Shown: piece after piece, positions 1 through 64,000 of the stretch | How positions within the stretch are numbered: position 1 is the first letter of the stretch | Layout: every line of letters starts with the position of its first letter | The notes under the pieces: model-generated | What the model was told of the DNA's origin: nothing | Databases searched by the model: none | The model's input: the letters and a program-made list of their open reading frames with translations, nothing else | Made by a program: the position numbers and the translations under genes | NCBI RefSeq assembly: GCF_056746865.1 | Contig: NZ_CM163382.1 | Length of the DNA stretch: 64,000 bases | Direction: 5' to 3' (one strand)

Positions 1-1243
1 ACGCGTCTATATCCGAAAAATACTCTTTAATTCCCTCTAGGATAGATTCTGCCACTTGTTGTTGGAATCTTGCCGTTTTCAGTTTGCGCTCTTCCTCAAC
101 GTTACTGATAAACGCCGTTTCGACCAGAATGGAGGGAATATCAGGTGCTTTCAGCACGGCAAACCCGGCCTGTTCAACCTGATTTTTATGCAGCTTGTTG
201 ATTTTACCGAGCTTATTCAGCACCGCTTTACCCAACTTCAGGCTGTCGGCAATGGTCAGCGACTGCACCATATCGAACATGGTGTGGTCGACATAGCGGT
301 CACCGCTTTTGCTCACGCCGCCAATCAAGTCCGAGGCGTTCTGGGTTTGTGCCAGATATTTTGCCGCAGTACTTGTCGCGCCTTTGGTCGAAAGCGCAAA
401 CACGGAAGAACCGCTCGGCTGGCGACTGGTAAAGGCATCAGCATGGATAGAAACAAAAAGGTCAGCACGTTGTTTCTGTGCTTTTGCTACACGCACTTGC
501 AACGGAATGAAGATGTCTTCATTGCGCGTCATGTACACCTTCATATTACCCTCTTTTTCGATCAGAGAGCGCAGACGGCGAGCTATTTGCAATACCACGT
601 CTTTTTCGCGTGTTTTGTATTTCCCCACCGCACCGGGGTCTTCGCCACCGTGGCCGGGGTCAAGCATAATGACAATCGGACGATCACGCCCTGCTTTACC
701 CGGTTGTGGACCACTTTGTGCTGGCGGCACCTGCTTTTCGAGGTCGCCTTTGTTGTAATCCTCCAGCAGCGCCAGCAGCGGGTCCTGCATATCCTGTGCA
801 TTGGCCGGATAGAGGTCCATCACCAGACGCTCTTTAAACCCGGCGACCGGCGCAAGGGCAAACAGCTGCGGTTTTACGTTTTGCTTTAATTCAAAAACCA
901 TGCGTACGGTTTGCGGGTCAAATTGCCCGACGCGCGCCGACTTGATGAACGGGTCGTCTGCACGAATTTGTGCCGCCATCCCCTTGAGTACCGAGTTCAG
1001 GTTTACATCTTCGATATCCACCACCACACGTTCAGGGTTACTTAACGCGAACTGCTTATATTGCAGCTGACGATTTGATTCTACCGTCACGCGGGTGTAG
1101 CTGGACGCAGGCCAGACGCGTACCGCCACGACCTGGCTGACCGCAGCCAGGCTGACCTGACTTACGCTCAATAGCCACATGGCGCCCGCACCTTGCAGTA
1201 AACGACGACGGCTGATTACATAATTATAGTTAGATACCAGCAT
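1..1243 (-). CDS. amiC: N-acetylmuramoyl-L-alanine amidase AmiC, partial (C-terminus beyond window start)
   Basis: Minus-strand frame open from ATG at 1241-1243 to position 1; N-terminus [33 protein letters not shown] has a Tat motif and matches AmiC from memory. Absent from the ORF track because it runs off the window edge. Confidence 0.75.
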
Positions 1244-1895
1244 ACCTTACCTAAGCAATACAATGTTCAATAATATAACTATGCTCTAATAAATTTTTAC
1301 AGGTGTTTAAAGAAATAATCACACGTATTCTTATCTTTGCAATCTAATCTAATTTTAAATAAAGGTCAATATCTTATTTTTTGATATAAGTTTTCTTAAA
1401 TACCACGATATAAAAACATTTTATTTAAGTGATTTCTTTTAGTTTGTTTTTCAAATAAAAGGGATGTACTCATGACATTTTAAATATGTACATCATGCAC
1501 AGCAATATTATAGTTTTTATCTGATTACTGAGAAGTATCTATCAATAGAACAATGTTTTTTAGTTTGTATAGGGAAGAGTTGGGTTGAATTGAGAATAAA
1601 AACTAGAGATTACTGGGGAAGGAACTTTTCAAATCCGAAATCATGGTCTACAATGAAAAAATGATGTTCTAAGTATTCCTATCATGAATAAGAATGCACC
1701 ATATTTTGAATAGTATAATTTTATATTTATATATCCTTTACTGTACGATGATGATATTTTATGCCTGAATGACAAGGGTGTTATTTTATACCACATATAA
1801 ATTTGCAGAAAATATAAAATGAGAAGCACTGAATAATCGCGGCTTCTGGCTATGATTTAAATGTTTTTACATTTTTTCAAAGTAAATTCAGTTCA

Positions 1896-3299
<1,404 letters not shown>

Positions 3300-3300
<1 letters not shown>

Positions 3301-3851
3301 CGCATGAAGGCGTTTCCGACATCCTCTCTGTTCATCGGCAGATAGCCTATTTCATCCAGGATCAACACCCGGGCATAACTCAGTTGCTGTAGCTGACGCT
3401 CCAGCCGGTTTTCCTGTTTCGCTTTCATCAGTGTCGCGATCAGTCTGTCCAGTGGCATAAACAGTACCCGATGTCCCGCATCCACCGCTTTCACGCCAAG
3501 AGCTATGGCCAGATGAGTTTTTCCGACACCAGGAGGTCCCAGCAGGATCACGTTTTCGCTGCGCTCCACGAACGCCAGACCAGCCAGTTCCCGGACAACC
3601 TTACGGTAGATGCCCGGCTGGAAGGTAAAGTCGAACTGCTCCAGCGTTTTGACCCACGGCAGACGAGCCTGCTTCAGCCTGGACTCCATACCGCGCTGAT
3701 GCCTGCCGTTCCATTCCTGCTGTAGCGCCATGCACAGGAACTCCCGGTAGTTCAGCTCTTTTTTAGCTGCCTGTTCCAGCAGGCTTTCAACGTGATAACT
3801 CAGATGCTCCATTTTCAGGCGACTCAGCAGGACTTCCAGCTCATGCATCAC
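3300..3851 (-). pseudogene. istB: IS21-family IstB helper ATPase, 3'-truncated by IS110-family insertion
   Basis: Walker [12 protein letters not shown] and LDEIGYLP present; C-terminal tail of ORF 3105-3851 is not IstB-like. Confidence 0.6.
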
Positions 3852-5020
3852 AACAGCTCCTCATAGGCACTCAGTAGTCGATGTTCCACCTGACTGACCT
3901 GCTGCCAGAGCGGGGTGTGATGCTCCGGCACTGTCTGCCAGCCAGACGATGCCGAACAGAGGCGATGTGAGGCCACCAGTTTCTCATTACTGTAGATCCG
4001 CAACTCGTCATCCAGCGATATTCGTATCGATACCGGCTGACCACACAGCGCTTCGGGAACGCTGTAACGATTACCACCAACCTCGATATAGCTGTCCCAG
4101 GACACATGGCGGATGTCAAAGTAACTGGTATCGAAGTCCGTATCCGGTAACGGCTGCAGATATTCCTGCTCCAGCGCGAAGCGCTGTTCCGGCGTTTCTT
4201 TGAACTGACGAAGCTCCCGTTTGTCAGCCACATCGGCTATCCATTGCTCCAGTTGTTGATTGACATGAGTGAAGCTGTCGAACCTGCGGTACCGGACGAA
4301 GAAGTTCTCCTTGAGGTATTTCACCATCCGCTCAACCTTACCTTTTGTTCTGGCCCTGCGTGGACGGCATGCCCGTGGCAGGAAGTTATAGTGGTCAGCC
4401 AGCAACAGAAATCCGGAGTTGAACACGACTTTCCCGTTGTTATTCTTCAGCACCGCAGCCTTCTGGTTATCAACCAGCACCGTTTTCACACAACCACCGA
4501 AGTAGCGGAAGGCGCGAACCAGTGATTCGTAGGTATTCTCAGCATCCTGTTTTGGGGCAGCGAAGACATGAAAGCGGCGGGAGAACCCCAGCGCATTAAC
4601 CGCAAAGTTAACTTTGCACCGTTGCCCGGCAACTTCCACCTCAACTTCGCCCCAGTCGTGCTGGAGCTGGTATCCAGGCTGAGTTTCGAAGCGAACTGTT
4701 CTTTTTGACGGACGCATTTTACGTTTGGGCTGGATGTAGTAACGCAGCATGGAACGTCCGCCCGTATAGCCCATTGCCTTAATCTCCGCGAAGATAACCG
4801 CGCTATTCCAGACATTCTCTGCCAGGCGCATGTCGATGTAATCCATAAACGGTTTCAGCTTAACCATTTTGTGGCGGGTCCTTCTGGCTGGCGGTTCAGG
4901 GTATTTGAGGTAGCGTCTGACCGTTCGTTCAGAGCAACCAATCTGAGTCACAATATCGACAATGTACGCGCCCTGCTGGCGCATTTGCTTTATCATGTAA
5001 AAGTCCTCTCTGCTCAGCAT
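3848..5020 (-). CDS. istA: IS21-family IstA transposase
   Basis: 390-aa ORF with N-terminal HTH and IstA-like core; overlaps istB start in the usual IS21 arrangement. Confidence 0.7.
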   Translation of the reverse strand: MLSREDFYMIKQMRQQGAYIVDIVTQIGCSERTVRRYLKYPEPPARRTRHKMVKLKPFMDYIDMRLAENVWNSAVIFAEIKAMGYTGGRSMLRYYIQPKRKMRPSKRTVRFETQPGYQLQHDWGEVEVEVAGQRCKVNFAVNALGFSRRFHVFAAPKQDAENTYESLVRAFRYFGGCVKTVLVDNQKAAVLKNNNGKVVFNSGFLLLADHYNFLPRACRPRRARTKGKVERMVKYLKENFFVRYRRFDSFTHVNQQLEQWIADVADKRELRQFKETPEQRFALEQEYLQPLPDTDFDTSYFDIRHVSWDSYIEVGGNRYSVPEALCGQPVSIRISLDDELRIYSNEKLVASHRLCSASSGWQTVPEHHTPLWQQVSQVEHRLLSAYEELL

Positions 5021-5067
5021 GTTGATGTCCTTTCTGGTGTGAGAACCTTAAGGAAACAACATGTTGG

Positions 5068-5406
5068 GTGGAGCGGACAATCCAAATGGTGAATTACCGT
5101 CTTATATCACTGGCGCTGACAGGCTTTAACGGCCTGTCCTCAAAAGTTCAGAACGTCCTGAAGGATGACCCGTTCTCCGGGCATATCTTCGTCTTCCGGG
5201 GCCGCAGTGGCAAAATGGTGAAAATACTGTGGGCCGATCGTGATGGGTTATGCCTGTTCGCCAAACGCCTGGAACGGGGCCGCTTCATCTGGCCGGTGAC
5301 CCGGGAAGGGAAAGTGCACCTGACGCCAGCTCAGTTATCCATGCTACTGGAGGGGATCGCGTGGCAACATCCCAAACGGACAGAACGGCCTGGCATCCGG
5401 ATATAA
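5068..5406 (+). CDS. IS66-family accessory protein TnpB (orf2); element 5'-truncated (no orf1)
   Basis: 112 aa; about 60% identical by eye to TnpB of the intact IS66-family copy at 19249-19599 (KILWADRDGLCLFAKRLE). Confidence 0.7.
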   Translation: MERTIQMVNYRLISLALTGFNGLSSKVQNVLKDDPFSGHIFVFRGRSGKMVKILWADRDGLCLFAKRLERGRFIWPVTREGKVHLTPAQLSMLLEGIAWQHPKRTERPGIRI

Positions 5407-5966
5407 CCCGTTGCAAAGCGAGTATATGGACACCTCACTTGCTCATGAGAATCCCCGCCTGCGGGCACTGTTGCAGACGCAACAGGACACCATCCGCCAG
5501 ATGGCTGAATACAACCGCCTGCTCTCACAGAGGGTGGCGGCTTATGCTTCTGAAATCAACCGGCTGAAGGCGCTGGTTGCGAAACTGCAACGTATGCATT
5601 TCGGTAAAAGCTCAGAAAAACTTCGCGCAAAAACCGAACGACAGATACAGGAAGCACAGGAGAGAATCAGCACACTTCAGGAAGAAATGGCGGAAACGCT
5701 GGGTGAGCAATATGACCCGGTACTGCCATCCGCCGCCCTGCGTCAGTCTTCAGCCTGTAAACAGTTACCGGCCTCACTTCCCCGTGAAACCCGGGTTATC
5801 CGGCCAGAAGAGGAATGCTGTCCTGCCTGTGGTGGTGAACTCAGTTCTCTGGGATGTGATGTGTCAGAGCAGCTGGAGCTTATCAGCTGCGCCTTTAAGG
5901 TTATCGAAACACAAGTCCGAAACTGGCCTGTTGTCGGTGTGACCATATCGTGCAGGCGCCGGCTCA

Positions 5967-7919
<1,953 letters not shown>

Positions 7920-9028
7920 GCTCATTCAAAACCCATTGCACACAGTTATGCCGGAGCGGGGCTTCTGGCCCATGTTGTCACCGGGAAGTATGCAGACCAT
8001 CTGCCGTTATACCGTCAGTCAGAAATATACCGCAGTCAGGACGTGGAGCTGACACCGTTGCTGAACTGCTGGAGCCGCTGTATGACGTCCTGCGCCAGTA
8101 TGTGCTGATGCCCGGTAAAGTCCATGCTGATGATATCCCCGTTCCGGTCCAGGAGCCAGGCAGTGGTAAAAACCGAACGGACAGGCTGTGGGTCTACGTC
8201 CGTGATGACCGTAATGCCGGGTCGGAGATGCCCCCGGCGGTCTGGTTCGCGTACAGTCAGGACCGGAAAGGTATCCATCCACAGAATCATCTGGCCGGTT
8301 ACAGCGGTGTGCTTCAGGCCGATACTTACGGTGGTTACCGGGCGTTATACGAATCCGGCAGAATAACGGAAGCCGCGTGTATGGCCCATGCCCGGAGGAA
8401 AATCCACGATTTGCATGCAAGAGCGCCAACTGACATCACCACGGAAGCCCTGCAGCGTATCGGTGAACTGTATGCCATCGAGGCAGAAGTCCGGGGATGT
8501 ACAGCAGAACAGCGTCTGGCGGCAAGAAAAGCCAGAGCTGCGCCACTGATGCAGTCACTGTATGACTGGATACAGACCCAGATGAAAACACTGTCGCGTC
8601 ACTCGGATACGGTAAAAGCGTTCGCCTACCTGCTGAAACAGTGAGATAGCCTGAACGTGTACTGCAGTAATGGCTGGGTGGAAATCGACAACAACATCGC
8701 AGAGAACGCCTTACGGGGAGTGGACGTAGGCCGGAAAAACTGGTTGTTCGCGGGTTCCGACAGCGGTGGCGAACATGCGGCGGTGTTGTACTCGCTGATC
8801 GGCACATGCCGTCTGAACAATGTTGAACCAGAAAAATGGCTGCGTTACGTCATTGAGCATATCCAGGACTGGCCGACAAACCGGGTACGCGATCTGTTGC
8901 CCTGGAAAGTTGATCTGAGCTCTCAGTAAATATCAATACGGTTCTGGCGAACCGCTTACTGTTCAATGGTCCATTGGGGTTTTGACATCAATTATCTCCG
9001 GTAAGTTAGTGAATGGATATCGGTAATG

Positions 9029-9383
9029 CTAACTGACTAAAAATCCCTGTGAAGATGACTTCCCCGTAACGACATAAACAAAGCGAACACCCGGACGAAA
9101 TACTATTTCACAAATTGTTAGGGCATCATTTATGAGCAGCGTTTTAATCGAGTAGTCTTTACTTGCATTGCTGCCTTTATTCTCAGGTGTTCTCATGTCC
9201 AAGATGCTCTGTGAGTTCAGCGCTAAGCTCATCTTTAACAGTACACTTCGTAAGCATGTATAAAAACAGGTTAAGATCAGATTCGGTTTTAAGGCAATTT
9301 ACCAGTTCGGCAGCAATAGCATTGGATTCTTGTTTATCAATTGCCTGTCTCCACGGTGTAGGGAACATATCAAAAACAGGCAA
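9029..9383 (-). pseudogene. Putative 5' remnant of the ibrA-like partner gene downstream of the ParB-like gene
   Basis: Two short overlapping minus-strand ORFs (9183-9383, 9029-9232) immediately downstream of the ibrB-like gene, ending against the IS66-family right end near 8960. Assignment is by position only. Confidence 0.25.
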
Positions 9384-9422
9384 TTACAAAATTTAAATTA
9401 CACTCTCGTCAGAACATAGCCC

Positions 9423-9917
9423 TTAACGAACCGTCCATGCAGGGCTGAAATCCTCTTCCTGAAACAGCTCTGTCAGCCCGCTAATCTGTTTCAGCCTCAG
9501 CACTTCATCCTGGTCCATGCCCAACTCTGTGCCAATACGCTCATCTGTCCAGCCCAGACGTGAGAGGTCCCTGACAATGTCAGACATTGACGTTACCTGG
9601 TGTTTTCCCCTGGCACGGTTATGCCGTATGGTTGCGGCAATACGTGATGCCTGTCCCTTTCTCTCTGGATTAATACAGGCCACTGGCAGCCAGCCCTTCA
9701 GACGTTTTCTCGTATCCGCTTTCCTGCCCAGCAACTGACGATGAAAACCATCCACGACCAGATAATGCTCCTTCTCTTCCGAAACCACCACAGGCTGCGT
9801 GAATCCATCCTGCTCCAGTGAATGTTTAAGCAGTTTTTTTTCACTGGAAGACATGACATTGGGATTGTAATCGTTGGCCACCACCTCATCCGCTTTCACC
9901 CACAACACACAATCCAC
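9423..9917 (-). CDS. ParB-like nuclease domain protein (IbrB-like)
   Basis: 164 aa with ParB N-terminal-domain motif VVDGFHRQ and a C-terminal HTH-like segment. Confidence 0.55.
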   Translation of the reverse strand: MDCVLWVKADEVVANDYNPNVMSSSEKKLLKHSLEQDGFTQPVVVSEEKEHYLVVDGFHRQLLGRKADTRKRLKGWLPVACINPERKGQASRIAATIRHNRARGKHQVTSMSDIVRDLSRLGWTDERIGTELGMDQDEVLRLKQISGLTELFQEEDFSPAWTVR

Positions 9918-10003
9918 AGGCTCCTGTGCAAAAGGGCTGACTGATCTTACCCAGCAATAGTGGACACAGGACTAAGTGAGTAAACTCTTAACCAGGGTGA
10001 CTC

Positions 10004-10303
10004 ATGACAAAACCAGTATCAATCAGCAAGAAGCCCCGTGAACAACATTCGCCTGAATTTCGTAACGAAGCCCTGAAACTCGCTGAACGCATCGGTGTGG
10101 CCGCCACAGCCCGTGAACTCAGCCTGTATGAATCTCAGCTTTATGCCTGGCGCAGTAAACAGCAGCAACAAATGAGTTCGTCAGAGCGCGAAAGCGAACT
10201 GGCCGCTGAAAATGTCCGCCTTAAACGACAACTGGCGGAGCAGGCTGAGGAACTGGCCATCCTCCAAAAGGCCGCGACATACTTCGCGAAGCGCCTGAAA
10301 TGA
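10004..10303 (+). CDS. IS3 OrfA
   Basis: 99 aa [32 protein letters not shown]..., recognised as IS3 OrfA. Confidence 0.85.
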
Positions 10304-13300
10304 AGTATGTCTTCATCGAAAATCATCGGGCAGAGTTCAGCATCAAAGCGATGTGTCGTGTACTTCGGGTTGCCCGCAGCGGCTGGTATGTCTGGCTCAG
10401 GCGTCGTCACCAGATGAGCCTGCGCCAACAGTTTCGGCTCACCTGCGATGCCGCTGTCCATAAGGCATTCTTTGAGGCAAAGCAGCGATACGGTGCTCCC
10501 CGCCTTGCTGACGAACTGCCGGAGTTCAATATTAAAACCATTGCCGCCAGCCTGCGTCGTCAGGGGCTGCGGGCGAAAGCCAGCCGGAAGTTCAGCCCGG
10601 CCAGCTACCGTGCACATGGCCTGCCCGTATTGGAGAATCTGCTGGAGCAGGACTTCAGCGCCAGCGGCCCGAACCAGAAGTGGGTGGGTGACATCACGTA
10701 CTGTGTGCCCGGAGTTCAGGGCGAGCATAGACGCTCAAATGAACCACGAGTCTGTCTGGAATATTGAACCGGTAACTCACGATGAGAAACCCAACAATCC
10801 CACCGGGTGTGACGGTGGAGAACCTGAGCGGCAGTGACCTGCGGCATGCCCGCAGGGTGATGTAACCCGCTGACAACGGGGATTGAGGCGAGATCACTAA
10901 GCCGAGATGATCCTCAAGGTTAAGTACTGAAAGGCTTAAGAATATGAACCCGTTAATCCGCCTCTGTGGGTTGAAAACGTCACCACGGCCTACGTGATCT
11001 GACAGGCCGTGCAGGAGGAACTGGCAGTGATACGTAAGCACTGCCGGTCGAAGGTGTTTTGACATGTATGCGAAACTCCGGGGCAGCAGCGTCTATCACG
11101 CTCGCGTTGCTGACTTCTGCCAACTTGCGGCAAGCAAGGATAAAGAGTGCGACGGGCAGCCTCCTCAGTATGTCTGAGTCCAGTCAGGCAAACCGGGGAA
11201 GGTCAGCGACGGATGTTAAGGGGGCATGGCTCCGATGACGCGCTGGCTGGCGGAGCTTCCGTAGTAGTCCGCGATGGGGAAAGCCCATTACATGGCGAAG
11301 GGAAGCAGTTTGAATGTGTCTGCGACGTAAATTAACTGACCTAACGAGGTGAAGACCTTTGATAATCAGCGAAATGCAACGCAAGCTTGCCACATGGGCA
11401 GCCACCGATCCGTCCCTACGGATTCAACGGCTGCTGCGTCTGATAACACAACCAGAATGGCTGGCTGAAGCGGCGCGGATCACGCTTTCATCAAAGGGGG
11501 CGAATACCCCCGGTGTTGATGGCGTGAACAAAACAATGCTACAGGCCAGACTGGCTGTTGAGCTGCAAATCCTCAGGGATGAATTACTCTCAGGCCACTA
11601 CCAGCCCTTGCCCGCCAGGCGGGTTTACATCCCTAAAAGCAATGGCAAACTGCGACCACTGGGTATCCCCGCGTTGCGGGATCGTATTGTTCAGCGGGCC
11701 ATGCTGATGGCGATGGAGCCGATATGGGAGAGTGATTTTCATACGCTCTCATATGGCTTCCGGCCTGAGCGCAGTGTCCACCACTCGATCCGCACGGTGA
11801 AATTACAGCTCACCGACTGCGGTGAAACCCGGGGACGCTGGGTGATTGAAGGCGACCTGTCCAGTTACTTCGACACCGTACATCATCGACTGCTGATGAA
11901 GGCTGTACGCCGCAGGATCAGTGACGCACGTTTCATGACTCTGCTGTGGAAAACCATCAAGGCGGGACATATCGATGTCGGTCTCTTTCGGGCGGCCAGT
12001 GAAGGTGTGCCACAGGGCGGTGTTATATCGCCGCTATTGTCGAACATCATGCTGAATGAGTTCGATCAATACCTGCATGAGCGCTACCTGAGCGGGAAAG
12101 CAAGAAAAGATCGGTGGTACTGGAATAACAGTATCCAACGGGGCCGAAGTACGGCGGTCAGAGAAAACTGGCAGTGGAAACCCGCGGTGGCGTACTGCCG
12201 CTATGCCGATGATTTTGTCCTCATCGTCAAAGGCACCAAAGCACAGGCGGAAGCCATCAGGGAGGAGTGTCGGGGTGTGCTCGAAGGCAGTCTGAAACTC
12301 AGGCTGAACATGGATAAGACTAAAATCACCCATGTTAATGACGGCTTTATCTTTCTGGGGCACAGGATCATTCGCAAACGCAGTCGTTATGGCGAGATGC
12401 AAGTGGTCTCAACGATCCCGCTGGAGAAAGCCAGAAACTTCGCCGCATCGCTGACAGCACTGTTATCAGGCAACTACAGTGAAAGCAAAGTCGATATGGC
12501 TGAACAACTCAACCGAAAACTGAAAGGCTGGGCCATGTTCTATCAGTTCGTTGATTTTAAGGCCAAAGTCTTCAGTTATATCGACCGTGTCGTGTTCTAG
12601 AAGCTGGCTCACTGGCTGGCCCGCAAATACCGTACAAGTATCGCTTCCCTGATGAGGTGGTGGTGTAAATCACCGAAACCGGGTCAGAGCAAAACGTGGG
12701 TTTTATTTGGTAAAACCAATCACGGCAAGCTCAGCGGCGAAATACTGTACCGGTTGGTGGGGCAAGGCAAGAAGCTGTTCCGCTGGCGGCTACCCGAAGG
12801 TAATCCCTATCTGAGGACGGAAACCAGAAAGACGTATACATCGCGCTTTACAGAAGTGGCAATGGCGTTCGCCAGCGTTTAAATGGAGAGCCGGATGCGC
12901 TGAAAGGTGCATGTCCGGTTCGGGGAGGAGAGGCAGGGAAATAGTCCGACTACGCCCTGCCTCTTACTCTACTGCGTACCGATGAGGGCTGGTTGTATCT
13001 CACAGTAGTCATCGACCTATGGTCACGCGCCGTCATTGGCTGGTCGATGTCACCGCGAATGACAGCACAACTGGCCTGTGATGCACGGCAAATGGCGTTG
13101 TGGCGGAGAAGACGCCCGGAAAGCGTCATTGCTCATACGGACCGTGGTGGTCAATACTGTTCAGGGGATTATCAGGCGCTGCTGAAGCGACACAACCTGC
13201 GTGGCAGTATGAGTGCGAAAGGCTACTGTTATGACAATGCCTGTGTGGAAAGCTTCTTTCATTCGCTGAAGGTGGAATGTATCCACGGGGAACGCTTTAG

Positions 13301-13424
13301 CAGCCGGGAAATAATGCGGGCAACGGTGTTTAATTATATCGAGTGTGATTACAATCGCTGGCGTCGTCACAGTGCCTGTGGCGGTCTCAGCCCGGAACAA
13401 TTTGAAAACCATAATCTCGCTTAG
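10300..13424 (+). CDS. IS3 OrfB interrupted by group II intron (exon 1 10300-10702, exon 2 12973-13424)
   Basis: Exon 1 ends ...GDITY plus T; exon 2 starts TGCGTACCGATGAG; the ligated junction TAC-TTG-CGT reads YLR and restores the IS3 OrfB frame. Confidence 0.75.
11359..12600 (+). CDS. Group II intron-encoded reverse transcriptase/maturase
   Basis: 413 aa with RT motifs including YADD ([11 protein letters not shown]) and a C-terminal maturase-like region; probably no endonuclease domain given its length. Confidence 0.85.
   Translation: MIISEMQRKLATWAATDPSLRIQRLLRLITQPEWLAEAARITLSSKGANTPGVDGVNKTMLQARLAVELQILRDELLSGHYQPLPARRVYIPKSNGKLRPLGIPALRDRIVQRAMLMAMEPIWESDFHTLSYGFRPERSVHHSIRTVKLQLTDCGETRGRWVIEGDLSSYFDTVHHRLLMKAVRRRISDARFMTLLWKTIKAGHIDVGLFRAASEGVPQGGVISPLLSNIMLNEFDQYLHERYLSGKARKDRWYWNNSIQRGRSTAVRENWQWKPAVAYCRYADDFVLIVKGTKAQAEAIREECRGVLEGSLKLRLNMDKTKITHVNDGFIFLGHRIIRKRSRYGEMQVVSTIPLEKARNFAASLTALLSGNYSESKVDMAEQLNRKLKGWAMFYQFVDFKAKVFSYIDRVVF
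12888..12921 (+). ncRNA. Group II intron domain V
   Basis: GAGCCGGATGCGCTGAAAGGTGCATGTCCGGTTC: AGC triad, GAAA-type loop and complementary arms. Confidence 0.7.
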
Positions 13425-13454
13425 GGCCGTGTCCACATTACGTGGGTAGGATCA

Positions 13455-14280
<826 letters not shown>

Positions 14281-14289
14281 TCAGTCTGT

Positions 14290-14467
14290 AATGCGCTGTG
14301 TGAAAAAGCTCACTGACAGTCTGAGTATTTGTCTGCAAAGGATGGAAGCCCGTCGAGGGTTCCTGAAAACCACTGGTGCGCTGGCGAATAAGCTGACAAG
14401 AATCATCTGGCGTGTTTTGAGCGATAGTATTGATTTTAATATGCAGAAGGCCGTTGTGATGAATTAA
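14290..14467 (+). pseudogene. IS110-family transposase C-terminal fragment
   Basis: ...GALANKLTRIIWRVL... is the characteristic C-terminal motif of IS110-family transposases; no N-terminal part. Confidence 0.4.
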
Positions 14468-14889
14468 AGAAAAACAGTAAGTTATAGAAAATATTTTTAA
14501 CTGAGTTTACATTCACTGATGAGATAACGGCTACCGCCCCTGTAACAGTCTGAAGTTGACCTGGGTAATCAAATACCGGTGTAGTGATTAGGAAATAGGG
14601 CCCGGATAACATCATGGCGCAGGTCATTGAACCTACTAACGACGCCGGATATATGGTCGCAAACCGCATCGAACCAGTACTTGCCTCATCTGGGACGTCC
14701 ATATATGCTCAACAAAAGAGAGCGTTCAGAATTCTAGCCTCACATCATACCTGAAACCGCGTCCCGACCATAGATGATTTTATCGCCGGTTTTTTATGAC
14801 AATTGTTATATTTCCGTAACAATCTTTCCGTAGACTCACGTGCATAAAAATGATTCCCCTTGAAATCGATTTTTTGAAAGGAAACCGCA

Positions 14890-25741: not shown

Positions 25742-26491
25742 TCACTGATCTCCTTCGGTCAACGGAGATTGTATTTTCCGCATTGATTCTCCTTTAAGTT
25801 CGATCTTGATACTGCCATGAACCAGTCGATCTAGGATGGCATCCGCATGTGTGGAGTCTCCGATCATTTTGTACCAGTTTTCCACCGGCAACTGGCTCAC
25901 TACGATGATTGAGCCTCGTTGGTACATCAGATCCACTATTTCCAGCAGGTCGCTACGCTGTTCTGATGAGAGAGGTTCCAGCCCCCAGTCATCCAGAAGC
26001 AGCAGATCGCTATTATTCAGCCTGGTCAAAAGTTTGCTGTATCTTCCATCAGCATGCCCCTGATAGCACTGTTCCATCAGCGCTTTAAGGCGATAATAGT
26101 AGACCTTGTATCCCTGTCGGCAGGCATTATGACCAAGTGCACATGCCAGGAACGTTTTACCGCTGCCGGTGGCCCCGGTCAGTAAAATATTTTGTTTCAG
26201 GGTTAACCAGTTTCCCTGACTGAGTGAACGGATGAGGGCCCTGTCCAGCCCTCTATTGTTACGATAATCCAGCTTTGATAACTCAGCATTAAGTCTGAAC
26301 CGTGCATGTTTGATCAGACGCTCTGCCTTCCTGTTTTCACGGCAGGTTAGTTCTTCTGCTGTCAGTAATGACAGGCGTTCTTCGAAGCCCAGCTCCTGGT
26401 ATGTGCCCGGCTGAGCAAGTTGCTTTTTAAGCGCATCACGGAAGCCGGTGAGTTTAAGTGCGGTCAGTTGTTCGTAAAGATGATTCATCAT
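25742..26491 (-). CDS. istB: IS21-family helper ATPase IstB
   Basis: 249 aa; Walker A GATGSGKTFLA and Walker B LLLLDDWG. Confidence 0.8.
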   Translation of the reverse strand: MMNHLYEQLTALKLTGFRDALKKQLAQPGTYQELGFEERLSLLTAEELTCRENRKAERLIKHARFRLNAELSKLDYRNNRGLDRALIRSLSQGNWLTLKQNILLTGATGSGKTFLACALGHNACRQGYKVYYYRLKALMEQCYQGHADGRYSKLLTRLNNSDLLLLDDWGLEPLSSEQRSDLLEIVDLMYQRGSIIVVSQLPVENWYKMIGDSTHADAILDRLVHGSIKIELKGESMRKIQSPLTEGDQ

Positions 26492-26502
26492 TGGATCCCG
26501 TA

Positions 26503-28044
26503 TCAGTGGTAATACTCACTGCCGCGTACGTTTTCGTGTTCCATCGTGGATAACAGATCTGGTTTTGGATCCTGAACAGGTTGTTTATCCAGACCTTTTT
26601 CCAGGATCGATTTAATACCTGACAGACGCCATACCTTTGTTTTCAGAGCTCTTGCACATGCTGCATTAAGTCTGGCTTTACTGTATTTTTTATGAAGGTT
26701 CAGGAGTCCAAGGCAGAAGCGATAGCTTTGTTCCGGATGTGGACGAGAGTTCAGTATATGAAGCACATAACTATGAGTTTCACTGCCTATGTGCCCCGCC
26801 CATTCCAGAAGACGCTCTGGCGTCCAGGTGGCATGCTGTCGATGAGCTTCAGGCATGTGCTCGTTGCGGGTACTGTAGCCATAAGTACGCTTGCGCGGGT
26901 GCACAGCAACCTCCTGCCCCTGATTGAAGAGTCTTACCAGTTCTCCGGAGATCCATGCTTCCAGTTGCTGGCCTAACAGCGAACATGGAACCGAGTAGTA
27001 ATGTTTGTCGATTTCCACGTGGTAATCGGCATGAACTCTGACTTTCTTCACCAGGGTGTAACTGTAACTGGCTTCAGGAAGAGGCTTCAGTGCGGGTTTA
27101 TCAAGCTGGATGAAGAGTTCTGCACGTGAATAACCCAACTTCTGCATTATTTTGTTATTCAGTCTTTCCAGCAACTCCCGAATGCGCTGATTAAGCGATG
27201 CAAGGCTGTAGAAGATCTCATGCCTGATTCGGGCCATGATCCAGCGTTCAACAACCTGAACGCCAACTTCAGCTTTGGCTTTATCTTTCGGTTTACGTGG
27301 CCGCGCAGGCAAAACTGCGACATTATAATGCTCAAGCATCTGCTGGTAGGTAGGGTTAACGTCAGGATCATACTTACATGCCCTGGATGTGGCGCTTTTC
27401 AGATTGTCCGGAACAACAAGTTCAGGAACGCCACCCAACCACTGGAAGCAGCGAACATGACTCATCACCCAGTCTTCAAGCTGCTGAGACCAGGTGGCCT
27501 CTGCCCATGTGTAACTTGATGCCCCGAGAACAGCTACGATGACCTGAGCAGTTCTTATTTCTCCGGTCTCAGGGTCGGTAACGCCAACGGTAGGTCCACA
27601 GTAATCAACGAAAAGTTTTTCGCCAGCTTTATGTACCTGACGCATTGATGGTGAAGTGGTTTTGAGCCATTCACGGTACATCCGGCAGTAATGGTTATAG
27701 CTGTAAAAACCGCCTGGATTACGCTCACAGTATTCTTCCCAGAGTAGCTGCAGCGTCACGCATTTATTACGCAGTTCCCGGTGTACTGTAGCCCAGTCAG
27801 GCAGAGAGTGCTTCTTCATCTTAACCTGGGTCTGAAGGAACGCATGTTTTAGTTTTGTATCATCCCATCCTGTAGGTAAGGGCCACTGCTTTATGCCAAG
27901 TTGAGCCGCCCGATTAGCATATCTGGATACAACGGAAGGGGAGATTGCAAGACTACGACCAATTTGTCGATGGCTGAGTCCAACACCGTATTTAAGCCTA
28001 AGAATTTCTTTAAGTTTTCTCATAGAAATTGGAACTGTTGGCAT
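26503..28044 (-). CDS. istA: IS21-family transposase IstA
   Basis: 513-aa ORF with N-terminal HTH and IstA-type core. Confidence 0.8.
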   Translation of the reverse strand: MPTVPISMRKLKEILRLKYGVGLSHRQIGRSLAISPSVVSRYANRAAQLGIKQWPLPTGWDDTKLKHAFLQTQVKMKKHSLPDWATVHRELRNKCVTLQLLWEEYCERNPGGFYSYNHYCRMYREWLKTTSPSMRQVHKAGEKLFVDYCGPTVGVTDPETGEIRTAQVIVAVLGASSYTWAEATWSQQLEDWVMSHVRCFQWLGGVPELVVPDNLKSATSRACKYDPDVNPTYQQMLEHYNVAVLPARPRKPKDKAKAEVGVQVVERWIMARIRHEIFYSLASLNQRIRELLERLNNKIMQKLGYSRAELFIQLDKPALKPLPEASYSYTLVKKVRVHADYHVEIDKHYYSVPCSLLGQQLEAWISGELVRLFNQGQEVAVHPRKRTYGYSTRNEHMPEAHRQHATWTPERLLEWAGHIGSETHSYVLHILNSRPHPEQSYRFCLGLLNLHKKYSKARLNAACARALKTKVWRLSGIKSILEKGLDKQPVQDPKPDLLSTMEHENVRGSEYYH

Positions 28045-28233
28045 AGGTATCCTTTACCGGAATGGCAAAAGATACAGATCAACACACCTGTGAAGTTCCA
28101 ATAACATTGATGGAGATCACTGAATAACAAAATGAGTCAAAAGTGATCTCCATCGATGTTATTCAGCGATCTGTTCAAATGTTATCCCCCTGTGTCAGCA
28201 TAGTTGTCGCCTCAATTTTTTAAGGAGATAACA

Positions 28234-28746
28234 ATGCCAGGACAACCAATACCAAGTGAGCTCAAAGAGAAAGGACTGATATGGCTTTTACCACCATACT
28301 GCTGGTCACATCGTCAGATAGCCCGTAAGCTGAAGATCAGTGCCTCAGTTGTATCAAAATGGAGATGTGAGTTAGTGGAGCAAGGACTTTTACCTGAAAA
28401 TGAAAAGATTACCTCCGTTGATGTTGAAGACTGGACACCGGAGCGTCGATTCTCAGTTGTTCTTGAGACGGCTACGCTGTCAGAAATGGAACTTGCTGAT
28501 TATTGCCGACGCACGGGATTGTTTGTTGAACAGGTTAAAGAATGGCGGGCTATCTCAATTCAGGCGCATGAAAAGAAATTGACGGAAAATATCCGAACAG
28601 ACAGGGCATTGCGTGACGCAAAAAATAAGTTACGAGAACTGGAGAAAGAGCTTAAGCGCAAAGATAAAGCTCTGGCGGAAGCAGCTGCCCTGCTTATATT
28701 AAGGGAAAAGTTCAATGCCCTCTGGGACAACAGCGAGGAAGACTGA
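28234..28746 (+). CDS. IS3-family OrfA (copy B)
   Basis: ATG at 28234 preceded by AAGGAG; the track ORF 28204-28746 begins at an upstream TTG. Confidence 0.7.
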   Translation: MPGQPIPSELKEKGLIWLLPPYCWSHRQIARKLKISASVVSKWRCELVEQGLLPENEKITSVDVEDWTPERRFSVVLETATLSEMELADYCRRTGLFVEQVKEWRAISIQAHEKKLTENIRTDRALRDAKNKLRELEKELKRKDKALAEAAALLILREKFNALWDNSEED

Positions 28747-28949
28747 CCCCTCTCCTGGAGCGGCGTAAAATTATTTCTCTTATCCACGAGGCCGTTATCA
28801 ACGGCGCCCGGAAAAGTCAGGCTTGTAGGTGTATCGGTATTTCTGTTCGGACACTTCAGCGCTGGACTAATGGCAAAGTCATCACCACGGACCGAAGATC
28901 CGATACTGTAAACAGATCTCCCCGAAATAAGCTGTCAGAAGCGGAAAGA

Positions 28950-29771
28950 TTGCGGATACTGGAGTTGTGCAACTCTCCAGAGTTTGCATCCTTACCTCCA
29001 AATGTGATCGTACCAACTCTGGCAGACAGGGGTATTTATATTGCTTCTGAATCAAGCTTTTATCGTGTACTGAAATCAGCCAACCAGTTGAAGAAACGAT
29101 CCCGTGAATGTCAGTATAAACGGCCTGATGTACTCAGGGCCGTTGCACCGAATCAAGTCTGGAGTTGGGATATCAGCTATTTGCCGTCCGGGGTCAGAGG
29201 TCAGCATTTTTACCTCTATATGATCGTCGATATTTACAGTCGCAAGATTATTGCTGCAGAGGTATTTGCCAGCGAATCTGGAAAACATGCAGCAGAACTA
29301 CTCCAGCGGGCAATATGGAATGAAAAATGTTCATCCAGCAATCTGGTACTCCATTCTGATAATGGTGCTCCCATGCGCAGTTACACGTTGTTGGCGAAAA
29401 TGTATGCGCTTGGTGTGCTAAGTTCTTATTCCCGGCCAAGAGTCAGCAATGATAATCCTTACTCAGAATCTTTGTTCCGGACTCTCAAATATTGTCCCTG
29501 GTGGCCTGAGAACGGTTTTCGCACTATTAATGATGCCAGAATATGGGTAAACCGTTTTGTAAACTGGTACAACTTTGAACATAAGCACAGCGGGATCAAA
29601 TACGTCACGCCAGCCGAGCGTCATCAAGGTAATGATATGAAAATACTGGCGGCCAGAAAAGCAGTATACCAGCTGGCACGCGAACAGCATCCTGAACGTT
29701 GGGGAAAGCATCTACGTAACTGGGACTACATATCAGAAGTCTACCTGAATCCAGAAAAAGAGGCTGCATAA
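28950..29771 (+). CDS. IS3-family transposase OrfB (copy B)
   Basis: 273 aa, identical to copy A. Confidence 0.75.
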   Translation: MRILELCNSPEFASLPPNVIVPTLADRGIYIASESSFYRVLKSANQLKKRSRECQYKRPDVLRAVAPNQVWSWDISYLPSGVRGQHFYLYMIVDIYSRKIIAAEVFASESGKHAAELLQRAIWNEKCSSSNLVLHSDNGAPMRSYTLLAKMYALGVLSSYSRPRVSNDNPYSESLFRTLKYCPWWPENGFRTINDARIWVNRFVNWYNFEHKHSGIKYVTPAERHQGNDMKILAARKAVYQLAREQHPERWGKHLRNWDYISEVYLNPEKEAA

Positions 29772-29836
29772 CGTAATTTTATTACAAAAGGCGACAACTA
29801 CCTTGAAAAACGCCGTTATTGAGTGATCTCCTTTCA

Positions 29837-30415
29837 TGAAAATACGCATACGCCGCGCAGTACCCGCTCTCTGAAGCGCAGATACCTCCCCTTATCAATG
29901 AGATGTCCCATATGGAGGTAAACCGGTTTACCGTCCAGCATTTCTTTTTCAAATTCGAACAGGTTTGATATGACCTGTCTGATGACATCTTCTGTAACCC
30001 AGTTAAGGAAAACTTTCCCTGCCCGTGGCGTTTTTTTACCGGTTCTTCCTCCCAGACGAACCTGCCAGAACTCCTGCGGCTGACGCTGCCAGGCAAGGGT
30101 GGGACATGCCAGAACACATTCTCCGCATCCGATACAGAGCGACTCTTCCTTTGTGGCTTTGCCGTTCTTTAATGACAGGCACCCCACGGCGTGGTGCGCA
30201 CAGGCTTTCACACAGGCGCCACATCCGATGCAACGTTCTGCCGTAAAACGCATTCTGGCCACACCAATAATGCCAAAGTCTGACATGGAGGCTTTGGCAC
30301 AGTCATTCGGACACCCGGCAATGACGGTTTTCAGGTGATAGGCGCTGGGATAAATCAGCTTTTCCAGCCGCCGGGATAAACCTGTGGTGTCGGTATTGGC
30401 TTTCTGGCAAATCCG
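29837..30415 (-). pseudogene. asrC: Anaerobic sulfite reductase subunit C remnant (asrC), 5' part deleted, 3' end cut by IS3-family insertion
   Basis: ...[21 protein letters not shown]...CPNDCAKASMSDFGIIGVARMRF...CIGCGACVKAC...CIGCGECVLACP; the stop codon is the TGA formed by the IS terminus. Confidence 0.55.
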
Positions 30416-31035
30416 GTTACTATCGCCTGCATGGTGCTGATATCTTCAAATGTCAGTGCTGCCAGATGGTCAGTGACCCGCCCGGTACGGTAACGTTCAT
30501 CCGCCTCGCCTTCATCCAGGGTCAGAATGAGATTGTGGTGCCGGTGCCAGTTCGCCATCTCCTGCCTGTACAGCACACATTCCCGGTTTCTGTAACCAAA
30601 AATTATGTCAAGCTGGTTGATTTCCTGCGGGTTTTCGACGAAATAGCGCATTAACCCTTTGACTGGCGCAACGCCAGTACCGCCGGCAATGACCACCAGA
30701 GATTTGTGGCGGAAGGCATCAACAGGATAGCCGTTACCATAACAGCCACGAAGCCATACCCTGTCGCCTTCACGGAGGGTAAAAAGCGCGCCGGTCACTT
30801 TGCCGACATTGCGGATAAGCAGGTCTGCCCAGCCCTCTCCGCAGTCAGAAACAGAAATGGGCGCCTCCCCGACACATGGCAGGGAGACTTCGACAAACTG
30901 TCCCCAGCGAGCCGGAAAATCGATTTCCACACGGAAATTCCACTCCTGTGGTGTATGACGGGTGATGGAAATAATGCGGTATGCAGCAGGCAAAAGGCTG
31001 TGCTTTTCTTTATCGTGACAGGAACACGTTGACAC
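30355..31035 (-). pseudogene. asrB: Anaerobic sulfite reductase subunit B remnant (asrB), C-terminal Fe-S region lost
   Basis: [32 protein letters not shown]... flavoprotein domain; after ...MQAIV the frame leaves AsrB and the asrC frame begins, consistent with a deletion joining asrB to mid-asrC. Confidence 0.55.
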
Positions 31036-31038
31036 AGG

Positions 31039-31922
31039 TTATGCCTCCCCGGAGAGTGCCTGCCGGACAGCGGCAGTCATTTTATTGATAATACGTGAGA
31101 ATTTAATGTACTGAGGACAACGGTCATCGCAGCGTCCGCAGCCCACGCACATATGCTCAGTACCATTGCGGGCTTTGTAATCATTGACTTTATGAAGTGC
31201 ACGGTAACGTAAACGTTCTCCCGCAGACTGGCGAAAACGGTGTCCGCCGGCCATATCGCTGAAACCCGGTACCATACAGCTGGCCCACTGGCGACGGCGT
31301 TCACCGCGCTGAGGATTTTCGTCATAAGCCACATCAAAAACGCTGTAGCAGGTACAGGTCGGACACCCGGTTGTGCAGCGCCCGCAACCAATACAGCGAC
31401 TGTTGTACTCATCCCAGAGCGGATGATTGATAATAATGTCGCGAACTTTTTGGGGGGACTGACAGATTTTTTCAGGGAGGGTAACCTGCTCCAGGTTTTC
31501 GCTGACGAAGACAGGCTCATATTCCGTGCTCTGTCCCATTCCCTGTAAGGCTTCTTCAAAAAAAGCATCCCTGATAAAAACACTGGCACCGTCATCACTG
31601 AAACGCATTGCCGCGCTGTAATTATCGGTTTTATTGCTCCCCATGGAGACACAGAAGCAGTTTTCAAAACTTTGCGGACACTCAATCAGCACAAAGCGAA
31701 TATGGTCGCGCAGTCGCTGATAACTGTAATCAGAATTATTCCCGTTTGATAAATACATATAATCCAGCCGCGACATGGCATTAATGTCACAGGCGCGGGC
31801 AAATATCAGTACTGGTGTGGTATCCGTCTCCGCAATCTGGATAGTGTCTTTATTAAAATAAAAGAGCGTCTCTGTTATTGGTGAAATAACCGTACTAGGT
31901 GACATGTGGGATTTCTCCTGCC
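31039..31922 (-). pseudogene. asrA: Anaerobic sulfite reductase subunit A (asrA), 5' end cut by IS2
   Basis: Two 4Fe-4S ferredoxin motifs ([26 protein letters not shown]); the N-terminal extension of ORF 31039-31959 is IS2 terminus read-through. Confidence 0.6.
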
Positions 31923-31933
31923 TGGATTTGCCC

Positions 31934-32839
31934 CTATATTTCCAGACATCTGTTATCACTTAACCCATTACTGGTCCGCTGCCGCAGATATTCCCGTGGC
32001 GAGCGATAACCCAGCGCACTATGCGGATGCCATTCGTTATAATGCTCGAACGCCTCTGCAAGGTTCTTTGCTGCCGTTAACCCGTCTGGTTTGGGCATGA
32101 TACTGATGTAGTCACGCTTTATCGTTTTCACGAAGCTCTCTGCTATTCCGTTACTCTCCGGACTCCGCACCGCCGTGTTCTTCGGTTCAAGTCCCAACAT
32201 CCGGGCGAACTGGCGTGTTTCATTAGCCCGGTAGCATGAACCATTATCCGTCAGCCACTCCACTGGAGACGACGGAAGATCGTTGCCGAAGCGGCGTTCC
32301 ACCGCTCCTGGCATGACGTCCTGTACTGTTTCACTGTTGAAGCCGCCGGTAGTGACCGCCCAGTGCAGTGCCTCACGATCACAGCAGTCCAGCGCGAACG
32401 TGACACGCAGTCTCTCTCCGTTATCACAGCAGAACTCGAACCCGTCAGAGCACCATCGCTGATTGCTTTCTTTCACGGCCACTCTGCCAGTATGTGCCCG
32501 TTTCGATGGCGGTACAGCGGTTTTTCGCTCAAGCAACAGCGCATTCTGGCGCATGATCCGGTAAACACGTTTGGCATTGATCGCAGGCATACCATCAAGT
32601 TCGGCCTGTCTGCGAAGCAGCGCCCATACCCGACGATAACCATACGTGGGCAGCTCTCCGATAACATGGTGTATACGGAGAAGCACATCCGTATCATCTG
32701 AGTGACGGCTGCGGCGACCATCTTTCCAGTCATCGGTTCGTCTGAGAATTACGTGCAACTGCGCACGCGACACCCGGAGACAACGGCTGACTAAGCTTAC
32801 TCCCCATCCCCGGGCAATAAGGGCGCGTGCGCTATCCAC
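31934..32839 (-). CDS. insD: IS2 OrfB (InsD)
   Basis: 301 aa [30 protein letters not shown]... Confidence 0.85.
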
Positions 32840-33207
32840 TTTTTTGCACGCCCGTATTCAACGGCTTCTTTAAGGAGTTCATTTTCCATCGTTTTTTTGC
32901 CGAGCAGGCGCTGGAGTTCTTTAATCTGCTTCATGGCAGCAGCAAGTTCAGAGGCAGGAACGACCTGCTCTCCTGCGGCCACAGCAGTAAGACTTCCCTC
33001 CTGGTATTGCTTGCGCCAGAGAAATAACTGGCTGGCTGCCACACCGTGTTGCCGGGCAACAAGGGAGACCGTCATTCCCGGTTCAAAACTCTGCTGAACA
33101 ATAGCGATCTTTTCCTGTGTAGTACGCCGTCTGCGTTTCTCCGGTCCTAAGACATCAATCATCTGCTCTCCAATGACTAGTCTAAAAACTAGTATTAAGA
33201 CTATCAC
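32797..33207 (-). CDS. insC: IS2 OrfA (InsC)
   Basis: 136 aa [47 protein letters not shown]... Confidence 0.85.
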
Positions 33208-33413
33208 TTATTTAAGTGATATTGGTTGTCTGGAGATTCATGGGGCCAGTCTAGCAGATTATGGTGCGCAGTTATACAACAGCAGTAATGAGGAGTCTAC
33301 TATTTCTCTTGTTATGCCAGATGCAATTGAATGGAACGGAAAGAATACGCCAAGACGGCAATACATGATAAAATATATTGCCGTATTTAAATATTAAAAT
33401 TTATTTTTGTAGA

Positions 33414-33821
33414 TCATCTGAATTTTCGGTGACCTTCAAGTTTTATATCGTTCATTTTATCCAGAGACTCACGTAATGATTCTATATTCCCGTCCTCAAC
33501 TTTCTTTTTTGCAATATTGATTTCATGTTGTAGTTTTTTTAACTCTTCCTTATAACTATCTACAGAAACTTTATCATTAACATCTATCTTTTCAGGAATA
33601 ATATTCATAGAAGAATCTACAGATTTATCCATCATTTCAAGAGCATTTAATAGTGATGATTTATCATTGGAAGATTGTAGAATACTCATACTTTTGGCAA
33701 GAGACTGCATGTTTTTATCCAGGCCGGAAGCCAAAGATACGTTGCTGAGAGATAAAAAAATAGCTAGTACAGCACCTGAGAAAAATACCTTTTGTTTTTT
33801 CATTAATATATTCCTGTTCAA
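33414..33821 (-). CDS. Secreted cytochrome b562-like protein (divergent, AT-rich)
   Basis: Signal peptide, then GLDKNMQSL... and C-terminal ...LEGHRKFR paralleling CybC ADLEDNMETL... and ...NAYHQKYR; both candidate haem ligands (Met, His) are present. Confidence 0.45.
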   Translation of the reverse strand: MNRNILMKKQKVFFSGAVLAIFLSLSNVSLASGLDKNMQSLAKSMSILQSSNDKSSLLNALEMMDKSVDSSMNIIPEKIDVNDKVSVDSYKEELKKLQHEINIAKKKVEDGNIESLRESLDKMNDIKLEGHRKFR

Positions 33822-34219
33822 AGTTGATTATAGTTATGTCAATTTAAGTTTATTATTATGATTTTTTATTTTTGTACTATGAATCTCCTGTATGCTTATA
33901 TGTGCAGAAAATCTCATTTTATCAAGAAGAATATCAAATTTTCTCCGATACTTCTACATACTCCATCATTCATGCTCCTTTTATCCGTGCACCGTAAAAC
34001 CCCGTCCTTCAGCGGGGGATATAAGGCGCTGTTTTCCACCTAACCAGGTGTCTGCTGCTATTCAATGTATTGGCGGATGACGGATGCCGCCCGTTGAAGC
34101 AGGACCCCTCGTCCTTAGGGCGTGGAGGATGTCAAAATGAAAACTTGTGGTATGAATCAATCCATTCATCATCCTTTCGGATCATTGCATTCAGTATAAC
34201 GCTGGGTAATGACTCCAAC

Positions 34220-34723
34220 TTATTGATAGTGTTTTATGTTCAGATAATGCCCGATGACTTTGTCATGCAGCTCCACCGATTTTGAGAACGACAGCGACTT
34301 CCGTCCCAGCCGTGCCAGGTGCTGCCTCAGATTCAGGTTATGCCGCTCAATTCGCTGCGTATATCGCTTGCTGATTACGTGCAGCTTTCCCTTCAGGCGG
34401 GATTCATACAGCGGCCAGCCATCCGTCATCCATATCACCACGTCAAAGGGTGACAGCAGGCTCATAAGACGCCCCAGCGTCGCCATAGTGCGTTCACCGA
34501 ATACGTGCGCAACAACCGTCTTCCGGAGACTGTCATACGCGTAAAACAGCCAGCGCTGGCGCGATTTAGCCCCGACATAGCCCCACTGTTCGTCCATTTC
34601 CTCGCAGACGATGACGTCACTGCCCGGCTGTATGCGCGAGGTTACCGACTGCGGCCTGAGTTTTTTAAGTGACGTAAAATCGTGTTGAGGCCAACGCCCA
34701 TAATGCGTGCACTGGCACGACAT
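34220..34723 (-). CDS. insB: IS1 InsB
   Basis: 167-aa ORF; expressed as an InsAB fusion by frameshifting. Confidence 0.85.
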
Positions 34724-34917
34724 CCGACGCCATTCATGGCCATATCAATGATTTTCTGGTGCGTACCGGGTTGAGAGGCGGTGTAAGTGAACTGTAGTTG
34801 CCATGTTTTACGGCAATGAGAGCAGAGATAGCGCTGATGTCCGGCAGTGCTTTTGCCGTTACGCACCACGCCTTCAGGAGCGGAGCAGGAAGGACATCTG
34901 ATGGAAATGGAAGCCAC
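34642..34917 (-). CDS. insA: IS1 InsA
   Basis: 91 aa [23 protein letters not shown]... Confidence 0.9.
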
Positions 34918-35180
34918 GCAAGCACCTTAAAATCACCATCATACACTAAATCAGTAAGTTGGCACCATTACCTGACCAAGCTTCCTCTATTGCGGCACCT
35001 GATTGCATCAATATCGAAAGTGATAAGATCCTCTCACTAGCAGGGCATGACAAGTGTAACTGCTGATTTGTTAGCCTGTTTTAAGTTTTTTAAGATCAAT
35101 TATTTCTCATTTTTTGACTTTATTGCTAGCCGTGAAAATGCAAAGCCTATAGGATACAAAAATTACAATTTGTAGGTTTT

Positions 35181-35687
35181 GTGAGTCATATGAAGGCAAC
35201 CAATATAGACCCTCAACTGCTTGAAAAAGCCACGAGTATCTTTGCTGAGTTGGGCTTACCTATTGAGCAGGCTATTAACGTCTTTTTAGCTAAATCCGTT
35301 CAAGCCAAAGGTTTTCCGTTTTCTGTTGCTCTTGAAAATGAAGTAGAGACACGGGAAGTTGCACAAACGCAACACAATATCAGCAATGCAGAGATAACCG
35401 AAGCTATCCAAGACTTGGTTGAACATGCTCTACCACTGAGTGAAATAGAAAACCTCACGCAGCTAACCTATTGTCGCAACATTTTTGGGTTGTCATTCCC
35501 CGTGCTCAAACTGGCTAAATCATCACGGCCAGAAGACATTCGCAGTGCAGCCAAAGATGCCAAAGAGCGAAACCGCTACTCCACCACTAAAGTGGCCCAG
35601 CGAGATGAAAAAACCTATGTTATTTGCACCCAATGGACCGACAGACATCGTTCTGCATTTTGCCGTTGGCAAGCCATCTTTAGCTAG
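35181..35687 (+). CDS. DinJ/RelB-like ribbon-helix-helix domain protein with uncharacterised C-terminal extension
   Basis: N-terminal about 45 aa (...IDPQLLEKATSIFAELGLPIEQAINVFLAKSVQAKGFPF) follows the DinJ pattern; remaining 120 aa unrecognised. Track start is GTG; an ATG lies at 35190. Confidence 0.5.
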   Translation: MSHMKATNIDPQLLEKATSIFAELGLPIEQAINVFLAKSVQAKGFPFSVALENEVETREVAQTQHNISNAEITEAIQDLVEHALPLSEIENLTQLTYCRNIFGLSFPVLKLAKSSRPEDIRSAAKDAKERNRYSTTKVAQRDEKTYVICTQWTDRHRSAFCRWQAIFS

Positions 35688-35753
35688 AACGCAAAATAAT
35701 AACCAAACAATACACTGATTTTTTAACGATTTAACTTCATTTAGGTAGTATCA

Positions 35754-37733
35754 ATGAACTTACAAGACAAAGAACAAAGCGCCAAACTCTCCAGTGCTAT
35801 TTGGCGTATGGCAGATGATTTATGGGGTGATTTCAAACACACCGATTTTGCGCGGATTATCCTGCCATTTTTGCTACTGCGTCGTATTGAATGCGTGTTA
35901 GAACCCACCCGTGAGGAAGTTCGTAAGTTCTATCTGGCCGAAAAACAATCCGGCATAGACCTTGGTTTAGTGTTGCCAGAAATTGCGGGATTCGCCTTTT
36001 ACAACACCAGTGAATATAGCCTAGAAACCTTAGGCGCGTCAGACACCGGCGACAACCTAGAACACTACATCAGCCAGTTCAGCAAAAACGTTCGTACCAT
36101 CTTTGATGAGTTTAAATTTGGTCAAACCATAGAAGATCTGGAAAAAGCCAAGTTGCTGTATCGCATGGTAAACCATTTTGCCAACCTCGACTTGCATCCT
36201 GATGTAGTGTCTGACCGCGTATTATCAGATGCTTATGAAGAGCTGATTCTAAAGTTCGCCAGTTCGGTTAATGAAAAGGCCGGGGAATTTATGACCCCGC
36301 GTGATGCCGTGCGTCTTGCCACCAAACTGGTGCTGGCGGCGGATGAAGATATCTTTAGTGAAAAGGGTGTGATCCGCACCATCTATGACCCAACCTGTGG
36401 CACGGGCGGTTTCCTTTCCGATGCCATTAGCCAAATTGAAGAAATGGGCAGCAGCGCTAAAGTCGTGCCTTTTGGTCAAGAGCTCGACCCCGCGACCCAT
36501 GCCATGGCGCTGACCAATATGATGATCCGCGGTTTTGATGCCAATAACATCAAGCAAGGCAACACCTTATCAGACGATCAGTTACGTGCCGACAAGTTTC
36601 ACTACGGCCTTGCCAACCCGCCATTTGGCATTAAGTGGGAAAAAGCCAAGAAAGAAGTAGAACGTGAGCACAAACAGCTCAAATACGCCGGACGCTTTGG
36701 GCCAGGCCTGCCGAGTATTTCTGATGGTTCAATGCTGTTTTTACTGCACTTGGTATCAAAAATGGAAACGCCGGAAAATGGTGGTGGCCGAGTGGGTATA
36801 GTCCTTTCTGGCTCGCCACTGTTTAATGGCGATGCAGGCTCAGGCCCATCAGAAATCCGCCGTTGGCTGCTAGAACAAGACTTAGTCGAAGCGATTGTTG
36901 CCCTGCCAACCGATATGTTCTTCAACACCGGCATTGGCACCTACATCTGGATTTTGACTAACCATAAAGAGCCAAGACGCAAGAATCAGGTGCAACTGAT
37001 TAACTTGGCAGATATTTGGACTCCCATGCGTAAATCGCAAGGCGATAAGCGCAAGTACCTGAGTGATGAACAGATTGACGATATTGTCCGTGCGTACGAT
37101 GGCTTTGAAGCCAGTGACAACTGTAAGATCTTCCAGACTACTGATTTTGCCTACCGTAAAGTCACCATTCAGCGTCCACTGCGTGCCAAACTAGATATTA
37201 CCGCTGCGGGCATTGCTGCATTTGTGCAGCAAGATACGTTTAAAAAACTCAAACCAGAGCAACAAGCGGCATGGGTACAATACCTCACCGATAACCTTGG
37301 CCTTCAGCCTTATGAATGGGCACGTTTGGCGGTTAAGAAGAATAACAATAAGGGTGACTTTGGTAAGTGCTCAAAAGCACTGGCTACGGCCTTAACTGCG
37401 CACTTTGTAAAAATTGATCCGCAATTTGAGCCTGCACTGGATGAAAAAGGCCAAGTGATCGCCGACCCTAAACTCAAAGACACCGAAAGCATTCCTTTTG
37501 ACCGCGACGTTGAAGATTACTTCGCACAAGAGGTGCTGCCACATGTACCGGATGCCTTTATTGATCACTCAGTGCGTGATGAAAAAGACGGCGAAGTGGG
37601 CATTGTCGGTTATGAAATTAACTTTAACCGCTATTTCTACCAATACGTGCCACCACGCGAGTTGAGTGTGATTGATCGTGAGCTAAAAGCATGTGAAGCG
37701 CGCATTCAGGCTCTGCTGAATGAGGTGGCGTAA
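35754..37733 (+). CDS. hsdM: Type I restriction-modification methyltransferase subunit HsdM
   Basis: 659 aa; SAM-binding TCGTGGFL-type motif and catalytic NPPFG. Confidence 0.85.
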   Translation: MNLQDKEQSAKLSSAIWRMADDLWGDFKHTDFARIILPFLLLRRIECVLEPTREEVRKFYLAEKQSGIDLGLVLPEIAGFAFYNTSEYSLETLGASDTGDNLEHYISQFSKNVRTIFDEFKFGQTIEDLEKAKLLYRMVNHFANLDLHPDVVSDRVLSDAYEELILKFASSVNEKAGEFMTPRDAVRLATKLVLAADEDIFSEKGVIRTIYDPTCGTGGFLSDAISQIEEMGSSAKVVPFGQELDPATHAMALTNMMIRGFDANNIKQGNTLSDDQLRADKFHYGLANPPFGIKWEKAKKEVEREHKQLKYAGRFGPGLPSISDGSMLFLLHLVSKMETPENGGGRVGIVLSGSPLFNGDAGSGPSEIRRWLLEQDLVEAIVALPTDMFFNTGIGTYIWILTNHKEPRRKNQVQLINLADIWTPMRKSQGDKRKYLSDEQIDDIVRAYDGFEASDNCKIFQTTDFAYRKVTIQRPLRAKLDITAAGIAAFVQQDTFKKLKPEQQAAWVQYLTDNLGLQPYEWARLAVKKNNNKGDFGKCSKALATALTAHFVKIDPQFEPALDEKGQVIADPKLKDTESIPFDRDVEDYFAQEVLPHVPDAFIDHSVRDEKDGEVGIVGYEINFNRYFYQYVPPRELSVIDRELKACEARIQALLNEVA

Positions 37734-39019
37734 TGAATGCTGGCAACATAGTAGATGCTTTCGTATCTGACTCGAAATGGAACTCAGTACCAGCTAAACG
37801 TTTATTTACGAGTAGCAAAGAAATCAATCAAGGAATGAAAGAATCTAATCGTCTTGCACTAACAATGAAAGGTGTCATAAACCGCTCGTTAGACGATTTA
37901 CAAGGACTTCAATCTTCTGATTACTCTGTTTATCAGATTTTTGAAAAAGATGACTTAGTTTTTAAGCTCATAGATCTTGAAAATATAAAGACTAGCCGAG
38001 TGGGGATTGTGCATGAACGAGGAATAATGAGCCCTGCATACATCCGTGTTTCAGCGAGTTCAAATAGCATCTACCCAAGGTTCTATTACTGGTACTTTTT
38101 TGCTCTATACCTAACCAATATTTATAACAAACTGGGTGGAGGAGTTCGTCAGAACCTAACAGCTGGTGATCTTTTAGAAATACCTGTTCCACTGATTGAT
38201 ATTTCATTACAGAAGCAGGTTAGCACATTCCTTGATCGCGAAACCCAGCGCATCGACAGTCTGATCGAGGAAAAGCAGACCTTTATTAAGCTGCTCAAAG
38301 AAAAACGCCAAGCACTGATCAGCCATGTGGTCACAAAGGGGCTCTATCCCAATGTGGAGATGCAGGACTCTGGCATCGAGTGGATTGGGCAAGTGCCGAA
38401 GCATTGGGAAGTCAAAAAGATAAAGCATATTTGCTCCAACTTTATGTATGGAACCTCTCAAGACTGTAACCAGTCTGATGTTGGCTATCCTGTTCTCAGG
38501 ATACCAAACATCAAGAGTACCAATGTTGATTTTGAAGATCTCAAATATGCAAATATCAGTGATGTTGATGCTTTAACTTATCTTTTATCAAGAGGCGACA
38601 TTTTAGTCATCAGAACTAACGGTAACCCTAATCTGGTCGGCCAAAGCGCGCTTTTTGATTCAAATGGGCAGTATTTATTTGCGTCGTACCTAATAAAGTT
38701 AACACCAAAGCAAGGAGTGGATACTAGCTTCTTAGTGGAAGCGATGAACTCACTATCTGTTCGTCAAGCATTAACATTTCAGTCAAGAACATCGGTAGGT
38801 AACTACAACCTGAGCATTCCTTCACTAGCTAATACAAGTATTGCTATCCCACCAATTGATGAGCAAAAGACAATAACGAATTACTTGAGTGCAGCAACGA
38901 TAAACATTGATTTACTGATTCAAGAGACTGATAAATCGATTGATCTTCTAAAAGAACACCGCACATCGCTGATCAACGCGGCTGTCACAGGAAAAATAGA
39001 CGTCAGGGAGGCGGTGTAA
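37733..39019 (+). CDS. hsdS: Type I R-M specificity subunit HsdS
   Basis: 428 aa with two variable AT-rich target-recognition regions separated by a conserved coiled-coil segment; overlaps hsdM stop and hsdR start. Confidence 0.8.
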   Translation: MNAGNIVDAFVSDSKWNSVPAKRLFTSSKEINQGMKESNRLALTMKGVINRSLDDLQGLQSSDYSVYQIFEKDDLVFKLIDLENIKTSRVGIVHERGIMSPAYIRVSASSNSIYPRFYYWYFFALYLTNIYNKLGGGVRQNLTAGDLLEIPVPLIDISLQKQVSTFLDRETQRIDSLIEEKQTFIKLLKEKRQALISHVVTKGLYPNVEMQDSGIEWIGQVPKHWEVKKIKHICSNFMYGTSQDCNQSDVGYPVLRIPNIKSTNVDFEDLKYANISDVDALTYLLSRGDILVIRTNGNPNLVGQSALFDSNGQYLFASYLIKLTPKQGVDTSFLVEAMNSLSVRQALTFQSRTSVGNYNLSIPSLANTSIAIPPIDEQKTITNYLSAATINIDLLIQETDKSIDLLKEHRTSLINAAVTGKIDVREAV

Positions 39020-42000
39020 TGGCTGCACATCATGAAGTGCATTTTGAACAATATATTACCGAGCAGTTGGTGAACAATGGCTGGAAAGAAGGCCATTCCT
39101 GCCACTATGACCAGCAACGCGCCCTTTACCCGCAAGATGTCATGGATTGGGTAAAGGCCACCCAGCCAGATGCCTGGCACAAACTGAATAAACTGCATGG
39201 TGTGAATGCCGAGCAGGTGCTGTTGGAGCGTTTGGAAAAAGCCCTCTCTTCCCACAAAGCTGGCAGTAAAACAGGTGGCACCATTAATGTGCTGCGTAAA
39301 GGCTTTACCATTGCAGGTTGCGGCACGATTGCCATGGGCCAACGCAAACCCGAAGATGCGCGCAATGAAGAGCGTATAGCCCGTTATGAGCACAACATTT
39401 TGCGCGTGGTGCGCCAACTGAAATATTGCCCGACTCGCGAGTGGGAAATTGACTTGGTGTTCTTTATCAACGGTCTACCCGTTGCCACCGCCGAGCTAAA
39501 AACCGATTTTACCCAGTCGCTAGAATCGGCGATTGCGCAGTACAAAGAGGATCGTCTGCCCGTTGACCCAAAAACCAAGCGTAAAGAGCCGCTGTTAACC
39601 TTTAAACGCGGTGCAGTGGTACATTTTGCCATGTCTGATACAGAAATCGCCATGGCGACCAAACTGGCGGGAGAAAATACCTATTTTCTGCCCTTCAATA
39701 AAGGCCATGATGGTTCTACCTCTGATTTGCCCGTACACATCAACTTGCCGGGTGAAGATGGAGAGTATCCGGTCAGCTATTTTTGGCAAGAAATTGCCCA
39801 AAAAGATAATTGGCTACGCATTTTCTACAGCTTTGTGTATGTCGAAACCAAAGAGGTTGCCGATAGCAATGGCAAGGTTGAGCGTAAGGAAACACAGATT
39901 TTTCCGCGTTATCATCAGTTAGCCGCAGTCAACAAGATGATTGATGATGCCCGCCAGAACGGCGCAGGCATGCAGTATCTTTGTGAGCACAGCGCCGGTT
40001 CGGGAAAAACCTCTACCATAGCCTGGACGGCCCATGATTTGATTCGTTTACGCAGCACCGATGGTAAAGCGGTCTTTAAATCAGTGATCATTGTGACCGA
40101 CCGCACCGTGCTGGATTCGCAGTTGCAAGATGCGGTGCAACAGCTGGATCATCAATATGGGGTGATTAAGGTGATTGATCGCGAAAAGAGCAGCGAGTCG
40201 AAATCAAAACAGCTGACTGAAGCGCTATTGACTGGCACGCCGATCATTGTAGTGACGATTCAAACCTTCCCATATGCGTTAGAAGCGATTCTGACCAATC
40301 AATCTTTGGCACAAAGTAACTTTGCGGTGATCATCGATGAAGCACACACCTCGCAAACAGGCTCTACAGCCAAAGGGTTACGCGCAGCGCTTACTCTAAA
40401 CCTTAGCCCTCAAGAGTTGGAGCAAATGAGCATTGAGGACATTCTTACTAAGGTGCAAGAAGCGCGCGCCATGCCCAAGAACGTTTCGCACTTTGCTTTT
40501 ACGGCAACACCCAAGCACAGCACCAAGATGTTGTTTGGCCGCCCGAAAGACCCTAACCAACCAGTGTCAGATGACAATCTTCCTGAATCGTTCCACCTCT
40601 ACACCCAACGTCAGGCCATTGATGAGGGTTTTATTCTTGATGTGCTGGAGAATTACACCCACTACGATACAGCCTACAAAATTGGTGAGAACAATCTGGA
40701 TGAGAAGCGCGTAGACAGCAAACAAGCTCGCCGCGCGTTGGCGCGCTGGATGTCACTGCACCCAACCACGGTCAGCCAAAAAGTCGAATTTATTATTAAG
40801 CACTTCAAGGCCAATATCGCTCACCTACTGGAAGGTGAAGCCAAAGCCATGGTGGTCACATCGGGCAGGCCACAGGCGGTGAAATACAAGCTTGCTTTTG
40901 ATAAATACATTAAAAAGCATGGTATTGAAGGTATCCAAGCCTTGGTTGCCTTCTCGGGCAAAGTCCCCGGCAAAGATTTGGGTGATGAAGACAGCCAAGA
41001 CCCGCTAGAAATTGATTTCGATAAAGAGTACACCGAGTACAACTTAAACCCAGACACGCACGGGGCTGACCTGCGCCATGAGTTTGAGAAAACCGAATAT
41101 CGCGTCATGTTAGTCGCCAACAAGTTCCAAACGGGCTTTAATCAACCAAAACTGGTTGCCATGTATTTGGATAAGAAAATATCCGATGTAGAAGCGGTGC
41201 AAACGCTGTCTCGCCTAAACCGCACCTATCCAGGCAAAGACACAACCTTCGTGATTGATTTTGTTAACGATCCACAAACCATTCTCAATGCGTTCAAAAA
41301 GTACGACAAAGGCGCGCAGCTTAATGAAGTGCAAGATGTGAACGTCATCTATGACATCAAAGATATTTTGGATGAACAGAACATATACAACCATCAAGAT
41401 TTAGAGTTGTTTAAGCAAGCGCGTGGTAAATCGATTCTCGGCCAATCACCTGACAAAAAGTCACACGCGCACAAGAAACTGCTAGCTGCCACACAACGCC
41501 CTACCGATGTGTTCAACGTTAAGCTCAAAGAGCTGGTTGATGCTGCAAACCATTGGGATCAGCAATACAACAAAGCGCACCTTGCGGGTGATGAAAAAGC
41601 GGCGAACTACGCAGAATCTCAGCGCAGTGATTTCACCAAGCAGCGCGAAGCACTAATGCGTTTTAAGTCAGATTTAGCTCGATTTGTGAAGCACTATAGC
41701 TATATGAACCGCCCCGGGTTTCCTGGAGAGTGTTTTATCTGTGAACTCAGGCTGCCAGATCATCGTTTCCGATGGAAGCATAATAAGCTTTTTCTGCTTC
41801 TGCCGGAGGAGTATGGCCCAGCCTTCCCAGCAATCGTCGATTGTTATACCAGTCCACCCACGTTAGTGTGGCCAGTTCCACTTCTGCACGGTTTTTCCAG
41901 CTCTTACGGTGTATTACCTCCGCTTTGTAAAGACCATTGATGCTCTCAGCCATCGCGTTGTCATACGAGTCGCCTGTACTCCCTGTTGATGCCAGTAATC

Positions 42001-43568
42001 CGGCTTCTTTTAGTCGCTCCGTATAGGCCAGTGACACATACTGAGAGCCTTTATCGCTGTGATGGATGGTGCCAGACGGACGACGGGCCCACAACGCCTG
42101 CTCCAGCGCATCCAGCACGAATGTCGTTTCCATAGACGATGAGACCCGCCACCCCACGATGTATCCGGCAAACACATCAATGATAAACGCCACATAGACG
42201 AAGCCCTGCCATGTGCTGACGTAAGTAAAATCAGCCACCCACAGCTGGTCAGGTCGTTCTGCCACGAACTGACGGTTTACGCGGTCGCCTGCGGCAACGG
42301 CTTTCCGGCTGATGGTCGTACGGACCTTTTTACCCCGGAGAACACCGGCAAGTCCCATAACCGCCATGAGACGTGCCACTGTACATCTGGCCACCCTGAT
42401 TCCTTCCCGTAACAACTGACGCCAGACTTTACGCACACCGTACACCTGATGATTTTCATCGTATACGCGCTGTATCTCTCTCTTCAGCCAGTCGTCGTGC
42501 TGCGCACGGGCACTGCGTTTATCCGGATGATGTCGCTGTTGCTGACAATGGTAATACGTTGACGGGGCAATATGCAGTTCGCTGCATACCGGTCCGACCC
42601 CGTACTGCTCACGCAGCTTATCCAGCAGTGGCATCATTTTTTCCAGAGGCGGTCGAACTCCGCCTTCGCAAAATAAGCGGAAGCCTGGCGAAGGATATCG
42701 TTACTGCGGCGCAGTTCACGATTTTCACGTTCCAGCTCTTTCAGACGCTGACGTTCAGCGCTGGTGAGCCCACCATCACCGCCCCCGGTATCCCGCTCAT
42801 GCTGGCGAACCCAGACACGCAGAGTCTCCGGCGTACAGCCAATCTTTGGGGCAATGGAACAAATTGCCGCCCACTGTGAGTCATATTCATCCTGACTTTC
42901 CAGAACCATACGAATCGCCCGCTGACGGACTTCGGGGGAAAAACGAGTATTTTTAGTCATCCTGTTTACCTCTTTCTCAGGGAGTTTAGTCTCCAGGATT
43001 TCCGGGGCGGTTCAATATGGCGCAATTGATTGAGTTTGGTGATCCTGAACTGGAAAACTTTGCCGCGTTTGCTCATTTGCTATCACGTCGATTGAAAGGG
43101 GTAACACCAGAAAACATCGATCTCAGTGCACTGGTACTAGAAAAATTCAAAATCAAATACGACAAAGAGCCGCTTCCAGAAGCGTTTAATCAGGTACTTG
43201 AACCTATCCGCCCCAACTATAACGACCCTGCGGATCGTGAACAGGCATTTCTTGCCGATATCATTCGCCGCCTAAACGAACTGTTTGGCGATGTCGGCGA
43301 CGAACCCGGTCGCCGAAACTTTGCCAACGGTACTATTACGCGTGTCACCCAAAATCCAATTGTGGTTGAGCAGATAGAAAAGCACGACAAGTCGATTGCC
43401 CTCAAAGGCGACTTGCCGCAAGCGGTGAAGCAAGCCGTTGTGCAGGCTCTGCTGAAAGAAGGTGATATAGCCCGAACGCTACTCAAAGACCCACAAGTTA
43501 TGGCAAGTTATGTTGAGTTGATTTTTGACATGATGAAGCAAGGTGCAGAACAGGCGGCGGTGAAATAA
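39019..43568 (+). pseudogene. hsdR: Type I restriction enzyme R subunit HsdR, split by IS629 (insert 41705-43014)
   Basis: Helicase motifs (SAGSGKTS, DEAH-box-like IIDEAH); the frame is continuous across the insertion once IS629 and one ATA duplication are removed. Confidence 0.8.
41705..43014 (-). mobile_element. IS629, copy 1 (1310 bp), 3-bp target duplication ATA
   Basis: Ends TGAACCGCCCCGGGTTTCC... and ...GGTTCA; OrfA 42634-42960 and OrfB 41747-42637 match IS629 from memory. Confidence 0.9.
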
Positions 43569-44122
43569 TGAATACTGCGTTTCGGGTTTTACTTACGTTC
43601 AATGCAACATCACTACTAGTGATTATCTTTGCGGTACAAAAAGGGTACTCACTCGGATATTTCTTTGGTGGTTTCGCTTGCTTCGATTGGATAGCAGCAC
43701 TTCCGAACGCAGTATCATATTTACTCTATTTTCTTATCCCTGTTTTATCGACTGGATTGAGTATTTGGCTGAGTAAGTATTTGGGTAAAGACGATTTTAA
43801 GGCGGGTGAAGTAGCGAGTATTGAGCATGCCAATAACAGCTTCCTACCAAGTTATTTGGGTTACTTTTTCGTGGCGTTGAGCATTGGTAACTGGGAGACA
43901 TTGTGGTTTGTTTATGGCGTTTTGTTTGTTTTTACTCTCTTATCGCAAGCACTCTACTTTAACCCATTGTTTTTACTGTTTGGTTATGAGTTTTATAACA
44001 TTACAACCAAAAACGGAACGGCCATTTTCCTTATTAGCCGAGAGCGCTACAAGAAGCCAGATGACATCGAAATATCATTGGCTTATCGAATCAATAATTA
44101 CACATTTATCGAGCGAGGATAA
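43568..44122 (+). CDS. Hypothetical integral membrane protein (about 4 TM), first gene of candidate defence cassette
   Basis: 184 aa; hydrophobic segments near residues 5-23, 29-66 and 92-150; start overlaps hsdR stop (TAATG); AT-rich. Confidence 0.6.
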   Translation: MNTAFRVLLTFNATSLLVIIFAVQKGYSLGYFFGGFACFDWIAALPNAVSYLLYFLIPVLSTGLSIWLSKYLGKDDFKAGEVASIEHANNSFLPSYLGYFFVALSIGNWETLWFVYGVLFVFTLLSQALYFNPLFLLFGYEFYNITTKNGTAIFLISRERYKKPDDIEISLAYRINNYTFIERG

Positions 44123-44964
44123 TGATGGACCATGTACTGGCACATATAAAAACTAGAGCAAAAAAACGCATTTTCAAATTGGTTTCTGATCAATCTCTTT
44201 TTGATACCGTCACAATCGACTTAAATGCCTGTATTCCATACAATCCAGACCATAACCTTGACGAAGACTCATGGTTTAAAATTGAAGACTTTAGTCAAAA
44301 AGAGTTTTGTATTGAACTGCTAAAAAAAGACTATGATTCAAAAGACTACGATGACTTAACCAAAGATAACTTCGCCAAGATCGCCTACTTATTTGCAATT
44401 CAAGGTAATGATTTTTACTTTCAAAAAATCACTCCAAGCCTATTCGTAAAACGCAAAACGCTTGTTTTTGGTGAAGCCGCAGAAATTGAGAAGAGCCAAA
44501 CACGTTTAGTAATAAACGCCTTACCTGATGCAGTGTACTTCAAAGTGGCCGATACCTTGATATTCAAAAATCTGGCAACGATCTCGAGCATTTTTAAAGG
44601 TATCGATGAGTTGTACAAGGAAGCAACAAAAGAAGAAGTTGAGCAGTTTTTAGATGCACAGTTTATAGAGTTGGGTAATGACTACAACGTAGATAGCGTC
44701 TCAAAACCTAATAGAAAACGTATTGGCCTTGCTATGGCAACACTTGATGCGATGTCTGCTGACGATAAAGCTAACATGCTTGATTATATCGACGGTTACT
44801 GCGGTGAACAGAAGCTGAAATTCGATAAAGAAAATCAGAAGTTTGAAATATCTAATGACGATGAGTTGAAGTTACTGCTTTATGGCATTGAACAACGCTT
44901 CTATACGACCCCGTTTGGCAAAGAAAAAAGGCTCGCTAACTCTGTAACCGCTATGGATAAATAA
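44122..44964 (+). CDS. Hypothetical soluble acidic protein, second gene of candidate defence cassette
   Basis: 280 aa, no recognised catalytic motif; start overlaps upstream stop (TAATG); AT-rich. Confidence 0.6.
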   Translation: MMDHVLAHIKTRAKKRIFKLVSDQSLFDTVTIDLNACIPYNPDHNLDEDSWFKIEDFSQKEFCIELLKKDYDSKDYDDLTKDNFAKIAYLFAIQGNDFYFQKITPSLFVKRKTLVFGEAAEIEKSQTRLVINALPDAVYFKVADTLIFKNLATISSIFKGIDELYKEATKEEVEQFLDAQFIELGNDYNVDSVSKPNRKRIGLAMATLDAMSADDKANMLDYIDGYCGEQKLKFDKENQKFEISNDDELKLLLYGIEQRFYTTPFGKEKRLANSVTAMDK

Positions 44965-44984
44965 TAGCCCATTATCAGTAACAT

Positions 44985-47347
44985 ATGAAGGTTGATTCAA
45001 TGGCCGATAACATCCCACAAGCTCCTCAAGGTGAGTTTGTTCTTTTCACCAGTGCTGATGGTCAAACCCGCGTTGAGTGTCGTTTTGAGTCTGACACCTT
45101 GTGGCTTTCTCAGGCTGCAATGGCAGAGCTTTATCAAGTTAGCTCTCAAGCAATCACCCAACACGTAAAAGCTGTCTATTCTGAAGAAGAGCTTGAGCAA
45201 ATTTCAACTTGTAAGGATTACTTACAAGTTCAACTGGAAGGTGGCAGAGAAGTAAAGCGAAGCATTCGTCACTACAGTCTTCCGGTTATTCTTGCAGTAG
45301 GATACCGAGTTCGCTCAACACGTGGCACCCAGTTCCGCCAATGGGCAACCAGAATGTTGCAAGTGAACCGCCCCGGGTTTCCTGGAGAGTGTTTTATCTG
45401 TGAACTCAGGCTGCCAGATCATCGTTTCCGATGGAAGCATAATAAGCTTTTTCTGCTTCTGCCGGAGGAGTATGGCCCAGCCTTCCCAGCAATCGTCGAT
45501 TGTTATACCAGTCCACCCACGTTAGTGTGGCCAGTTCCACTTCTGCACGGTTTTTCCAGCTCTTACGGTGTATTACCTCCGCTTTGTAAAGACCATTGAT
45601 GCTCTCAGCCATCGCGTTGTCATACGAGTCGCCTGTACTCCCTGTTGATGCCAGTAATCCGGCTTCTTTTAGTCGCTCCGTATAGGCCAGTGACACATAC
45701 TGAGAGCCTTTATCGCTGTGATGGATGGTGCCAGACGGACGACGGGCCCACAACGCCTGCTCCAGCGCATCCAGCACGAATGTCGTTTCCATAGACGATG
45801 AGACCCGCCACCCCACGATGTATCCGGCAAACACATCAATGATAAACGCCACATAGACGAAGCCCTGCCATGTGCTGACGTAAGTAAAATCAGCCACCCA
45901 CAGCTGGTCAGGTCGTTCTGCCACGAACTGACGGTTTACGCGGTCGCCTGCGGCAACGGCTTTCCGGCTGATGGTCGTACGGACCTTTTTACCCCGGAGA
46001 ACACCGGCAAGTCCCATAACCGCCATGAGACGTGCCACTGTACATCTGGCCACCCTGATTCCTTCCCGTAACAACTGACGCCAGACTTTACGCACACCGT
46101 ACACCTGATGATTTTCATCGTATACGCGCTGTATCTCTCTCTTCAGCCAGTCGTCGTGCTGCGCACGGGCACTGCGTTTATCCGGATGATGTCGCTGTTG
46201 CTGACAATGGTAATACGTTGACGGGGCAATATGCAGTTCGCTGCATACCGGTCCGACCCCGTACTGCTCACGCAGCTTATCCAGCAGTGGCATCATTTTT
46301 TCCAGAGGCGGTCGAACTCCGCCTTCGCAAAATAAGCGGAAGCCTGGCGAAGGATATCGTTACTGCGGCGCAGTTCACGATTTTCACGTTCCAGCTCTTT
46401 CAGACGCTGACGTTCAGCGCTGGTGAGCCCACCATCACCGCCCCCGGTATCCCGCTCATGCTGGCGAACCCAGACACGCAGAGTCTCCGGCGTACAGCCA
46501 ATCTTTGGGGCAATGGAACAAATTGCCGCCCACTGTGAGTCATATTCATCCTGACTTTCCAGAACCATACGAATCGCCCGCTGACGGACTTCGGGGGAAA
46601 AACGAGTATTTTTAGTCATCCTGTTTACCTCTTTCTCAGGGAGTTTAGTCTCCAGGATTTCCGGGGCGGTTCAAAGAATACCTAATCAAAGGATTCGTCA
46701 TGGATGACGAGCGCCTGAAAAATCCGCCCATTGGCCATTCTGCTGTGCCAGATTACTTTGATGAAATGCTGGAACGCATTCGTGATATCCGAGCTAGTGA
46801 GCGTCGCGTTTATCTGCGAGTCAAAGAAATCTTTACCATGGCTGCTGATTACGAGCCATCTAACCAAGAGACCAACCGCTTCTTCCAAACCATTCAGAAT
46901 AAGCTGCATTATGCTTGTACGCATATGACGGCTGCTGAGCTTATCGCCAGCCGTGTGGATGCCAGTAAGCCGGATATGGGCTTAACCAGCTATAAAGGCG
47001 ATGAAGTGCGCAAGACAGACGTTACTGTTGCCAAGAACTATTTGCGTGAAGACGAAATCAAAGAGCTTAATCGCATCGTCAATATGTGGCTCGACTTTGC
47101 TGAAGACCAAGCACTGCGTCGCAAGCAGGTATTTTTACAGGACTGGGCCGATAAGCTTGACCAGTTCTTGAGTTTTAACGATAGAGATGTATTAAACGGT
47201 GCAGGAAAAATCTCCAAGAAAGACGCTGATGACAAAGCGAAATTGGAGTTTGACCGCTTTGCCCAGCAGCGCCGTCGTTTAAAAGAAGCCGAAGGCGCAC
47301 GGGCCAATATCGCAGCCCTCAAGGCCATACTAAAAAAAGATAAATAG
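44985..47347 (+). pseudogene. rhuM: RhuM-family protein, split by IS629 (insert 45364-46673)
   Basis: N-terminal part ...YSLPVILAVGYRVRSTRGTQFRQWATRMLQ; frame continues after the IS once one AAG duplication is removed. Confidence 0.65.
45364..46673 (-). mobile_element. IS629, copy 2 (1310 bp), 3-bp target duplication AAG
   Basis: ORF products identical to copy 1; same orientation. Confidence 0.9.
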
Positions 47348-47404
47348 CCGATATAGTACAGCCCTGATCTCTAATGAGTTGAGGGCTGTGTTGTAAGATC
47401 ATAA

Positions 47405-48120
47405 CTATAAAGGATTATCCATCTTAAAATCGTCGATATCGCCTGTCATTTTGAATAGATTGGTGTCATTCCAACGGCACAGTTGTCTAACCCGCATTAG
47501 ATTTGAGTTGGCTCTGCGGATTATTGAGAAAGCATCTTCAACAGCAGTAATCACCGATTTTTCCCAATCTTGTGCTCGGGTAAAGGTGCTTTGTGAATAG
47601 CGATAATTGCCCTCACGGGGGAGGTAATGGCTGATCACCTGGTATTTGTCAGAATTCTTTTTAGGTTTAAACTCGTTGTAAACCCAGAAAATTTCGAGTT
47701 TTTTGTTTCTTTGCCTTACACGACAACCAAAATGACCTGGGTAGCCTTCAGAGTTTTTACCTCTATGTGCAACGTTGTTCAGCCAGAACAAGTCTGCAAT
47801 TTTTTGTGCTATGTAGAAGTAGCGGAGCTGTTCTATTTCGGTTGATTTATGGGTGTAGTGTAGATATTGCTCTGATATGGTTAAGGAAAAAGCATTGCGT
47901 CGTCTTGATTAACATTTGTGCTATTGACAATAAAGGTTTCCCAAATATTAATTTGTGTTTCTAGTCCTTTAAATGATTTTGAGAAGGCTTCTATGTACTC
48001 AGATTGCGGTTGATTTCCCCCATTTAGTGCTGCACCAAATGTAGCTATCTGTTGTTCTAAAAATGAATGATTTTTGGTCATTACATAATCCTCTGTGTGG
48101 TTGATACTGCGTATTTTCAT
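47405..48120 (-). pseudogene. Hypothetical protein, apparently frameshifted
   Basis: Two consecutive minus-strand ORFs (47881-48120 and 47405-47791) with a short gap; no family recognised. Confidence 0.3.

Positions 48121-64000: not shown

Follow-up and report, generated by a model that had tools for sequence, protein, structure and literature searches.

A 5′-truncated ibrB remnant abutting an IS3-family element in Escherichia coli

The sequence at 9423–9941 (minus strand) of the 64-kb stretch of DNA analyzed here (the window) is, very probably, a functionless remnant of ibrB (the second of the two genes in the ibrA–ibrB operon), left behind by a deletion flush with an insertion sequence (IS). 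As judged from its alignments, it is a fragment of a member of the IbrB-like family and not an intact member. It holds codons 43–214 and the TAA stop, with 100% identity to residues 43–214 of WP_000502867.1. Since codons 1–42, the coupled start, ibrA, and the promoter are all missing, the remnant is a pseudogene and would be incapable of the eib co-activation reported for the pair. With partner, promoter, and native start gone from the window, the locus would do nothing. The sequence-only reading of this DNA had recognized an IbrB-type, ParB-like gene between IS66 and IS3 elements and had supposed that the function of the pair was lost. These points stand: the family is right, the repeats of the two flanking elements end at 8960 and begin at 9942, and ibrA, the promoter, and the native ibrB start are deleted. 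The same reading took the ParB-like gene to be intact and its partner to be decayed in place downstream, and in both it was mistaken.

The ibrB remnant and the elements around it

In the list of open reading frames, the gene appears as an ORF of 164 aa with a GTG start (minus strand, 9423..9917). This ORF is the portion of the remnant after an internal GTG (Val51), and it matches residues 51–214 of the 214 residues of the IbrB-like protein with 100% identity. With intact IbrB as the query against the window (tblastn), the match covers residues 43–214 at 9941..9426, again with 100% identity. On the 5′ side of codon 43, the ibrB frame stays open for 10 further codons, within the IS3 repeat, before a stop closes it; between that stop and the GTG at 9917, there is no start codon in the ibrB frame. 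In Enterobacteriaceae, IbrB has 212–214 aa and the full-length homologues cover 100% of the query, whereas here residues 1–42 are absent, and with them the start codon and the Shine–Dalgarno sequence.

The full-length IbrB protein matches phrog_2159 with an E-value of 1.4e-87. The Pfam profile search proposed for the 164-aa protein gives ParB_N as the best match, below threshold (E 4.6e-4, 20.6 bits vs. a gathering cut-off of 26.3); the downstream fragments, proposed for the same search, give no match. The region of the ParB N-terminal (ParB/Srx) domain, residues 57–111, is kept in the remnant. In strain XDL, which is identical to the window over 930–14123, RefSeq annotates the same sequence as a pseudogene ("IbrB-like ... 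incomplete; missing N-terminus"). The remnant is thus already known as a pseudogene, and it is an ordinary one.

Along the plus strand, the order is a first IS66-family element, the stump of a second IS66-family element, an IS256-family stump, a 15-nt spacer, ibrB codons 214–43, and an IS3-family element. The first IS66-family element is represented by its 3′ part (7926..8960, plus strand), with a tnpC pseudogene and the right terminal inverted repeat, as delimited from the ORFs, the sequence, and the RefSeq annotation of XDL. The tnpC stop is at 8927–8929 and the inverted repeat ends with ...GAACCGCTTAC at 8960; the tnpC of XDL (6997–8000 of locus L001) corresponds to 7926–8929 of the window. 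Further left, this element is split by an IS100/IS21 insertion.

The IS3-family element occupies 9942..13454 (plus strand), as established from its repeats, from an uninterrupted copy in strain EC476, and from Rfam. Its left repeat, TGATCTTACCCAGCAATAGTGGACAC, begins at 9942 and its right repeat, ...GGGTAGGATCA, ends at 13454, both read directly from the sequence. It carries the terminal repeats starting with TGA (TGATCTTACCC... at 9942), orfA (10004–10303), and orfB that are typical of the family. A group II intron of 2,270 bp (10703–12972) carrying ltrA splits orfB, and the insertion of the intron is delimited by the EC476 copy, which is uninterrupted. Rfam RF00029 matches at 12886–12972 (64 bits), and the group II intron is the only match in the Rfam scan of 8000–14000.

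Loss of ibrA and of the 5′ end of ibrB

The same DNA in strain ECCNB12-2 (locus L002) runs into a complete ibrB of 214 aa (WP_000502867.1), upstream of which lies the gene for IbrA, a "phosphoadenosine phosphosulfate reductase" of 408 aa (PAPS_reduct, E 1.2e-17; DUF3440, E 5.1e-34). The pair, known as the "IbrAB genetic island" of E. coli ECOR-9, corresponds in RefSeq to WP_000017086.1 and WP_000502867.1. The gene order ibrA to ibrB, with overlapping ends, is found in ECCNB12-2, UTI89, O157:H7, Escherichia phage PhiR5_2 (where the pair is annotated "IbrA/IbrB co-activator of prophage gene expression"), and Lactobacillus phage CR28 (with a homologue at 45% identity). In every intact locus examined, ibrA is upstream of ibrB, never downstream, with an overlap of 16–26 nt. 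In ECCNB12-2 the overlap is 16 nt, and the ibrB ATG and its Shine–Dalgarno sequence, AAGGAGGAAGGA, sit within the 3′-terminal 16 nt of ibrA, which couples the two genes in translation. On the 3′ side, the neighbor of ibrB is a PerC-family gene in O157:H7 and there is nothing on the same strand in UTI89; between the present ibrAB allele and other E. coli loci, homology ends at the ibrB stop codon. The comparison with intact loci, which had been proposed as a check, therefore confirms the IbrB family but shows 42 codons missing and places ibrA upstream. In the window, no ibrA overlaps the start of ibrB; the IS3 repeat adjoins codon 43.

The homology of ibrB to intact ibrAB loci ends at 9941, and the IS3-family left inverted repeat starts at 9942. 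At this junction GGGCTGAC is followed immediately by TGATCTTACCC. The boundary of the left repeat is common to three independent contexts. In two of them, ECCNB12-2 and EC476, the left flanks are unrelated, so that 9942 is a true IS terminus. The window is collinear with the ECCNB12-2 locus at 8581–9941, with one mismatch, and collinearity resumes over 9940–14123. Between the two collinear blocks, the 3,031 bp at 9013–12043 of the ECCNB12-2 locus are missing from the window. They contain ibrB codons 1–42, the entire ibrA, the AT-rich upstream and promoter region, and older IS fragments; the ribosome-binding site and the start codon of ibrB belong to the same lost stretch. The partner has thus been deleted outright and not decayed in place: tblastn with IbrA against the whole 64 kb finds no match (best E 0.62). 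A search for IbrB residues 1–42 anywhere in the window (tblastn) is equally negative.

A simple insertion of the IS3-family element, with the other half of ibrB and ibrA lying beyond it, is excluded by these absences and by the right flank of the element, which equals that of the intact-locus strain ECCNB12-2. The shared right flank argues instead for a deletion that ends exactly at an IS already resident. The deletion of 3,031 bp would be IS-mediated, ending at the left inverted repeat of the resident IS3-family element. Over 4.2 kb, the window and ECCNB12-2 present seven differences, of which three (9954, 10040, and 10049) lie within 108 bp of the left end of the IS and are followed by about 3 kb with zero differences. 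This cluster at the left end of the IS favors recombination between two copies over one-ended transposition. We infer that ibrB may have received a second IS copy, which later recombined with the resident one; the polymorphisms suggest that the present left end derives from that second copy, formerly in ibrB. No intermediate of either route, two-copy recombination or intramolecular transposition, was found. The direct repeats around the IS3-family element (TAC vs. CTC in the ancestor) are uninformative.

Insertion-sequence debris downstream from ibrB

Downstream from ibrB, two short ORFs on the same strand, 9183–9383 and 9029–9232, overlap and can be merged across a frameshift into a peptide of 118 aa. 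The sequence-only reading took them for fragments of ibrA, and the presence of two short overlapping same-strand ORFs 3′ of ibrB is all that could recommend an intact ibrB followed by an ibrA decayed into 9029–9383. The reading had itself named a lack of similarity to IbrA as the result that would overturn it, and this is what is seen: BLASTP yields no alignment of the merged peptide with IbrA even at E ≤ 100, and neither PAPS_reduct (PF01507) nor DUF3440 (PF11922) matches the fragments at E ≤ 10. Scans of the two ORFs and of the merged peptide with Pfam, NCBIfam, and PADLOC give nothing meaningful.

The fragments match instead the N-terminus of the ISEc39 transposase (BLASTP, 51% over 75 aa, E 7e-20) and the terminal repeat of that element. 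With sensitive blastn, 9190–9407 is 74% identical over 223 nt to ISEc39 of CFT073, including the IS end, the segment from the transposase start to the IS end being covered; tblastx gives an E-value of 1.7e-17. The merged peptide contains the IS256-type motif "HLGHE...GSN...Y..KT", and the family is then confirmed by blastn, tblastx, and BLASTP. By these similarities, 9075–9407 is IS256-family debris and 8961–9074 is IS66-family debris, and neither is IbrA. With ibrA upstream in the intact loci and ibrB itself deprived of 42 codons, the idea of an intact ibrB with a decayed downstream ibrA is refuted, and we consider its chance of being right negligible.

The IS256-family remnant (9075..9407, minus strand) consists of the terminal repeat region and the first ~90 transposase codons of an element related to ISEc39. 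Its terminal repeat region (74% nt identity) and its transposase N-terminus (51% identity) resemble those of ISEc39; unlike ISEc39, the window holds only a frameshifted 5′ stump of ~330 bp from a diverged relative. The position of the ISEc39 start Met is an Ile, the frame is shifted, and the remnant is truncated by the second IS66-family element. The DDE (mutator-type) catalytic domain is absent from 9075–9407, where, with ~90 N-terminal codons left, there is no match to Pfam Transposase_mut. RefSeq describes 9125–9368 as a "hypothetical protein, frameshifted, missing C-terminus." The stump matches 465 genomes, mostly at IS256/ISEc39 transposase genes, but no near-identical intact copy of the element was found in E. 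coli. Among 5.8 billion proteins, only two partial E. coli ORFs match the merged peptide; one of them is on a contig of 1.4 kb that agrees with the window letter for letter as far as 9156 and breaks off there, and is uninformative on the boundaries.

The second IS66-family element is present as its left end (8961..9074, minus strand), with the terminal repeat, the leader, and the first ~9 tnpA codons (tnpA ATG at the complement of 8986–8988). In strain CUVET18-1530, an IS66-family element shares 110 of 119 nt (92%) with 8956–9074 at its tnpA-proximal end. The homology to this element stops at the same nucleotide, 9074, in two different contexts, and the stump is cut off by the first IS66-family element. 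The IS256-family end and the ibrB stop are separated by 15 nt (9408..9422), and a three-way alignment shows no homology of this spacer to the UTI89 sequence 3′ of ibrB. The older events were an insertion of the IS256-family element right behind the ibrB stop codon, an insertion of an IS66-family element into that element, and a truncation of both earlier insertions by another IS66-family element.

Relatives of IbrAB, residual function, and populations

ParB, Noc, and KorB are CTP-dependent DNA-binding proteins of the ParB/Srx superfamily. The IbrB family profile matches ParB, Noc, and Spo0J in the PDB (~1e-7), and ParB_N is matched by 35 of the 61 family members at E ≤ 1e-3. An AlphaFold2 model of IbrB on an alignment of 61 sequences (from a representative search) reaches a pLDDT of 91.8; a model on a shallow alignment of 11 sequences (pLDDT 44) was discarded. 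With the modeled full-length protein, Foldseek returns ParB, Noc, and KorB with E-values of 1e-6 to 1e-5 over 146–179 aligned columns, and the match comprises their N-terminal NTP-binding domain and helix–turn–helix domain. There are differences. IbrB is only 13%–20% identical to these proteins, it lacks the C-terminal dimerization domain, and it has a family-specific N-terminal extension of two helices. The GERR arginine box of ParB, Noc, and KorB is DGFHR in IbrB, nearer to the DGQHR/sulfiredoxin type. The partner of IbrB is a PP-loop enzyme and not ParA. On the basis of the modeled ParB/Noc/KorB-like domain and helix–turn–helix, IbrB is most likely the DNA-binding component of the pair, and IbrA would supply an ATP-dependent PP-loop activity.

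The combination of a ParB/Srx-type protein with a PAPS-reductase-like PP-loop ATPase follows the same domain logic as in DndB/DndC (DNA phosphorothioation) and in BREX type 4 with BrxP. At the level of models, the likeness is weak. The intact IbrA gives only partial PP-loop matches, to BrxP (PADLOC, 2.4e-7, 27 bits) and to DndC (9e-4; TIGR03183 at 13.5 bits vs. a cut-off of 290), and IbrB matches no PADLOC model. The partners DndA, DndD, and DndE are not found at ibrAB, where the neighbors are PerC-like genes or nothing. In the literature searched, we did not find DNA modification by IbrAB, or anything specific to IbrAB on a role of PAPS-reductase/ParB pairs in defense or DNA modification. [quoted passage not shown] 2002, the only functional report traced.

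Could the truncated ibrB still work as an orphan, started at the GTG at 9917, expressed by read-through or from an IS-derived transcript, and acting without a partner as a DNA-binding regulator of the ParB/KorB type? The remnant keeps the ParB-like core (Pfam match, residues 57–111), the DGFHR motif, and the helix–turn–helix region. Some phage homologues are naturally short, with ~160–175 aa beginning at the equivalent of residue ~48, and the 164-aa ORF has nearly the same extent; an example is the 173-aa protein of Lactobacillus phage CR28, which matches IbrB 48–211. An AGGAG occurs 3 nt upstream of the GTG. From these features, residual expression of a folded orphan protein is conceivable. 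However, a Shine–Dalgarno spacing of 3 nt is poor, there is no sigma-70-like promoter upstream of the remnant on the minus strand, and transcription of the IS3 element runs the other way, away from the remnant. Besides, ibrA, the companion in all intact loci examined, is absent. The lost helices (7–21 and 26–43) are modeled within the fold with confidence (pLDDT ~97), and they carry Asn34, which is kept by 43 of 51 diverse homologues having that region, a set mainly of full-length proteins; Asn34, Leu40, and His41 are conserved among homologues of 35%–51% identity. The frame is open and identical across 22 genomes, but this identity is as compatible with recent clonal descent as with selection; by the same token, no decay signal (additional frameshifts or stops) proves relaxed selection. 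Altogether, a working orphan is improbable, and we attach little weight to a residual function of the remnant. If the 164-aa orphan were active without IbrA, the DNA-binding role of IbrB would be separable from the enzymatic role of IbrA.

Among 5,426 complete E. coli genomes, a megablast search with 8930–9990 finds the stretch in 54, where the gene is annotated "IbrB-like domain-containing protein"; these 54 complete genomes make up the allele group of the remnant, with the same downstream IS256 scar. The exact ibrB/IS3 junction (104 nt) is present in 22 of the 5,426, all 100% identical, from chickens and poultry, humans, and kites in several countries, and RefSeq mostly marks ibrB in the 22 as a pseudogene missing its N-terminus. 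The intact ancestor of the window locus persists in 34 complete genomes, where ibrAB is accompanied by that IS256 scar. Of the 20 chromosomes listed with the junction, 11 have a single megablast match to the region and hence no second ibrB detectable by megablast. Given the extreme abundance of IS elements in the region, and with any single complete genome collinear with the window only in part, a chimera assembled at a repeated IS might be suspected; the identical junction of 104 nt in 22 independently finished genomes refutes this, and an artefact deserves hardly any credence.

The locus itself is minor: another gene lost in a genomic island saturated with IS elements. The coupled order ibrA to ibrB is kept all the way from E. 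coli to phages of Lactobacillus; wherever a "ParB-like" ORF stands alone beside an IS, 5′ truncation should therefore be checked. The role of the ibrAB pair, a ParB/KorB-like protein with a PP-loop enzyme, is a matter for the family and not for the window; the pair occurs (at ≥80% coverage) in 2,028 of the 5,426 complete E. coli genomes (~37%). For the role of IbrAB, the 22 genomes with the deleted form and the 34 with the intact form, in the same background, offer a natural comparison set.

Insertion sequences bordering the ibrB remnant

To the left of the ibrB remnant (9423-9941, minus strand), nested insertion sequences occupy 3848-8960, and nearly all the genes there are pseudogenes. The IS66-family element whose 3′ part ends at 8960 is split by an IS100/IS21-like element (with istB at 6033-6815 and a frameshifted istA running to 7833) and is truncated on its left by a second IS21-family istA (3848-5020).

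To the right, the IS3-family element at 9942-13454 contains, within its orfB and in sense orientation, a group II intron of 2,270 bp (10703-12972), with an RT/maturase ORF at 11359-12600 and domains V-VI at 12886-12972 (Rfam RF00029). Strain EC476 has a copy of this IS without the intron, and comparison with it sets the insertion point. In relatives, ltrA is flagged by RefSeq for an internal stop. Compared with ECCNB12-2, a strain with complete ibrA-ibrB, SNPs are present at 9954, 10040, and 10049, all within the first 108 bp of the element, and the following ~3 kb are identical. Because the three differences are clustered and then followed by ~3 kb without any, the alignment suggests that the left end of the element came from another IS copy, via IS–IS recombination or gene conversion.

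Rearrangement of the island beyond position 14123

Collinearity with E. coli strain XDL, which has the same ibrB/IS3 junction, is limited to 930-14123. From 14124 on (e.g., 13521-18745 and 21274-41706), the orientation relative to that junction is reversed in the complete genomes of EC332, CM2, and XDL, so IS-mediated inversions and rearrangements have occurred in the island. CM2 lacks a 2.5-kb insertion that the window carries at 18746-21273. An IS1203-like IS3-family element is present in the window in three copies, each of ~1.3 kb. Alignment to CM2 shows that the one at 41705-43014, in the region ~39020-43700, disrupts the type I restriction R-subunit gene (hsdM lies at ~35755-37734 and hsdS at ~37734-39020). 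A RhuM-family gene is disrupted by the copy at 45361-46673, and the third lies at 50679-51987.

PerC-family genes and the XDL neighborhood

Collinearity with CM2 also points to a small cluster at ~22433-23319 that encodes a ProQ/FinO-family protein, a transcriptional regulator of the PerC family, and an SSB. In O157:H7, a PerC-family gene lies directly 3′ of ibrB (3649-3918 of locus L009) and, in STEC, is co-regulated with ibrB (PMC7649339). The two may form a recurring association.

Outside the window, the chromosomal neighborhood of the ibrB/IS3 junction in XDL (NZ_CP043033.1, 939194-986000) contains sitABCD, iucABCD/iutA, a YadA-like adhesin (possibly Eib-like) accompanied by a sigma-like HTH gene, and all of a dndBCDE-dptFGH phosphorothioation system. 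XDL thus has a bona fide DndB/DndC pair in the same genome as a destroyed IbrA/IbrB pair.

Follow-up and report, generated by a model that had tools for sequence, protein, structure and literature searches.

E.c.I4 and its described relatives

Previous studies reported that the group II intron E.c.I4 inserts at specific positions in the transposase genes of IS629, IS911, ISEc16, and ISEc31, with one full-length copy in Escherichia coli UTI89 and a fragment in MG1655 (Leclercq and Cordaux, 2012; PMC3522654). The single full-length E.c.I4 of strain SMS-3-5 was found to contain a disrupted ORF and to be present in a strain-specific genomic island (PMC3522654). E.c.I4 and S.f.I1 belong to the bacterial class A, whose proteins are devoid of the endonuclease domain (Toro and Martinez-Abarca, 2013; PMC3552965). 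A comparable arrangement is that of RmInt1 in ISRm2011-2 of Sinorhizobium meliloti, for which an in vivo splicing efficiency of only 0.07% was reported (PMC3035460); its authors proposed that the intron restrains the spread of its host insertion sequence (PMC3035460; PMC4238363).

In our study, a group II intron of 2270 nucleotides was found at 10703–12972 on the plus strand of the window (the whole 64-kb stretch of DNA that was analysed), where it interrupts orfB of the insertion sequence ISEc16. By the naming convention of the bacterial group II intron database, an intron takes the name of copies to which it is more than 95% identical (as quoted in PMC3552965). The insert shared 98.5% identity with the copy in pUTI89, 98.3% with the ykfC fragment of MG1655 (K-12), and 99.9%, with 2 mismatches, with the copy in the SMS-3-5 island, which is annotated in RefSeq as ltrA with an internal stop. 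The window copy fell in a sublineage that differs from the common plasmid form by 34 substitutions. The evidence is concordant in pointing to E.c.I4, the name being drawn from matches to copies listed in the literature and not from a database entry. Earlier work already covers the intron and its class, the preference for transposase genes of the IS3 family, ISEc16 as one of the hosts, and a copy with a disrupted ORF in the same island of SMS-3-5 (PMC3522654).

The window copy shares with E.c.I4, to which S.f.I1 is identical or nearly identical, a sequence identity of 98.3–99.9%, a 502-amino-acid RT/maturase without the endonuclease domain, and the point of insertion. It differs from intact E.c.I4 copies by the nonsense mutation W409*; the SMS-3-5 copy, annotated with an internal stop, is only 2 bases away. 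The ykfC gene of E. coli K-12, in the CP4-6 region, belongs to the same family, lies in the IS3-family element IS911, and is likewise non-functional. ykfC stops at intron position 1764, with IS5 annotated directly downstream, whereas the window copy extends over the whole intron and has a point mutation as its only damage. Like RmInt1 in ISRm2011-2, the window copy is an endonuclease-less intron in the sense orientation within a transposase gene. RmInt1 belongs to class D, uses another host element, and in the copies studied encodes an intact protein and is highly mobile, whereas the window copy lacks the end of its protein.

We consider that the locus holds an E.c.I4 copy that retrohomed into orfB of ISEc16, that now encodes a truncated maturase, and that is decaying, so that neither splicing nor mobility promoted by the copy itself would be expected; we put the probability of this reading at roughly 90%.

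Boundaries of the intron and its ISEc16 host

The features of the host element and of its immediate surroundings were as follows.

9942–10702, plus strand: left part of ISEc16 (5' exon), from an alignment to the ISEc16 of E. coli 536 that is gap-free across the junction, with frames checked
Within 9942–10702, plus strand: left inverted repeat of ISEc16, TGATCTTACCC...
10004–10303, plus strand: reading frame orfA
From 10300, plus strand: 5' portion of the orfB reading frame, with the first 134 codons and 1 nucleotide before the intron
10703–12972, plus strand: group II intron
12973–13454, plus strand: right part of ISEc16 (3' exon), from alignment and frames
Within 12973–13454, plus strand: remainder of orfB, with its stop at 13422–13424
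Within 12973–13454, plus strand: right inverted repeat of ISEc16, ending ...GGGTAGGATCA
13455–13541, minus strand: 87-nucleotide piece of a diverged intron (intron positions 32–118, 91% identical)

The intron began with GTGTG at 10703 and ended with CTAC at 12972, so that the GUGYG and AY ends of group II introns coincide to the base with both limits of the insert. These limits were located by comparison with the copies from pUTI89, strain 005008, and K-12, whose flanks are different IS3-family elements (an IS629-like element, IS911, and an IS629/IS911 chimera). To the base, similarity started at 10703 in all three copies and stopped at 12972 in both of the full-length ones. The ends proposed in the original prediction (GTGTG and AC) agreed with this comparison, as did the sense orientation relative to orfB.

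Joining of position 10702 to 12973 in silico gave ...ACGTACT|TGCGTACC..., and alignment of the joined exons with an ISEc16 free of any insert, that of E. coli 536, showed no gap at the junction, with 1229 of 1245 bases identical (98.7%). The joined frame encodes a 284-amino-acid OrfB that reads ...GDITYLRTDEG... (...WVGDITYLRTDEGW...) across the junction. The exact splice junctions and the in-frame OrfB that had been predicted from the sequence of the insert were both recovered in this comparison with an empty site. A programmed frameshift is part of the annotation of the E. coli 536 copy, relative to which the window copy lacks one base upstream of the orfA ATG.

The host element, spanning 9942–13454, had been called IS3. 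An IS3-family orfB is indeed present; the near-identity to the E. coli 536 element, the orfA/orfB arrangement, and the rve (DDE) core identify the element as ISEc16, a relative of IS3 and not IS3 itself. The rve domain covered residues 122–220 of the ligated OrfB, and the intron is inserted 1 nucleotide after the codon of Y134, three residues beyond D131. D131 aligns with what we take to be the first catalytic aspartate of DDE integrases, and the intron lies between this residue and the remainder of the rve core. From unspliced mRNA only OrfA and a truncated OrfAB are possible, the latter ending 21 codons into the intron (ORF 10300–10767). Because the intron splits the DDE core after its first aspartate, transposase would be produced only from spliced mRNA, and the predicted dependence of transposase expression on splicing is right in its logic.

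No target duplication was found around ISEc16, the flanks reading ...CTGAC on the left and CTCCA... on the right. IS3-family elements are expected to be bordered by a 3-bp direct target duplication. Judged against SMS-3-5, the left flank is the end point of a deletion; this deletion runs into an ibrB-like gene and replaces the further pieces of an old, diverged intron that SMS-3-5 holds to the left of ISEc16. The 87-nucleotide piece touching the right end of ISEc16 is a remnant of an older, related intron and lies within an IS911-like orfB that has itself decayed. Several mobile elements are stacked at this locus, which is part of an IS-rich genomic island.

Intron-encoded protein and intron RNA

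The following features were assigned within the intron, all on the plus strand; the names of domains I–IV are those suggested by the consensus fold described below.

10708–11198 (intron 6–496), plus strand: predicted domain I, closed by the 5-bp helix CCCGG/CCGGG
11199–11252 (intron 497–550), plus strand: predicted domain II, a hairpin domain
11256–11307 (intron 554–605), plus strand: predicted domain III, a hairpin domain
From 11308, plus strand: predicted start of domain IV, enclosing the ribosome-binding site and the ORF start
11374–12600, plus strand: truncated RT/maturase ORF (408 codons from the ATG; 413 from the upstream TTG at 11359)
12601–12882, plus strand: 3' remainder of the RT/maturase gene beyond the premature stop (93 codons and the original stop)
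12888–12921, plus strand: domain V, from RF00029 and folding, with a GAAA loop and a 2-nucleotide bulge
12924–12970, plus strand: domain VI, from RF00029 and folding, with a bulged branch-point A at 12966

The ORF at 11359–12600 contained the YADD motif, and the ATG at 11374 is the start used in RefSeq. At position 12599 the window contained an A, where intact copies contain a G, by which the TGG (Trp) codon at 12598–12600 is turned into TAG (W409*). Translation of the frame 11359–12885 gave 413 residues, the TAG, and 93 further residues up to the natural stop at 12880–12882. The complete protein is 502 amino acids long and is here cut at residue 408, with the loss of the last 94 residues. The 413-amino-acid RT/maturase of the original prediction does carry YADD, but it is a truncated form of the 502-amino-acid protein and not a full product. 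The orphaned 3' remainder matched, in frame, residues 410–502 of the pUTI89 and L003 proteins; it codes for the last part of domain X together with the C-terminal extension specific to the class.

In the intact 502-amino-acid homologue only RVT_1 (86–332) and GIIM (356–421) were found by Pfam, with no D/En domain, and the last 93 residues had no NCBIfam match. The premature stop falls inside GIIM, of whose match about 80% is left, and the RT domain is complete in the truncated protein. Coverage of TIGR04416, an equivalog of group II RT/maturases with 353 positions, ran from 4 to 352 in the intact protein and from 4 to 340 in the truncated one (326 bits).

Rfam model RF00029, which spans domains V and VI, matched 12886–12972 with 64 bits (gathering score 40; E 2.8e-10), in agreement with the position that had been predicted for domain V. 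The last 93 nucleotides folded at -48 kcal/mol (z = -5.5) into the domain V hairpin and a helix for domain VI, in which one A is bulged, 7 nucleotides from the 3' end of the intron. The 34-nucleotide domain V with its AGC triad, GNRA loop and 2-nucleotide bulge, and the bulged A of domain VI, expected 7–8 nucleotides from the 3' splice site, are those of group II introns. The second base of the domain V bulge (12912) is a U here and a C in most E.c.I4 copies. Its interpretation as a second lesion was rejected, as a U is also present in the intact-ORF copy of strain E41 and in a Salmonella relative, and an A in a Serratia relative; we take the U to be a polymorphism.

The same matches bear on a reading in which only an RT gene of the retron or defence type is present and the RNA features arose by chance. 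Weak protein matches to retron and Drt models were seen, all of them below threshold. TIGR04416 scored 326–341 bits against a cut-off of 300, the GIIM domain is present, domains V–VI scored above the Rfam gathering score, and the insertion is precise, sites that lack it being known. The RF00029 match, the empty ISEc16 site, and the TIGR04416 score refute this reading, and its probability is negligible.

The Rfam models of D1–D4 gave no match to the intron, even at E ≤ 1; we assume that these models leave a gap in the coverage of class A. As the D1–D4 models found no match, comparative folding was used. The 670 nucleotides upstream of the ORF were aligned for six sequences, including relatives 80–92% identical from plasmids of Yersinia pestis, Klebsiella, Salmonella, and Serratia, and the consensus fold was obtained by RNAalifold. 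The consensus contained domains I–IV upstream, with the ORF in domain IV, as in other group II introns. A minimum free energy fold of the single sequence was not used for the assignment of domains I–IV. Compensatory changes on both sides were found in 16 pairs, against 5.5 ± 1.8 in shuffled alignments (0 of 500 reached 16) and 0–3 in slid controls, which is supportive without being proof, since the structure and the test share one alignment of six sequences. On these models the intron RNA looks competent.

The 61-mer containing the TAG was present in 45 of the 2388 E. coli records that hold the segment. A query repaired to TGG, which also covered the sublineage-specific A at 12637, was matched exactly by 7 records, in which the sublineage retains TGG. 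In strain E41 the orthologous ISEc16::intron locus differed by 3 bases, and its ltrA was intact (TGG). The presence of the TAG in so few records and the TGG of the E41 ortholog indicate that the nonsense mutation is recent and confined to one lineage of the island.

The original prediction described the intron as intact, and this part fails: the TAG lies inside GIIM, and the last 94 residues of the intron protein are gone. Of an autonomous intron a full-length protein with complete RT and X domains is expected, and here the protein is short and its X domain incomplete. It is accordingly very improbable that the locus contains an autonomous intron that is fully functional and controls the production of ISEc16 transposase through its splicing. 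The intron ends, domains V and VI, the branch-point A, YADD, and the in-frame junction are what such an intron would show, and the RNA is only 3 bases away from that of the intact-ORF copy in E41. These features are outweighed by the premature TAG within the maturase domain with 94 residues missing, by a pairing of only 4 of 6 bases between the proposed EBS1 and the ISEc16 exon (below), and by the annotation of identical copies by PGAP (RefSeq) as ltrA pseudogenes with an internal stop. In class D proteins the C-terminal region contributes to maturase function and mobility (PMC3552965); by analogy, the same region would be needed in class A. The truncated protein would then have lost its maturase function, as our preferred reading of a decaying copy holds.

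Target site, splicing, and probable decay

Seven exon contexts were examined. All of them ended in the codons of D-x-T-Y, and 6 of the 7 were IS3-family transposase genes. The intron was always inserted after the first base of the codon following D-x-T-Y, and the 3' exon began with a T in all 6 contexts in which it was visible. This codon position was shared by ISEc16, IS629, IS911, and the relatives in three other IS3-family genes; the 80–92% identical relatives on Klebsiella, Salmonella, and Yersinia plasmids occupied the D-I-T-Y position of such genes. The following pairing segments are proposed.

10858–10863 (intron 156–161), plus strand: candidate EBS2, UGAUGU
11033–11038, plus strand: hexamer CGUAAG, proposed as EBS1, in the apical loop of the hairpin at intron 319–347, with a covarying stem

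Searching the single sequence by brute force left EBS1 and EBS2 ambiguous, and the result became usable only once the relatives and their own exons were added. We propose the CGUAAG loop as EBS1, an assignment of ours and not of a database. The hexamer paired at 6 of 6 bases with the IS629 exon CUUACG. With the ISEc16 exon (CGUACU) only 4 of the 6 bases paired, -1 and -5 being mismatched, and the same held for the IS911 exon. The Y. pestis relative contained GAUAUG in this loop, which fits the exon of that relative at -1 (C) and -2 (U). UGAUGU paired at 6 of 6 with the ISEc16 exon from -12 to -7 (ACAUCA) and had the highest score over the seven intron/exon combinations (40 of 42; next best 34). 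It is tentatively suggested as EBS2, its location in domain I being unusual. Another EBS2 candidate, at intron 218–223, was dropped, as it scored lower than 156–161 and lies within predicted helices.

The mismatches of the proposed EBS segments, at -1, -5, -8, and -10, fall at wobble positions and at the first base of the next codon. The wide range of IS3-family hosts may stem from the way in which the target is read: the EBS-paired positions would be the first and second positions of the D-x-T-Y codons, which are constrained by the protein, with mismatches tolerated elsewhere. We regard this explanation as possible and still rather doubtful.

The history that we propose is as follows. A class A E.c.I4 would have retrohomed into orfB of ISEc16 within an IS-rich genomic island. 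Members of the family enter the sense strand of IS3-family transposase genes one base past the Tyr codon of the conserved W-x-x-D-x-T-Y, a point just beyond the first catalytic aspartate of the DDE core. Through a recent change of TGG to TAG the protein of the intron now ends at residue 408 of 502, and the C-terminal extension has been lost along with the last part of the maturase domain. As these parts are gone, the copy should not promote its own splicing or mobility, and with the truncated maturase and the EBS1 mismatches proposed at -1 and -5, splicing from the window copy alone is unlikely. Splicing can be minimal even for an intact intron within an insertion sequence, as RmInt1 shows. 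The competent-looking RNA would be spliced or mobilised only with protein supplied by another, intact E.c.I4 in the same cell. The outcome would be a silenced, decaying ISEc16::intron pair inherited with the island.

Rescue in trans is the main alternative. In this case the RT/maturase of another E.c.I4 would splice, and perhaps mobilise, the ribozyme of the window copy as an active non-autonomous passenger, and some transposase would be made. The RNA domains are conserved, with support from covariation, and E.c.I4 is common: in a megablast search of complete E. coli genomes the insert was matched in 2668 of 5426, often on plasmids, with as many as 20 places in one genome. Among genomes that contain the identical copy, some matched the intron at up to 7 places, so that a helper may exist outside the window, and several chromosomes had a single place. 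Within the 64-kb window no helper was found: there was no second E.c.I4 reading frame, only the 87-nucleotide diverged fragment. Another Rfam intron match, at 56022, was an isolated fragment with no domain V/VI match nearby, and the ORFs of at least 100 amino acids around it did not appear RT-like. Proteins of group II introns show a preference for the RNA from which they are translated, as is known from Ll.LtrB, and the pairing of the proposed EBS1 with the ISEc16 exon is weak. We consider this alternative unlikely, and clearly more probable than autonomous function.

The reading of a decaying E.c.I4 with a truncated maturase concerns an element that is already known and ordinary. The original observation was essentially right and its claim of intactness wrong, and the importance of the locus beyond correct annotation is slight. 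If the proposed reading of the target were true, mismatch at the splice site would be tolerated, and the intron could home into any IS3 relative, splice poorly there, and act as a general silencer of this family of insertion sequences. The locus is a neat case of the decay of a group II intron inside a mobile element, and the TGG version in E41 and the TAG version, being forms of one orthologous copy, provide a natural pair for tests of maturase dependence.

The surroundings of ISEc16

The right end of ISEc16 (9942-13454), the IS3-family element which carries the E.c.I4-type group II intron in its orfB, was found to adjoin immediately a diverged piece of a second intron:

13455-13541, minus strand: diverged intron fragment of 87 nt, corresponding to intron positions 32-118 and 91% identical

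This fragment of an older relative of the E.c.I4-type intron was contained in a decayed IS911-like element (together with 13533-14247, minus strand). As the old fragment in the IS911-like element abuts ISEc16, we conclude that ISEc16, together with its own intron, was nested within an earlier pair of intron and insertion sequence.

The left end of ISEc16 adjoined a truncated ibrB-like gene (window 9423-9941). In contrast, E. coli SMS-3-5 and E41, which contain the same island locus, possessed about 3 kb extra to the left of ISEc16 (L006 26008-29038, the comparison locus), comprising the remainder of ibrB, ibrA, fragments of insertion sequences and parts of the old intron. From this comparison of sequences, the left flank in the window looks like the product of an IS-adjacent deletion. 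No target duplication was found at the two flanks of ISEc16 (CTGAC/CTCCA).

Reading frames of ISEc16 and other IS3-family copies

Compared with the uninterrupted copy of E. coli 536, OrfA and OrfB contained 10 amino-acid substitutions, and one base was absent 5' of the orfA start codon (window 9990-10003), where CCAGAGGTGACTCATG was changed to CCAGGGTGACTCATG; this loss altered the likely Shine-Dalgarno sequence of orfA. A weak ALIL-like match (10276-10376, plus strand), which at 21 bits fell short of the gathering score of 50, covered the orfA/orfB overlap, the place of the annotated programmed frameshift in the E. coli 536 copy. Three ALIL frameshift pseudoknots of 116-122 bits, two of them identical to each other, were present elsewhere in the window:

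42563-42679, minus strand: ALIL frameshift pseudoknot
46222-46338, minus strand: ALIL frameshift pseudoknot
51537-51652, minus strand: ALIL frameshift pseudoknot

Their presence implies three more copies of an IS3-family element, all of which were devoid of the intron.

A second group II intron signal, unrelated to the E.c.I4-type intron, was also found:

56022-56161, plus strand: RF02003 group-II-D1D4-4, 67 bits

No further Rfam intron match and no domain V/VI were found within 54500-59500, and the signal appears to be an isolated remnant. The adjoining ORFs of at least 100 aa were not RT-like in appearance.

Intron copies in other genomes and plasmids

One E.c.I4 copy, in E. coli 005008 (L003 2940-5330), was flanked by an IS629-type exon on its 5' side and by an IS911-type exon on its 3' side, and these mixed exons suggest that intron copies residing in different insertion sequences have recombined. 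A Serratia proteamaculans plasmid (L010 1960-4290) contained a relative that was 80% identical and whose ltrA (RT/maturase gene) was intact; this relative was not located in a recognisable IS3 transposase gene. The 5' exon of the Serratia copy nonetheless terminated in GACATCACCTGGC and shared the ACATCAC stretch, which matches the tentative EBS2 candidate (UGAUGU, window 10858-10863). In several hundred pO157-like plasmids only the first 76 nt of the E.c.I4-type intron were present, adjoining an IS3-family exon, and an 'ATP-binding protein' gene came next. The 76-nt piece is a widespread, fixed 5' remnant of the intron.

Follow-up and report, generated by a model that had tools for sequence, protein, structure and literature searches.

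The identity of the asr genes and their boundaries

Can a set of anaerobic sulfite reductase genes that is hemmed in by insertion sequences (ISs) on both sides still encode an enzyme, and if it cannot, how did it come to be broken? The question is raised by a short region on contig NZ_CM163382.1 (assembly GCF_056746865.1), of which a stretch of 64,000 nucleotides (the window) was analysed. In Salmonella enterica, asrABC encodes an anaerobic NADH-linked siroheme sulfite reductase that forms H2S from sulfite. The function of the Salmonella operon has been described, and H2S production through asrABC is considered a hallmark of Salmonella that aids it in competition with E. coli (PMC12452934). 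What the window contains is almost certainly the defunct remainder of an asrABC operon for an anaerobic siroheme-type sulfite reductase, an accessory module acquired by horizontal transfer and situated in an IS-rich mosaic island of E. coli (Table 1).

The genes lie on the minus strand in the order asrA-asrB-asrC, colinear with five inspected intact loci, and their products match the NCBIfam equivalog models TIGR02910 (AsrA), TIGR02911 (AsrB) and TIGR02912 (AsrC) with E-values of 5.9e-145, 2.2e-88 and 4e-88, which rule out chance. These models and the DNA identity to E. coli asrABC agree with the first-pass annotation, which had read the region as an asrABC operon bounded by ISs; an IS2 on the asrA side and an IS3-family terminus on the asrC side were indeed found. 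The interval 29837-31922 that it had proposed needs trimming at one end, as asr sequence begins at 29849 and the last 12 nt (29837-29848) are derived from the IS. Gene order and matching models are shared with Salmonella, and the AsrA fragment shares 82% identity with the AsrA cluster of Salmonella over its whole length; with that of E. coli the figure is 97%. In contrast to the Salmonella operon, which resides in the core chromosome, the window copy is an E. coli-type allele of the kind carried on mobile islands and plasmids, and it is truncated at both ends and deleted internally, such that it could not encode the enzyme.

Table 1. Features of the asr region and the neighbouring insertion sequences (positions in the window)
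Feature	Position	Strand	Remarks
asr remnant (whole)	29849-31922	-	96.9-97.6% DNA identity to intact E. coli asrA-asrB-asrC
asrA remnant	31039..31922	-	Codon 54 position 2 to native TAA stop; TIGR02910 match
asrB remnant	30422..31035	-	GTG start; codons 1-204 plus 2 nt; TIGR02911 match
Deletion junction and out-of-frame asrB tail	30355..30421	-	Unmatched A at 30421; 19 codons of asrC DNA to TGA
asrC remnant	29849..30420	-	Codon 117 position 2 to codon 307 (of 336); TIGR02912 match below cut-off
asrC frame closure	29834..29848	-	Four sense codons (C V F S) and TGA, all from the IS3-family terminal inverted repeat
IS2, complete, 1331 bp	31923..33253	-	NF006918 transposase match and IS2 ends
IS3-family copy B, unnamed	28186..29848	+	NF033516 match; asrC-side end intact
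ISEc12 (IS21 family)	25675..28185	-	Between inverted copies A and B; bounds from coverage in hundreds of genomes
IS3-family copy A	23999..25661	-	Inverted duplicate of copy B, identical over 1663 nt
IS3-family copy C	48108..49824	+	About 96% identical to B; left repeat intact, right end degenerate

Three lesions in one operon

The first lesion is found in asrA. Compared with the intact locus of strain MSI001 (L002), homology begins at window position 31922, which corresponds to asrA nt 161; the first 160 nt are missing together with the upstream region of the operon. The remainder is well preserved, with 97.6% DNA identity to L002 10001-11501, a score of 482.7 bits against TIGR02910 (cut-off 323.15; profile positions 55-333 of 334), all 16 cysteines and, in translation, no internal stop. 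It adjoins the right end of an IS2 whose transposase genes are oriented as asr. IS2 is recognised by a length of 1331 bp, terminal repeats, an InsD-type transposase and, upon simple insertion, a 5-bp target duplication. The transposase here scored 712.5 bits against NF006918 (cut-off 597) and the ends read TGGATTTGCCCCTA... and ...GGGGCCAGTCTA, but no 5-bp duplication is present at this IS2, its flanks being CTGCC and GCAGA, which indicates a secondary rearrangement rather than a different element. In strain 1517k the same IS2 lies beside other DNA and homology likewise stops exactly at 31923, while in other strains the IS1-cytochrome b562-IS2 cassette adjoins unrelated DNA. From the missing duplication and the cassette's changing neighbours we infer either an IS2 insertion with an adjacent deletion or recombination between two IS2 copies; such an IS2-associated event would have taken asrA codons 1-54 together with the promoter region.

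The second lesion joins asrB to asrC. The AsrB fragment passes the TIGR02911 cut-off (295.7 against 288.6 bits; profile positions 1-197 of 261), and its C-terminal 68 residues are deleted along with Cys240, Cys245, Cys248 and Cys256, presumed to form an Fe-S motif. Position 30422 of the window corresponds to 11501 of L002 and position 30420 to 12066, with the A at 30421 unmatched. Thus, a single nucleotide stands in place of 564 bp; the net loss of 563 bp shifts the frame, so that codon 204 of asrB is followed, out of frame, by codon 117 of asrC. Translation of asrB gives ...STMQAIV and continues through 19 out-of-frame codons to a stop, which makes a fusion ORF of 226 aa at 30355-31035. Alignment with six intact alleles revealed a 2-nt GT microhomology at the junction and neither long direct repeats nor an IS. 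A deletion by illegitimate recombination at this microhomology produced the fusion and took with it the N-terminal third of AsrC, the catalytic subunit.

The third lesion removed the end of asrC. The AsrC fragment, at 295.4 bits, stays under the TIGR02912 cut-off of 324.1 (profile positions 115-300 of 314) because it is truncated: the next-best family reaches 34 bits, and at the DNA level the fragment shares 96.9% identity with full-length asrC (L002 12066-12637). Residues 1-117, including Cys93 and Cys115, and the last 29 residues are absent. Of the CX5C motif C115-QGNRI-C121, Cys115 is gone; C121, C153 and C157 are kept. By homology, the CX5C...CX3C arrangement is taken to bind a siroheme-[4Fe-4S] centre, and AsrC residues 110-303 align with the sulfite reductase domain of the solved F420-dependent sulfite reductase 7np8. 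The bases beyond asrC, TGCGTATTTTCATGA..., belong to an IS3-family terminal inverted repeat that ends at 29848. The identical terminus, TGCGTATTTTCATGAAAGGAGATCAC..., closes copy A on its outer side (23999) and copy C on its left (48108), and it recurs in a related IS of strain 24A16CRGN010; since the bases following asrC match these other ends, the TGA at 29834-29836 lies inside the IS. An IS3-family-associated event, leaving no target duplication, would have removed the last 29 asrC codons and everything downstream.

All three breakpoints had been described in outline by the first-pass annotation: asrA without its 5' end next to an IS2 at 31923, asrB running into the middle of asrC after ...MQAIV with loss of the AsrB Fe-S tail and the AsrC N-terminus, and an asrC stop at 29834-29836 supplied by the IS. 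Each is borne out by the alignments, the last by three further IS ends with the same terminus. None of the missing pieces (5' end of asrA, 564 bp of the deletion, 3' end of asrC) is present elsewhere in the window. With its cofactor-binding motifs incomplete, the locus is a remnant of the family and not a functional member of it. The sequence predicts that no sulfite reductase can be produced from the retained parts and that activity is nil, and no observation conflicts with reading the locus as a pseudogene.

The surrounding island

IS3-family elements, to which the IS on the asrC side probably belongs, are recognised by an NF033516 transposase, TG...CA termini with inverted repeats and a 3-bp target duplication. 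The transposase of copy B scored 169.8 bits against NF033516 (cut-off 160), and its asrC-side terminus reads ...ATACGCA; the ends were compared with those of copy C and of the IS in locus L012. The first 34 nt of copy B, comprising the left repeat, have been replaced by ISEc12, whereas in draft assembly L018 copy B keeps this repeat and ISEc12 is absent. No target duplication surrounds the block formed by copy A, ISEc12 and copy B.

Copies B and C are direct repeats that bracket an 18.3-kb segment in which the asr remnant is found together with IS2, cytochrome b562, IS1, RelB, a type I restriction-modification system, RhuM and mobI. In near-identical genomes the island sits at the tRNA-Sec gene (selC). 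Four genomes nearly identical to the window (CM2, EC332, AR13438 and GCA_974490305) each depart from it in the ISs present or in the direction of ISEc12.

Distribution of broken and intact asrABC

The same broken locus occurs in three of 5,426 complete E. coli genomes, CM2, EC332 and AR13438, and these are also the only genomes in that set with matches of at least 99% identity. RefSeq annotates partial asrA, asrB and asrC pseudogenes in all three, flanked by IS2 and an IS3-family transposase. This is ordinary gene decay, and public annotation has marked it as such. Since these independent complete genomes agree, it is unlikely that the junctions are artefacts of assembly. The locus was also found in dozens of draft assemblies; public assemblies have its exact ORFs on 34, 38 and 51 contigs. 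For the asrB fusion ORF, 69 blocks are indexed; ten inspected places share the set of asr ORFs and, wherever the contig extends far enough, the IS2 and IS3-family flanks as well. Every inspected carrier (the three complete genomes and ten of at least 25 contigs) has the asrB-asrC deletion, and both IS junctions are present wherever the contig reaches them.

Whether other strains of the lineage have intact asr genes had been proposed as a check on the annotation. In the species such genes do exist, in other contexts. Uninterrupted asrABC is carried by at least 47 of the 5,426 complete genomes (about 1%) in tRNA-associated islands or on plasmids, such as the chromosomal islands of MSI001, SCU-308 and STEC309 and the plasmids pSE11-3 and JNU p1. 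Besides the three carriers of the broken locus, 50 complete genomes contain most of asrABC at approximately 95-97% identity, and five inspected loci are annotated as intact. The intact copies resemble the window copy over all retained parts (95-97.4% DNA identity) and are likewise cargo of IS-rich islands or plasmids, in several loci with an ECs1377-family gene upstream of asrA. They differ from it in having complete genes of 347, 272 and 336-338 aa, where the window copy lacks asrA codons 1-54, asrB codons 205-272 and asrC codons 1-117 and 308-336. In the same island context, none of the 5,426 complete genomes has an intact asr. The nearest intact allele, at 97.4% identity, lies in a different island, and the relatives of the island in strains XDL and 1517k are without the broken locus entirely.

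Other broken copies have their own histories. In 24A16CRGN010, asrB is interrupted by an IS3-family element flanked by a 3-bp target duplication and the rest of the operon is intact, whereas the window copy has three lesions, other breakpoints and no target duplications. The idea that the same IS disrupted asrB in 24A16CRGN010 was rejected, as the two elements, at 76% identity, are related yet distinct. TUM9757, LR778147 and several plasmids carry partial asr remnants that were broken independently in island DNA by ISs or deletion.

History of the lesions

The retained codons have not decayed further. Measured against intact alleles, the remnant has a pN/pS of 0.075-0.114, compared with 0.055-0.127 among the intact alleles themselves, and there are nine private substitutions (seven synonymous) and no internal stops. 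Neither pN/pS nor the private substitutions gave a signal of relaxed selection on the remnant. Because the retained codons show no extra decay, inactivation is recent relative to the divergence of the alleles. At least three separate structural events, in whatever order, are needed. The set of lesions arose before the compared carriers diverged and was then inherited unchanged, while the surrounding ISs kept rearranging the island.

The first-pass annotation had seen in this a stepwise loss of an anaerobic respiration trait. The multiple steps stand. The trait does not, as asr is rare accessory cargo in about 1% of genomes rather than a character of the species or lineage. Moreover, with no relative having an intact copy in the same context, the locus may have arrived broken. 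The IS-bounded 18-kb segment would then have been imported with its asr genes already disrupted and recombined via an IS3-family copy, and no stepwise decay within the lineage would be involved. We regard this as a serious possibility that falls somewhat short of being probable. The direct repeats B and C that bracket the segment are in line with it, and strain XDL has the same island minus exactly the interval between them; a later deletion by recombination between B and C, however, explains XDL equally well. Strain 1517k, where most of the segment lies at tRNA-Phe but asr is missing, the mostly plasmid-borne occurrence of the cytochrome b562 cassette and the lack of any genome with intact asr in this context (the nearest intact allele being in another island) also speak for import. 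The 3-nt flanks at the left end of C and the right end of B agree (TAC), although such a match is expected by chance once in 64. Against import, the same island contains, at a distance of 18 kb (49877-50584), a diverged homologue (90.7%) of the gene usually found just upstream of asrA; this fits an asr neighbourhood scrambled in place. If the import is true it changes the history of the remnant but not its identity.

Far less probable is a residual use of the truncated AsrA. In this proposal, read-through from IS2 would yield a product of 288 aa that starts at an internal ATG (31905), keeps every Fe-S cysteine and works on its own in the manner of a ferredoxin. Genes downstream of an IS2 so oriented can be activated by it. 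The IS2 transposase runs in the same direction with a stop 12 nt from the IS end and the asrA frame is intact with 16 cysteines and no internal stops, so that the fragment may be transcribed and even translated; many assemblies list the 288-aa product as a protein. Set against these points, a consensus promoter scan of the minus strand over 29700-32100 found no promoter-like site, no activity is known for AsrA without AsrB and AsrC, and PGAP flags the asrA fragment as a pseudogene. The low pN/pS reflects the period before breakage, as the clearly dead asrB and asrC fragments show the same. We therefore consider this use very improbable.

That the three ORFs belong to another Fe-S oxidoreductase family with native ends (a sulfhydrogenase, HydB/HydG-like or PyrK-like), the opposing case named at the outset, has next to no probability, since the secondary matches, to the beta and gamma subunits of sulfhydrogenase and the electron-transfer subunit of dihydroorotate dehydrogenase, are weak (80-110 bits, where the cut-offs are 224-750) beside the 295-483 bits of the Asr equivalogs, and the 97% DNA identity to full-length asrABC stops abruptly at the IS termini and the deletion junction.

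Implications for asrABC in E. coli

The remnant of asrABC, whichever way it reached its present site, is a case of ISs eroding cargo genes in the pathogenicity-type islands of E. coli, and by itself adds little beyond bookkeeping. Its exact breakpoints could serve as markers of a lineage or island, as identical junctions recur in dozens of assemblies. A targeted full-text search of the literature returned nothing specific on mobile asr genes in E. coli islands or plasmids, or on asr pseudogenes. The wider setting is that about 1% of complete E. coli genomes have an apparently intact mobile asrABC and others have broken ones, despite the view of these genes as a Salmonella hallmark. The E. coli operon, with an AsrA of approximately 82% amino-acid identity to that of Salmonella, is carried on F-type and other plasmids and in tRNA-associated islands. 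We suggest, tentatively and with the balance still leaning against it, that E. coli has its own mobile asrABC lineage, which possibly makes some strains sulfite-reducing producers of H2S and which has been lost repeatedly through IS activity. The locus studied here, widespread across dozens of assemblies, would then be one fixed example of such loss, and a mobile asrABC of this kind, if true, would run against the textbook distinction between Salmonella and E. coli.

Gene Identity of the asr Remnant

Three consecutive open frames on the minus strand correspond to the three NCBIfam equivalog models of anaerobic sulfite reductase: TIGR02910 for the AsrA fragment (482.7 bits, curated cut-off 323.15, profile positions 55-333 of 334), TIGR02911 for AsrB (295.7 bits, cut-off 288.6, positions 1-197 of 261) and TIGR02912 for AsrC (295.4 bits, cut-off 324.1, positions 115-300 of 314). 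From the incomplete profile coverage, AsrA is cut N-terminally, AsrB C-terminally and AsrC at both ends. The remnant is flanked by IS2 (NF006918, 712.5 bits) beside asrA and by an IS3-family transposase (NF033516, 169.8 bits) beside asrC. The first-pass annotation had named these frames asrABC and described them as an IS-bounded wreck hit several times; the models, together with alignment to intact E. coli asrABC, confirm the naming, and breakpoints at the IS2 end, between asrB and asrC, and at the IS3-family end bear out the description. The AsrA fragment shares 97% identity with the E. coli AsrA cluster versus 82% with the Salmonella cluster. Judged by its sequence, the allele is E. coli-type and mobile rather than newly imported from Salmonella.

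Coordinates of the asr remnant and surrounding features in the window
Feature	Position	Remarks
Three asr open frames	29834-31959	minus strand
asr-derived DNA	29849-31922
Alignment block 1	31922-30422	MSI001 locus 10001-11501, 97.6% identity
Alignment block 2	30420-29849	MSI001 locus 12066-12637, 96.9% identity
Unmatched A	30421	at internal deletion
Stop of AsrB frame	30355-30357
Stop of asrC	29834-29836	TGA
IS2	31923-33253	complete, 1331 bp
IS3-family copy A	23999-25661	outer end at 23999
IS3-family copy B	28186-29848
IS3-family copy C	48108-49824	left end at 48108; ~96% identical, direct repeat of B
ISEc12	25675-28185	between inverted copies A and B
Inverted 13 nt of ISEc12 end	25662-25674
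TAC flanks	48105-48107, 29849-29851
Cytochrome b562 gene segment	33254-34200	between IS1 and IS2
IS1203/IS629-type copies	41705-43020, 45364-46675	3-bp duplications ATA and AAG
ECs1377-family gene	49877-50584	IS-bounded
CM2-like segment	1-5287	amiC, IS110/IS21 genes
Unmatched segment	5288-13520

Three Breakpoints

The alignment reference was the intact locus of E. coli strain MSI001 (asrA 9841-10884, asrB 10888-11706, asrC 11717-12727). Against it, asrA is missing the leading 160 nt (residues 1-54) along with all upstream DNA, and the IS2 end TGGATTTGCCCCTATATTTCC adjoins the cut gene. There is no 5-bp target duplication around IS2, whose flanks CTGCC and GCAGA differ. In strain 1517k, whose island lacks the wreck, the same IS1-cytochrome b562-IS2 cassette leads into raffinose-type genes, and the match to the window stops exactly at 31923. 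This endpoint and the missing duplication mark the IS2-asrA junction as secondary. It would have arisen by an adjacent deletion or by recombination between IS2 copies rather than by simple insertion. That a truncated AsrA, expressed through read-through from IS2, would keep residual function is very unlikely and has no support.

The internal lesion removed positions 11502-12065 of the MSI001 locus and left a single unmatched A, a net loss of 563 bp. All six intact alleles carry GCGATTGTTG to its left and CCA(G/A)GGTAACC to its right; compared with them, a GT dinucleotide is the only sequence shared at the junction, which points to illegitimate recombination rather than an IS or repeat event. 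The AsrB frame keeps residues 1-204, regains Ile205 and Val206 by chance, and then runs through 19 out-of-frame codons to a stop. Deleted are AsrB residues 205-272, with all four C-terminal cysteines (C240, C245, C248, C256), and AsrC residues 1-117, including Cys93 and Cys115, the latter being the first cysteine of C115-QGNRI-C121. By homology to other sulfite/nitrite reductases, the AsrB cysteines are a predicted [2Fe-2S] motif and the AsrC CX5C motif a predicted siroheme-[4Fe-4S] ligand set. The sulfite reductase domain of the F420-dependent sulfite reductase 7np8, a solved structure, aligns to AsrC residues 110-303.

At the far end, asrC homology breaks off at codon 307 of 336 (29849) and is followed directly by TGCGTATTTTCATGAAAGGAGATCACTCAATAAC, the terminal repeat of an IS3-family element. 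The identical 34 nt also close copy A on its outer side and stand at the left ends of copy C and of a related IS from strain 24A16CRGN010. Since this terminus occurs at three other IS ends, the closing Cys-Val-Phe-Ser and TGA come from the IS, as had been proposed for the asrC stop.

Age of the Lesions

The 2061 retained in-frame nucleotides contain no stops or frameshifts. Against six intact alleles the remnant gives a pN/pS of 0.075-0.114, inside the range among the intact alleles themselves (0.055-0.127), and seven of its nine private substitutions are synonymous. Inactivation is thus recent relative to allele divergence. The asrB-asrC deletion is found in every carrier examined, and both IS junctions wherever the contig reaches, so the lesions are older than the divergence of those carriers.

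Island Context

In strain CM2 the island spans at least 60 kb, beginning at tRNA-Sec (selC) with an integrase, and the remnant lies ~30 kb into it. The island's cargo comprises tia, a phosphoethanolamine transferase, nanXY, a type I restriction system, iha and conjugative-element fragments, besides more than 20 IS genes or fragments, many frameshifted. The window is nearly colinear with it, and its strain represents a fourth variant of the wreck-bearing island. Two IS1203/IS629-type insertions, one in hsdR and one in a RhuM-family gene, are absent from CM2, EC332 and AR13438 and represent further decay in this strain. One segment matching the CM2 island (1-5287) is oriented opposite to the rest of the window, and the next (5288-13520) matches nothing in the CM2 segments compared; the two strains therefore differ by at least one further rearrangement.

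Copies A and B are 100% identical over 1663 nt, and in both the 34-nt left repeat is missing from the same nucleotide, that of copy B being replaced by ISEc12. Thirteen nucleotides of one ISEc12 end (ATAACATTTGAAC) recur inverted beside copy A. The ISEc12 segment is reversed in AR13438, XDL and GCA_974490305 and so behaves as invertible. One draft assembly has copy B with its left repeat intact and lacks ISEc12, which dates the ISEc12 event after the truncation of asrC.

The 18.3 kb between copies B and C hold the asr remnant, IS2, cytochrome b562, IS1, RelB, a type I R-M system, RhuM and mobI. The island also occurs in strain XDL, with exactly this interval missing; XDL represents either final loss of the wreck by recombination between B and C or the state preceding insertion of the segment. 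The TAC at both flanks could be a target duplication or chance (1 in 64). The asr segment may have come into the island already broken, which we consider possible, if somewhat doubtful.

The cytochrome b562 cassette past IS2 is mostly plasmid-borne (250 plasmid versus 20 chromosomal places). Its gene segment has a 99-100% identical match in 138 complete E. coli genomes, chiefly on large plasmids of avian and extraintestinal strains. The DNA across IS2 from the cytochrome gene varies by strain: asrA in the window, raffinose-type genes in 1517k, an MFS transporter gene in TUM9803. The ECs1377-family gene, 18 kb from the remnant and inverted relative to it, shares 90.7% identity with the gene that directly precedes asrA in MSI001, SCU-308 and 24A16CRGN010; it could be left over from the original surroundings of asr, or a paralogue unrelated to them.

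Distribution Among Genomes

Searched with the asr part alone, 66 of 5,426 complete E. coli genomes gave a match. The identical wreck (99.9-100% across all 2074 nt) occurs in three: CM2 (chicken, China), EC332 (chicken meat, Vietnam) and AR13438 (human ascites, China), where RefSeq lists asrA, asrB and asrC as partial pseudogenes, with IS2 and an IS3-family transposase bordering them. Fifty further genomes carry most of the operon at ~95-97.4% identity, uninterrupted in at least 47 (~1% of complete E. coli genomes). All five loci examined among these are annotated as intact asrABC; they are carried by islands with neighbouring tRNA genes and integrases, or by plasmids such as pSE11-3 and an IncFII-type plasmid. 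The remaining matches include independent wrecks, namely one IS3-family insertion in asrB and several shorter remnants. That insertion is in 24A16CRGN010 (NZ_CM148325.1), where a related 1746-bp IS3-family element (9158-10903 of the extracted locus) splits asrB of an otherwise intact asrABC; it is 76% identical to that of the window, with a nearly identical left terminal repeat and a clean 3-bp target duplication. It is a second, independent IS strike on the operon.

In a collection of 15 billion proteins, the exact 226-aa AsrB fusion product is found on 34 contigs, the 150-aa AsrC fragment on 38 and the 288-aa AsrA fragment on 51. The index lists the fusion ORF in 69 blocks, most of them contigs of 2-5 kb; the 10 matches listed show the same asr ORF set, with the same IS2/IS3-family flanks where the contig is long enough.

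What Was Lost

In Salmonella, asrABC converts sulfite to H2S and, with phsABC, aids competition against E. coli, which is described as H2S-negative (PMC12452934). Our literature search found no paper on the presence of asrABC in islands or plasmids of E. coli, or on its decay. The genes receive routine annotation all the same, and the finding is an ordinary one that public annotation already contains. The remnant had been read as stepwise loss of an anaerobic respiration trait. At least three events are required, but the available genomes do not give their order, and the operon is no lineage trait: asrABC in E. coli is rare accessory cargo, present in ~1% of complete genomes.

Follow-up and report, generated by a model that had tools for sequence, protein, structure and literature searches.

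To our knowledge, the physiological role of cytochrome b562 is still undefined despite its decades as a model protein. One described arrangement is that of Yersinia pestis, where katY, cybC and cybB were predicted to be linked from their co-expression and a single transcript was confirmed by RT-PCR (PMC2231364). The katY and cybC genes are adjacent there, as y0869 and y0870, and under iron starvation CybC rose 4.7-fold and was marked as Fur-regulated, while KatY went down (PMC2835676). A second is the b562 homologue L7018 of plasmid pO157, whose product was detected in EHEC by proteomics and was 6.3-fold higher in the piglet gut than in culture (PMC3686733). A literature search found no functional study of b562 in connection with katP, katY, aatA or virulence plasmids, or of the pairing of peroxidase and b562 genes.

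We analysed a 64,000-nucleotide stretch of contig NZ_CM163382.1 (assembly GCF_056746865.1), here called the window, in which a further gene of this family lies. An earlier note, made from the letters of this DNA, had described a divergent, AT-rich gene for a b562-like secreted protein. It is likely that the gene encodes a periplasmic, haem-binding protein of the b562 family. We find a divergent gene, acquired horizontally, from a family that is already known; what is new here is its placement as an orphan sister of the b562 genes that are linked to katP, and the repeated peroxidase-b562 gene pair as a lead to b562 function.

The gene and its product

The features of the gene itself are as follows.

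33414..33803, minus strand: b562-family coding sequence, 129 codons plus a TGA stop at 33416-33414 (from the list of open reading frames, Pfam and RefSeq)
33812..33815, minus strand: Shine-Dalgarno-like AGGA, 8 nt 5' of the ATG at 33803, kept in 5 of 5 aligned upstream regions
33729..33803, minus strand: Sec-type signal peptide, codons 1-25 MKKQKVFFSGAVLAIFLSLSNVSLA, followed by SGLDKNM
33708..33710, minus strand: predicted axial haem ligand Met, codon 32 (ATG), mature Met7 as in CybC, an invariant column
33429..33431, minus strand: predicted axial haem ligand His, codon 125 (CAC), mature His100 corresponding to CybC His102, an invariant column

The gene had been given the extent 33414-33821. 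An open reading frame of that extent does exist on the minus strand (135 codons counted from a TTG at 33821), but this TTG is merely the most upstream in-frame start, and the ATG at 33803, which RefSeq uses for the 129-residue protein WP_029490539.1, is the likelier start codon. RefSeq/PGAP names this protein 'cytochrome b562', at equal coordinates in 100%-identical genomes, so the gene is already named in public annotation and is not undescribed. The predicted mature protein has 104 residues, a mass of 11.8 kDa, a pI of 6.1 and no cysteine. The gene has a G+C content of 31.5% (GC3 25%) and the core between the flanking IS elements (33254-33990) one of 30.9%, against 52.9% in IS2, 52.6% in IS1 and 48% over the whole window, where stretches of 390 bp that are equally AT-rich make up 1.2%. 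The AT-rich reading frame that had been pointed out is thus real, at 31.5% G+C beside ∼53% in the flanking IS2 and IS1.

The signal peptide was called solely from inspection and hydropathy: a positive n-region (MKKQK) is followed by a hydrophobic stretch and the cleavage motif S-L-A, and inspection found no lipobox cysteine. Its highest 10-residue Kyte-Doolittle mean is 2.53, compared with 2.63 in CybC. The region aligns with the CybC signal peptide, cleavage sets the ligand methionine at mature position 7 as in CybC, and in the AF2 model it has low pLDDT and is non-helical. For the description 'secreted', 'exported to the periplasm' is the better wording.

The protein matched the Pfam family PF07361 (Cytochrom_B562) over profile positions 2-102 of 102 with 55.7 bits, where the gathering cut-off is 30 (E = 8.3e-15), whilst its 66 bits fell short of the cut-off of 130 bits for the NCBIfam CybC equivalog (NF011632 / PRK15058). 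By these profiles the protein is a member of the b562 family and not a CybC equivalog or orthologue. Its distance from E. coli CybC is as large as had been described: the identity is 19%, and tblastn with CybC gave no match in the window even at E <= 10. A phmmer search of PDB sequences matched b562 weakly (E = 9e-4), and 1.8 billion cluster representatives, searched exhaustively, yielded only 30 matches; once the protein's own cluster and some short fragments are set aside, the top full-length match among these had 43% identity and the others 25-36%.

The retention of both haem-ligand positions, which the earlier note had also reported, was borne out in an alignment of 26 sequences, in which the invariant columns were M32, P70 and H125 only. 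M32 aligns with Met7, and H125 with His102, the haem ligands of mature E. coli CybC. The methionine motif is present in 42 of 44 full-length homologues, and the C-terminal motif reads GHRKFR in the window protein and YHQKYR in CybC. Mapped through the alignment onto structure 256B, the positions that we take to line the haem pocket of CybC are kept at L3, L10, M33 and R106. The substitutions that we presume to fall in the pocket appear mostly conservative (F61Y, F65L, R98K and Y105F); Y101G would be the non-conservative exception, so that some of the presumed pocket aromatics differ.

From this alignment AF2 predicted a four-helix bundle with a pLDDT of 84 (helices 25-44, 48-66, 78-103 and 107-128). 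When the model was compared with the PDB using Foldseek, the top full-length matches were all b562 or its engineered variants, with TM scores of 0.89-0.91 and an rmsd of 1.3-1.5 Å over 104 residues. The predicted structure thus has the b562-type fold, an antiparallel four-helix bundle that in this family spans about 106 residues. The conserved ligand columns suggest that one haem b is probably held non-covalently, with Met7 of helix 1 and His100 of helix 4 as its axial ligands. Such a Sec-exported periplasmic bundle would act as a small one-electron carrier with Met/His-ligated haem b.

A mobile gene between two insertion sequences

The gene lies in a short segment that is free of IS sequence and has the following landmarks.

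33254..34204, no strand: non-IS segment carrying the gene, bounded by IS2 (about 31923-33253) and IS1 (from 34205)
33825..33900, minus strand: conserved upstream block with TTGACA (33842-33837), TATAAT (33832-33827), TTCATA-17-CATAAT (33883-33855) and the motif CATACAGGAGAT
33350..33395, minus strand: stem-loop, a possible terminator with an imperfect U-tract, ∼20 nt 3' of the stop codon

The segment has a G+C content of 35.1%, and the end of IS2 was read straight from the sequence. A stretch of 1,056 bp, lying between the IS ends and running into them, is 99.5-100% identical to plasmids pGF4-A and pEc673-2 and includes both the IS2 junction and position 34205. These plasmids carry an intact or partial LysR gene 5' of the b562 gene, the order in pEc673-2 and in an APEC O2:K1 plasmid being cysteine hydrolase, DUF2877, fdrA, DUF1116, arcC, a small hypothetical gene, cytosine permease, LysR, b562 and IS2. 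The IS2 junction in the window is that of the plasmids, and IS1 has replaced everything from 33 bp past the LysR stop codon. The identity of this IS-bounded segment to the plasmids indicates that the window copy came from a plasmid and was caught between two insertion sequences; on this account it would have been copied from the LysR-b562-IS2 arrangement and left behind in a tRNA-Phe island, with IS2 on one side and IS1 on the other.

A search of 5,426 complete E. coli genomes placed the coding sequence in 152 of them (2.8%), at 176 sites, 129 of these on plasmids. The carrier plasmids are mostly of 140-290 kb and come from chickens, ducks and human extraintestinal isolates; the lineage thus sits mostly on large plasmids of poultry and ExPEC strains, and an 851-bp segment is near-100% identical across 144 records. 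The proposed horizontal origin is well supported by the IS2 and IS1 flanks, the tRNA-Phe island and this sparse, largely plasmid-borne distribution. A peptide-pattern scan of one genome per species, covering 100,044 species, gave no donor species, and its matches were confined to five contigs, all short. Three of these, binned as Lachnospiraceae MAGs, extend far enough to include the upstream gene; they carry katP at 97-99% identity and for that reason are probably mis-binned enterobacterial plasmid DNA.

In the protein database the lineage forms four allele groups, all from E. coli, with about 98%, 82%, 72% and 66% identity to the window protein, together with one Klebsiella protein at 81%. 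The 66% allele, on IncF plasmids, lies between a PhoX phosphatase gene and a 3,498-bp aatA-type autotransporter gene (L004 4821-12603); this autotransporter shares 95.8% identity with its counterpart on pAPEC-O1-ColBM, where aatA was described (PMC2944236). The neighbours of the 72% allele (allele B) are SSB, PerC and ProQ genes. Many database copies of allele B (P0040-P0048) end within the last 3-7 codons, around the ligand histidine, and in P0042 different residues stand in place of the histidine region. The pattern resembles repeated insertions or assembly breaks at the 3' end, which would often remove a haem ligand. Frameshifted variants of the protein also exist (P0031 and P0038).

Pairwise dN/dS among the four alleles (66-82% protein identity) is 0.12-0.29 at dS values of 0.3-1.2, from which it follows that purifying selection has acted on the protein throughout its movement as a single gene. 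This bears on whether the gene is an intact passenger with no role in its host, carried by IS elements and plasmids, probably silenced because it is AT-rich, and heading to decay. Such a fate would accord with a gene stranded between two IS elements whose upstream neighbour is deleted, in an island rich in pseudogenes (asrABC fragments, frameshifted transposases and an interrupted hsdR), and the near-100% identity of the 851-bp segment in 144 records speaks of recent spread rather than long retention. The decayed copies point the same way: allele-B genes with shortened 3' ends, some without the ligand histidine and one with its codon replaced, and the frameshifted P0031 and P0038. However, the dN/dS values reflect selection over the life of the orphan clade, and the window copy itself retains an intact frame, signal peptide, both ligands, ribosome-binding site and upstream block. 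We consider the passenger explanation distinctly improbable, and prefer a functional periplasmic b562-family protein.

DNA homology among the alleles is confined to the gene, with 100-170 bp on its 5' side and about 60 bp on its 3' side. The upstream block is common to allele A, allele B and the Klebsiella copy, with homology gone further out, and it probably holds the gene's own promoter. A sigma-70 promoter scan gave one minus-strand site, fewer than in shuffled sequences. The TTGACA and TATAAT cannot form a single promoter, being spaced by merely 4 nt. Downstream, homology with the Klebsiella and allele-B loci reaches about 33352. The stem-loop at 33350..33395 has an RNA fold of −16.2 kcal/mol (z = −4.06 against shuffles), whilst a terminator scan flagged only a short hairpin (33360-33348) that overlaps the 3' arm of this stem. 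A G+C-rich hairpin at 34000-34017 folds no better than shuffles (z = −1.5) and is possibly the terminator of the lost LysR gene. Given its 31% G+C, the gene may be silenced by H-NS in E. coli.

Because of the Yersinia proteomics, the upstream regions were also scanned for Fur boxes. The best matches, 11-14 of 19 positions, were no better than in shuffles and were not conserved in position for any allele, allele B being marginal (p about 0.04). On the other strand, a 74-residue open reading frame (33173-33397, plus strand) starts within the terminal 80 bp of IS2, reads outward and converges on the b562 gene; it is a 'hypothetical protein' in some RefSeq genomes and has no Pfam match. Starting as it does inside the IS2 end, it is probably a read-out artefact and not a gene. 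Read-out transcription from IS2 could run antisense to the 3' end region of the b562 gene.

In E. coli from poultry and humans, this mosaic island is located at a tRNA-Phe gene; its cargo includes iha, PhoX and nanXY as well as a type I restriction system and numerous IS elements. Fragments of asrC, asrB and asrA (anaerobic sulfite reductase, a Salmonella-type trait) are pseudogenes at 29834-31959 on the minus strand, annotated by transfer from the near-identical strain EC332, and asrA is cut by the same IS2 that flanks the b562 gene. The PhoX gene of the window (14890-16869; 659 residues, Pfam PhoX E = 1e-165) is 16.5 kb from the b562 gene. Since b562 and PhoX are neighbours on IncF plasmids, this separation suggests that the island was assembled from rearranged plasmid pieces; near the window PhoX gene no second b562 copy or allele-C remnant was found. 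Positions 39019-42637 and 45406-46296 hold a type I restriction R-subunit reading frame, with 973 residues compared with 1,078 in related genomes, and two identical copies of an IS3-family transposase reading frame (295 residues, with rve and HTH_21 domains). The R-subunit frame runs into one copy, the other lies 3.7 kb onward, and hsdR thus appears to be interrupted in this strain. Directly 5' of hsdM, a 168-residue reading frame (35181-35687, plus strand) has a RelB-antitoxin domain at its N-terminus only, with no toxin gene evident beside it. The most AT-rich stretch of the window (1141-1640, 25-30% G+C over about 500 bp) has no reading frame of >= 40 residues on either strand.

Peroxidase-linked relatives and possible roles

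In a neighbour-joining tree of the mature regions, the orphan alleles formed one clade (100% bootstrap) and the katP-type proteins another (96.5%), with the two as sisters (100%). The window protein is 43-46% identical to katP-type proteins and 19-30% identical to other b562 proteins. A tblastn search of plasmids gave 494 further records below 60% identity, including pO157, with 43-46% among the matches listed. At six loci, katP-type copies lie 3' of a 736-737-residue catalase-peroxidase that is 87-100% identical to KatP, at distances of 39-46 nt where measured. On pO157 (EDL933), L7018 starts 46 nt past katP and 1.2 kb before espP, and the closest database relatives of the window protein, P0060 and P0061, follow 737-residue peroxidases (87% identical to KatP) by 39-42 nt. 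The next lineages out in the point-estimate tree, P0075 on a Citrobacter chromosome and P0080 from E. coli, lie 28 and 53 nt after peroxidases of 738 and 730 residues. Since their grouping with this clade has a bootstrap of 27-29% only, calling the clade ancestrally peroxidase-linked is a parsimony argument. P0080 gave no tblastn match among plasmids, and a Salmonella plasmid member of the katP-type clade is without katP and lies near sodC.

The arrangement of a KatG-type peroxidase gene (730-738 residues) followed 28-53 nt later by a b562 gene recurs in at least five distinct lineages, namely on pO157, on two more E. coli elements, in another lineage of E. coli and in Citrobacter. The pairs occupy the following positions.

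L014, 3741-6384 (pO157): peroxidase-b562 pair
L012, 5749-8390: peroxidase-b562 pair
L013, 2175-4690: peroxidase-b562 pair
L022, 2756-5387: peroxidase-b562 pair
L023, 2755-5375: peroxidase-b562 pair

The katP-b562 spacer of pO157 contains a G+C-rich hairpin, GAGGGAGG-GCA-CCTCCCTC, with no U-tract.

The window gene has no such neighbour within tens of nucleotides 5', and tblastn with KatP found no match or remnant in the window or in any orphan-allele locus. The canonical b562 representative P0079 follows pmbA; the window gene lies instead between IS2 and IS1. A function different from that of CybC, as had been suggested, is possible, the sole pointer being that the sister lineage is the operon partner of KatP whilst chromosomal cybC follows pmbA.

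These relationships suggest a history for the window gene. It is part of an AT-rich branch carried by mobile elements in Escherichia, Salmonella and Klebsiella, and is not a CybC orthologue. An ancestor of this branch may have served a periplasmic catalase-peroxidase, most simply as electron donor for the peroxidatic cycle, by analogy with katY-cybC-cybB of Yersinia. Because that operon also encodes a membrane cytochrome b561, electrons would most simply pass from the membrane to b562 and on to the peroxidase, a tentative suggestion that we hold conceivable without expecting it. The window lineage would then have become detached from the peroxidase gene and have survived as a lone gene with a promoter region of its own. 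Taken alone, a former peroxidase partnership of the lineage is plausible rather than likely. The opposite responses of CybC and KatY to iron starvation in Y. pestis fit poorly with strict co-function (PMC2835676). Since the peroxidase neighbour was lost and yet the protein has stayed constrained, a partner may be encoded elsewhere or the protein may have a stand-alone role. The neighbours of the orphan alleles differ (a LysR metabolic cluster; PhoX and aatA; SSB, PerC and ProQ) and so point to no particular present partner.

Alternatively, the protein could be a haem-binding periplasmic buffer or chaperone and not an electron carrier, one that binds haem weakly and, encoded just 3' of the peroxidase gene, hands it to KatP or KatY after export; the orphan copies could then buffer or scavenge periplasmic haem in iron-limited hosts. 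KatP and KatY have Sec-type signal peptides, the N-terminus of KatP, MIKKTLPVLILLALSGSFSTAVAADKK, lacking a twin-arginine motif, and must therefore receive haem b after export. The tight linkage of the katP-b562 pairs, the additional invariant methionines of the clade (M66 and M117) and the Fur-marked, 4.7-fold rise of Y. pestis CybC in iron starvation, opposite to KatY (PMC2835676), would also fit with haem handling. However, no Fur box above chance was found 5' of any allele, and the presence of cybB, for a membrane cytochrome b561, in the Yersinia operon suggests an electron path rather than haem delivery (PMC2231364). We regard a haem buffer as quite unlikely, and an electron carrier remains the preferred reading.

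This b562 branch is also found repeatedly upstream of or near autotransporter genes: espP (L014 7610-11509), aatA (L004 9106-12603) and one on the Salmonella plasmid (L015 1-1485) that is accompanied by AraC-like and ANR regulators. With gaps of 0.7-4.5 kb, this proximity may be a coincidence on virulence plasmids.

A role for the protein as a haem-free bundle with a new job, for example as an accessory or periplasmic factor for neighbouring autotransporters, would draw on two settings in which b562-like genes lie 0.7-1.2 kb 5' of an autotransporter gene (espP on pO157 and the aatA allele), on the autotransporter about 4.5 kb from the Salmonella plasmid copy, and on the merely 19% identity to CybC. 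The gaps are, however, too long for an operon, virulence plasmids are autotransporter-rich anyway, and neither the window copy nor the common plasmid context has an adjacent autotransporter gene. Pocket changes are mostly conservative and, above all, the axial ligands are invariant in all lineages, which makes this the weakest option and a very unlikely one indeed. We therefore retain a haem-binding electron carrier as the preferred reading.

For the window itself the result is modest: an accessory gene, rightly recognised and named in existing annotation, that serves as a marker of DNA from plasmids within the mosaic island. More broadly, the E. coli pan-genome contains several non-orthologous b562 lineages, of which several, including the sister of the window lineage, are tied to a periplasmic catalase-peroxidase. 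The recurring peroxidase-b562 pair (on pO157, other E. coli elements and Citrobacter, and by publication in Yersinia) is a lead to the physiological role of b562, for which the orphan lineage, constrained without a peroxidase, is a natural control. It is fairly unlikely, on present indications, that the b562 branch including this gene is a dedicated periplasmic partner of Sec-exported KatP or KatY, whether as electron donor or as haem supplier. If it were, cytochrome b562 would gain a testable function, and the orphan copies on poultry and ExPEC plasmids would contribute to oxidant defence in trans or work with another enzyme of the periplasm.

Comparison with known systems

E. coli CybC (PDB 256B) and the window protein share the Pfam family PF07361, a Sec signal peptide, Met7 and a C-terminal histidine four residues before the end. 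The mature lengths are 106 and 104 residues, respectively, and the predicted bundle superposes on 256B with a TM score of 0.90 and an rmsd of 1.4 Å. Unlike CybC, the window protein has a helix 2-3 loop that is two residues shorter and six methionines where CybC has three. It is also set apart by the 19% identity, the pocket changes F65L and Y101G, the 31% G+C of its gene and a plasmid or island location in place of the chromosomal pmbA-cybC site.

In Y. pestis, the CybC gene is directly behind a periplasmic catalase-peroxidase gene, as are the b562 genes of the window's sister lineage (PMC2231364). The Y. pestis gene is chromosomal and accompanied by the cytochrome b561 gene cybB, and it is likened to the window lineage by gene arrangement, not by sequence.

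L7018 of pO157, a 'putative cytochrome b562 family protein' encoded in the katP-espP interval, belongs to the sister of the window lineage (44% identity). It has the same length, ligands and C-terminal H-x-KFR motif as the window protein, and its gene is likewise AT-rich (38% G+C) and carried on IncF virulence plasmids. The two genes differ in their surroundings: L7018 lies 46 nt behind katP and is probably co-transcribed with it, whereas the window gene has no nearby peroxidase gene and has the upstream block shared by allele A, allele B and the Klebsiella copy.

Follow-up and report, generated by a model that had tools for sequence, protein, structure and literature searches.

The region at positions 35181-47347 of the window (the whole 64,000-nt stretch of DNA that was analysed) contains, in this order, a relB/dinJ-like gene, hsdM, hsdS, hsdR, a two-gene cassette (kwaA-like and kwaB-like) and rhuM. 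One IS629/IS1203-type element lies within hsdR and a second within rhuM, while a third is found further downstream (Table 1).

Table 1. Coordinates of the defence module genes and IS629-type elements in the window
Feature	Position	Strand	Description
RelB/DinJ-like head gene of the module	35181-35687	plus	165-168 aa; RefSeq start 35190
hsdM, type I methyltransferase subunit	35754-37733	plus	659 aa, intact
hsdS, specificity subunit	37733-39019	plus	428 aa, intact
hsdR, 5' part	39019-41704	plus	codons 1-895; nuclease and SF2 motor domains
IS629/IS1203-type copy 1	41705-43014	minus	1310 bp
Copy 1 orfB	42637-41747	minus	296 aa; NCBIfam transpos_IS3, E 2.9e-94
Copy 1 orfA	42960-42634	minus	108 aa; NCBIfam transpos_IS3, E 3.2e-11
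hsdR, 3' part	43018-43568	plus	codons 897-1078; C-terminal helical region
kwaA-like gene	43568-44122	plus	184-aa membrane protein, intact
kwaB-like gene	44122-44964	plus	280 aa, intact
rhuM, 5' part	44985-45363	plus	RefSeq start 45000
IS629/IS1203-type copy 2	45364-46673	minus	1310 bp
rhuM, 3' part	46677-47347	plus	
Third IS629-type copy	50679-51987	minus	1309 bp, differing by one substitution and a 1-bp deletion; lacks a matching duplication; defective

Composition and distribution of the defence module

The sole domain of the head-gene product is N-terminal and RelB/DinJ-like, matching NCBIfam TIGR02384 over residues 7-78 with an E-value of 1.7e-10, under the curated cut-off. In both SMS-3-5 and EF5-18-41, the RefSeq name of this gene is RelB/DinJ family antitoxin. 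No toxin partner accompanies it here, and it may act as a regulator. HsdM and HsdS are matched over their full length by the PADLOC profiles MTase_I (E 1.9e-243) and Specificity_I (E 4e-97), respectively, and, with the HsdR whose Pfam domains were mapped on the restored protein, they provide the three subunits of a type I restriction-modification (R-M) system: the N6-adenine methyltransferase HsdM, an HsdS with two target-recognition domains, and an HsdR combining a PD-(D/E)xK nuclease with an SF2 motor. Positions 35000-41704 are 100% identical to strains with an intact hsdR, such as EF5-18-41 and PK8276. The first-pass annotation, which described the methylation genes as intact, is therefore correct at the sequence level.

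Horizontal transfer has spread this defence module. Among 5,426 complete E. coli genomes, 76 (~1.4%) contain it at an identity of at least 99%, and it lies in different tRNA-linked islands in these carriers.

Two IS629 insertions in hsdR and rhuM

Copies 1 and 2 are identical direct repeats (1310/1310 bp), as previously annotated, and, like the third copy, carry their transposase genes on the minus strand. Their terminal inverted repeats are imperfect, matching at 22 of 25 bp (TGAACCGCCCCGGGTTTCCTGGAGA versus the reverse complement TGAACCGCCCCGGAAATCCTGGAGA), and orfA and orfB of copy 1 overlap at 42634-42637. Both copies are 99.85% identical to an SMS-3-5 element that RefSeq labels 'IS3-like element IS1203 family'. 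IS1203 is an isoform of IS629, for which target duplications of 3-4 bp have been reported (PMC3271280). The length of ~1310 bp, the two overlapping transposase ORFs and a duplication within the 3-4 bp range mark the elements as IS629/IS1203-type members of the IS3 family. Copy 1 is flanked by the 3-bp target duplication ATA (41702-41704 and 43015-43017) and copy 2 by AAG (45361-45363 and 46674-46676). These two separate duplications denote two transposition events, bearing out the proposal that the insertions were independent. One IS629/IS1203-type element would have inserted twice by copy-out-paste-in transposition, producing its own 3-bp duplication each time.

Three near-identical IS copies inside 10 kb, together with an exact 1704-nt inverted repeat elsewhere in the window, are difficult for short-read assembly, and IS copies could be misplaced through repeat collapse or expansion. 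However, the IS ends are perfect and the 3-bp duplications are proper copies of a target that is single-copy in the uninterrupted allele. Since misassembly does not generate target duplications, an assembly or sequencing artefact is extremely improbable.

Copy 1 entered hsdR between codons 895 and 896, the native codon M896 being the ATG at 43017-43019, which straddles the ATA duplication. As it stands, the 5' frame reads through into the IS and ends at 41940; the resulting fusion ORF has 973 aa, including a 78-aa IS-encoded tail, and HsdR loses its last 183 residues. Deletion of copy 1 and one duplication yields a single frame of 3237 nt (1078 aa), in agreement with the exactly restorable split at 41705 (ATA) that had been described. 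Along the restored HsdR, Pfam domains are found at residues 60-220 (HSDR_N), 299-564 (SWI2/SNF2) and 608-748 (T1R_D3-like). The 3' part is 100% identical to hsdR of SMS-3-5. The split of rhuM at 45364 (AAG) proved exactly restorable as well: removing copy 2 and one duplication leaves 1050 nt, encoding 349 aa from 44985 or 344 aa from 45000. The restored protein matches Pfam Virulence_RhuM PF13310 (E 1.4e-113, residues 69-322) and PADLOC PDC-S05 (E 8.4e-167). Copy 2 splits the RhuM domain at codon 122 of the 344-aa form, and RhuM is presumably non-functional.

Once restored, the 600-bp junctions are 100% identical to uninterrupted E. coli alleles, and each of these is annotated as one gene ('type I restriction endonuclease subunit R' and 'virulence RhuM family protein'). 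Comparison with genomes lacking the IS629 copies, which the first-pass annotation had proposed as a check, consequently confirms that the split ORFs are single genes elsewhere. Except for copies 1 and 2, the window aligns collinearly with both EF5-18-41 and SMS-3-5. Both junctions are uninterrupted, at 100% coverage, in all 76 E. coli genomes carrying the module, and no interrupted hsdR or rhuM allele was found among the 5,426 complete genomes; the insertions are therefore unique to this genome and of recent date. The exactly restorable frames, the identity of the IS copies and of the flanks, and the lack of any interrupted allele in the 76 carriers all agree with the earlier reading of simple, recent insertions.

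A divergent Kiwa pair in the hsd operon

The cassette between hsdR and rhuM is a divergent Kiwa system, for which sequence profiles and a structural model predict a role in defence. The first protein matches PADLOC KwaA with an E-value of 9.3e-16, and NCBIfam KwaA with an E-value of 1.1e-5 at 25 bits, below the cut-off of 100. A Kyte-Doolittle scan showed three clear hydrophobic stretches (residues ~3-25, 41-69 and 111-138) and a weaker one, under threshold, at ~92-106. Its 85% identical orthologue in V. cholerae has a recorded match to Pfam PF28043 KwaA, and recent RefSeq records name the gene 'KwaA family protein'. The second protein is matched over its full length by PADLOC KwaB (E 7.1e-14). 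It has no match to Pfam KwaB/DUF4868 (PF16162) even at E-values up to 10, and only 2 out of 66 members of its family match that profile at E-values up to 0.001. Its AlphaFold (AF2) model, with a pLDDT of 92.9, has significant PDB matches only to the KwaB structures 9mtn, 9mrx and 9nyu (E 3.6e-7 to 2.5e-6; TM 0.55-0.59; probability 1.00), the next match having an E-value of 0.15.

The same pair is present in an unrelated V. cholerae island, together with a cytosine methylase, a DUF2357/PDDEXK_7 protein and DarTG, and the DNA is 79% identical exactly across both ORFs. The two genes are thus adjacent, co-oriented, ordered kwaA then kwaB, and move as a unit. The order is that of known Kiwa systems (E. 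coli O55:H7 RM12579 and ECOR strains; PDB 9mrx, 9mtn and 9nyu; PMC11785009), as is the succession of a small, apparently multi-pass membrane protein and a ~280-310 aa protein with the KwaB fold. Several differences set the pair apart: in addition to the absent Pfam KwaB match and the NCBIfam KwaA score far under its cut-off, the kwaB-like protein is just ~11% identical to the solved KwaB, and the genes are fused to a type I R-M operon through overlapping stop and start codons. Given that the cassette is Kiwa-like, three defence functions are affected at this locus rather than two.

Four TAATG stop/start overlaps connect hsdM, hsdS, hsdR, kwaA and kwaB, indicating that the five genes form one operon. 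Homology with the V. cholerae pair begins only 8 nt ahead of the kwaA ATG, so that no upstream DNA travels with the pair. In the plus-strand interval from copy 1 to kwaA, a crude consensus scan, which found fewer sites than it did in shuffled controls, retrieved no sigma-70-like sites. Given these limits of the scan, a kwaAB promoter may nevertheless exist in the 3' part of hsdR or where the IS ends. The overlaps and the lack of upstream DNA strengthen the view, put forward in the first-pass annotation, that the first IS629 separates the cassette from the hsd promoter. Its further proposal, that the cassette may be transcribed from an IS629 outward promoter, is unlikely: the outward -35 of IS3-family elements is located in IRR (PMC9330008), and the cassette faces the IRL end of copy 1. 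Apparently without its own promoter and translationally coupled to hsdR, the Kiwa pair now sits behind 1.3 kb of antisense IS, and the premature stop at 41940 together with this IS would lower kwaAB expression by transcriptional polarity. Judging from this arrangement, copy 1 probably also silences, or strongly reduces, Kiwa.

Restriction phenotype and readings of the paired insertions

In type I systems, methylation is sequence-specific, and ATP-dependent restriction needs HsdR to be bound to M2S. When HsdR is lost and HsdM and HsdS are intact, the M2S methyltransferase should stay active, and r-minus m-plus mutants of EcoKI and EcoR124I likewise lack HsdR function while retaining the other two subunits. 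In EcoR124I, all HsdR activities depend on the C-terminal helical region, which has been proposed to dock to the methyltransferase (PMC5248579). The EcoR124I HsdR is only remotely related to the present one (E 2e-4), so domain roles are transferred between them by inference. Without this region, HsdR could not work with the M2S methyltransferase, and methylation without restriction would result. By analogy with these systems, an R-minus M-plus state is a reasonable inference. Restriction would survive if the 895-aa fragment and its 78-aa tail, alone or with the 183-aa C-terminal fragment, assembled with M2S. The nuclease and motor domains are complete in the truncated HsdR, the cut falls exactly before Met896, and an in-frame ATG at 43017 follows the G-rich IS end. 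However, the 3' fragment lacks an evident promoter, and we consider an R-plus outcome very unlikely.

The locus shows a defence island decaying through IS insertion; events of this kind are known, and this is a clean but ordinary example. Taken as a whole, it is very probably a defence module hit by two separate recent IS629 insertions, now R-minus M-plus and with Kiwa expression probably reduced. In enterohaemorrhagic E. coli, elements of the same ~1.3 kb IS3-family type cause simple gene-splitting insertions, with 3-4 bp duplications and exactly removable, in O157:H7 and in the lacZ of O121:H19 (PMC3271280, PMC9397093), whereas the targets here are hsdR and rhuM of a defence module. The Kiwa-like pair and RhuM are akin to defence genes that reside within type I R-M loci, such as PrrC and the 'guilt-by-embedding' candidates of the PADLOC PDC families (bioRxiv 10.1101/2024.01.29.577857), albeit placed after hsdR and not between hsd genes.

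The same element has inserted twice, 3.66 kb apart, in defence genes of one module that is uninterrupted in the other 76 genomes. This could reflect a selected shut-down in which restriction, Kiwa (by polarity) and RhuM go off together while self-methylation is kept, favouring plasmid or prophage uptake. It might even be reversible, since IEE promotes precise excision of IS629 and has restored lacZ in O121:H19 (PMC9397093, PMC9943667, PMC9330008). We regard such selection as unlikely, given that local hopping or an IS-rich, dispensable island explains the clustering equally well; many further IS elements lie within the window, and no iee-sized gene was found within it. A combined version, in which local hopping produced a selected, potentially reversible switch that also brackets Kiwa as a composite-transposon-like unit, is quite unlikely.

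The bracketing itself raises the case of a nascent composite transposon, formed by the IS629 pair and the 2.35 kb inside it (the hsdR 3' end, kwaAB and the rhuM 5' end), which could mobilise Kiwa. The two IS copies are indeed identical and full-length, their orfA and orfB are intact, and an intact two-gene defence system lies between them. Nevertheless, the ATA and AAG duplications are separate, the outer flanks share none, the inner segment is collinear with and 100% identical to the uninterrupted module, and no second copy of the IS-bracketed unit was found in the 5,426 genomes; we consider this reading highly improbable. Arrival as a composite unit is largely refuted as an origin: the separate duplications and the collinear inner segment point to two insertions made in place.

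Under the preferred reading of separate recent insertions, three anti-phage and anti-plasmid layers of a single module are lost, or probably silenced, through one mobile element, while the methylation genes stay intact. R-minus M-plus strains of this type would be expected to receive foreign DNA more readily, and an orphan type I methylation pattern could mislead methylome surveys. The current understanding is unchanged, as it is already established that IS elements disrupt restriction genes and that defence genes can be embedded within type I loci. The locus also exposes an apparently promoter-less divergent Kiwa pair, widely mis-annotated as 'ATP F0F1 synthase synthase', that is carried by a type I R-M operon.

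Because copies 1 and 2 are identical direct repeats, recombination could, as the first-pass annotation pointed out, delete the segment between them. The third IS629-type copy has the same orientation as both. SMS-3-5 has it at the identical position, with a frameshift annotated, and this defective copy is therefore older than copies 1 and 2. With three IS copies in one orientation, the segment would be liable to deletion through homologous recombination, with the third copy as an extra substrate that opens more deletion routes.

Two recent insertions in hsdR and rhuM

Repeat finding and direct comparison confirmed every coordinate of the first-pass annotation and resolved one element present in three copies, all in the same orientation. 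Copies 1 and 2, already described as identical direct repeats, share every base over 1310 bp. All three copies terminate in TGAACCGCCCCGG..., with terminal inverted repeats of 25 nt (22/25 positions matching), and each contains two minus-strand ORFs (108 and 296 aa) that overlap and are recognised by the IS3 transposase model of NCBIfam (E 3.2e-11 and 2.9e-94, respectively). By structure, the elements are assigned to the IS629/IS1203 type, their identity to the reference sequence being gauged only indirectly. Target duplications of IS629 are reported to be 3-4 bp long (PMC3271280), and the proposed ATA at 41705 and AAG at 45364 were recovered at the flanks of copies 1 and 2. Copy 3 has no matching duplication (left GTT, right AAT). 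It is also found at the equivalent site in SMS-3-5, an Escherichia coli strain with an uninterrupted module, where RefSeq annotates a frameshifted IS1203-family element; because it is common to both genomes, copy 3 is older than copies 1 and 2, and it is unlikely to be their source.

Features of the module and its surroundings, in window positions
Feature	Position	Strand	Description
IS3-family inverted repeat, arm 1	23999-25702		1704 nt
istB (IS21-type)	25742-26491	-	
istA (IS21-type)	26503-28044	-	
IS3-family inverted repeat, arm 2	28145-29848		1704 nt
relB/dinJ-like gene	35181-35687	+	165-168 aa
IS copy 1	41705-43014	- (transposase)	1310 bp; flanks ATA/ATA
kwaA-like	43568-44122	+	184-aa hydrophobic protein; PADLOC KwaA models, E 9.3e-16
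kwaB-like	44122-44964	+	280 aa; PADLOC KwaB models, full length, E 7.1e-14
IS copy 2	45364-46673	- (transposase)	1310 bp; flanks AAG/AAG
mobI(A/C)-like gene	about 47405-47878	-	conjugative transfer gene, directly 3' of rhuM
IS copy 3	50679-51987	- (transposase)	1309 bp; one substitution and a 1-bp deletion

As had been claimed, excising each IS with one copy of its duplication restores both reading frames: hsdR without copy 1 and one ATA becomes a single frame of 3237 nt (1078 aa), and rhuM without copy 2 and one AAG a frame of 1050 nt (349 aa; 344 aa if counted from the start used by RefSeq, 45000). The 2.35 kb segment between the two insertions is present in 76 out of 5,426 complete E. coli genomes, always on the chromosome and with at least 99% identity. 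Artificial 600-bp sequences of the restored junctions, one for each gene, matched all 76 genomes full length and unbroken, within single annotated genes ('type I restriction endonuclease subunit R' and 'virulence RhuM family protein'), and no genome gave the half-matches expected from an IS-split allele. The comparison with relatives lacking the insertions, suggested in the first-pass annotation, thus showed each split ORF to be one gene. Several strains having an intact hsdR are 100% identical to the window over 35000-41704, and the module region is collinear with SMS-3-5 and with EF5-18-41, a second E. coli strain with an uninterrupted module, except for IS copies 1 and 2. The 973-aa HsdR fusion and the 204-aa and 199-aa RhuM fragments had no exact record in 153 billion gene positions, and a 39-mer spanning the hsdR-IS junction was unmatched among GTDB species representatives.

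Their different duplications indicate that copies 1 and 2 were separate events. With the restored junctions whole in all 76 genomes and no other instance of the fusion or junction found, the insertions are real, private to this genome and recent, as first proposed; neither the copies nor their flanks show differences. Misassembly at the junctions is contradicted by the perfect IS ends and the true target duplications. A composite-transposon origin of copies 1 and 2 was excluded, as each has its own duplication.

Gene content and a Kiwa-like cassette

HsdM (659 aa) and HsdS (428 aa), correctly reported as intact, were identified by PADLOC and NCBIfam. The restored HsdR contains the Pfam domains HSDR_N (residues 60-220), SWI2/SNF2 (299-564) and type I R domain 3 (608-748), and the hsd genes have the make-up of a type I restriction-modification system. 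In restored RhuM the Virulence_RhuM domain is complete (residues 69-322, E 1.4e-113), and the protein matches the PADLOC candidate defence family PDC-S05; the PDC families were derived from genes found within loci for BREX, DISARM and type I restriction-modification (bioRxiv 10.1101/2024.01.29.577857). In every related genome the hsd operon starts with the relB/dinJ-like gene. Its product has a RelB/DinJ-like domain in the N-terminal part only, below the NCBIfam cut-off, with an uncharacterised C-terminal half, and no toxin gene lies nearby; it may be a regulator and not an antitoxin.

The two ORFs between hsdR and rhuM were recognised by PADLOC models of KwaA and KwaB. Neither protein had a Pfam match, and searches of PDB sequences with both proteins and a 66-sequence profile returned nothing relevant, so the link to Kiwa required the PADLOC models and fold comparison. 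The KwaB-like family comprises 534 clusters at 50% identity, and the Pfam KwaB model reached only 2 of 66 sampled members (E up to 0.001). An AlphaFold model of the KwaB-like protein, built from the 66-member alignment, was confident (pLDDT 92.9). Its only significant Foldseek matches in the PDB were the KwaB chains 9mtn, 9mrx and 9nyu (E 3.6e-7 to 2.5e-6, TM 0.55-0.59, about 11% identity), the next match having an E of 0.15.

Kiwa is defined by a four-helix membrane protein, KwaA, and a DUF4868 protein, KwaB, and reportedly detects membrane changes caused by phage and binds DNA entering the cell (PMC11785009). The cassette resembles Kiwa in its PADLOC matches and KwaB fold, which place it in the wider family as a predicted Kiwa system. 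However, it lacks a Pfam DUF4868 match, and its KwaA-like product scores weakly against NCBIfam KwaA (25 bits, below the cut-off); for these reasons we assign it to a divergent clade, with predicted activity. Members of the KwaB-like family with 82-95% identity occur in Escherichia, Plesiomonas, Aeromonas, Shewanella, Vibrio, Alteromonas and Proteus. In public databases the family is widely labelled 'ATP F0F1 synthase synthase', a wrong name that has evidently been passed on from record to record.

Operon structure and predicted effects of the insertions

TAATG overlaps at hsdM/hsdS, hsdS/hsdR, hsdR/kwaA and kwaA/kwaB indicate that the five genes form one transcription unit with coupled translation. 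rhuM begins 20-35 nt after kwaB, and the small RelB/DinJ-domain gene lies 5' of hsdM, with an IS1 just upstream.

Copy 1 lies between codons 895 and 896 of hsdR, so that HsdR keeps its nuclease and motor domains while its last 183 residues are swapped for 78 IS-encoded ones. This replacement is likely to abolish restriction, with methylation retained; the R- M+ state is an inference, as this HsdR resembles that of EcoR124I only remotely. A split yet functional HsdR is unlikely, even though the cut falls exactly before native Met896 and keeps an in-frame ATG. Copy 2 interrupts rhuM within the RhuM domain, at codon 122/344, making loss of RhuM function nearly certain.

The intact kwaAB genes now follow a premature stop (41940) and the 1.3-kb IS in antisense orientation, and their expression is likely to be reduced through transcriptional polarity. 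A promoter and terminator scan found no sigma-70-like site between copy 1 and kwaA; this weak test scored fewer promoter-like sites in the real sequence than in shuffled controls and is uninformative as to the absence of a promoter. With the transposase of both copies on the minus strand, the IRL end is turned towards kwaA in copy 1 and towards the rhuM 3' fragment in copy 2. In IS3-family elements, IS911 among them, IRR contains the outward -35 and IRL has an inward -10 (PMC9330008). By analogy, an outward promoter of copy 1 would be directed away from kwaAB, and one of copy 2 would run antisense into rhuM 5'/kwaB. Thus, while the first-pass interpretation as a whole is supported, with its cassette now specified as Kiwa-like, the suggested rescue of the cassette by an IS629 outward promoter is not favoured.

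Deletion by homologous recombination between the direct repeats, foreseen for copies 1 and 2 (3.66 kb), would also be allowed between copies 2 and 3 (5.3 kb) and 1 and 3 (9.0 kb). None of the 76 genomes shows such a product; each retains the complete module. That two new insertions cluster in a single defence module could possibly reflect a selected, reversible switch, as IEE-promoted precise excision of IS629 is known. However, local hopping in an IS-rich, dispensable island fits the data equally, and the 64-kb window contains no ORF of a size suitable for iee. IS629 gene disruption, r- m+ type I derivatives and the embedding of defence genes in type I loci were all established before this new instance.

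Relatives and mobility of the module

A copy of the Kiwa-like pair with 83-85% protein identity, its first gene with a recorded Pfam KwaA match, occurs in a different island of Vibrio cholerae, next to a cytosine methylase, a DUF2357/PDDEXK_7 protein and DarT/DarG. Since DNA homology between the two copies begins 8 nt before the kwaA ATG and ends with kwaB, the pair appears to be a portable, promoter-less two-ORF unit. Near the V. cholerae pair, a 788-aa AEP-TOTE primase-polymerase/helicase protein is encoded at 14449-16815 of that locus (L003); its domain make-up may resemble that of the IS-excision enhancer family.

The module adjoins tRNA-Leu and an integrase in SMS-3-5 and tRNA-Phe and an integrase in EF5-18-41, and these different sites show that it has moved between islands. 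In both strains it directly follows an IS1. SMS-3-5 also has another Kiwa locus, a canonical one, at a distance of about 7 kb from the module (28240-31173 of the SMS-3-5 locus), with kwaA annotated and kwaB broken by ISVsa5, a further case of IS damage to Kiwa in the same island.

The mobI(A/C)-like gene beside rhuM hints at an integrative conjugative element origin. Together with the Vibrio, Shewanella and Proteus homologues, it raised the idea of a plasmid or SXT/IncA/C origin, which was dropped: of the module, PLSDB plasmids carry partial rhuM matches only.

Elsewhere in the window, an IS3-family element forms an exact inverted repeat (100% complementary) bracketing 2442 nt that contain the IS21-type istA and istB; the arrangement may reflect a composite structure, inversion-duplication or a problem of the assembly.

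Follow-up and report, generated by a model that had tools for sequence, protein, structure and literature searches.

The small gene immediately upstream of hsdM in the window (the whole 64-kb stretch of DNA that was analysed) is most likely not a stray antitoxin gene but encodes a DNA-binding repressor that heads many unrelated anti-phage operons. Its product, referred to here as the regulator, joins an N-terminal ribbon-helix-helix (RHH) domain of the DinJ/RelB type to a globular C-terminal domain (CTD), and a conserved operator-like element precedes its start codon. We consider it probable that the regulator is an autoregulated transcriptional repressor of the defence operon at whose 5' end it sits, which in this window is hsdM-hsdS-hsdR-kwaA-kwaB. 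The whole case was built from sequence comparison and structure prediction.

The mechanically called ORF extends from a GTG at 35181 to 35687 on the + strand, and the original prediction of a DinJ/RelB-like RHH gene ahead of hsdM had adopted that GTG as its start. The gene was confirmed, but its start was not: all homologues in our alignment share the ATG at 35190, and RefSeq places the start of the identical E. coli gene, WP_000648433.1, at the same ATG. The homologue alignment and the RefSeq annotation therefore support a protein of 165 aa, and by these comparisons ORF 35190..35687 is a real gene (Table 1).

Table 1. Coordinates of the regulator, its putative promoter and operator, and the downstream operon in the window.
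Feature	Position	Strand	Details
Putative -35 hexamer TAGCCG	35127..35132	+	family pattern T-n-GCC-r; 17 nt upstream of the -10-like box
Putative -10 hexamer TAGGAT	35150..35155	+	last T is the first base of the candidate operator
Candidate operator, four palindromic half-sites	35155..35183	.	TACAA aaat TACAA t TTGTA ggtt TTGTG
Regulator gene	35190..35687	+	165 aa plus stop; WP_000648433.1, annotated 'RelB/DinJ family antitoxin'
DinJ/RelB-type RHH (DNA-binding, dimerisation), aa 1-47	35190..35330	+	
Variable disordered linker, aa 48-61	35331..35372	+	pLDDT <50 at residues 48-60
CTD, conserved globular domain, aa 62-165	35373..35684	+	K-D-x3-5-N-R-Y and C-T-Q-W-x-D-R-H-R-x-A-F-x-R-W motifs
hsdM, first structural gene of the operon	35754..37733	+	Pfam HsdM_N, N6_Mtase
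hsdS	37733..39019	+	Pfam Methylase_S
hsdR	39019..43568	+	Pfam HSDR_N, ResIII, SWI2_SNF2; interrupted by a 1311-bp IS3-family insertion, 41705-43015
kwaA and kwaB (Kiwa)	43568..44964	+	PADLOC KwaA 9.3e-16, KwaB 7.1e-14; overlap the hsdR stop

The N-terminal ~50 aa of the regulator share both the RHH fold and the (G/A)(F/L)PF motif with the DinJ/RelB antitoxins (Pfam PF04221, TIGR02384). The Pfam RelB match, spanning aa 5-67, scored 24.2 bits, slightly over the gathering score; TIGR02384 RelB_DinJ matched with an E value of 2.2e-10, which is under its trusted cut-off; and the best sequence relative in the PDB was E. coli DinJ (aa 5-65, E 0.011). These similarities bear out the DinJ pattern that had been read in the N-terminal ~45 aa, and they place this part of the protein among the RelB/DinJ-type RHH domains. 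An AlphaFold2 model built with 32 homologues was compatible with such a fold, with an unstructured strand region at the N-terminus followed by helices at residues 8-20 and 25-40, and it predicted an ordered C-terminal part after a disordered linker. The linker is the least conserved stretch of the homologue alignment (A1) and contains indels. Like the DinJ/RelB antitoxins, the regulator is likely a dimeric, operator-binding autorepressor.

Public annotation treats the regulator as a type II antitoxin, and the alignment of its N-terminal 65 aa with DinJ, together with the database name RelB/DinJ antitoxin, would fit an orphan: the relic of a DinJ-YafQ or RelBE pair whose toxin has been lost and which lies beside a restriction-modification (R-M) operon by chance. 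Toxin genes were sought at three levels. No ORF of the RelE/YafQ/ParE superfamily lies within 500 nt on either strand, none of the seven small ORFs around or inside the gene matched a toxin family in Pfam, and no cognate toxin gene was seen in the ~45 homologous loci examined, so the absence of a RelE/YafQ-like toxin gene noted in the original prediction holds well beyond this window. Unlike in DinJ/RelB, moreover, the unstructured C-terminus that wraps around the toxin is replaced, here by the disordered linker and a self-folding globular domain of 104 aa that is conserved above the RHH domain, and the genes downstream of the regulator are defence operons. The full two-domain architecture is kept from Escherichia to Aeromonas, across several gammaproteobacterial families, and always before defence genes, which is unlike a decaying relic. 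An antitoxin with a lost toxin, one of the options first offered for this gene, is already largely refuted, and we find it barely credible.

When modelled alone from 52 diverse sequences, the CTD reached a pLDDT of 96.1 and a pTM of 0.87, with a predicted order of three helices, a strand, a helix, a beta-hairpin and a long terminal helix. It is the best-conserved part of the family, above the RHH domain, and both of its motifs (Table 1) are nearly invariant, the K-D...N-R-Y motif continuing with S-T. W149 is invariant even in remote CTD relatives, with R129, Y143 and W160 almost as constant; the conserved residues K122, D123, N128, R129, Y130, Q148, W149, R152-R154 and W160 look like a binding site. 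The CTD family had no match in Pfam, and none in PADLOC or NCBIfam when the full protein was used; the domain is a sequence relative of no solved structure in the PDB and had no Foldseek match among predicted viral structures. The search of the C-terminal part that had been proposed for this gene thus returned a domain of no recognised family. Searches of IMG/VR for carriage by phages or satellites, with the DinJ-type or the Phd-type alignment as query, yielded no relatives, and little was gained from wider word-indexed searches that used the CTD profile or a CopG-type member as query. The label 'antiphage_MADS1' was considered as a name for the CTD family and discarded, its matches falling in the HTH part of other proteins.

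We then asked how the gene is placed in other genomes. The exact locus occurs in 76 of 5426 complete E. coli genomes, always on the chromosome, and the gene for a type I R-M M-subunit (hsdM) is annotated directly downstream in the 20 E. coli records listed. The tRNA-Leu island of E. coli S30 shows the intact arrangement: an integrase, a phosphoethanolamine transferase, an outer membrane protein, IS1 and the regulator are followed by hsdMSR, two hypothetical genes (Kiwa), rhuM and mobI. Full-length homologues with 51-99% identity fell into 53 clusters and were found in Vibrio, Photobacterium, Shewanella, Parashewanella, Aeromonas, Pectobacterium, Dickeya and Lonsdalea. We examined ~45 loci from Escherichia, Vibrio, Photobacterium, Shewanella, Aeromonas, Lonsdalea, Pectobacterium and metagenomes, many of which are near-identical copies, leaving about nine independent contexts. 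In all ~45 the regulator gene comes first, on the same strand and directly before a defence operon, and its stop codon often abuts or overlaps the start of the next gene.

At least eight different systems lie downstream. The type I R-M plus Kiwa arrangement of the window recurs in Vibrio and in metagenomes with hsdS alleles that are 38-100% identical, and allelic variants of 38-65% identity follow this regulator elsewhere. In Shewanella the regulator precedes another type I R-M family, whose hsdM is 45% identical to that of the window; in Vibrio, Photobacterium, Lonsdalea and Shewanella it precedes a system composed of an SNF2 helicase, DUF4391, an N6/N4 MTase and Res, with an embedded HEC-01 pair or Abi_2 gene. 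HEC-03 plus an RNA ligase was found in Aeromonas, PDC-S06 followed by a Septu-like PtuA/PDC-M01 pair in Parashewanella, PDC-S41, which is an SLFN-like helicase, in one metagenome, and a type II-like MTase in one metagenome. Operons of quite different kinds follow regulators 83-90% identical to the E. coli protein. The original prediction had raised the possibility of a transcriptional controller of the R-M operon, and its core survives: the gene is always first and co-directional, a palindromic operator overlaps the predicted -10 and +1 positions, and the genes are apparently co-transcribed. As worded, however, it was too narrow, since homologues of 83-90% identity with the same operator head HEC-03, PDC-S06 plus Septu-like, and PDC-S41 systems. 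The two findings that had been named as evidence against it did not materialise, in that no overlooked toxin came to light and homologues adjoin type I R-M operons in several loci, besides other systems.

An apparent exception was met in Pectobacterium, where rhuM alone follows the regulator. We do not count this context as a counter-example. At the locus in question (L004 7974-9056, Pectobacterium brasiliense) hsdM is reduced to its first 36 nt, which are joined to ~100 nt from the 3' end of hsdR, followed by rhuM; by this comparison, it is a clean internal deletion of hsdMSR-kwaAB, which left the regulator, with an intact operator, driving the remnant.

The SNF2-DUF4391 system recurs as a unit of five to seven genes (L005-L009, L010, L015 and L045, from Vibrio, Lonsdalea and Shewanella). 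It consists of an SNF2 helicase (PADLOC 'C3a139 HKD+Snf2'), DUF4391, an N6/N4 MTase and a ResIII/RE_endonuc nuclease, with varied small defence pairs (HEC-01, or Abi_2) inserted between the genes. For DUF4391 there is no PADLOC model and hardly any literature.

The range of partners bears on whether the regulator acts on genes or on proteins. It might be a promiscuous antidote whose CTD binds the downstream effectors, in the manner of a type II antitoxin or of the hyper-promiscuous PanA domain, with the RHH supplying conditional autoregulation. Such a role would suit a gene placed upstream of potentially self-toxic systems, and the CTD is indeed fused to three DNA-binding folds of the antitoxin type (RelB RHH, Phd/YefM and CopG/VapB-like), as toxin-neutralising modules are. 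The would-be partners, however, are structurally unrelated (HsdMSR, SNF2 helicases, ABC-type ATPases, an SLFN-like helicase and a solitary MTase), and, with regulators of 83-90% identity facing different ones, a single surface is unlikely to neutralise them all. An antidote role would also be senseless for the CTD copies found within nucleases and McrB-like proteins. We regard neutralisation at the protein level as quite improbable, and a repressor acting at the promoter as the better account.

The predicted site of that action lies directly upstream of the regulator start codon, where an inverted repeat with 13-nt arms is resolved by comparison of diverged loci into four half-sites (Table 1). 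The candidate operator so defined ends 6 nt ahead of the ATG. A search of the 64-kb window for TACAA-n3/4-TACAA-n1-10-TTGTA gave a single match, where 0.01 would be expected. In its strict form the pattern was present in 18 of 30 loci searched, always and only at the equivalent upstream position; the remaining DinJ-type loci have slightly degenerate versions, the element was recognised by eye in L010, L027 and the 13 metagenome loci too, and the four-half-site arrangement, with slightly variable spacing, precedes every DinJ-type member. The motif is absent before the Phd-type (L021) and CopG-type (L023/L024) CTD proteins, as would be expected if the DinJ-type RHH reads it.

A TAnnAT sequence abuts the first TACAA at the same place in most DinJ-type loci. 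When six upstream regions that have otherwise diverged were aligned, T.GCC was invariant and its spacing to TAnnAT fixed. We take the two hexamers to be a weak sigma-70 promoter whose start site would fall within the operator, near 35162; TAGCCG agrees with the -35 consensus at 3 of 6 positions, and a consensus promoter scanner called no promoter on the + strand here. A conserved repeat operator overlapping the regulator's own predicted promoter was found in silico for all DinJ-type loci. Between the regulator and hsdM, whose start lies 66 nt beyond the regulator stop, no terminator-like site was found.

The palindrome was also considered as an mRNA hairpin, which is unlikely at -7.2 kcal/mol (z -1.3), no better than shuffled sequences. 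An RNA element in the leader or intergenic regions was likewise set aside, Rfam returning one sub-threshold match to a plant miRNA.

Nucleotide homology between the window and two other loci (L026 and L027) is confined to ~35100-35684, that is, to the promoter, the operator and the regulator; the promoter, leader and regulator thus constitute a portable head module. Upstream neighbours vary freely while the regulator stays with its downstream operon (for example, L005 compared with L006). Upstream of the module in the window, IS1 (insA/insB, minus strand; 34220-34917) ends ~200 nt from the predicted promoter, and IS2-like orfA/orfB (31934-33207) lie further away. E. coli S30 has IS1 at the same place, so the native upstream context of the module has been lost in E. 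coli.

The sharp edges of this homology, one shortly before the promoter and the other at the stop codon, could alternatively point to a function in the mobile element itself, with the regulator as an excisionase-like protein or recombination-directionality factor and the TACAA repeats as the site at which defence cassettes are swapped. Other CTD proteins do have excisionase-type HTH_17 domains, and integrases, Tn3 or satellite-like genes are found in the islands that house the loci. No recombinase, however, is a constant neighbour; the repeats, placed between the -10-like box and the ribosome-binding region, have the classic layout of an autoregulated RHH operator; and it is the upstream neighbours that vary, with the regulator remaining attached to the downstream operon. 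A role in recombination is, in our judgement, very improbable.

For the repressor we propose the following mechanism. Dimers of the N-terminal DinJ-type RHH domain would bind the four TACAA/TTGTA half-sites at 35155-35183, which run from the last base of the -10-like hexamer over the probable transcription start and into the 5' leader. The bound regulator would block RNA polymerase and thereby keep the whole operon, with hsdM presumably on the same transcript, at a low, self-limited level. Recombination would have placed this head module of promoter, operator and regulator before many unrelated anti-phage systems. The CTD, carried on the flexible linker, would be the input module, recognising a nucleic acid or sensing a ligand, and would change how fully the operator is occupied when the cell is infected or its DNA is under stress. 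Control of type I R-M families is classically post-translational, so they do not strictly need a transcriptional controller.

Several known regulators offer precedents. RptR of EPEC (PDB 9R2Z), a 79-aa four-helix repressor encoded by the first gene of a type I R-M/DarTG2 island, represses its own promoter and that of the island through short repeats that overlap the -10 (PMC12255303). The layout is the one predicted for the regulator, the first gene of a type I R-M-based island; we detected neither homology to the 79-aa four-helix fold nor a TAGCTA operator, and the regulator does not belong to the RptR family. BrxR/CapW (wHTH-WYL-WCX), CapH-CapP and CapK-CapS likewise head many defence systems and combine DNA binding with a sensor domain, repression being lifted by a nucleic-acid or DNA-damage cue, and they supply our working model. 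Unlike these, the regulator has an RHH rather than a wHTH domain, a CTD rather than a WYL domain, and no gene for a partner protease or kinase beside it; no HTH, WYL or BrxR match was found in it with Pfam, and the wHTH-WYL-WCX architecture is absent. In the Vibrio loci, a BrxR gene is present as a separate neighbour.

The C proteins of type II R-M systems are also small DNA-binding proteins encoded upstream of, and co-transcribed with, R-M genes, with palindromic operators at their own promoters. They are, however, single-domain HTH (Xre-like) activator/repressors that precede a type II endonuclease gene, whereas the regulator is an RHH plus CTD protein found before a type I methylase and before systems other than R-M. 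SeqA-like proteins, built from an RHH-like N-domain, a linker and a C-domain that binds hemimethylated GATC, were a further candidate family, and the CTD is not homologous to the SeqA DNA-binding domain. The best reading by analogy is that the regulator is a functional counterpart of the C proteins, BrxR/CapW and RptR, and a homologue of none.

A search of 1.84 billion representative proteins revealed the CTD to be a mobile domain. It sits behind RelB-type RHH, CopG-like RHH, Phd/YefM, excisionase-type HTH and MerR-type domains, and also behind HNH nuclease domains. The new fusion suggested in the original prediction is therefore apt as a description: an RHH joined to a mobile, uncharacterised domain that is found with other DNA-binding and nuclease domains as well. 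One HNH fusion is encoded by an unannotated gene on the IncC plasmid pKAZ2 (KR827391.1; L003 7770-8483), a 237-aa ORF with an HNH-like N-terminus and a CTD, the ORF being 28% identical to the regulator over aa 11-165. By this architecture it may be a small modification-dependent nuclease. The ORF is followed on the plasmid by a 223-aa gene of unknown function and a PIN_12 gene.

A 935-aa McrB-like AAA_5 protein (P0081; L022 7001-11157, GCA_002632265.1) has two CTD copies in tandem at its N-terminus. In McrB-type enzymes the N-terminal position is that of DNA target recognition, from which we infer that the CTD recognises a nucleic-acid feature. The two copies occupy the place held by DUF3578 in EcoKMcrB and by the B3-like domain in LlaJI.R1, and, as in McrB-family systems, the gene adjoins one for an McrC/LlaJI.R2-like protein, in this case a downstream RE_LlaJI gene, with no DNA methyltransferase nearby. 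The two genes resemble a type IV restriction system in which the targeting domain is new. Between the CTD and the known McrB N-domains there is no similarity of sequence or fold. Taken by themselves, these domain architectures suggest that the CTD is a nucleic-acid-recognition or sensor module. Purely by analogy with the ssDNA-sensing WYL domain of CapW/BrxR, it might serve as the input domain of the regulator.

A module of this kind could instead make the regulator a structural component of defence, in which the CTD reads a feature of invading DNA, such as a base modification or a DNA end, and flags or recruits that DNA for the neighbouring system, the RHH serving mainly for dimerisation. The position of the CTD in small HNH nucleases, and at the target-recognition site of an McrB-like GTPase lacking an adjacent DNA methyltransferase, agrees with this, as do conserved polar and aromatic CTD residues that resemble a binding site. 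A generic adaptor for mechanistically unrelated systems is nevertheless hard to picture, and the conserved operator before the regulator's own gene points to promoter binding; we consider the structural role unlikely. It is compatible with the repressor model, as the same recognition event could relieve repression. A joint reading, which we think rather unlikely, is that the CTD is a new nucleic-acid reader, maybe one that is specific for base modification or some other mark of foreign DNA, which is put to two uses. In one it would direct McrB-type GTPases and HNH nucleases to their targets, in type IV-like restriction; in the other it would be a sensor fused to RHH, Phd or HTH domains, forming portable repressors that switch on the downstream defence when foreign DNA appears.

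How anti-phage systems are silenced and activated is poorly understood, and few families of regulators are known (C-proteins, BrxR/CapW, CapH-CapP, CapK-CapS and RptR). We found no published description of the regulator in the literature on DinJ with hsdM, on the RefSeq accession or on DUF4391 with restriction. It would define a new family of leader regulators of defence operons with a new accessory domain, unrelated to those already described. If the model is correct, it also provides a compact and testable promoter-operator-repressor cassette with a defined operator, which moves between Vibrio, Shewanella and Enterobacterales, drives many defence operons, and could be used as a marker for new systems downstream. 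The ligand of the CTD, a domain common to McrB-like and HNH restriction proteins, could reveal what such systems sense. A systematic mis-annotation as 'type II TA antitoxin', which inflates toxin-antitoxin counts, would be corrected. Should the CTD sense foreign DNA, the regulator would be the first master switch built on an RHH to sense infection, with type I R-M, Kiwa and at least six further systems under its control.

Within the window, the distal kwaA and kwaB genes encode a 184-aa membrane protein and a 280-aa DUF4868-like protein, respectively, and form one operon-like unit with the type I R-M genes. Two Vibrio loci, L025 and L030, keep this linkage of type I R-M and Kiwa at 96% identity. 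The interruption of hsdR (Table 1) was seen by comparison with the intact locus of E. coli S30 (L001) and by self-BLAST, and restriction is therefore probably inactive in the source strain, whatever the regulator does. The interrupting element, presumably IS629-like by its size and ORFs, is one of three copies of a 1311-bp IS3-family element (41705-43015, 45364-46674 and 50679-51988), two of them identical and one 99.8% identical. Besides the copy that splits hsdR, another splits rhuM; E. coli S30 retains the intact arrangement.

Some of the more remote CTD proteins lie in other surroundings. Those of the Phd and HTH types precede genes for a HAD hydrolase, an RNase T-like protein and an ADP-ribosylglycohydrolase, contexts that PADLOC does not call as defence. 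A HAD-family hydrolase gene comes next after both the HTH_17-CTD (L032/L033) and the Phd-CTD (L021) genes, a pairing unrecognised by PADLOC, and at L032 a Cas_NE0113 gene precedes the HTH_17-CTD gene. Finally, 4 of the 47 CTD-containing proteins in a broader alignment (A2) matched the NCBIfam family NF047386, 'T4SS effector SepA family', with a best E value of 1.6e-6. Brucella SepA (BAB1_1492, 130 aa) has no known domain and is encoded in a horizontally acquired region (PMC4602199). By this match, it may carry the CTD.

What the first reader, a model, noticed from the sequence alone, without database searches (positions are those of the whole stretch)
43568..44964. Uncharacterised two-gene cassette (4-TM protein plus 280-aa soluble protein) translationally coupled to hsdMSR: candidate anti-phage module
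Both ORFs are intact, AT-rich relative to neighbours, and joined to the type I R-M operon by TAATG overlaps (hsdR stop/orf1 start at 43566-43570, orf1 stop/orf2 start at 44120-44124), so they were built to be co-expressed with restriction. The small 4-TM protein followed by a roughly 300-aa soluble partner is the architecture of Kiwa (KwaA/KwaB), but I cannot verify a DUF4868 domain by eye, so it may equally be an undescribed system. It sits between a type I R-M system and rhuM, a typical defence-island context.
Basis: partly seen in the sequence, partly recalled or inferred. Interest (0 to 1): 0.8.

Follow-up and report, generated by a model that had tools for sequence, protein, structure and literature searches.

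The report
Kiwa anti-phage system behind restriction operon
The two genes are an intact copy of Kiwa, a known bacterial anti-phage system already listed in a published catalogue, attached to the end of a restriction-enzyme operon that an insertion sequence has broken in this genome.

Summary
Two intact ORFs, 43568-44122 (184 aa) and 44122-44964 (280 aa), are joined to each other and to the hsdR reading frame by TAATG overlaps and are AT-rich (37-42% GC).

They are KwaA and KwaB of the Kiwa defence system. PADLOC KwaA and KwaB profiles match both over their full length (E 9e-16 and 7e-14). The pair is 68% and 57% identical to the experimentally validated E. coli ECOR8 Kiwa operon. A confident KwaB model (pLDDT 93) matches only solved KwaB structures. 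The exact proteins (WP_001090220.1, WP_000968685.1) are already listed as Kiwa in the supplement of the Kiwa mechanism paper. Pfam's KwaB/DUF4868 model misses this clade, and RefSeq mostly calls both proteins hypothetical, so the pair looked uncharacterised.

In this window, two identical IS1203/IS629-like insertions split hsdR and rhuM. The native coupling to hsdMSR is therefore interrupted, and expression here is uncertain.

One observation may go beyond the catalogue. Among 70 evaluable species-level loci of this Kiwa clade, 40% have kwaA overlapping or within 20 nt of the last gene of a type I R-M operon, and 60% are linked to a same-strand type I operon, in at least three operon layouts.

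Verdict: already known, ordinary, with low to moderate interest.

The parts
43568..44122 (+). kwaA: 184-aa inner-membrane protein with four TM helices and a C-terminal beta domain
   Evidence: ORF. PADLOC KwaA PDLC00216, E 9.3e-16, residues 2-182. 68% identical to ECOR8-type KwaA. Homologues carry PF28043 KwaA. Hydropathy and AF2 helices. The top five Foldseek hits are KwaA chains, but weak.
44122..44964 (+). kwaB: 280-aa soluble protein with the KwaB/DUF4868 fold, the presumed DNA-binding effector
   Evidence: ORF. PADLOC KwaB PDLC00222, E 7.1e-14, residues 33-276. 57% identical to ECOR8-type KwaB. AF2 pLDDT 93. The only significant Foldseek hits are solved KwaB 9mtn/9mrx/9nyu, probability 1.0, TM about 0.65.
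35754..39019 (+). hsdM (35754-37733) and hsdS (37733-39019) of the type I R-M operon that natively carries kwaAB at its 3' end
   Evidence: ORFs. RefSeq annotation of the identical SMS-3-5 locus.
39019..41704 (+). hsdR 5' part (about 895 codons), truncated by an IS insertion
   Evidence: Alignment to the intact SMS-3-5 hsdR; junction sequence.
41705..43014 (-). IS1203/IS629-like IS3-family element (1,310 bp) inserted in hsdR, 3-bp target duplication ATA
   Evidence: named IS1203 family in SMS-3-5 and strain 98232 annotation.
43015..43568 (+). hsdR 3' remnant (183-codon ORF from 43017) whose stop overlaps the kwaA start
44985..45363 (+). rhuM 5' part, truncated by the second IS copy (45364-46673, TSD AAG); the rest of rhuM resumes at 46674
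   Evidence: RhuM annotation in SMS-3-5.

Best explanation
The cassette is a Kiwa anti-phage and anti-plasmid defence system (kwaA then kwaB) of the clade that includes the experimentally validated E. coli ECOR8 operon. It is carried as the 3' passenger of a type I R-M operon on a mobilizable tRNA-associated island. By homology, KwaA forms tetramers in the inner membrane, with four TM helices and a cytoplasmic beta domain that docks KwaB. KwaB dimers bind to it to make a membrane supercomplex. Phage attachment or DNA ejection, or conjugation, perturbs the membrane. This releases or activates KwaB, which binds the incoming DNA through its KwaB/DUF4868 fold without cutting it, and blocks replication and late transcription. 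DNA mimics such as lambda Gam can inhibit KwaB. Shown here: gene anatomy, family membership by profile, close homology to a tested operon, the KwaB fold, conserved pairing, and recurrent fusion to type I R-M operons. Inferred from the literature on homologues and not tested for this allele: complex formation, the trigger, DNA binding and the phage spectrum. In this window the genes are intact, but a 1.3-kb IS in hsdR separates them from the hsd promoter, so their expression is uncertain and type I restriction (though not methylation) is probably lost.
For: PADLOC KwaA and KwaB profiles match both proteins full length at E 9e-16 and 7e-14, slightly better than the validated ECOR8-type proteins score on the same models. 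ECOR8 cloning primers delimit the E. coli 042 operon L007 5465-6858, to which the window proteins are 68% and 57% identical end to end. The exact accessions WP_001090220.1 and WP_000968685.1 are in the paper's table of PADLOC-called Kiwa operons, including SMS-3-5. The KwaB model has pLDDT 93; its only significant PDB matches are KwaB structures, and the next hit has E 0.6. KwaA homologues carry PF28043, and the predicted topology is 4 TM plus a beta domain. A KwaA gene lies directly upstream of KwaB in 79 of 80 species loci. The mechanism for homologues is from bioRxiv 10.1101/2023.02.26.530102: in ECOR8 both genes and the KwaA TM helices are essential, and ECOR8 KwaB was the protein used in the DNA-binding assays.
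Against: Pfam-A finds no KwaB/DUF4868 (PF16162) or KwaA hit in the window proteins, and only 3 of 74 clade members hit PF16162. The NCBIfam KwaA equivalog scores 25 bits against a cut-off of 100. There is no sequence-level match to the solved O55:H7 Kiwa, even with a clade profile. The KwaA fold match is weak (E 0.056, TM 0.34). This allele has not been tested experimentally, and I found no paper text naming it. No sigma-70-like promoter was found between the IS and kwaA.
Confidence: 0.93

Rival explanations
1. The pair is Kiwa, but it is not just a neighbour of the restriction system. This clade is a functional companion of type I R-M, for example a back-up or decoy that acts when DNA-mimic anti-restriction proteins disable HsdMSR, comparable to PrrC with EcoprrI or to the Kiwa/RecBCD inhibitor partitioning.
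For: Of 70 evaluable loci from different species, 28 have a type I gene overlapping or ending within 20 nt of kwaA, 35 within 160 nt, and 42 are linked to a same-strand type I operon. These use three layouts (R-M-S::kwaAB, M-S-R::kwaAB, M-(S)-kwaAB-R) and include Hsd proteins only 24-38% identical to each other, in taxa as distant as Bacteroidota. KwaB is inhibited by the DNA mimic Gam. Embedded partners of type I systems are an established theme (TgvAB).
Against: 24 of 70 loci have no adjacent type I system. The validated ECOR8 operon stands alone in E. coli 042 and protects on its own. Other copies follow a DUF2357/PDDEXK_7 restriction gene or DarTG instead. Co-transfer and shared transcription within defence islands would explain the linkage without any functional dependence. 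The 80 loci were chosen by similarity, so they are not independent samples.
Confidence: 0.15
2. In this particular genome the cassette is a silent relic. The IS insertion in hsdR is polar, kwaAB is no longer transcribed, and the locus is decaying, as are the flanking hsdR and rhuM.
For: A 1,310-bp IS, oriented opposite to the operon, sits 553 bp upstream of kwaA. No sigma-70-like promoter on the + strand lies between the IS and kwaA, and a terminator-like hairpin sits at the IS end, 41714-41726. Natively there is no intergenic region for an own promoter. Two identical direct IS copies flank the pair and could delete it by recombination.
Against: Both ORFs are 100% identical to the intact SMS-3-5 allele, so there has been no decay yet. 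IS3-family elements can supply outward or read-through transcription (general knowledge, not tested). The consensus promoter scan is insensitive.
Confidence: 0.35
3. The pair is an undescribed two-gene system that only resembles Kiwa in architecture, or a membrane/ATP-synthase-related function as the public name 'ATP F0F1 synthase synthase' suggests.
For: No Pfam hit for either protein. No BLASTP similarity to the canonical SMS-3-5 KwaA or KwaB. The public name is in NCBI and UniRef.
Against: PADLOC profile hits, 57-68% identity to a validated Kiwa, the KwaB fold with probability 1.0, and listing as Kiwa. No ATP-synthase family or structure was matched.
Confidence: 0.02

Closest known systems
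Kiwa operon of E. coli ECOR8 (same sequence termini as E. coli 042 WP_000586175.1 / WP_000370895.1), tested in bioRxiv 10.1101/2023.02.26.530102
   Same: Same two-gene order and sizes (186 and 276 aa against 184 and 280 aa). 68% and 57% identity over the full length. Same best PADLOC models. Same conserved C-terminal KwaA motif NNYTFIER.
   Different: The ECOR8-type operon stands alone with its own upstream region, next to T6SS remnants and ibrAB in E. coli 042. The window allele has no intergenic region and overlaps the stop codon of hsdR. The window allele belongs to a sub-lineage that is 82-100% conserved across Vibrio, Shewanella, Aeromonas and Proteus islands. The phage spectrum of this allele is untested.
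Kiwa of E. coli O55:H7 RM12579 (founding member; solved structures 9mrg, 9mrr, 9mrx, 9mtn, 9nyu)
   Same: Same KwaB fold (Foldseek probability 1.0, TM about 0.65). Same KwaA plan of four TM helices plus a C-terminal beta domain. The same PADLOC KwaA models (PDLC00216, PDLC00221) also catch a canonical KwaA, the SMS-3-5 protein that matches the solved KwaA chains at E 2.4e-40.
   Different: About 11-17% identity in the structural alignments. No match by BLASTP, phmmer or a clade HMM. Below the NCBIfam KwaA equivalog cut-off. KwaB is about 35 residues shorter (280 against 315 aa).
Defence genes embedded in type I R-M operons (TgvAB in V. cholerae VPI-2; PrrC in EcoprrI)
   Same: A second, mechanistically unrelated defence module sits inside or at the end of an hsd operon and shares its transcription (PrrC from general knowledge).
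   Different: No sequence or fold relationship to TgvAB or PrrC. No evidence that Kiwa activity depends on, or is masked by, the R-M complex.

Membership tests
Kiwa (KwaA/KwaB) | Two adjacent, co-oriented genes, kwaA then kwaB | tested here: met
   1-nt TAATG overlap in the window. A KwaA ORF lies directly upstream of KwaB in 79 of 80 species loci.
Kiwa (KwaA/KwaB) | KwaA: small (about 170-200 aa) membrane protein with four TM helices and a C-terminal beta domain that matches KwaA profiles | tested here: met
   PADLOC KwaA PDLC00216 E 9.3e-16 and PDLC00221 E 2.5e-14, full length. Close homologues carry PF28043 KwaA. Helices 2-25, 47-69, 93-104, 109-130 and beta strands 141-182 in the AF2 model, pLDDT 71. 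Hydropathy.
Kiwa (KwaA/KwaB) | KwaA fold equals the solved KwaA structure | tested here: inconclusive
   The top five Foldseek PDB hits are all KwaA chains, but the best has E 0.056, probability 0.77 and TM 0.34. The model is a monomer of moderate confidence.
Kiwa (KwaA/KwaB) | KwaB carries the KwaB/DUF4868 domain (fold level and defence-specific profiles) | tested here: met
   PADLOC KwaB PDLC00222 E 7.1e-14 over residues 33-276. AF2 pLDDT 93. Foldseek: 9mtn_A E 9.4e-07, probability 1.00, TM 0.65/0.61, full length; no other fold with E below 0.6.
Kiwa (KwaA/KwaB) | Direct hit to Pfam PF16162 (KwaB, formerly DUF4868) | tested here: inconclusive
   No hit for the window protein. Only 3 of 74 clade members reach E<=0.001 and 5 reach E<=0.1. 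The clade lies at the edge of the Pfam model's reach, and the validated ECOR8-type KwaB belongs to the same clade.
Kiwa (KwaA/KwaB) | Clear homology to an experimentally validated Kiwa operon | tested here: met
   68% (KwaA, E 9e-91) and 57% (KwaB, E 3e-117) identity to the ECOR8-type operon identified through the published primers.
Kiwa (KwaA/KwaB) | Already catalogued as Kiwa by the field's reference tool | tested here: met
   WP_001090220.1 with WP_000968685.1 or WP_000350135.1 is listed among PADLOC-called complete Kiwa operons in the supplement of 10.1101/2023.02.26.530102. One RefSeq record names orf1 'KwaA family protein'.
Kiwa (KwaA/KwaB) | Both genes together protect against phages or conjugation; KwaA-KwaB membrane supercomplex; KwaB binds DNA | not testable with these tools
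   Shown for the ECOR8, ECOR12, ECOR49, D9, Ralstonia and O55:H7 homologues, not for this allele.
Canonical (O55:H7-type) KwaA equivalog, NCBIfam NF041622 | Score at or above the curated cut-off of 100 bits | tested here: not met
   25.4 bits. The protein is a KwaA-family member but not an equivalog of the canonical cluster.
Type I R-M-dependent embedded defence (PrrC-EcoprrI type) | Gene(s) located within, or translationally coupled to, an hsd operon | tested here: met
   TAATG overlap with hsdR. Found in 28 of 70 loci within 20 nt, including four embedded cases.
Type I R-M-dependent embedded defence (PrrC-EcoprrI type) | Activity controlled by, or dependent on, the R-M complex or its inhibitors | not testable with these tools
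   No data here. ECOR8 Kiwa works without an R-M partner, which argues against strict dependence.

The most novel reading that the evidence does not exclude
The ECOR8-like Kiwa clade may be a dedicated partner of type I restriction-modification rather than a chance neighbour. It has been fused repeatedly to hsd operons of different layouts. KwaB, a DNA-binding protein already known to be targeted by the DNA mimic Gam, might back up or guard type I R-M when phages or plasmids deploy DNA-mimic anti-restriction proteins such as Ocr or ArdA.
Probability: 0.15. Interest if true: 0.6.

Novelty: already known. Interest (0 to 1): 0.25.

Why it matters
For annotating this genome, the result turns two 'hypothetical proteins', which elsewhere carry the spurious public name 'ATP F0F1 synthase synthase', into a named defence system. 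It also shows that the adjacent restriction enzyme is probably inactivated by an IS.

More generally, it documents a blind spot. Pfam PF16162 and the NCBIfam KwaA equivalog both miss this whole Kiwa clade, even though the clade includes a validated operon and is widespread on mobilizable islands of Vibrio, Shewanella, Aeromonas, Proteus and E. coli.

The only element with research value is the recurrent operonic fusion of this clade to type I R-M systems. I did not find it described in the papers available here. It suggests a simple experiment on layered or cooperative defence.

Tried and rejected
1. Pfam-A on both proteins gave nothing significant. The explanation is model sensitivity: 3 of 74 clade members hit PF16162.

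2. phmmer and a clade HMM against PDB sequences gave no Kiwa hit. Only fold comparison links the clade to the solved structures.

3. BLASTP against the canonical KwaA and KwaB of SMS-3-5 showed no similarity.

4. I tried to map the paper's KwaB DNA-binding mutant residues (R142, R167, K187, R233, N134, D169) onto the ECOR8-type and window proteins. The numbering does not fit ECOR8 KwaB, so the attempt was dropped.

5. I looked for the ECOR12, ECOR49 and D9 primer sites in the window and in SMS-3-5 and found none. I could not determine whether ECOR12 is a closer tested relative, or which of the paper's three clusters this pair belongs to.

6. The first search for related loci attempt, with the 74-sequence alignment, failed because no stretch was conserved enough. 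It worked with a 12-sequence alignment.

7. Strain 98232 (H1) is not the source of the window, because its hsdR is intact. The hsdR::IS junction is absent from all complete E. coli genomes, so the source remains unidentified.

8. The promoter scan between the IS and kwaA found nothing convincing. It is a weak test and does not show that the genes are silent.
Full report
**Observation.** orf1 is 43568-44122 (184 aa) and orf2 is 44122-44964 (280 aa), both on the + strand. The stop of the upstream frame and the start of orf1 share TAATG at 43566-43570, and orf1 and orf2 share TAATG at 44120-44124. The pair is AT-rich, at 37-42% GC, against 47-51% for hsdM/hsdR and about 55% for the flanking IS copies.

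One correction matters. In this window hsdR is not intact. Alignment with the uninterrupted locus of E. coli SMS-3-5 shows a 1,310-bp IS3-family element (annotated IS1203 family, IS629-like) at 41705-43014. It has a 3-bp target duplication ATA and splits hsdR at about codon 895 of 1078. An identical copy at 45364-46673, with duplication AAG, splits rhuM. The frame that overlaps orf1 is therefore only a 183-codon hsdR remnant. The 2.35-kb segment between the IS copies, including both ORFs, is 100% identical to SMS-3-5.

**Identity.** PADLOC-DB profiles match orf1 to KwaA (PDLC00216, E 9.3e-16, residues 2-182 of 184). They match orf2 to KwaB (PDLC00222, E 7.1e-14, residues 33-276 of 280). General-purpose libraries largely miss this. 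Pfam-A gives no significant hit for either protein, and the NCBIfam KwaA equivalog scores 25 bits against a cut-off of 100. RefSeq calls both 'hypothetical protein' in nearly all of the 76 complete E. coli genomes that carry the cassette; one record says 'KwaA family protein'. Public databases also give orf2 the meaningless name 'ATP F0F1 synthase synthase'.

The Kiwa mechanism paper (Zhang, Todeschini et al., bioRxiv 10.1101/2023.02.26.530102) defines the family by PADLOC calls. Its supplementary table of complete Kiwa operons lists exactly these proteins: WP_001090220.1 with WP_000968685.1, or with the alternative-start record WP_000350135.1. The table includes the entry for SMS-3-5.

**Closest tested relative.** The paper's cloning primers for the ECOR8 Kiwa operon allowed me to rebuild the kwaA/kwaB junction and find the operon in E. 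coli 042. Both outer primers match it exactly and delimit L007 5465-6858. The window proteins are 68% (KwaA, E 9e-91) and 57% (KwaB, E 3e-117) identical to that operon over their full length. The ECOR8-type proteins hit the same PADLOC models with slightly lower scores than the window proteins.

In ECOR8, both genes and the KwaA transmembrane helices are required for defence against T3 and T4, and ECOR8 KwaB was the protein used in the paper's DNA-binding assays. Primers of the other tested operons (ECOR12, ECOR49, D9) do not match the window or SMS-3-5. I found no paper text naming this allele.

**Structure.** A 74-sequence alignment of the clade gave a confident KwaB model (pLDDT 93.1, pTM 0.77). 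Against the PDB, its only significant matches are solved KwaB structures. 9mtn_A scores E 9.4e-07, probability 1.00 and TM 0.65/0.61 over about 318 aligned columns at 12% identity; 9mrx and 9nyu also match. The next fold has E 0.6.

Sequence methods cannot make this link. phmmer, a clade HMM and BLASTP against canonical KwaA and KwaB all fail. Only 3 of 74 clade members hit Pfam PF16162, 'KwaB', at E <= 0.001. The clade is thus a very divergent but genuine branch of the family.

The KwaA model is of moderate confidence (pLDDT 70.7). It shows helices at 2-25, 47-69, 93-104 and 109-130 and a C-terminal beta domain at 141-182, in agreement with the hydropathy profile. This matches the published description of four TM helices plus a C-terminal beta-barrel that contacts KwaB. 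Its five best PDB matches are all KwaA chains, but weak (best E 0.056, TM 0.34), so I count the fold test for KwaA as inconclusive. Close KwaA homologues carry the newer Pfam family PF28043, KwaA.

**Mechanism.** The following is inferred by homology and was not tested for this allele. KwaA tetramers in the inner membrane dock KwaB dimers into a supercomplex. Membrane perturbation at sites of phage attachment, DNA ejection or conjugation activates the complex. KwaB then binds the incoming DNA without cleaving it and blocks replication and late transcription. The DNA mimic Gam inhibits KwaB.

What I have shown is membership, fold, pairing and context. What remains inferred is complex formation, the trigger, DNA binding and the spectrum of phages blocked.

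**Context and the R-M link.** The pair travels as a unit on mobilizable islands.
- In E. coli it lies in the block hsdM-hsdS-hsdR-kwaA-kwaB-rhuM-mobI, at tRNA-Leu in SMS-3-5 and in a tRNA-Phe island in strain 98232.
- In Shewanella, Aeromonas and Proteus it overlaps hsdS of an R-M-S-ordered type I operon by 4 nt, in yicC or dusA islands. DarTG or a Fic gene follows downstream.
- In V. cholerae and Alteromonas it follows a DUF2357/PDDEXK_7 restriction gene.

A scan of one genome per species returned 80 loci at 42-96% KwaB identity. A KwaA gene sits directly upstream in 79 of them; the exception is at a contig end. Seventy loci have at least 1.5 kb of upstream sequence. Among these:
- 28 (40%) have a type I gene ending no more than 20 nt before kwaA or overlapping it. 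The last gene is hsdS in 20 and hsdR in 8.
- 35 (50%) have a type I gene ending within 160 nt.
- 42 (60%) are linked to a same-strand type I operon.
- 4 are embedded between hsdM/S and hsdR.
- 24 have no adjacent type I system.

The Hsd proteins of the different layouts are only 24-38% identical to each other, and the layouts occur from Vibrio to Bacteroidota, so the linkage probably arose more than once. There are caveats. The loci were selected by similarity and are not phylogenetically independent. Hsd genes were detected by BLASTP with a few queries only. No control set of other defence systems was scored.

Defence genes embedded in type I operons are an established theme (TgvAB; PrrC from general knowledge). 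Neither the Kiwa paper nor the defence-synergy paper from the same laboratory mentions this linkage, and my literature searches found no description of it.

**State of this copy.** The IS in hsdR probably abolishes restriction while leaving the methyltransferase genes intact. This is an inference from the known requirement for HsdR in cleavage. It also separates kwaAB from the hsd promoter by 1.3 kb of oppositely oriented IS. A consensus scan finds no sigma-70-like promoter between the IS and kwaA, and finds a terminator-like hairpin at the IS end, but this test is weak. The hsdR::IS junction occurs in none of 5,426 complete E. coli genomes. The two identical, directly oriented IS copies flanking kwaAB could delete the pair by recombination. 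I give about one chance in three that the cassette is transcriptionally silent in this genome.

**Verdict.** It is a Kiwa operon of the ECOR8-like clade. Its apparent novelty came from gaps in Pfam, NCBIfam and RefSeq annotation. The recurrent fusion of this clade to type I R-M operons is a modest, possibly undescribed, contextual observation that suggests a simple cooperation experiment. Interest is 0.25.

Noticed in passing
window 41705-43014, 45364-46673, 50679-51987: Three 1,310-bp IS1203/IS629-like copies, all with the transposase on the - strand. The first two are 100% identical, have their own 3-bp target duplications (ATA, AAG) and split hsdR and rhuM. The third is shared with SMS-3-5. 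The first two flank kwaAB as direct repeats and could delete or mobilise it.
   Followed up: yes
L001 (E. coli SMS-3-5) 22241-25174: The same tRNA-Leu island in SMS-3-5 carries a second, canonical Kiwa: a RefSeq-named kwaA plus a kwaB split by an ISVsa5 insertion. One island thus holds two very divergent Kiwa systems. The second one is absent from the window.
   Followed up: partly
window 44122-44964 and homologues P0001-P0120: The KwaB-like protein family is widely named 'ATP F0F1 synthase synthase' in NCBI and UniRef records. The name has no support from any profile or fold search here and appears to be a propagated annotation error.
   Followed up: partly
L016-L095 (80 species loci): This Kiwa clade is very often fused to, or embedded in, type I R-M operons: 28 of 70 loci within 20 nt and 42 of 70 linked on the same strand. 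Three operon layouts are used, including hsdM-(hsdS)-kwaAB-hsdR. I found no description of this in the searchable literature.
   Followed up: partly
window 35181-35687: A 168-aa ORF immediately upstream of hsdM is annotated in the identical SMS-3-5 locus as a RelB/DinJ-family antitoxin, with no obvious toxin partner next to it. An IS1 lies just upstream, at about 34220-34917.
   Followed up: no
window 47405-47878 (- strand): A mobI(A/C) gene lies next to rhuM. MobI is the mobilisation factor of islands moved by IncA/C plasmids or SXT/R391 elements. This fits the near-identical kwaAB copies found in yicC and dusA islands of Vibrio, Shewanella, Aeromonas and Proteus.
   Followed up: partly
window 24032-25661 and 28186-29815: Two inverted copies of another IS3-family element (about 96-98% identical to one in SMS-3-5) flank a segment of about 2.5 kb. 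I did not examine the content.
   Followed up: no
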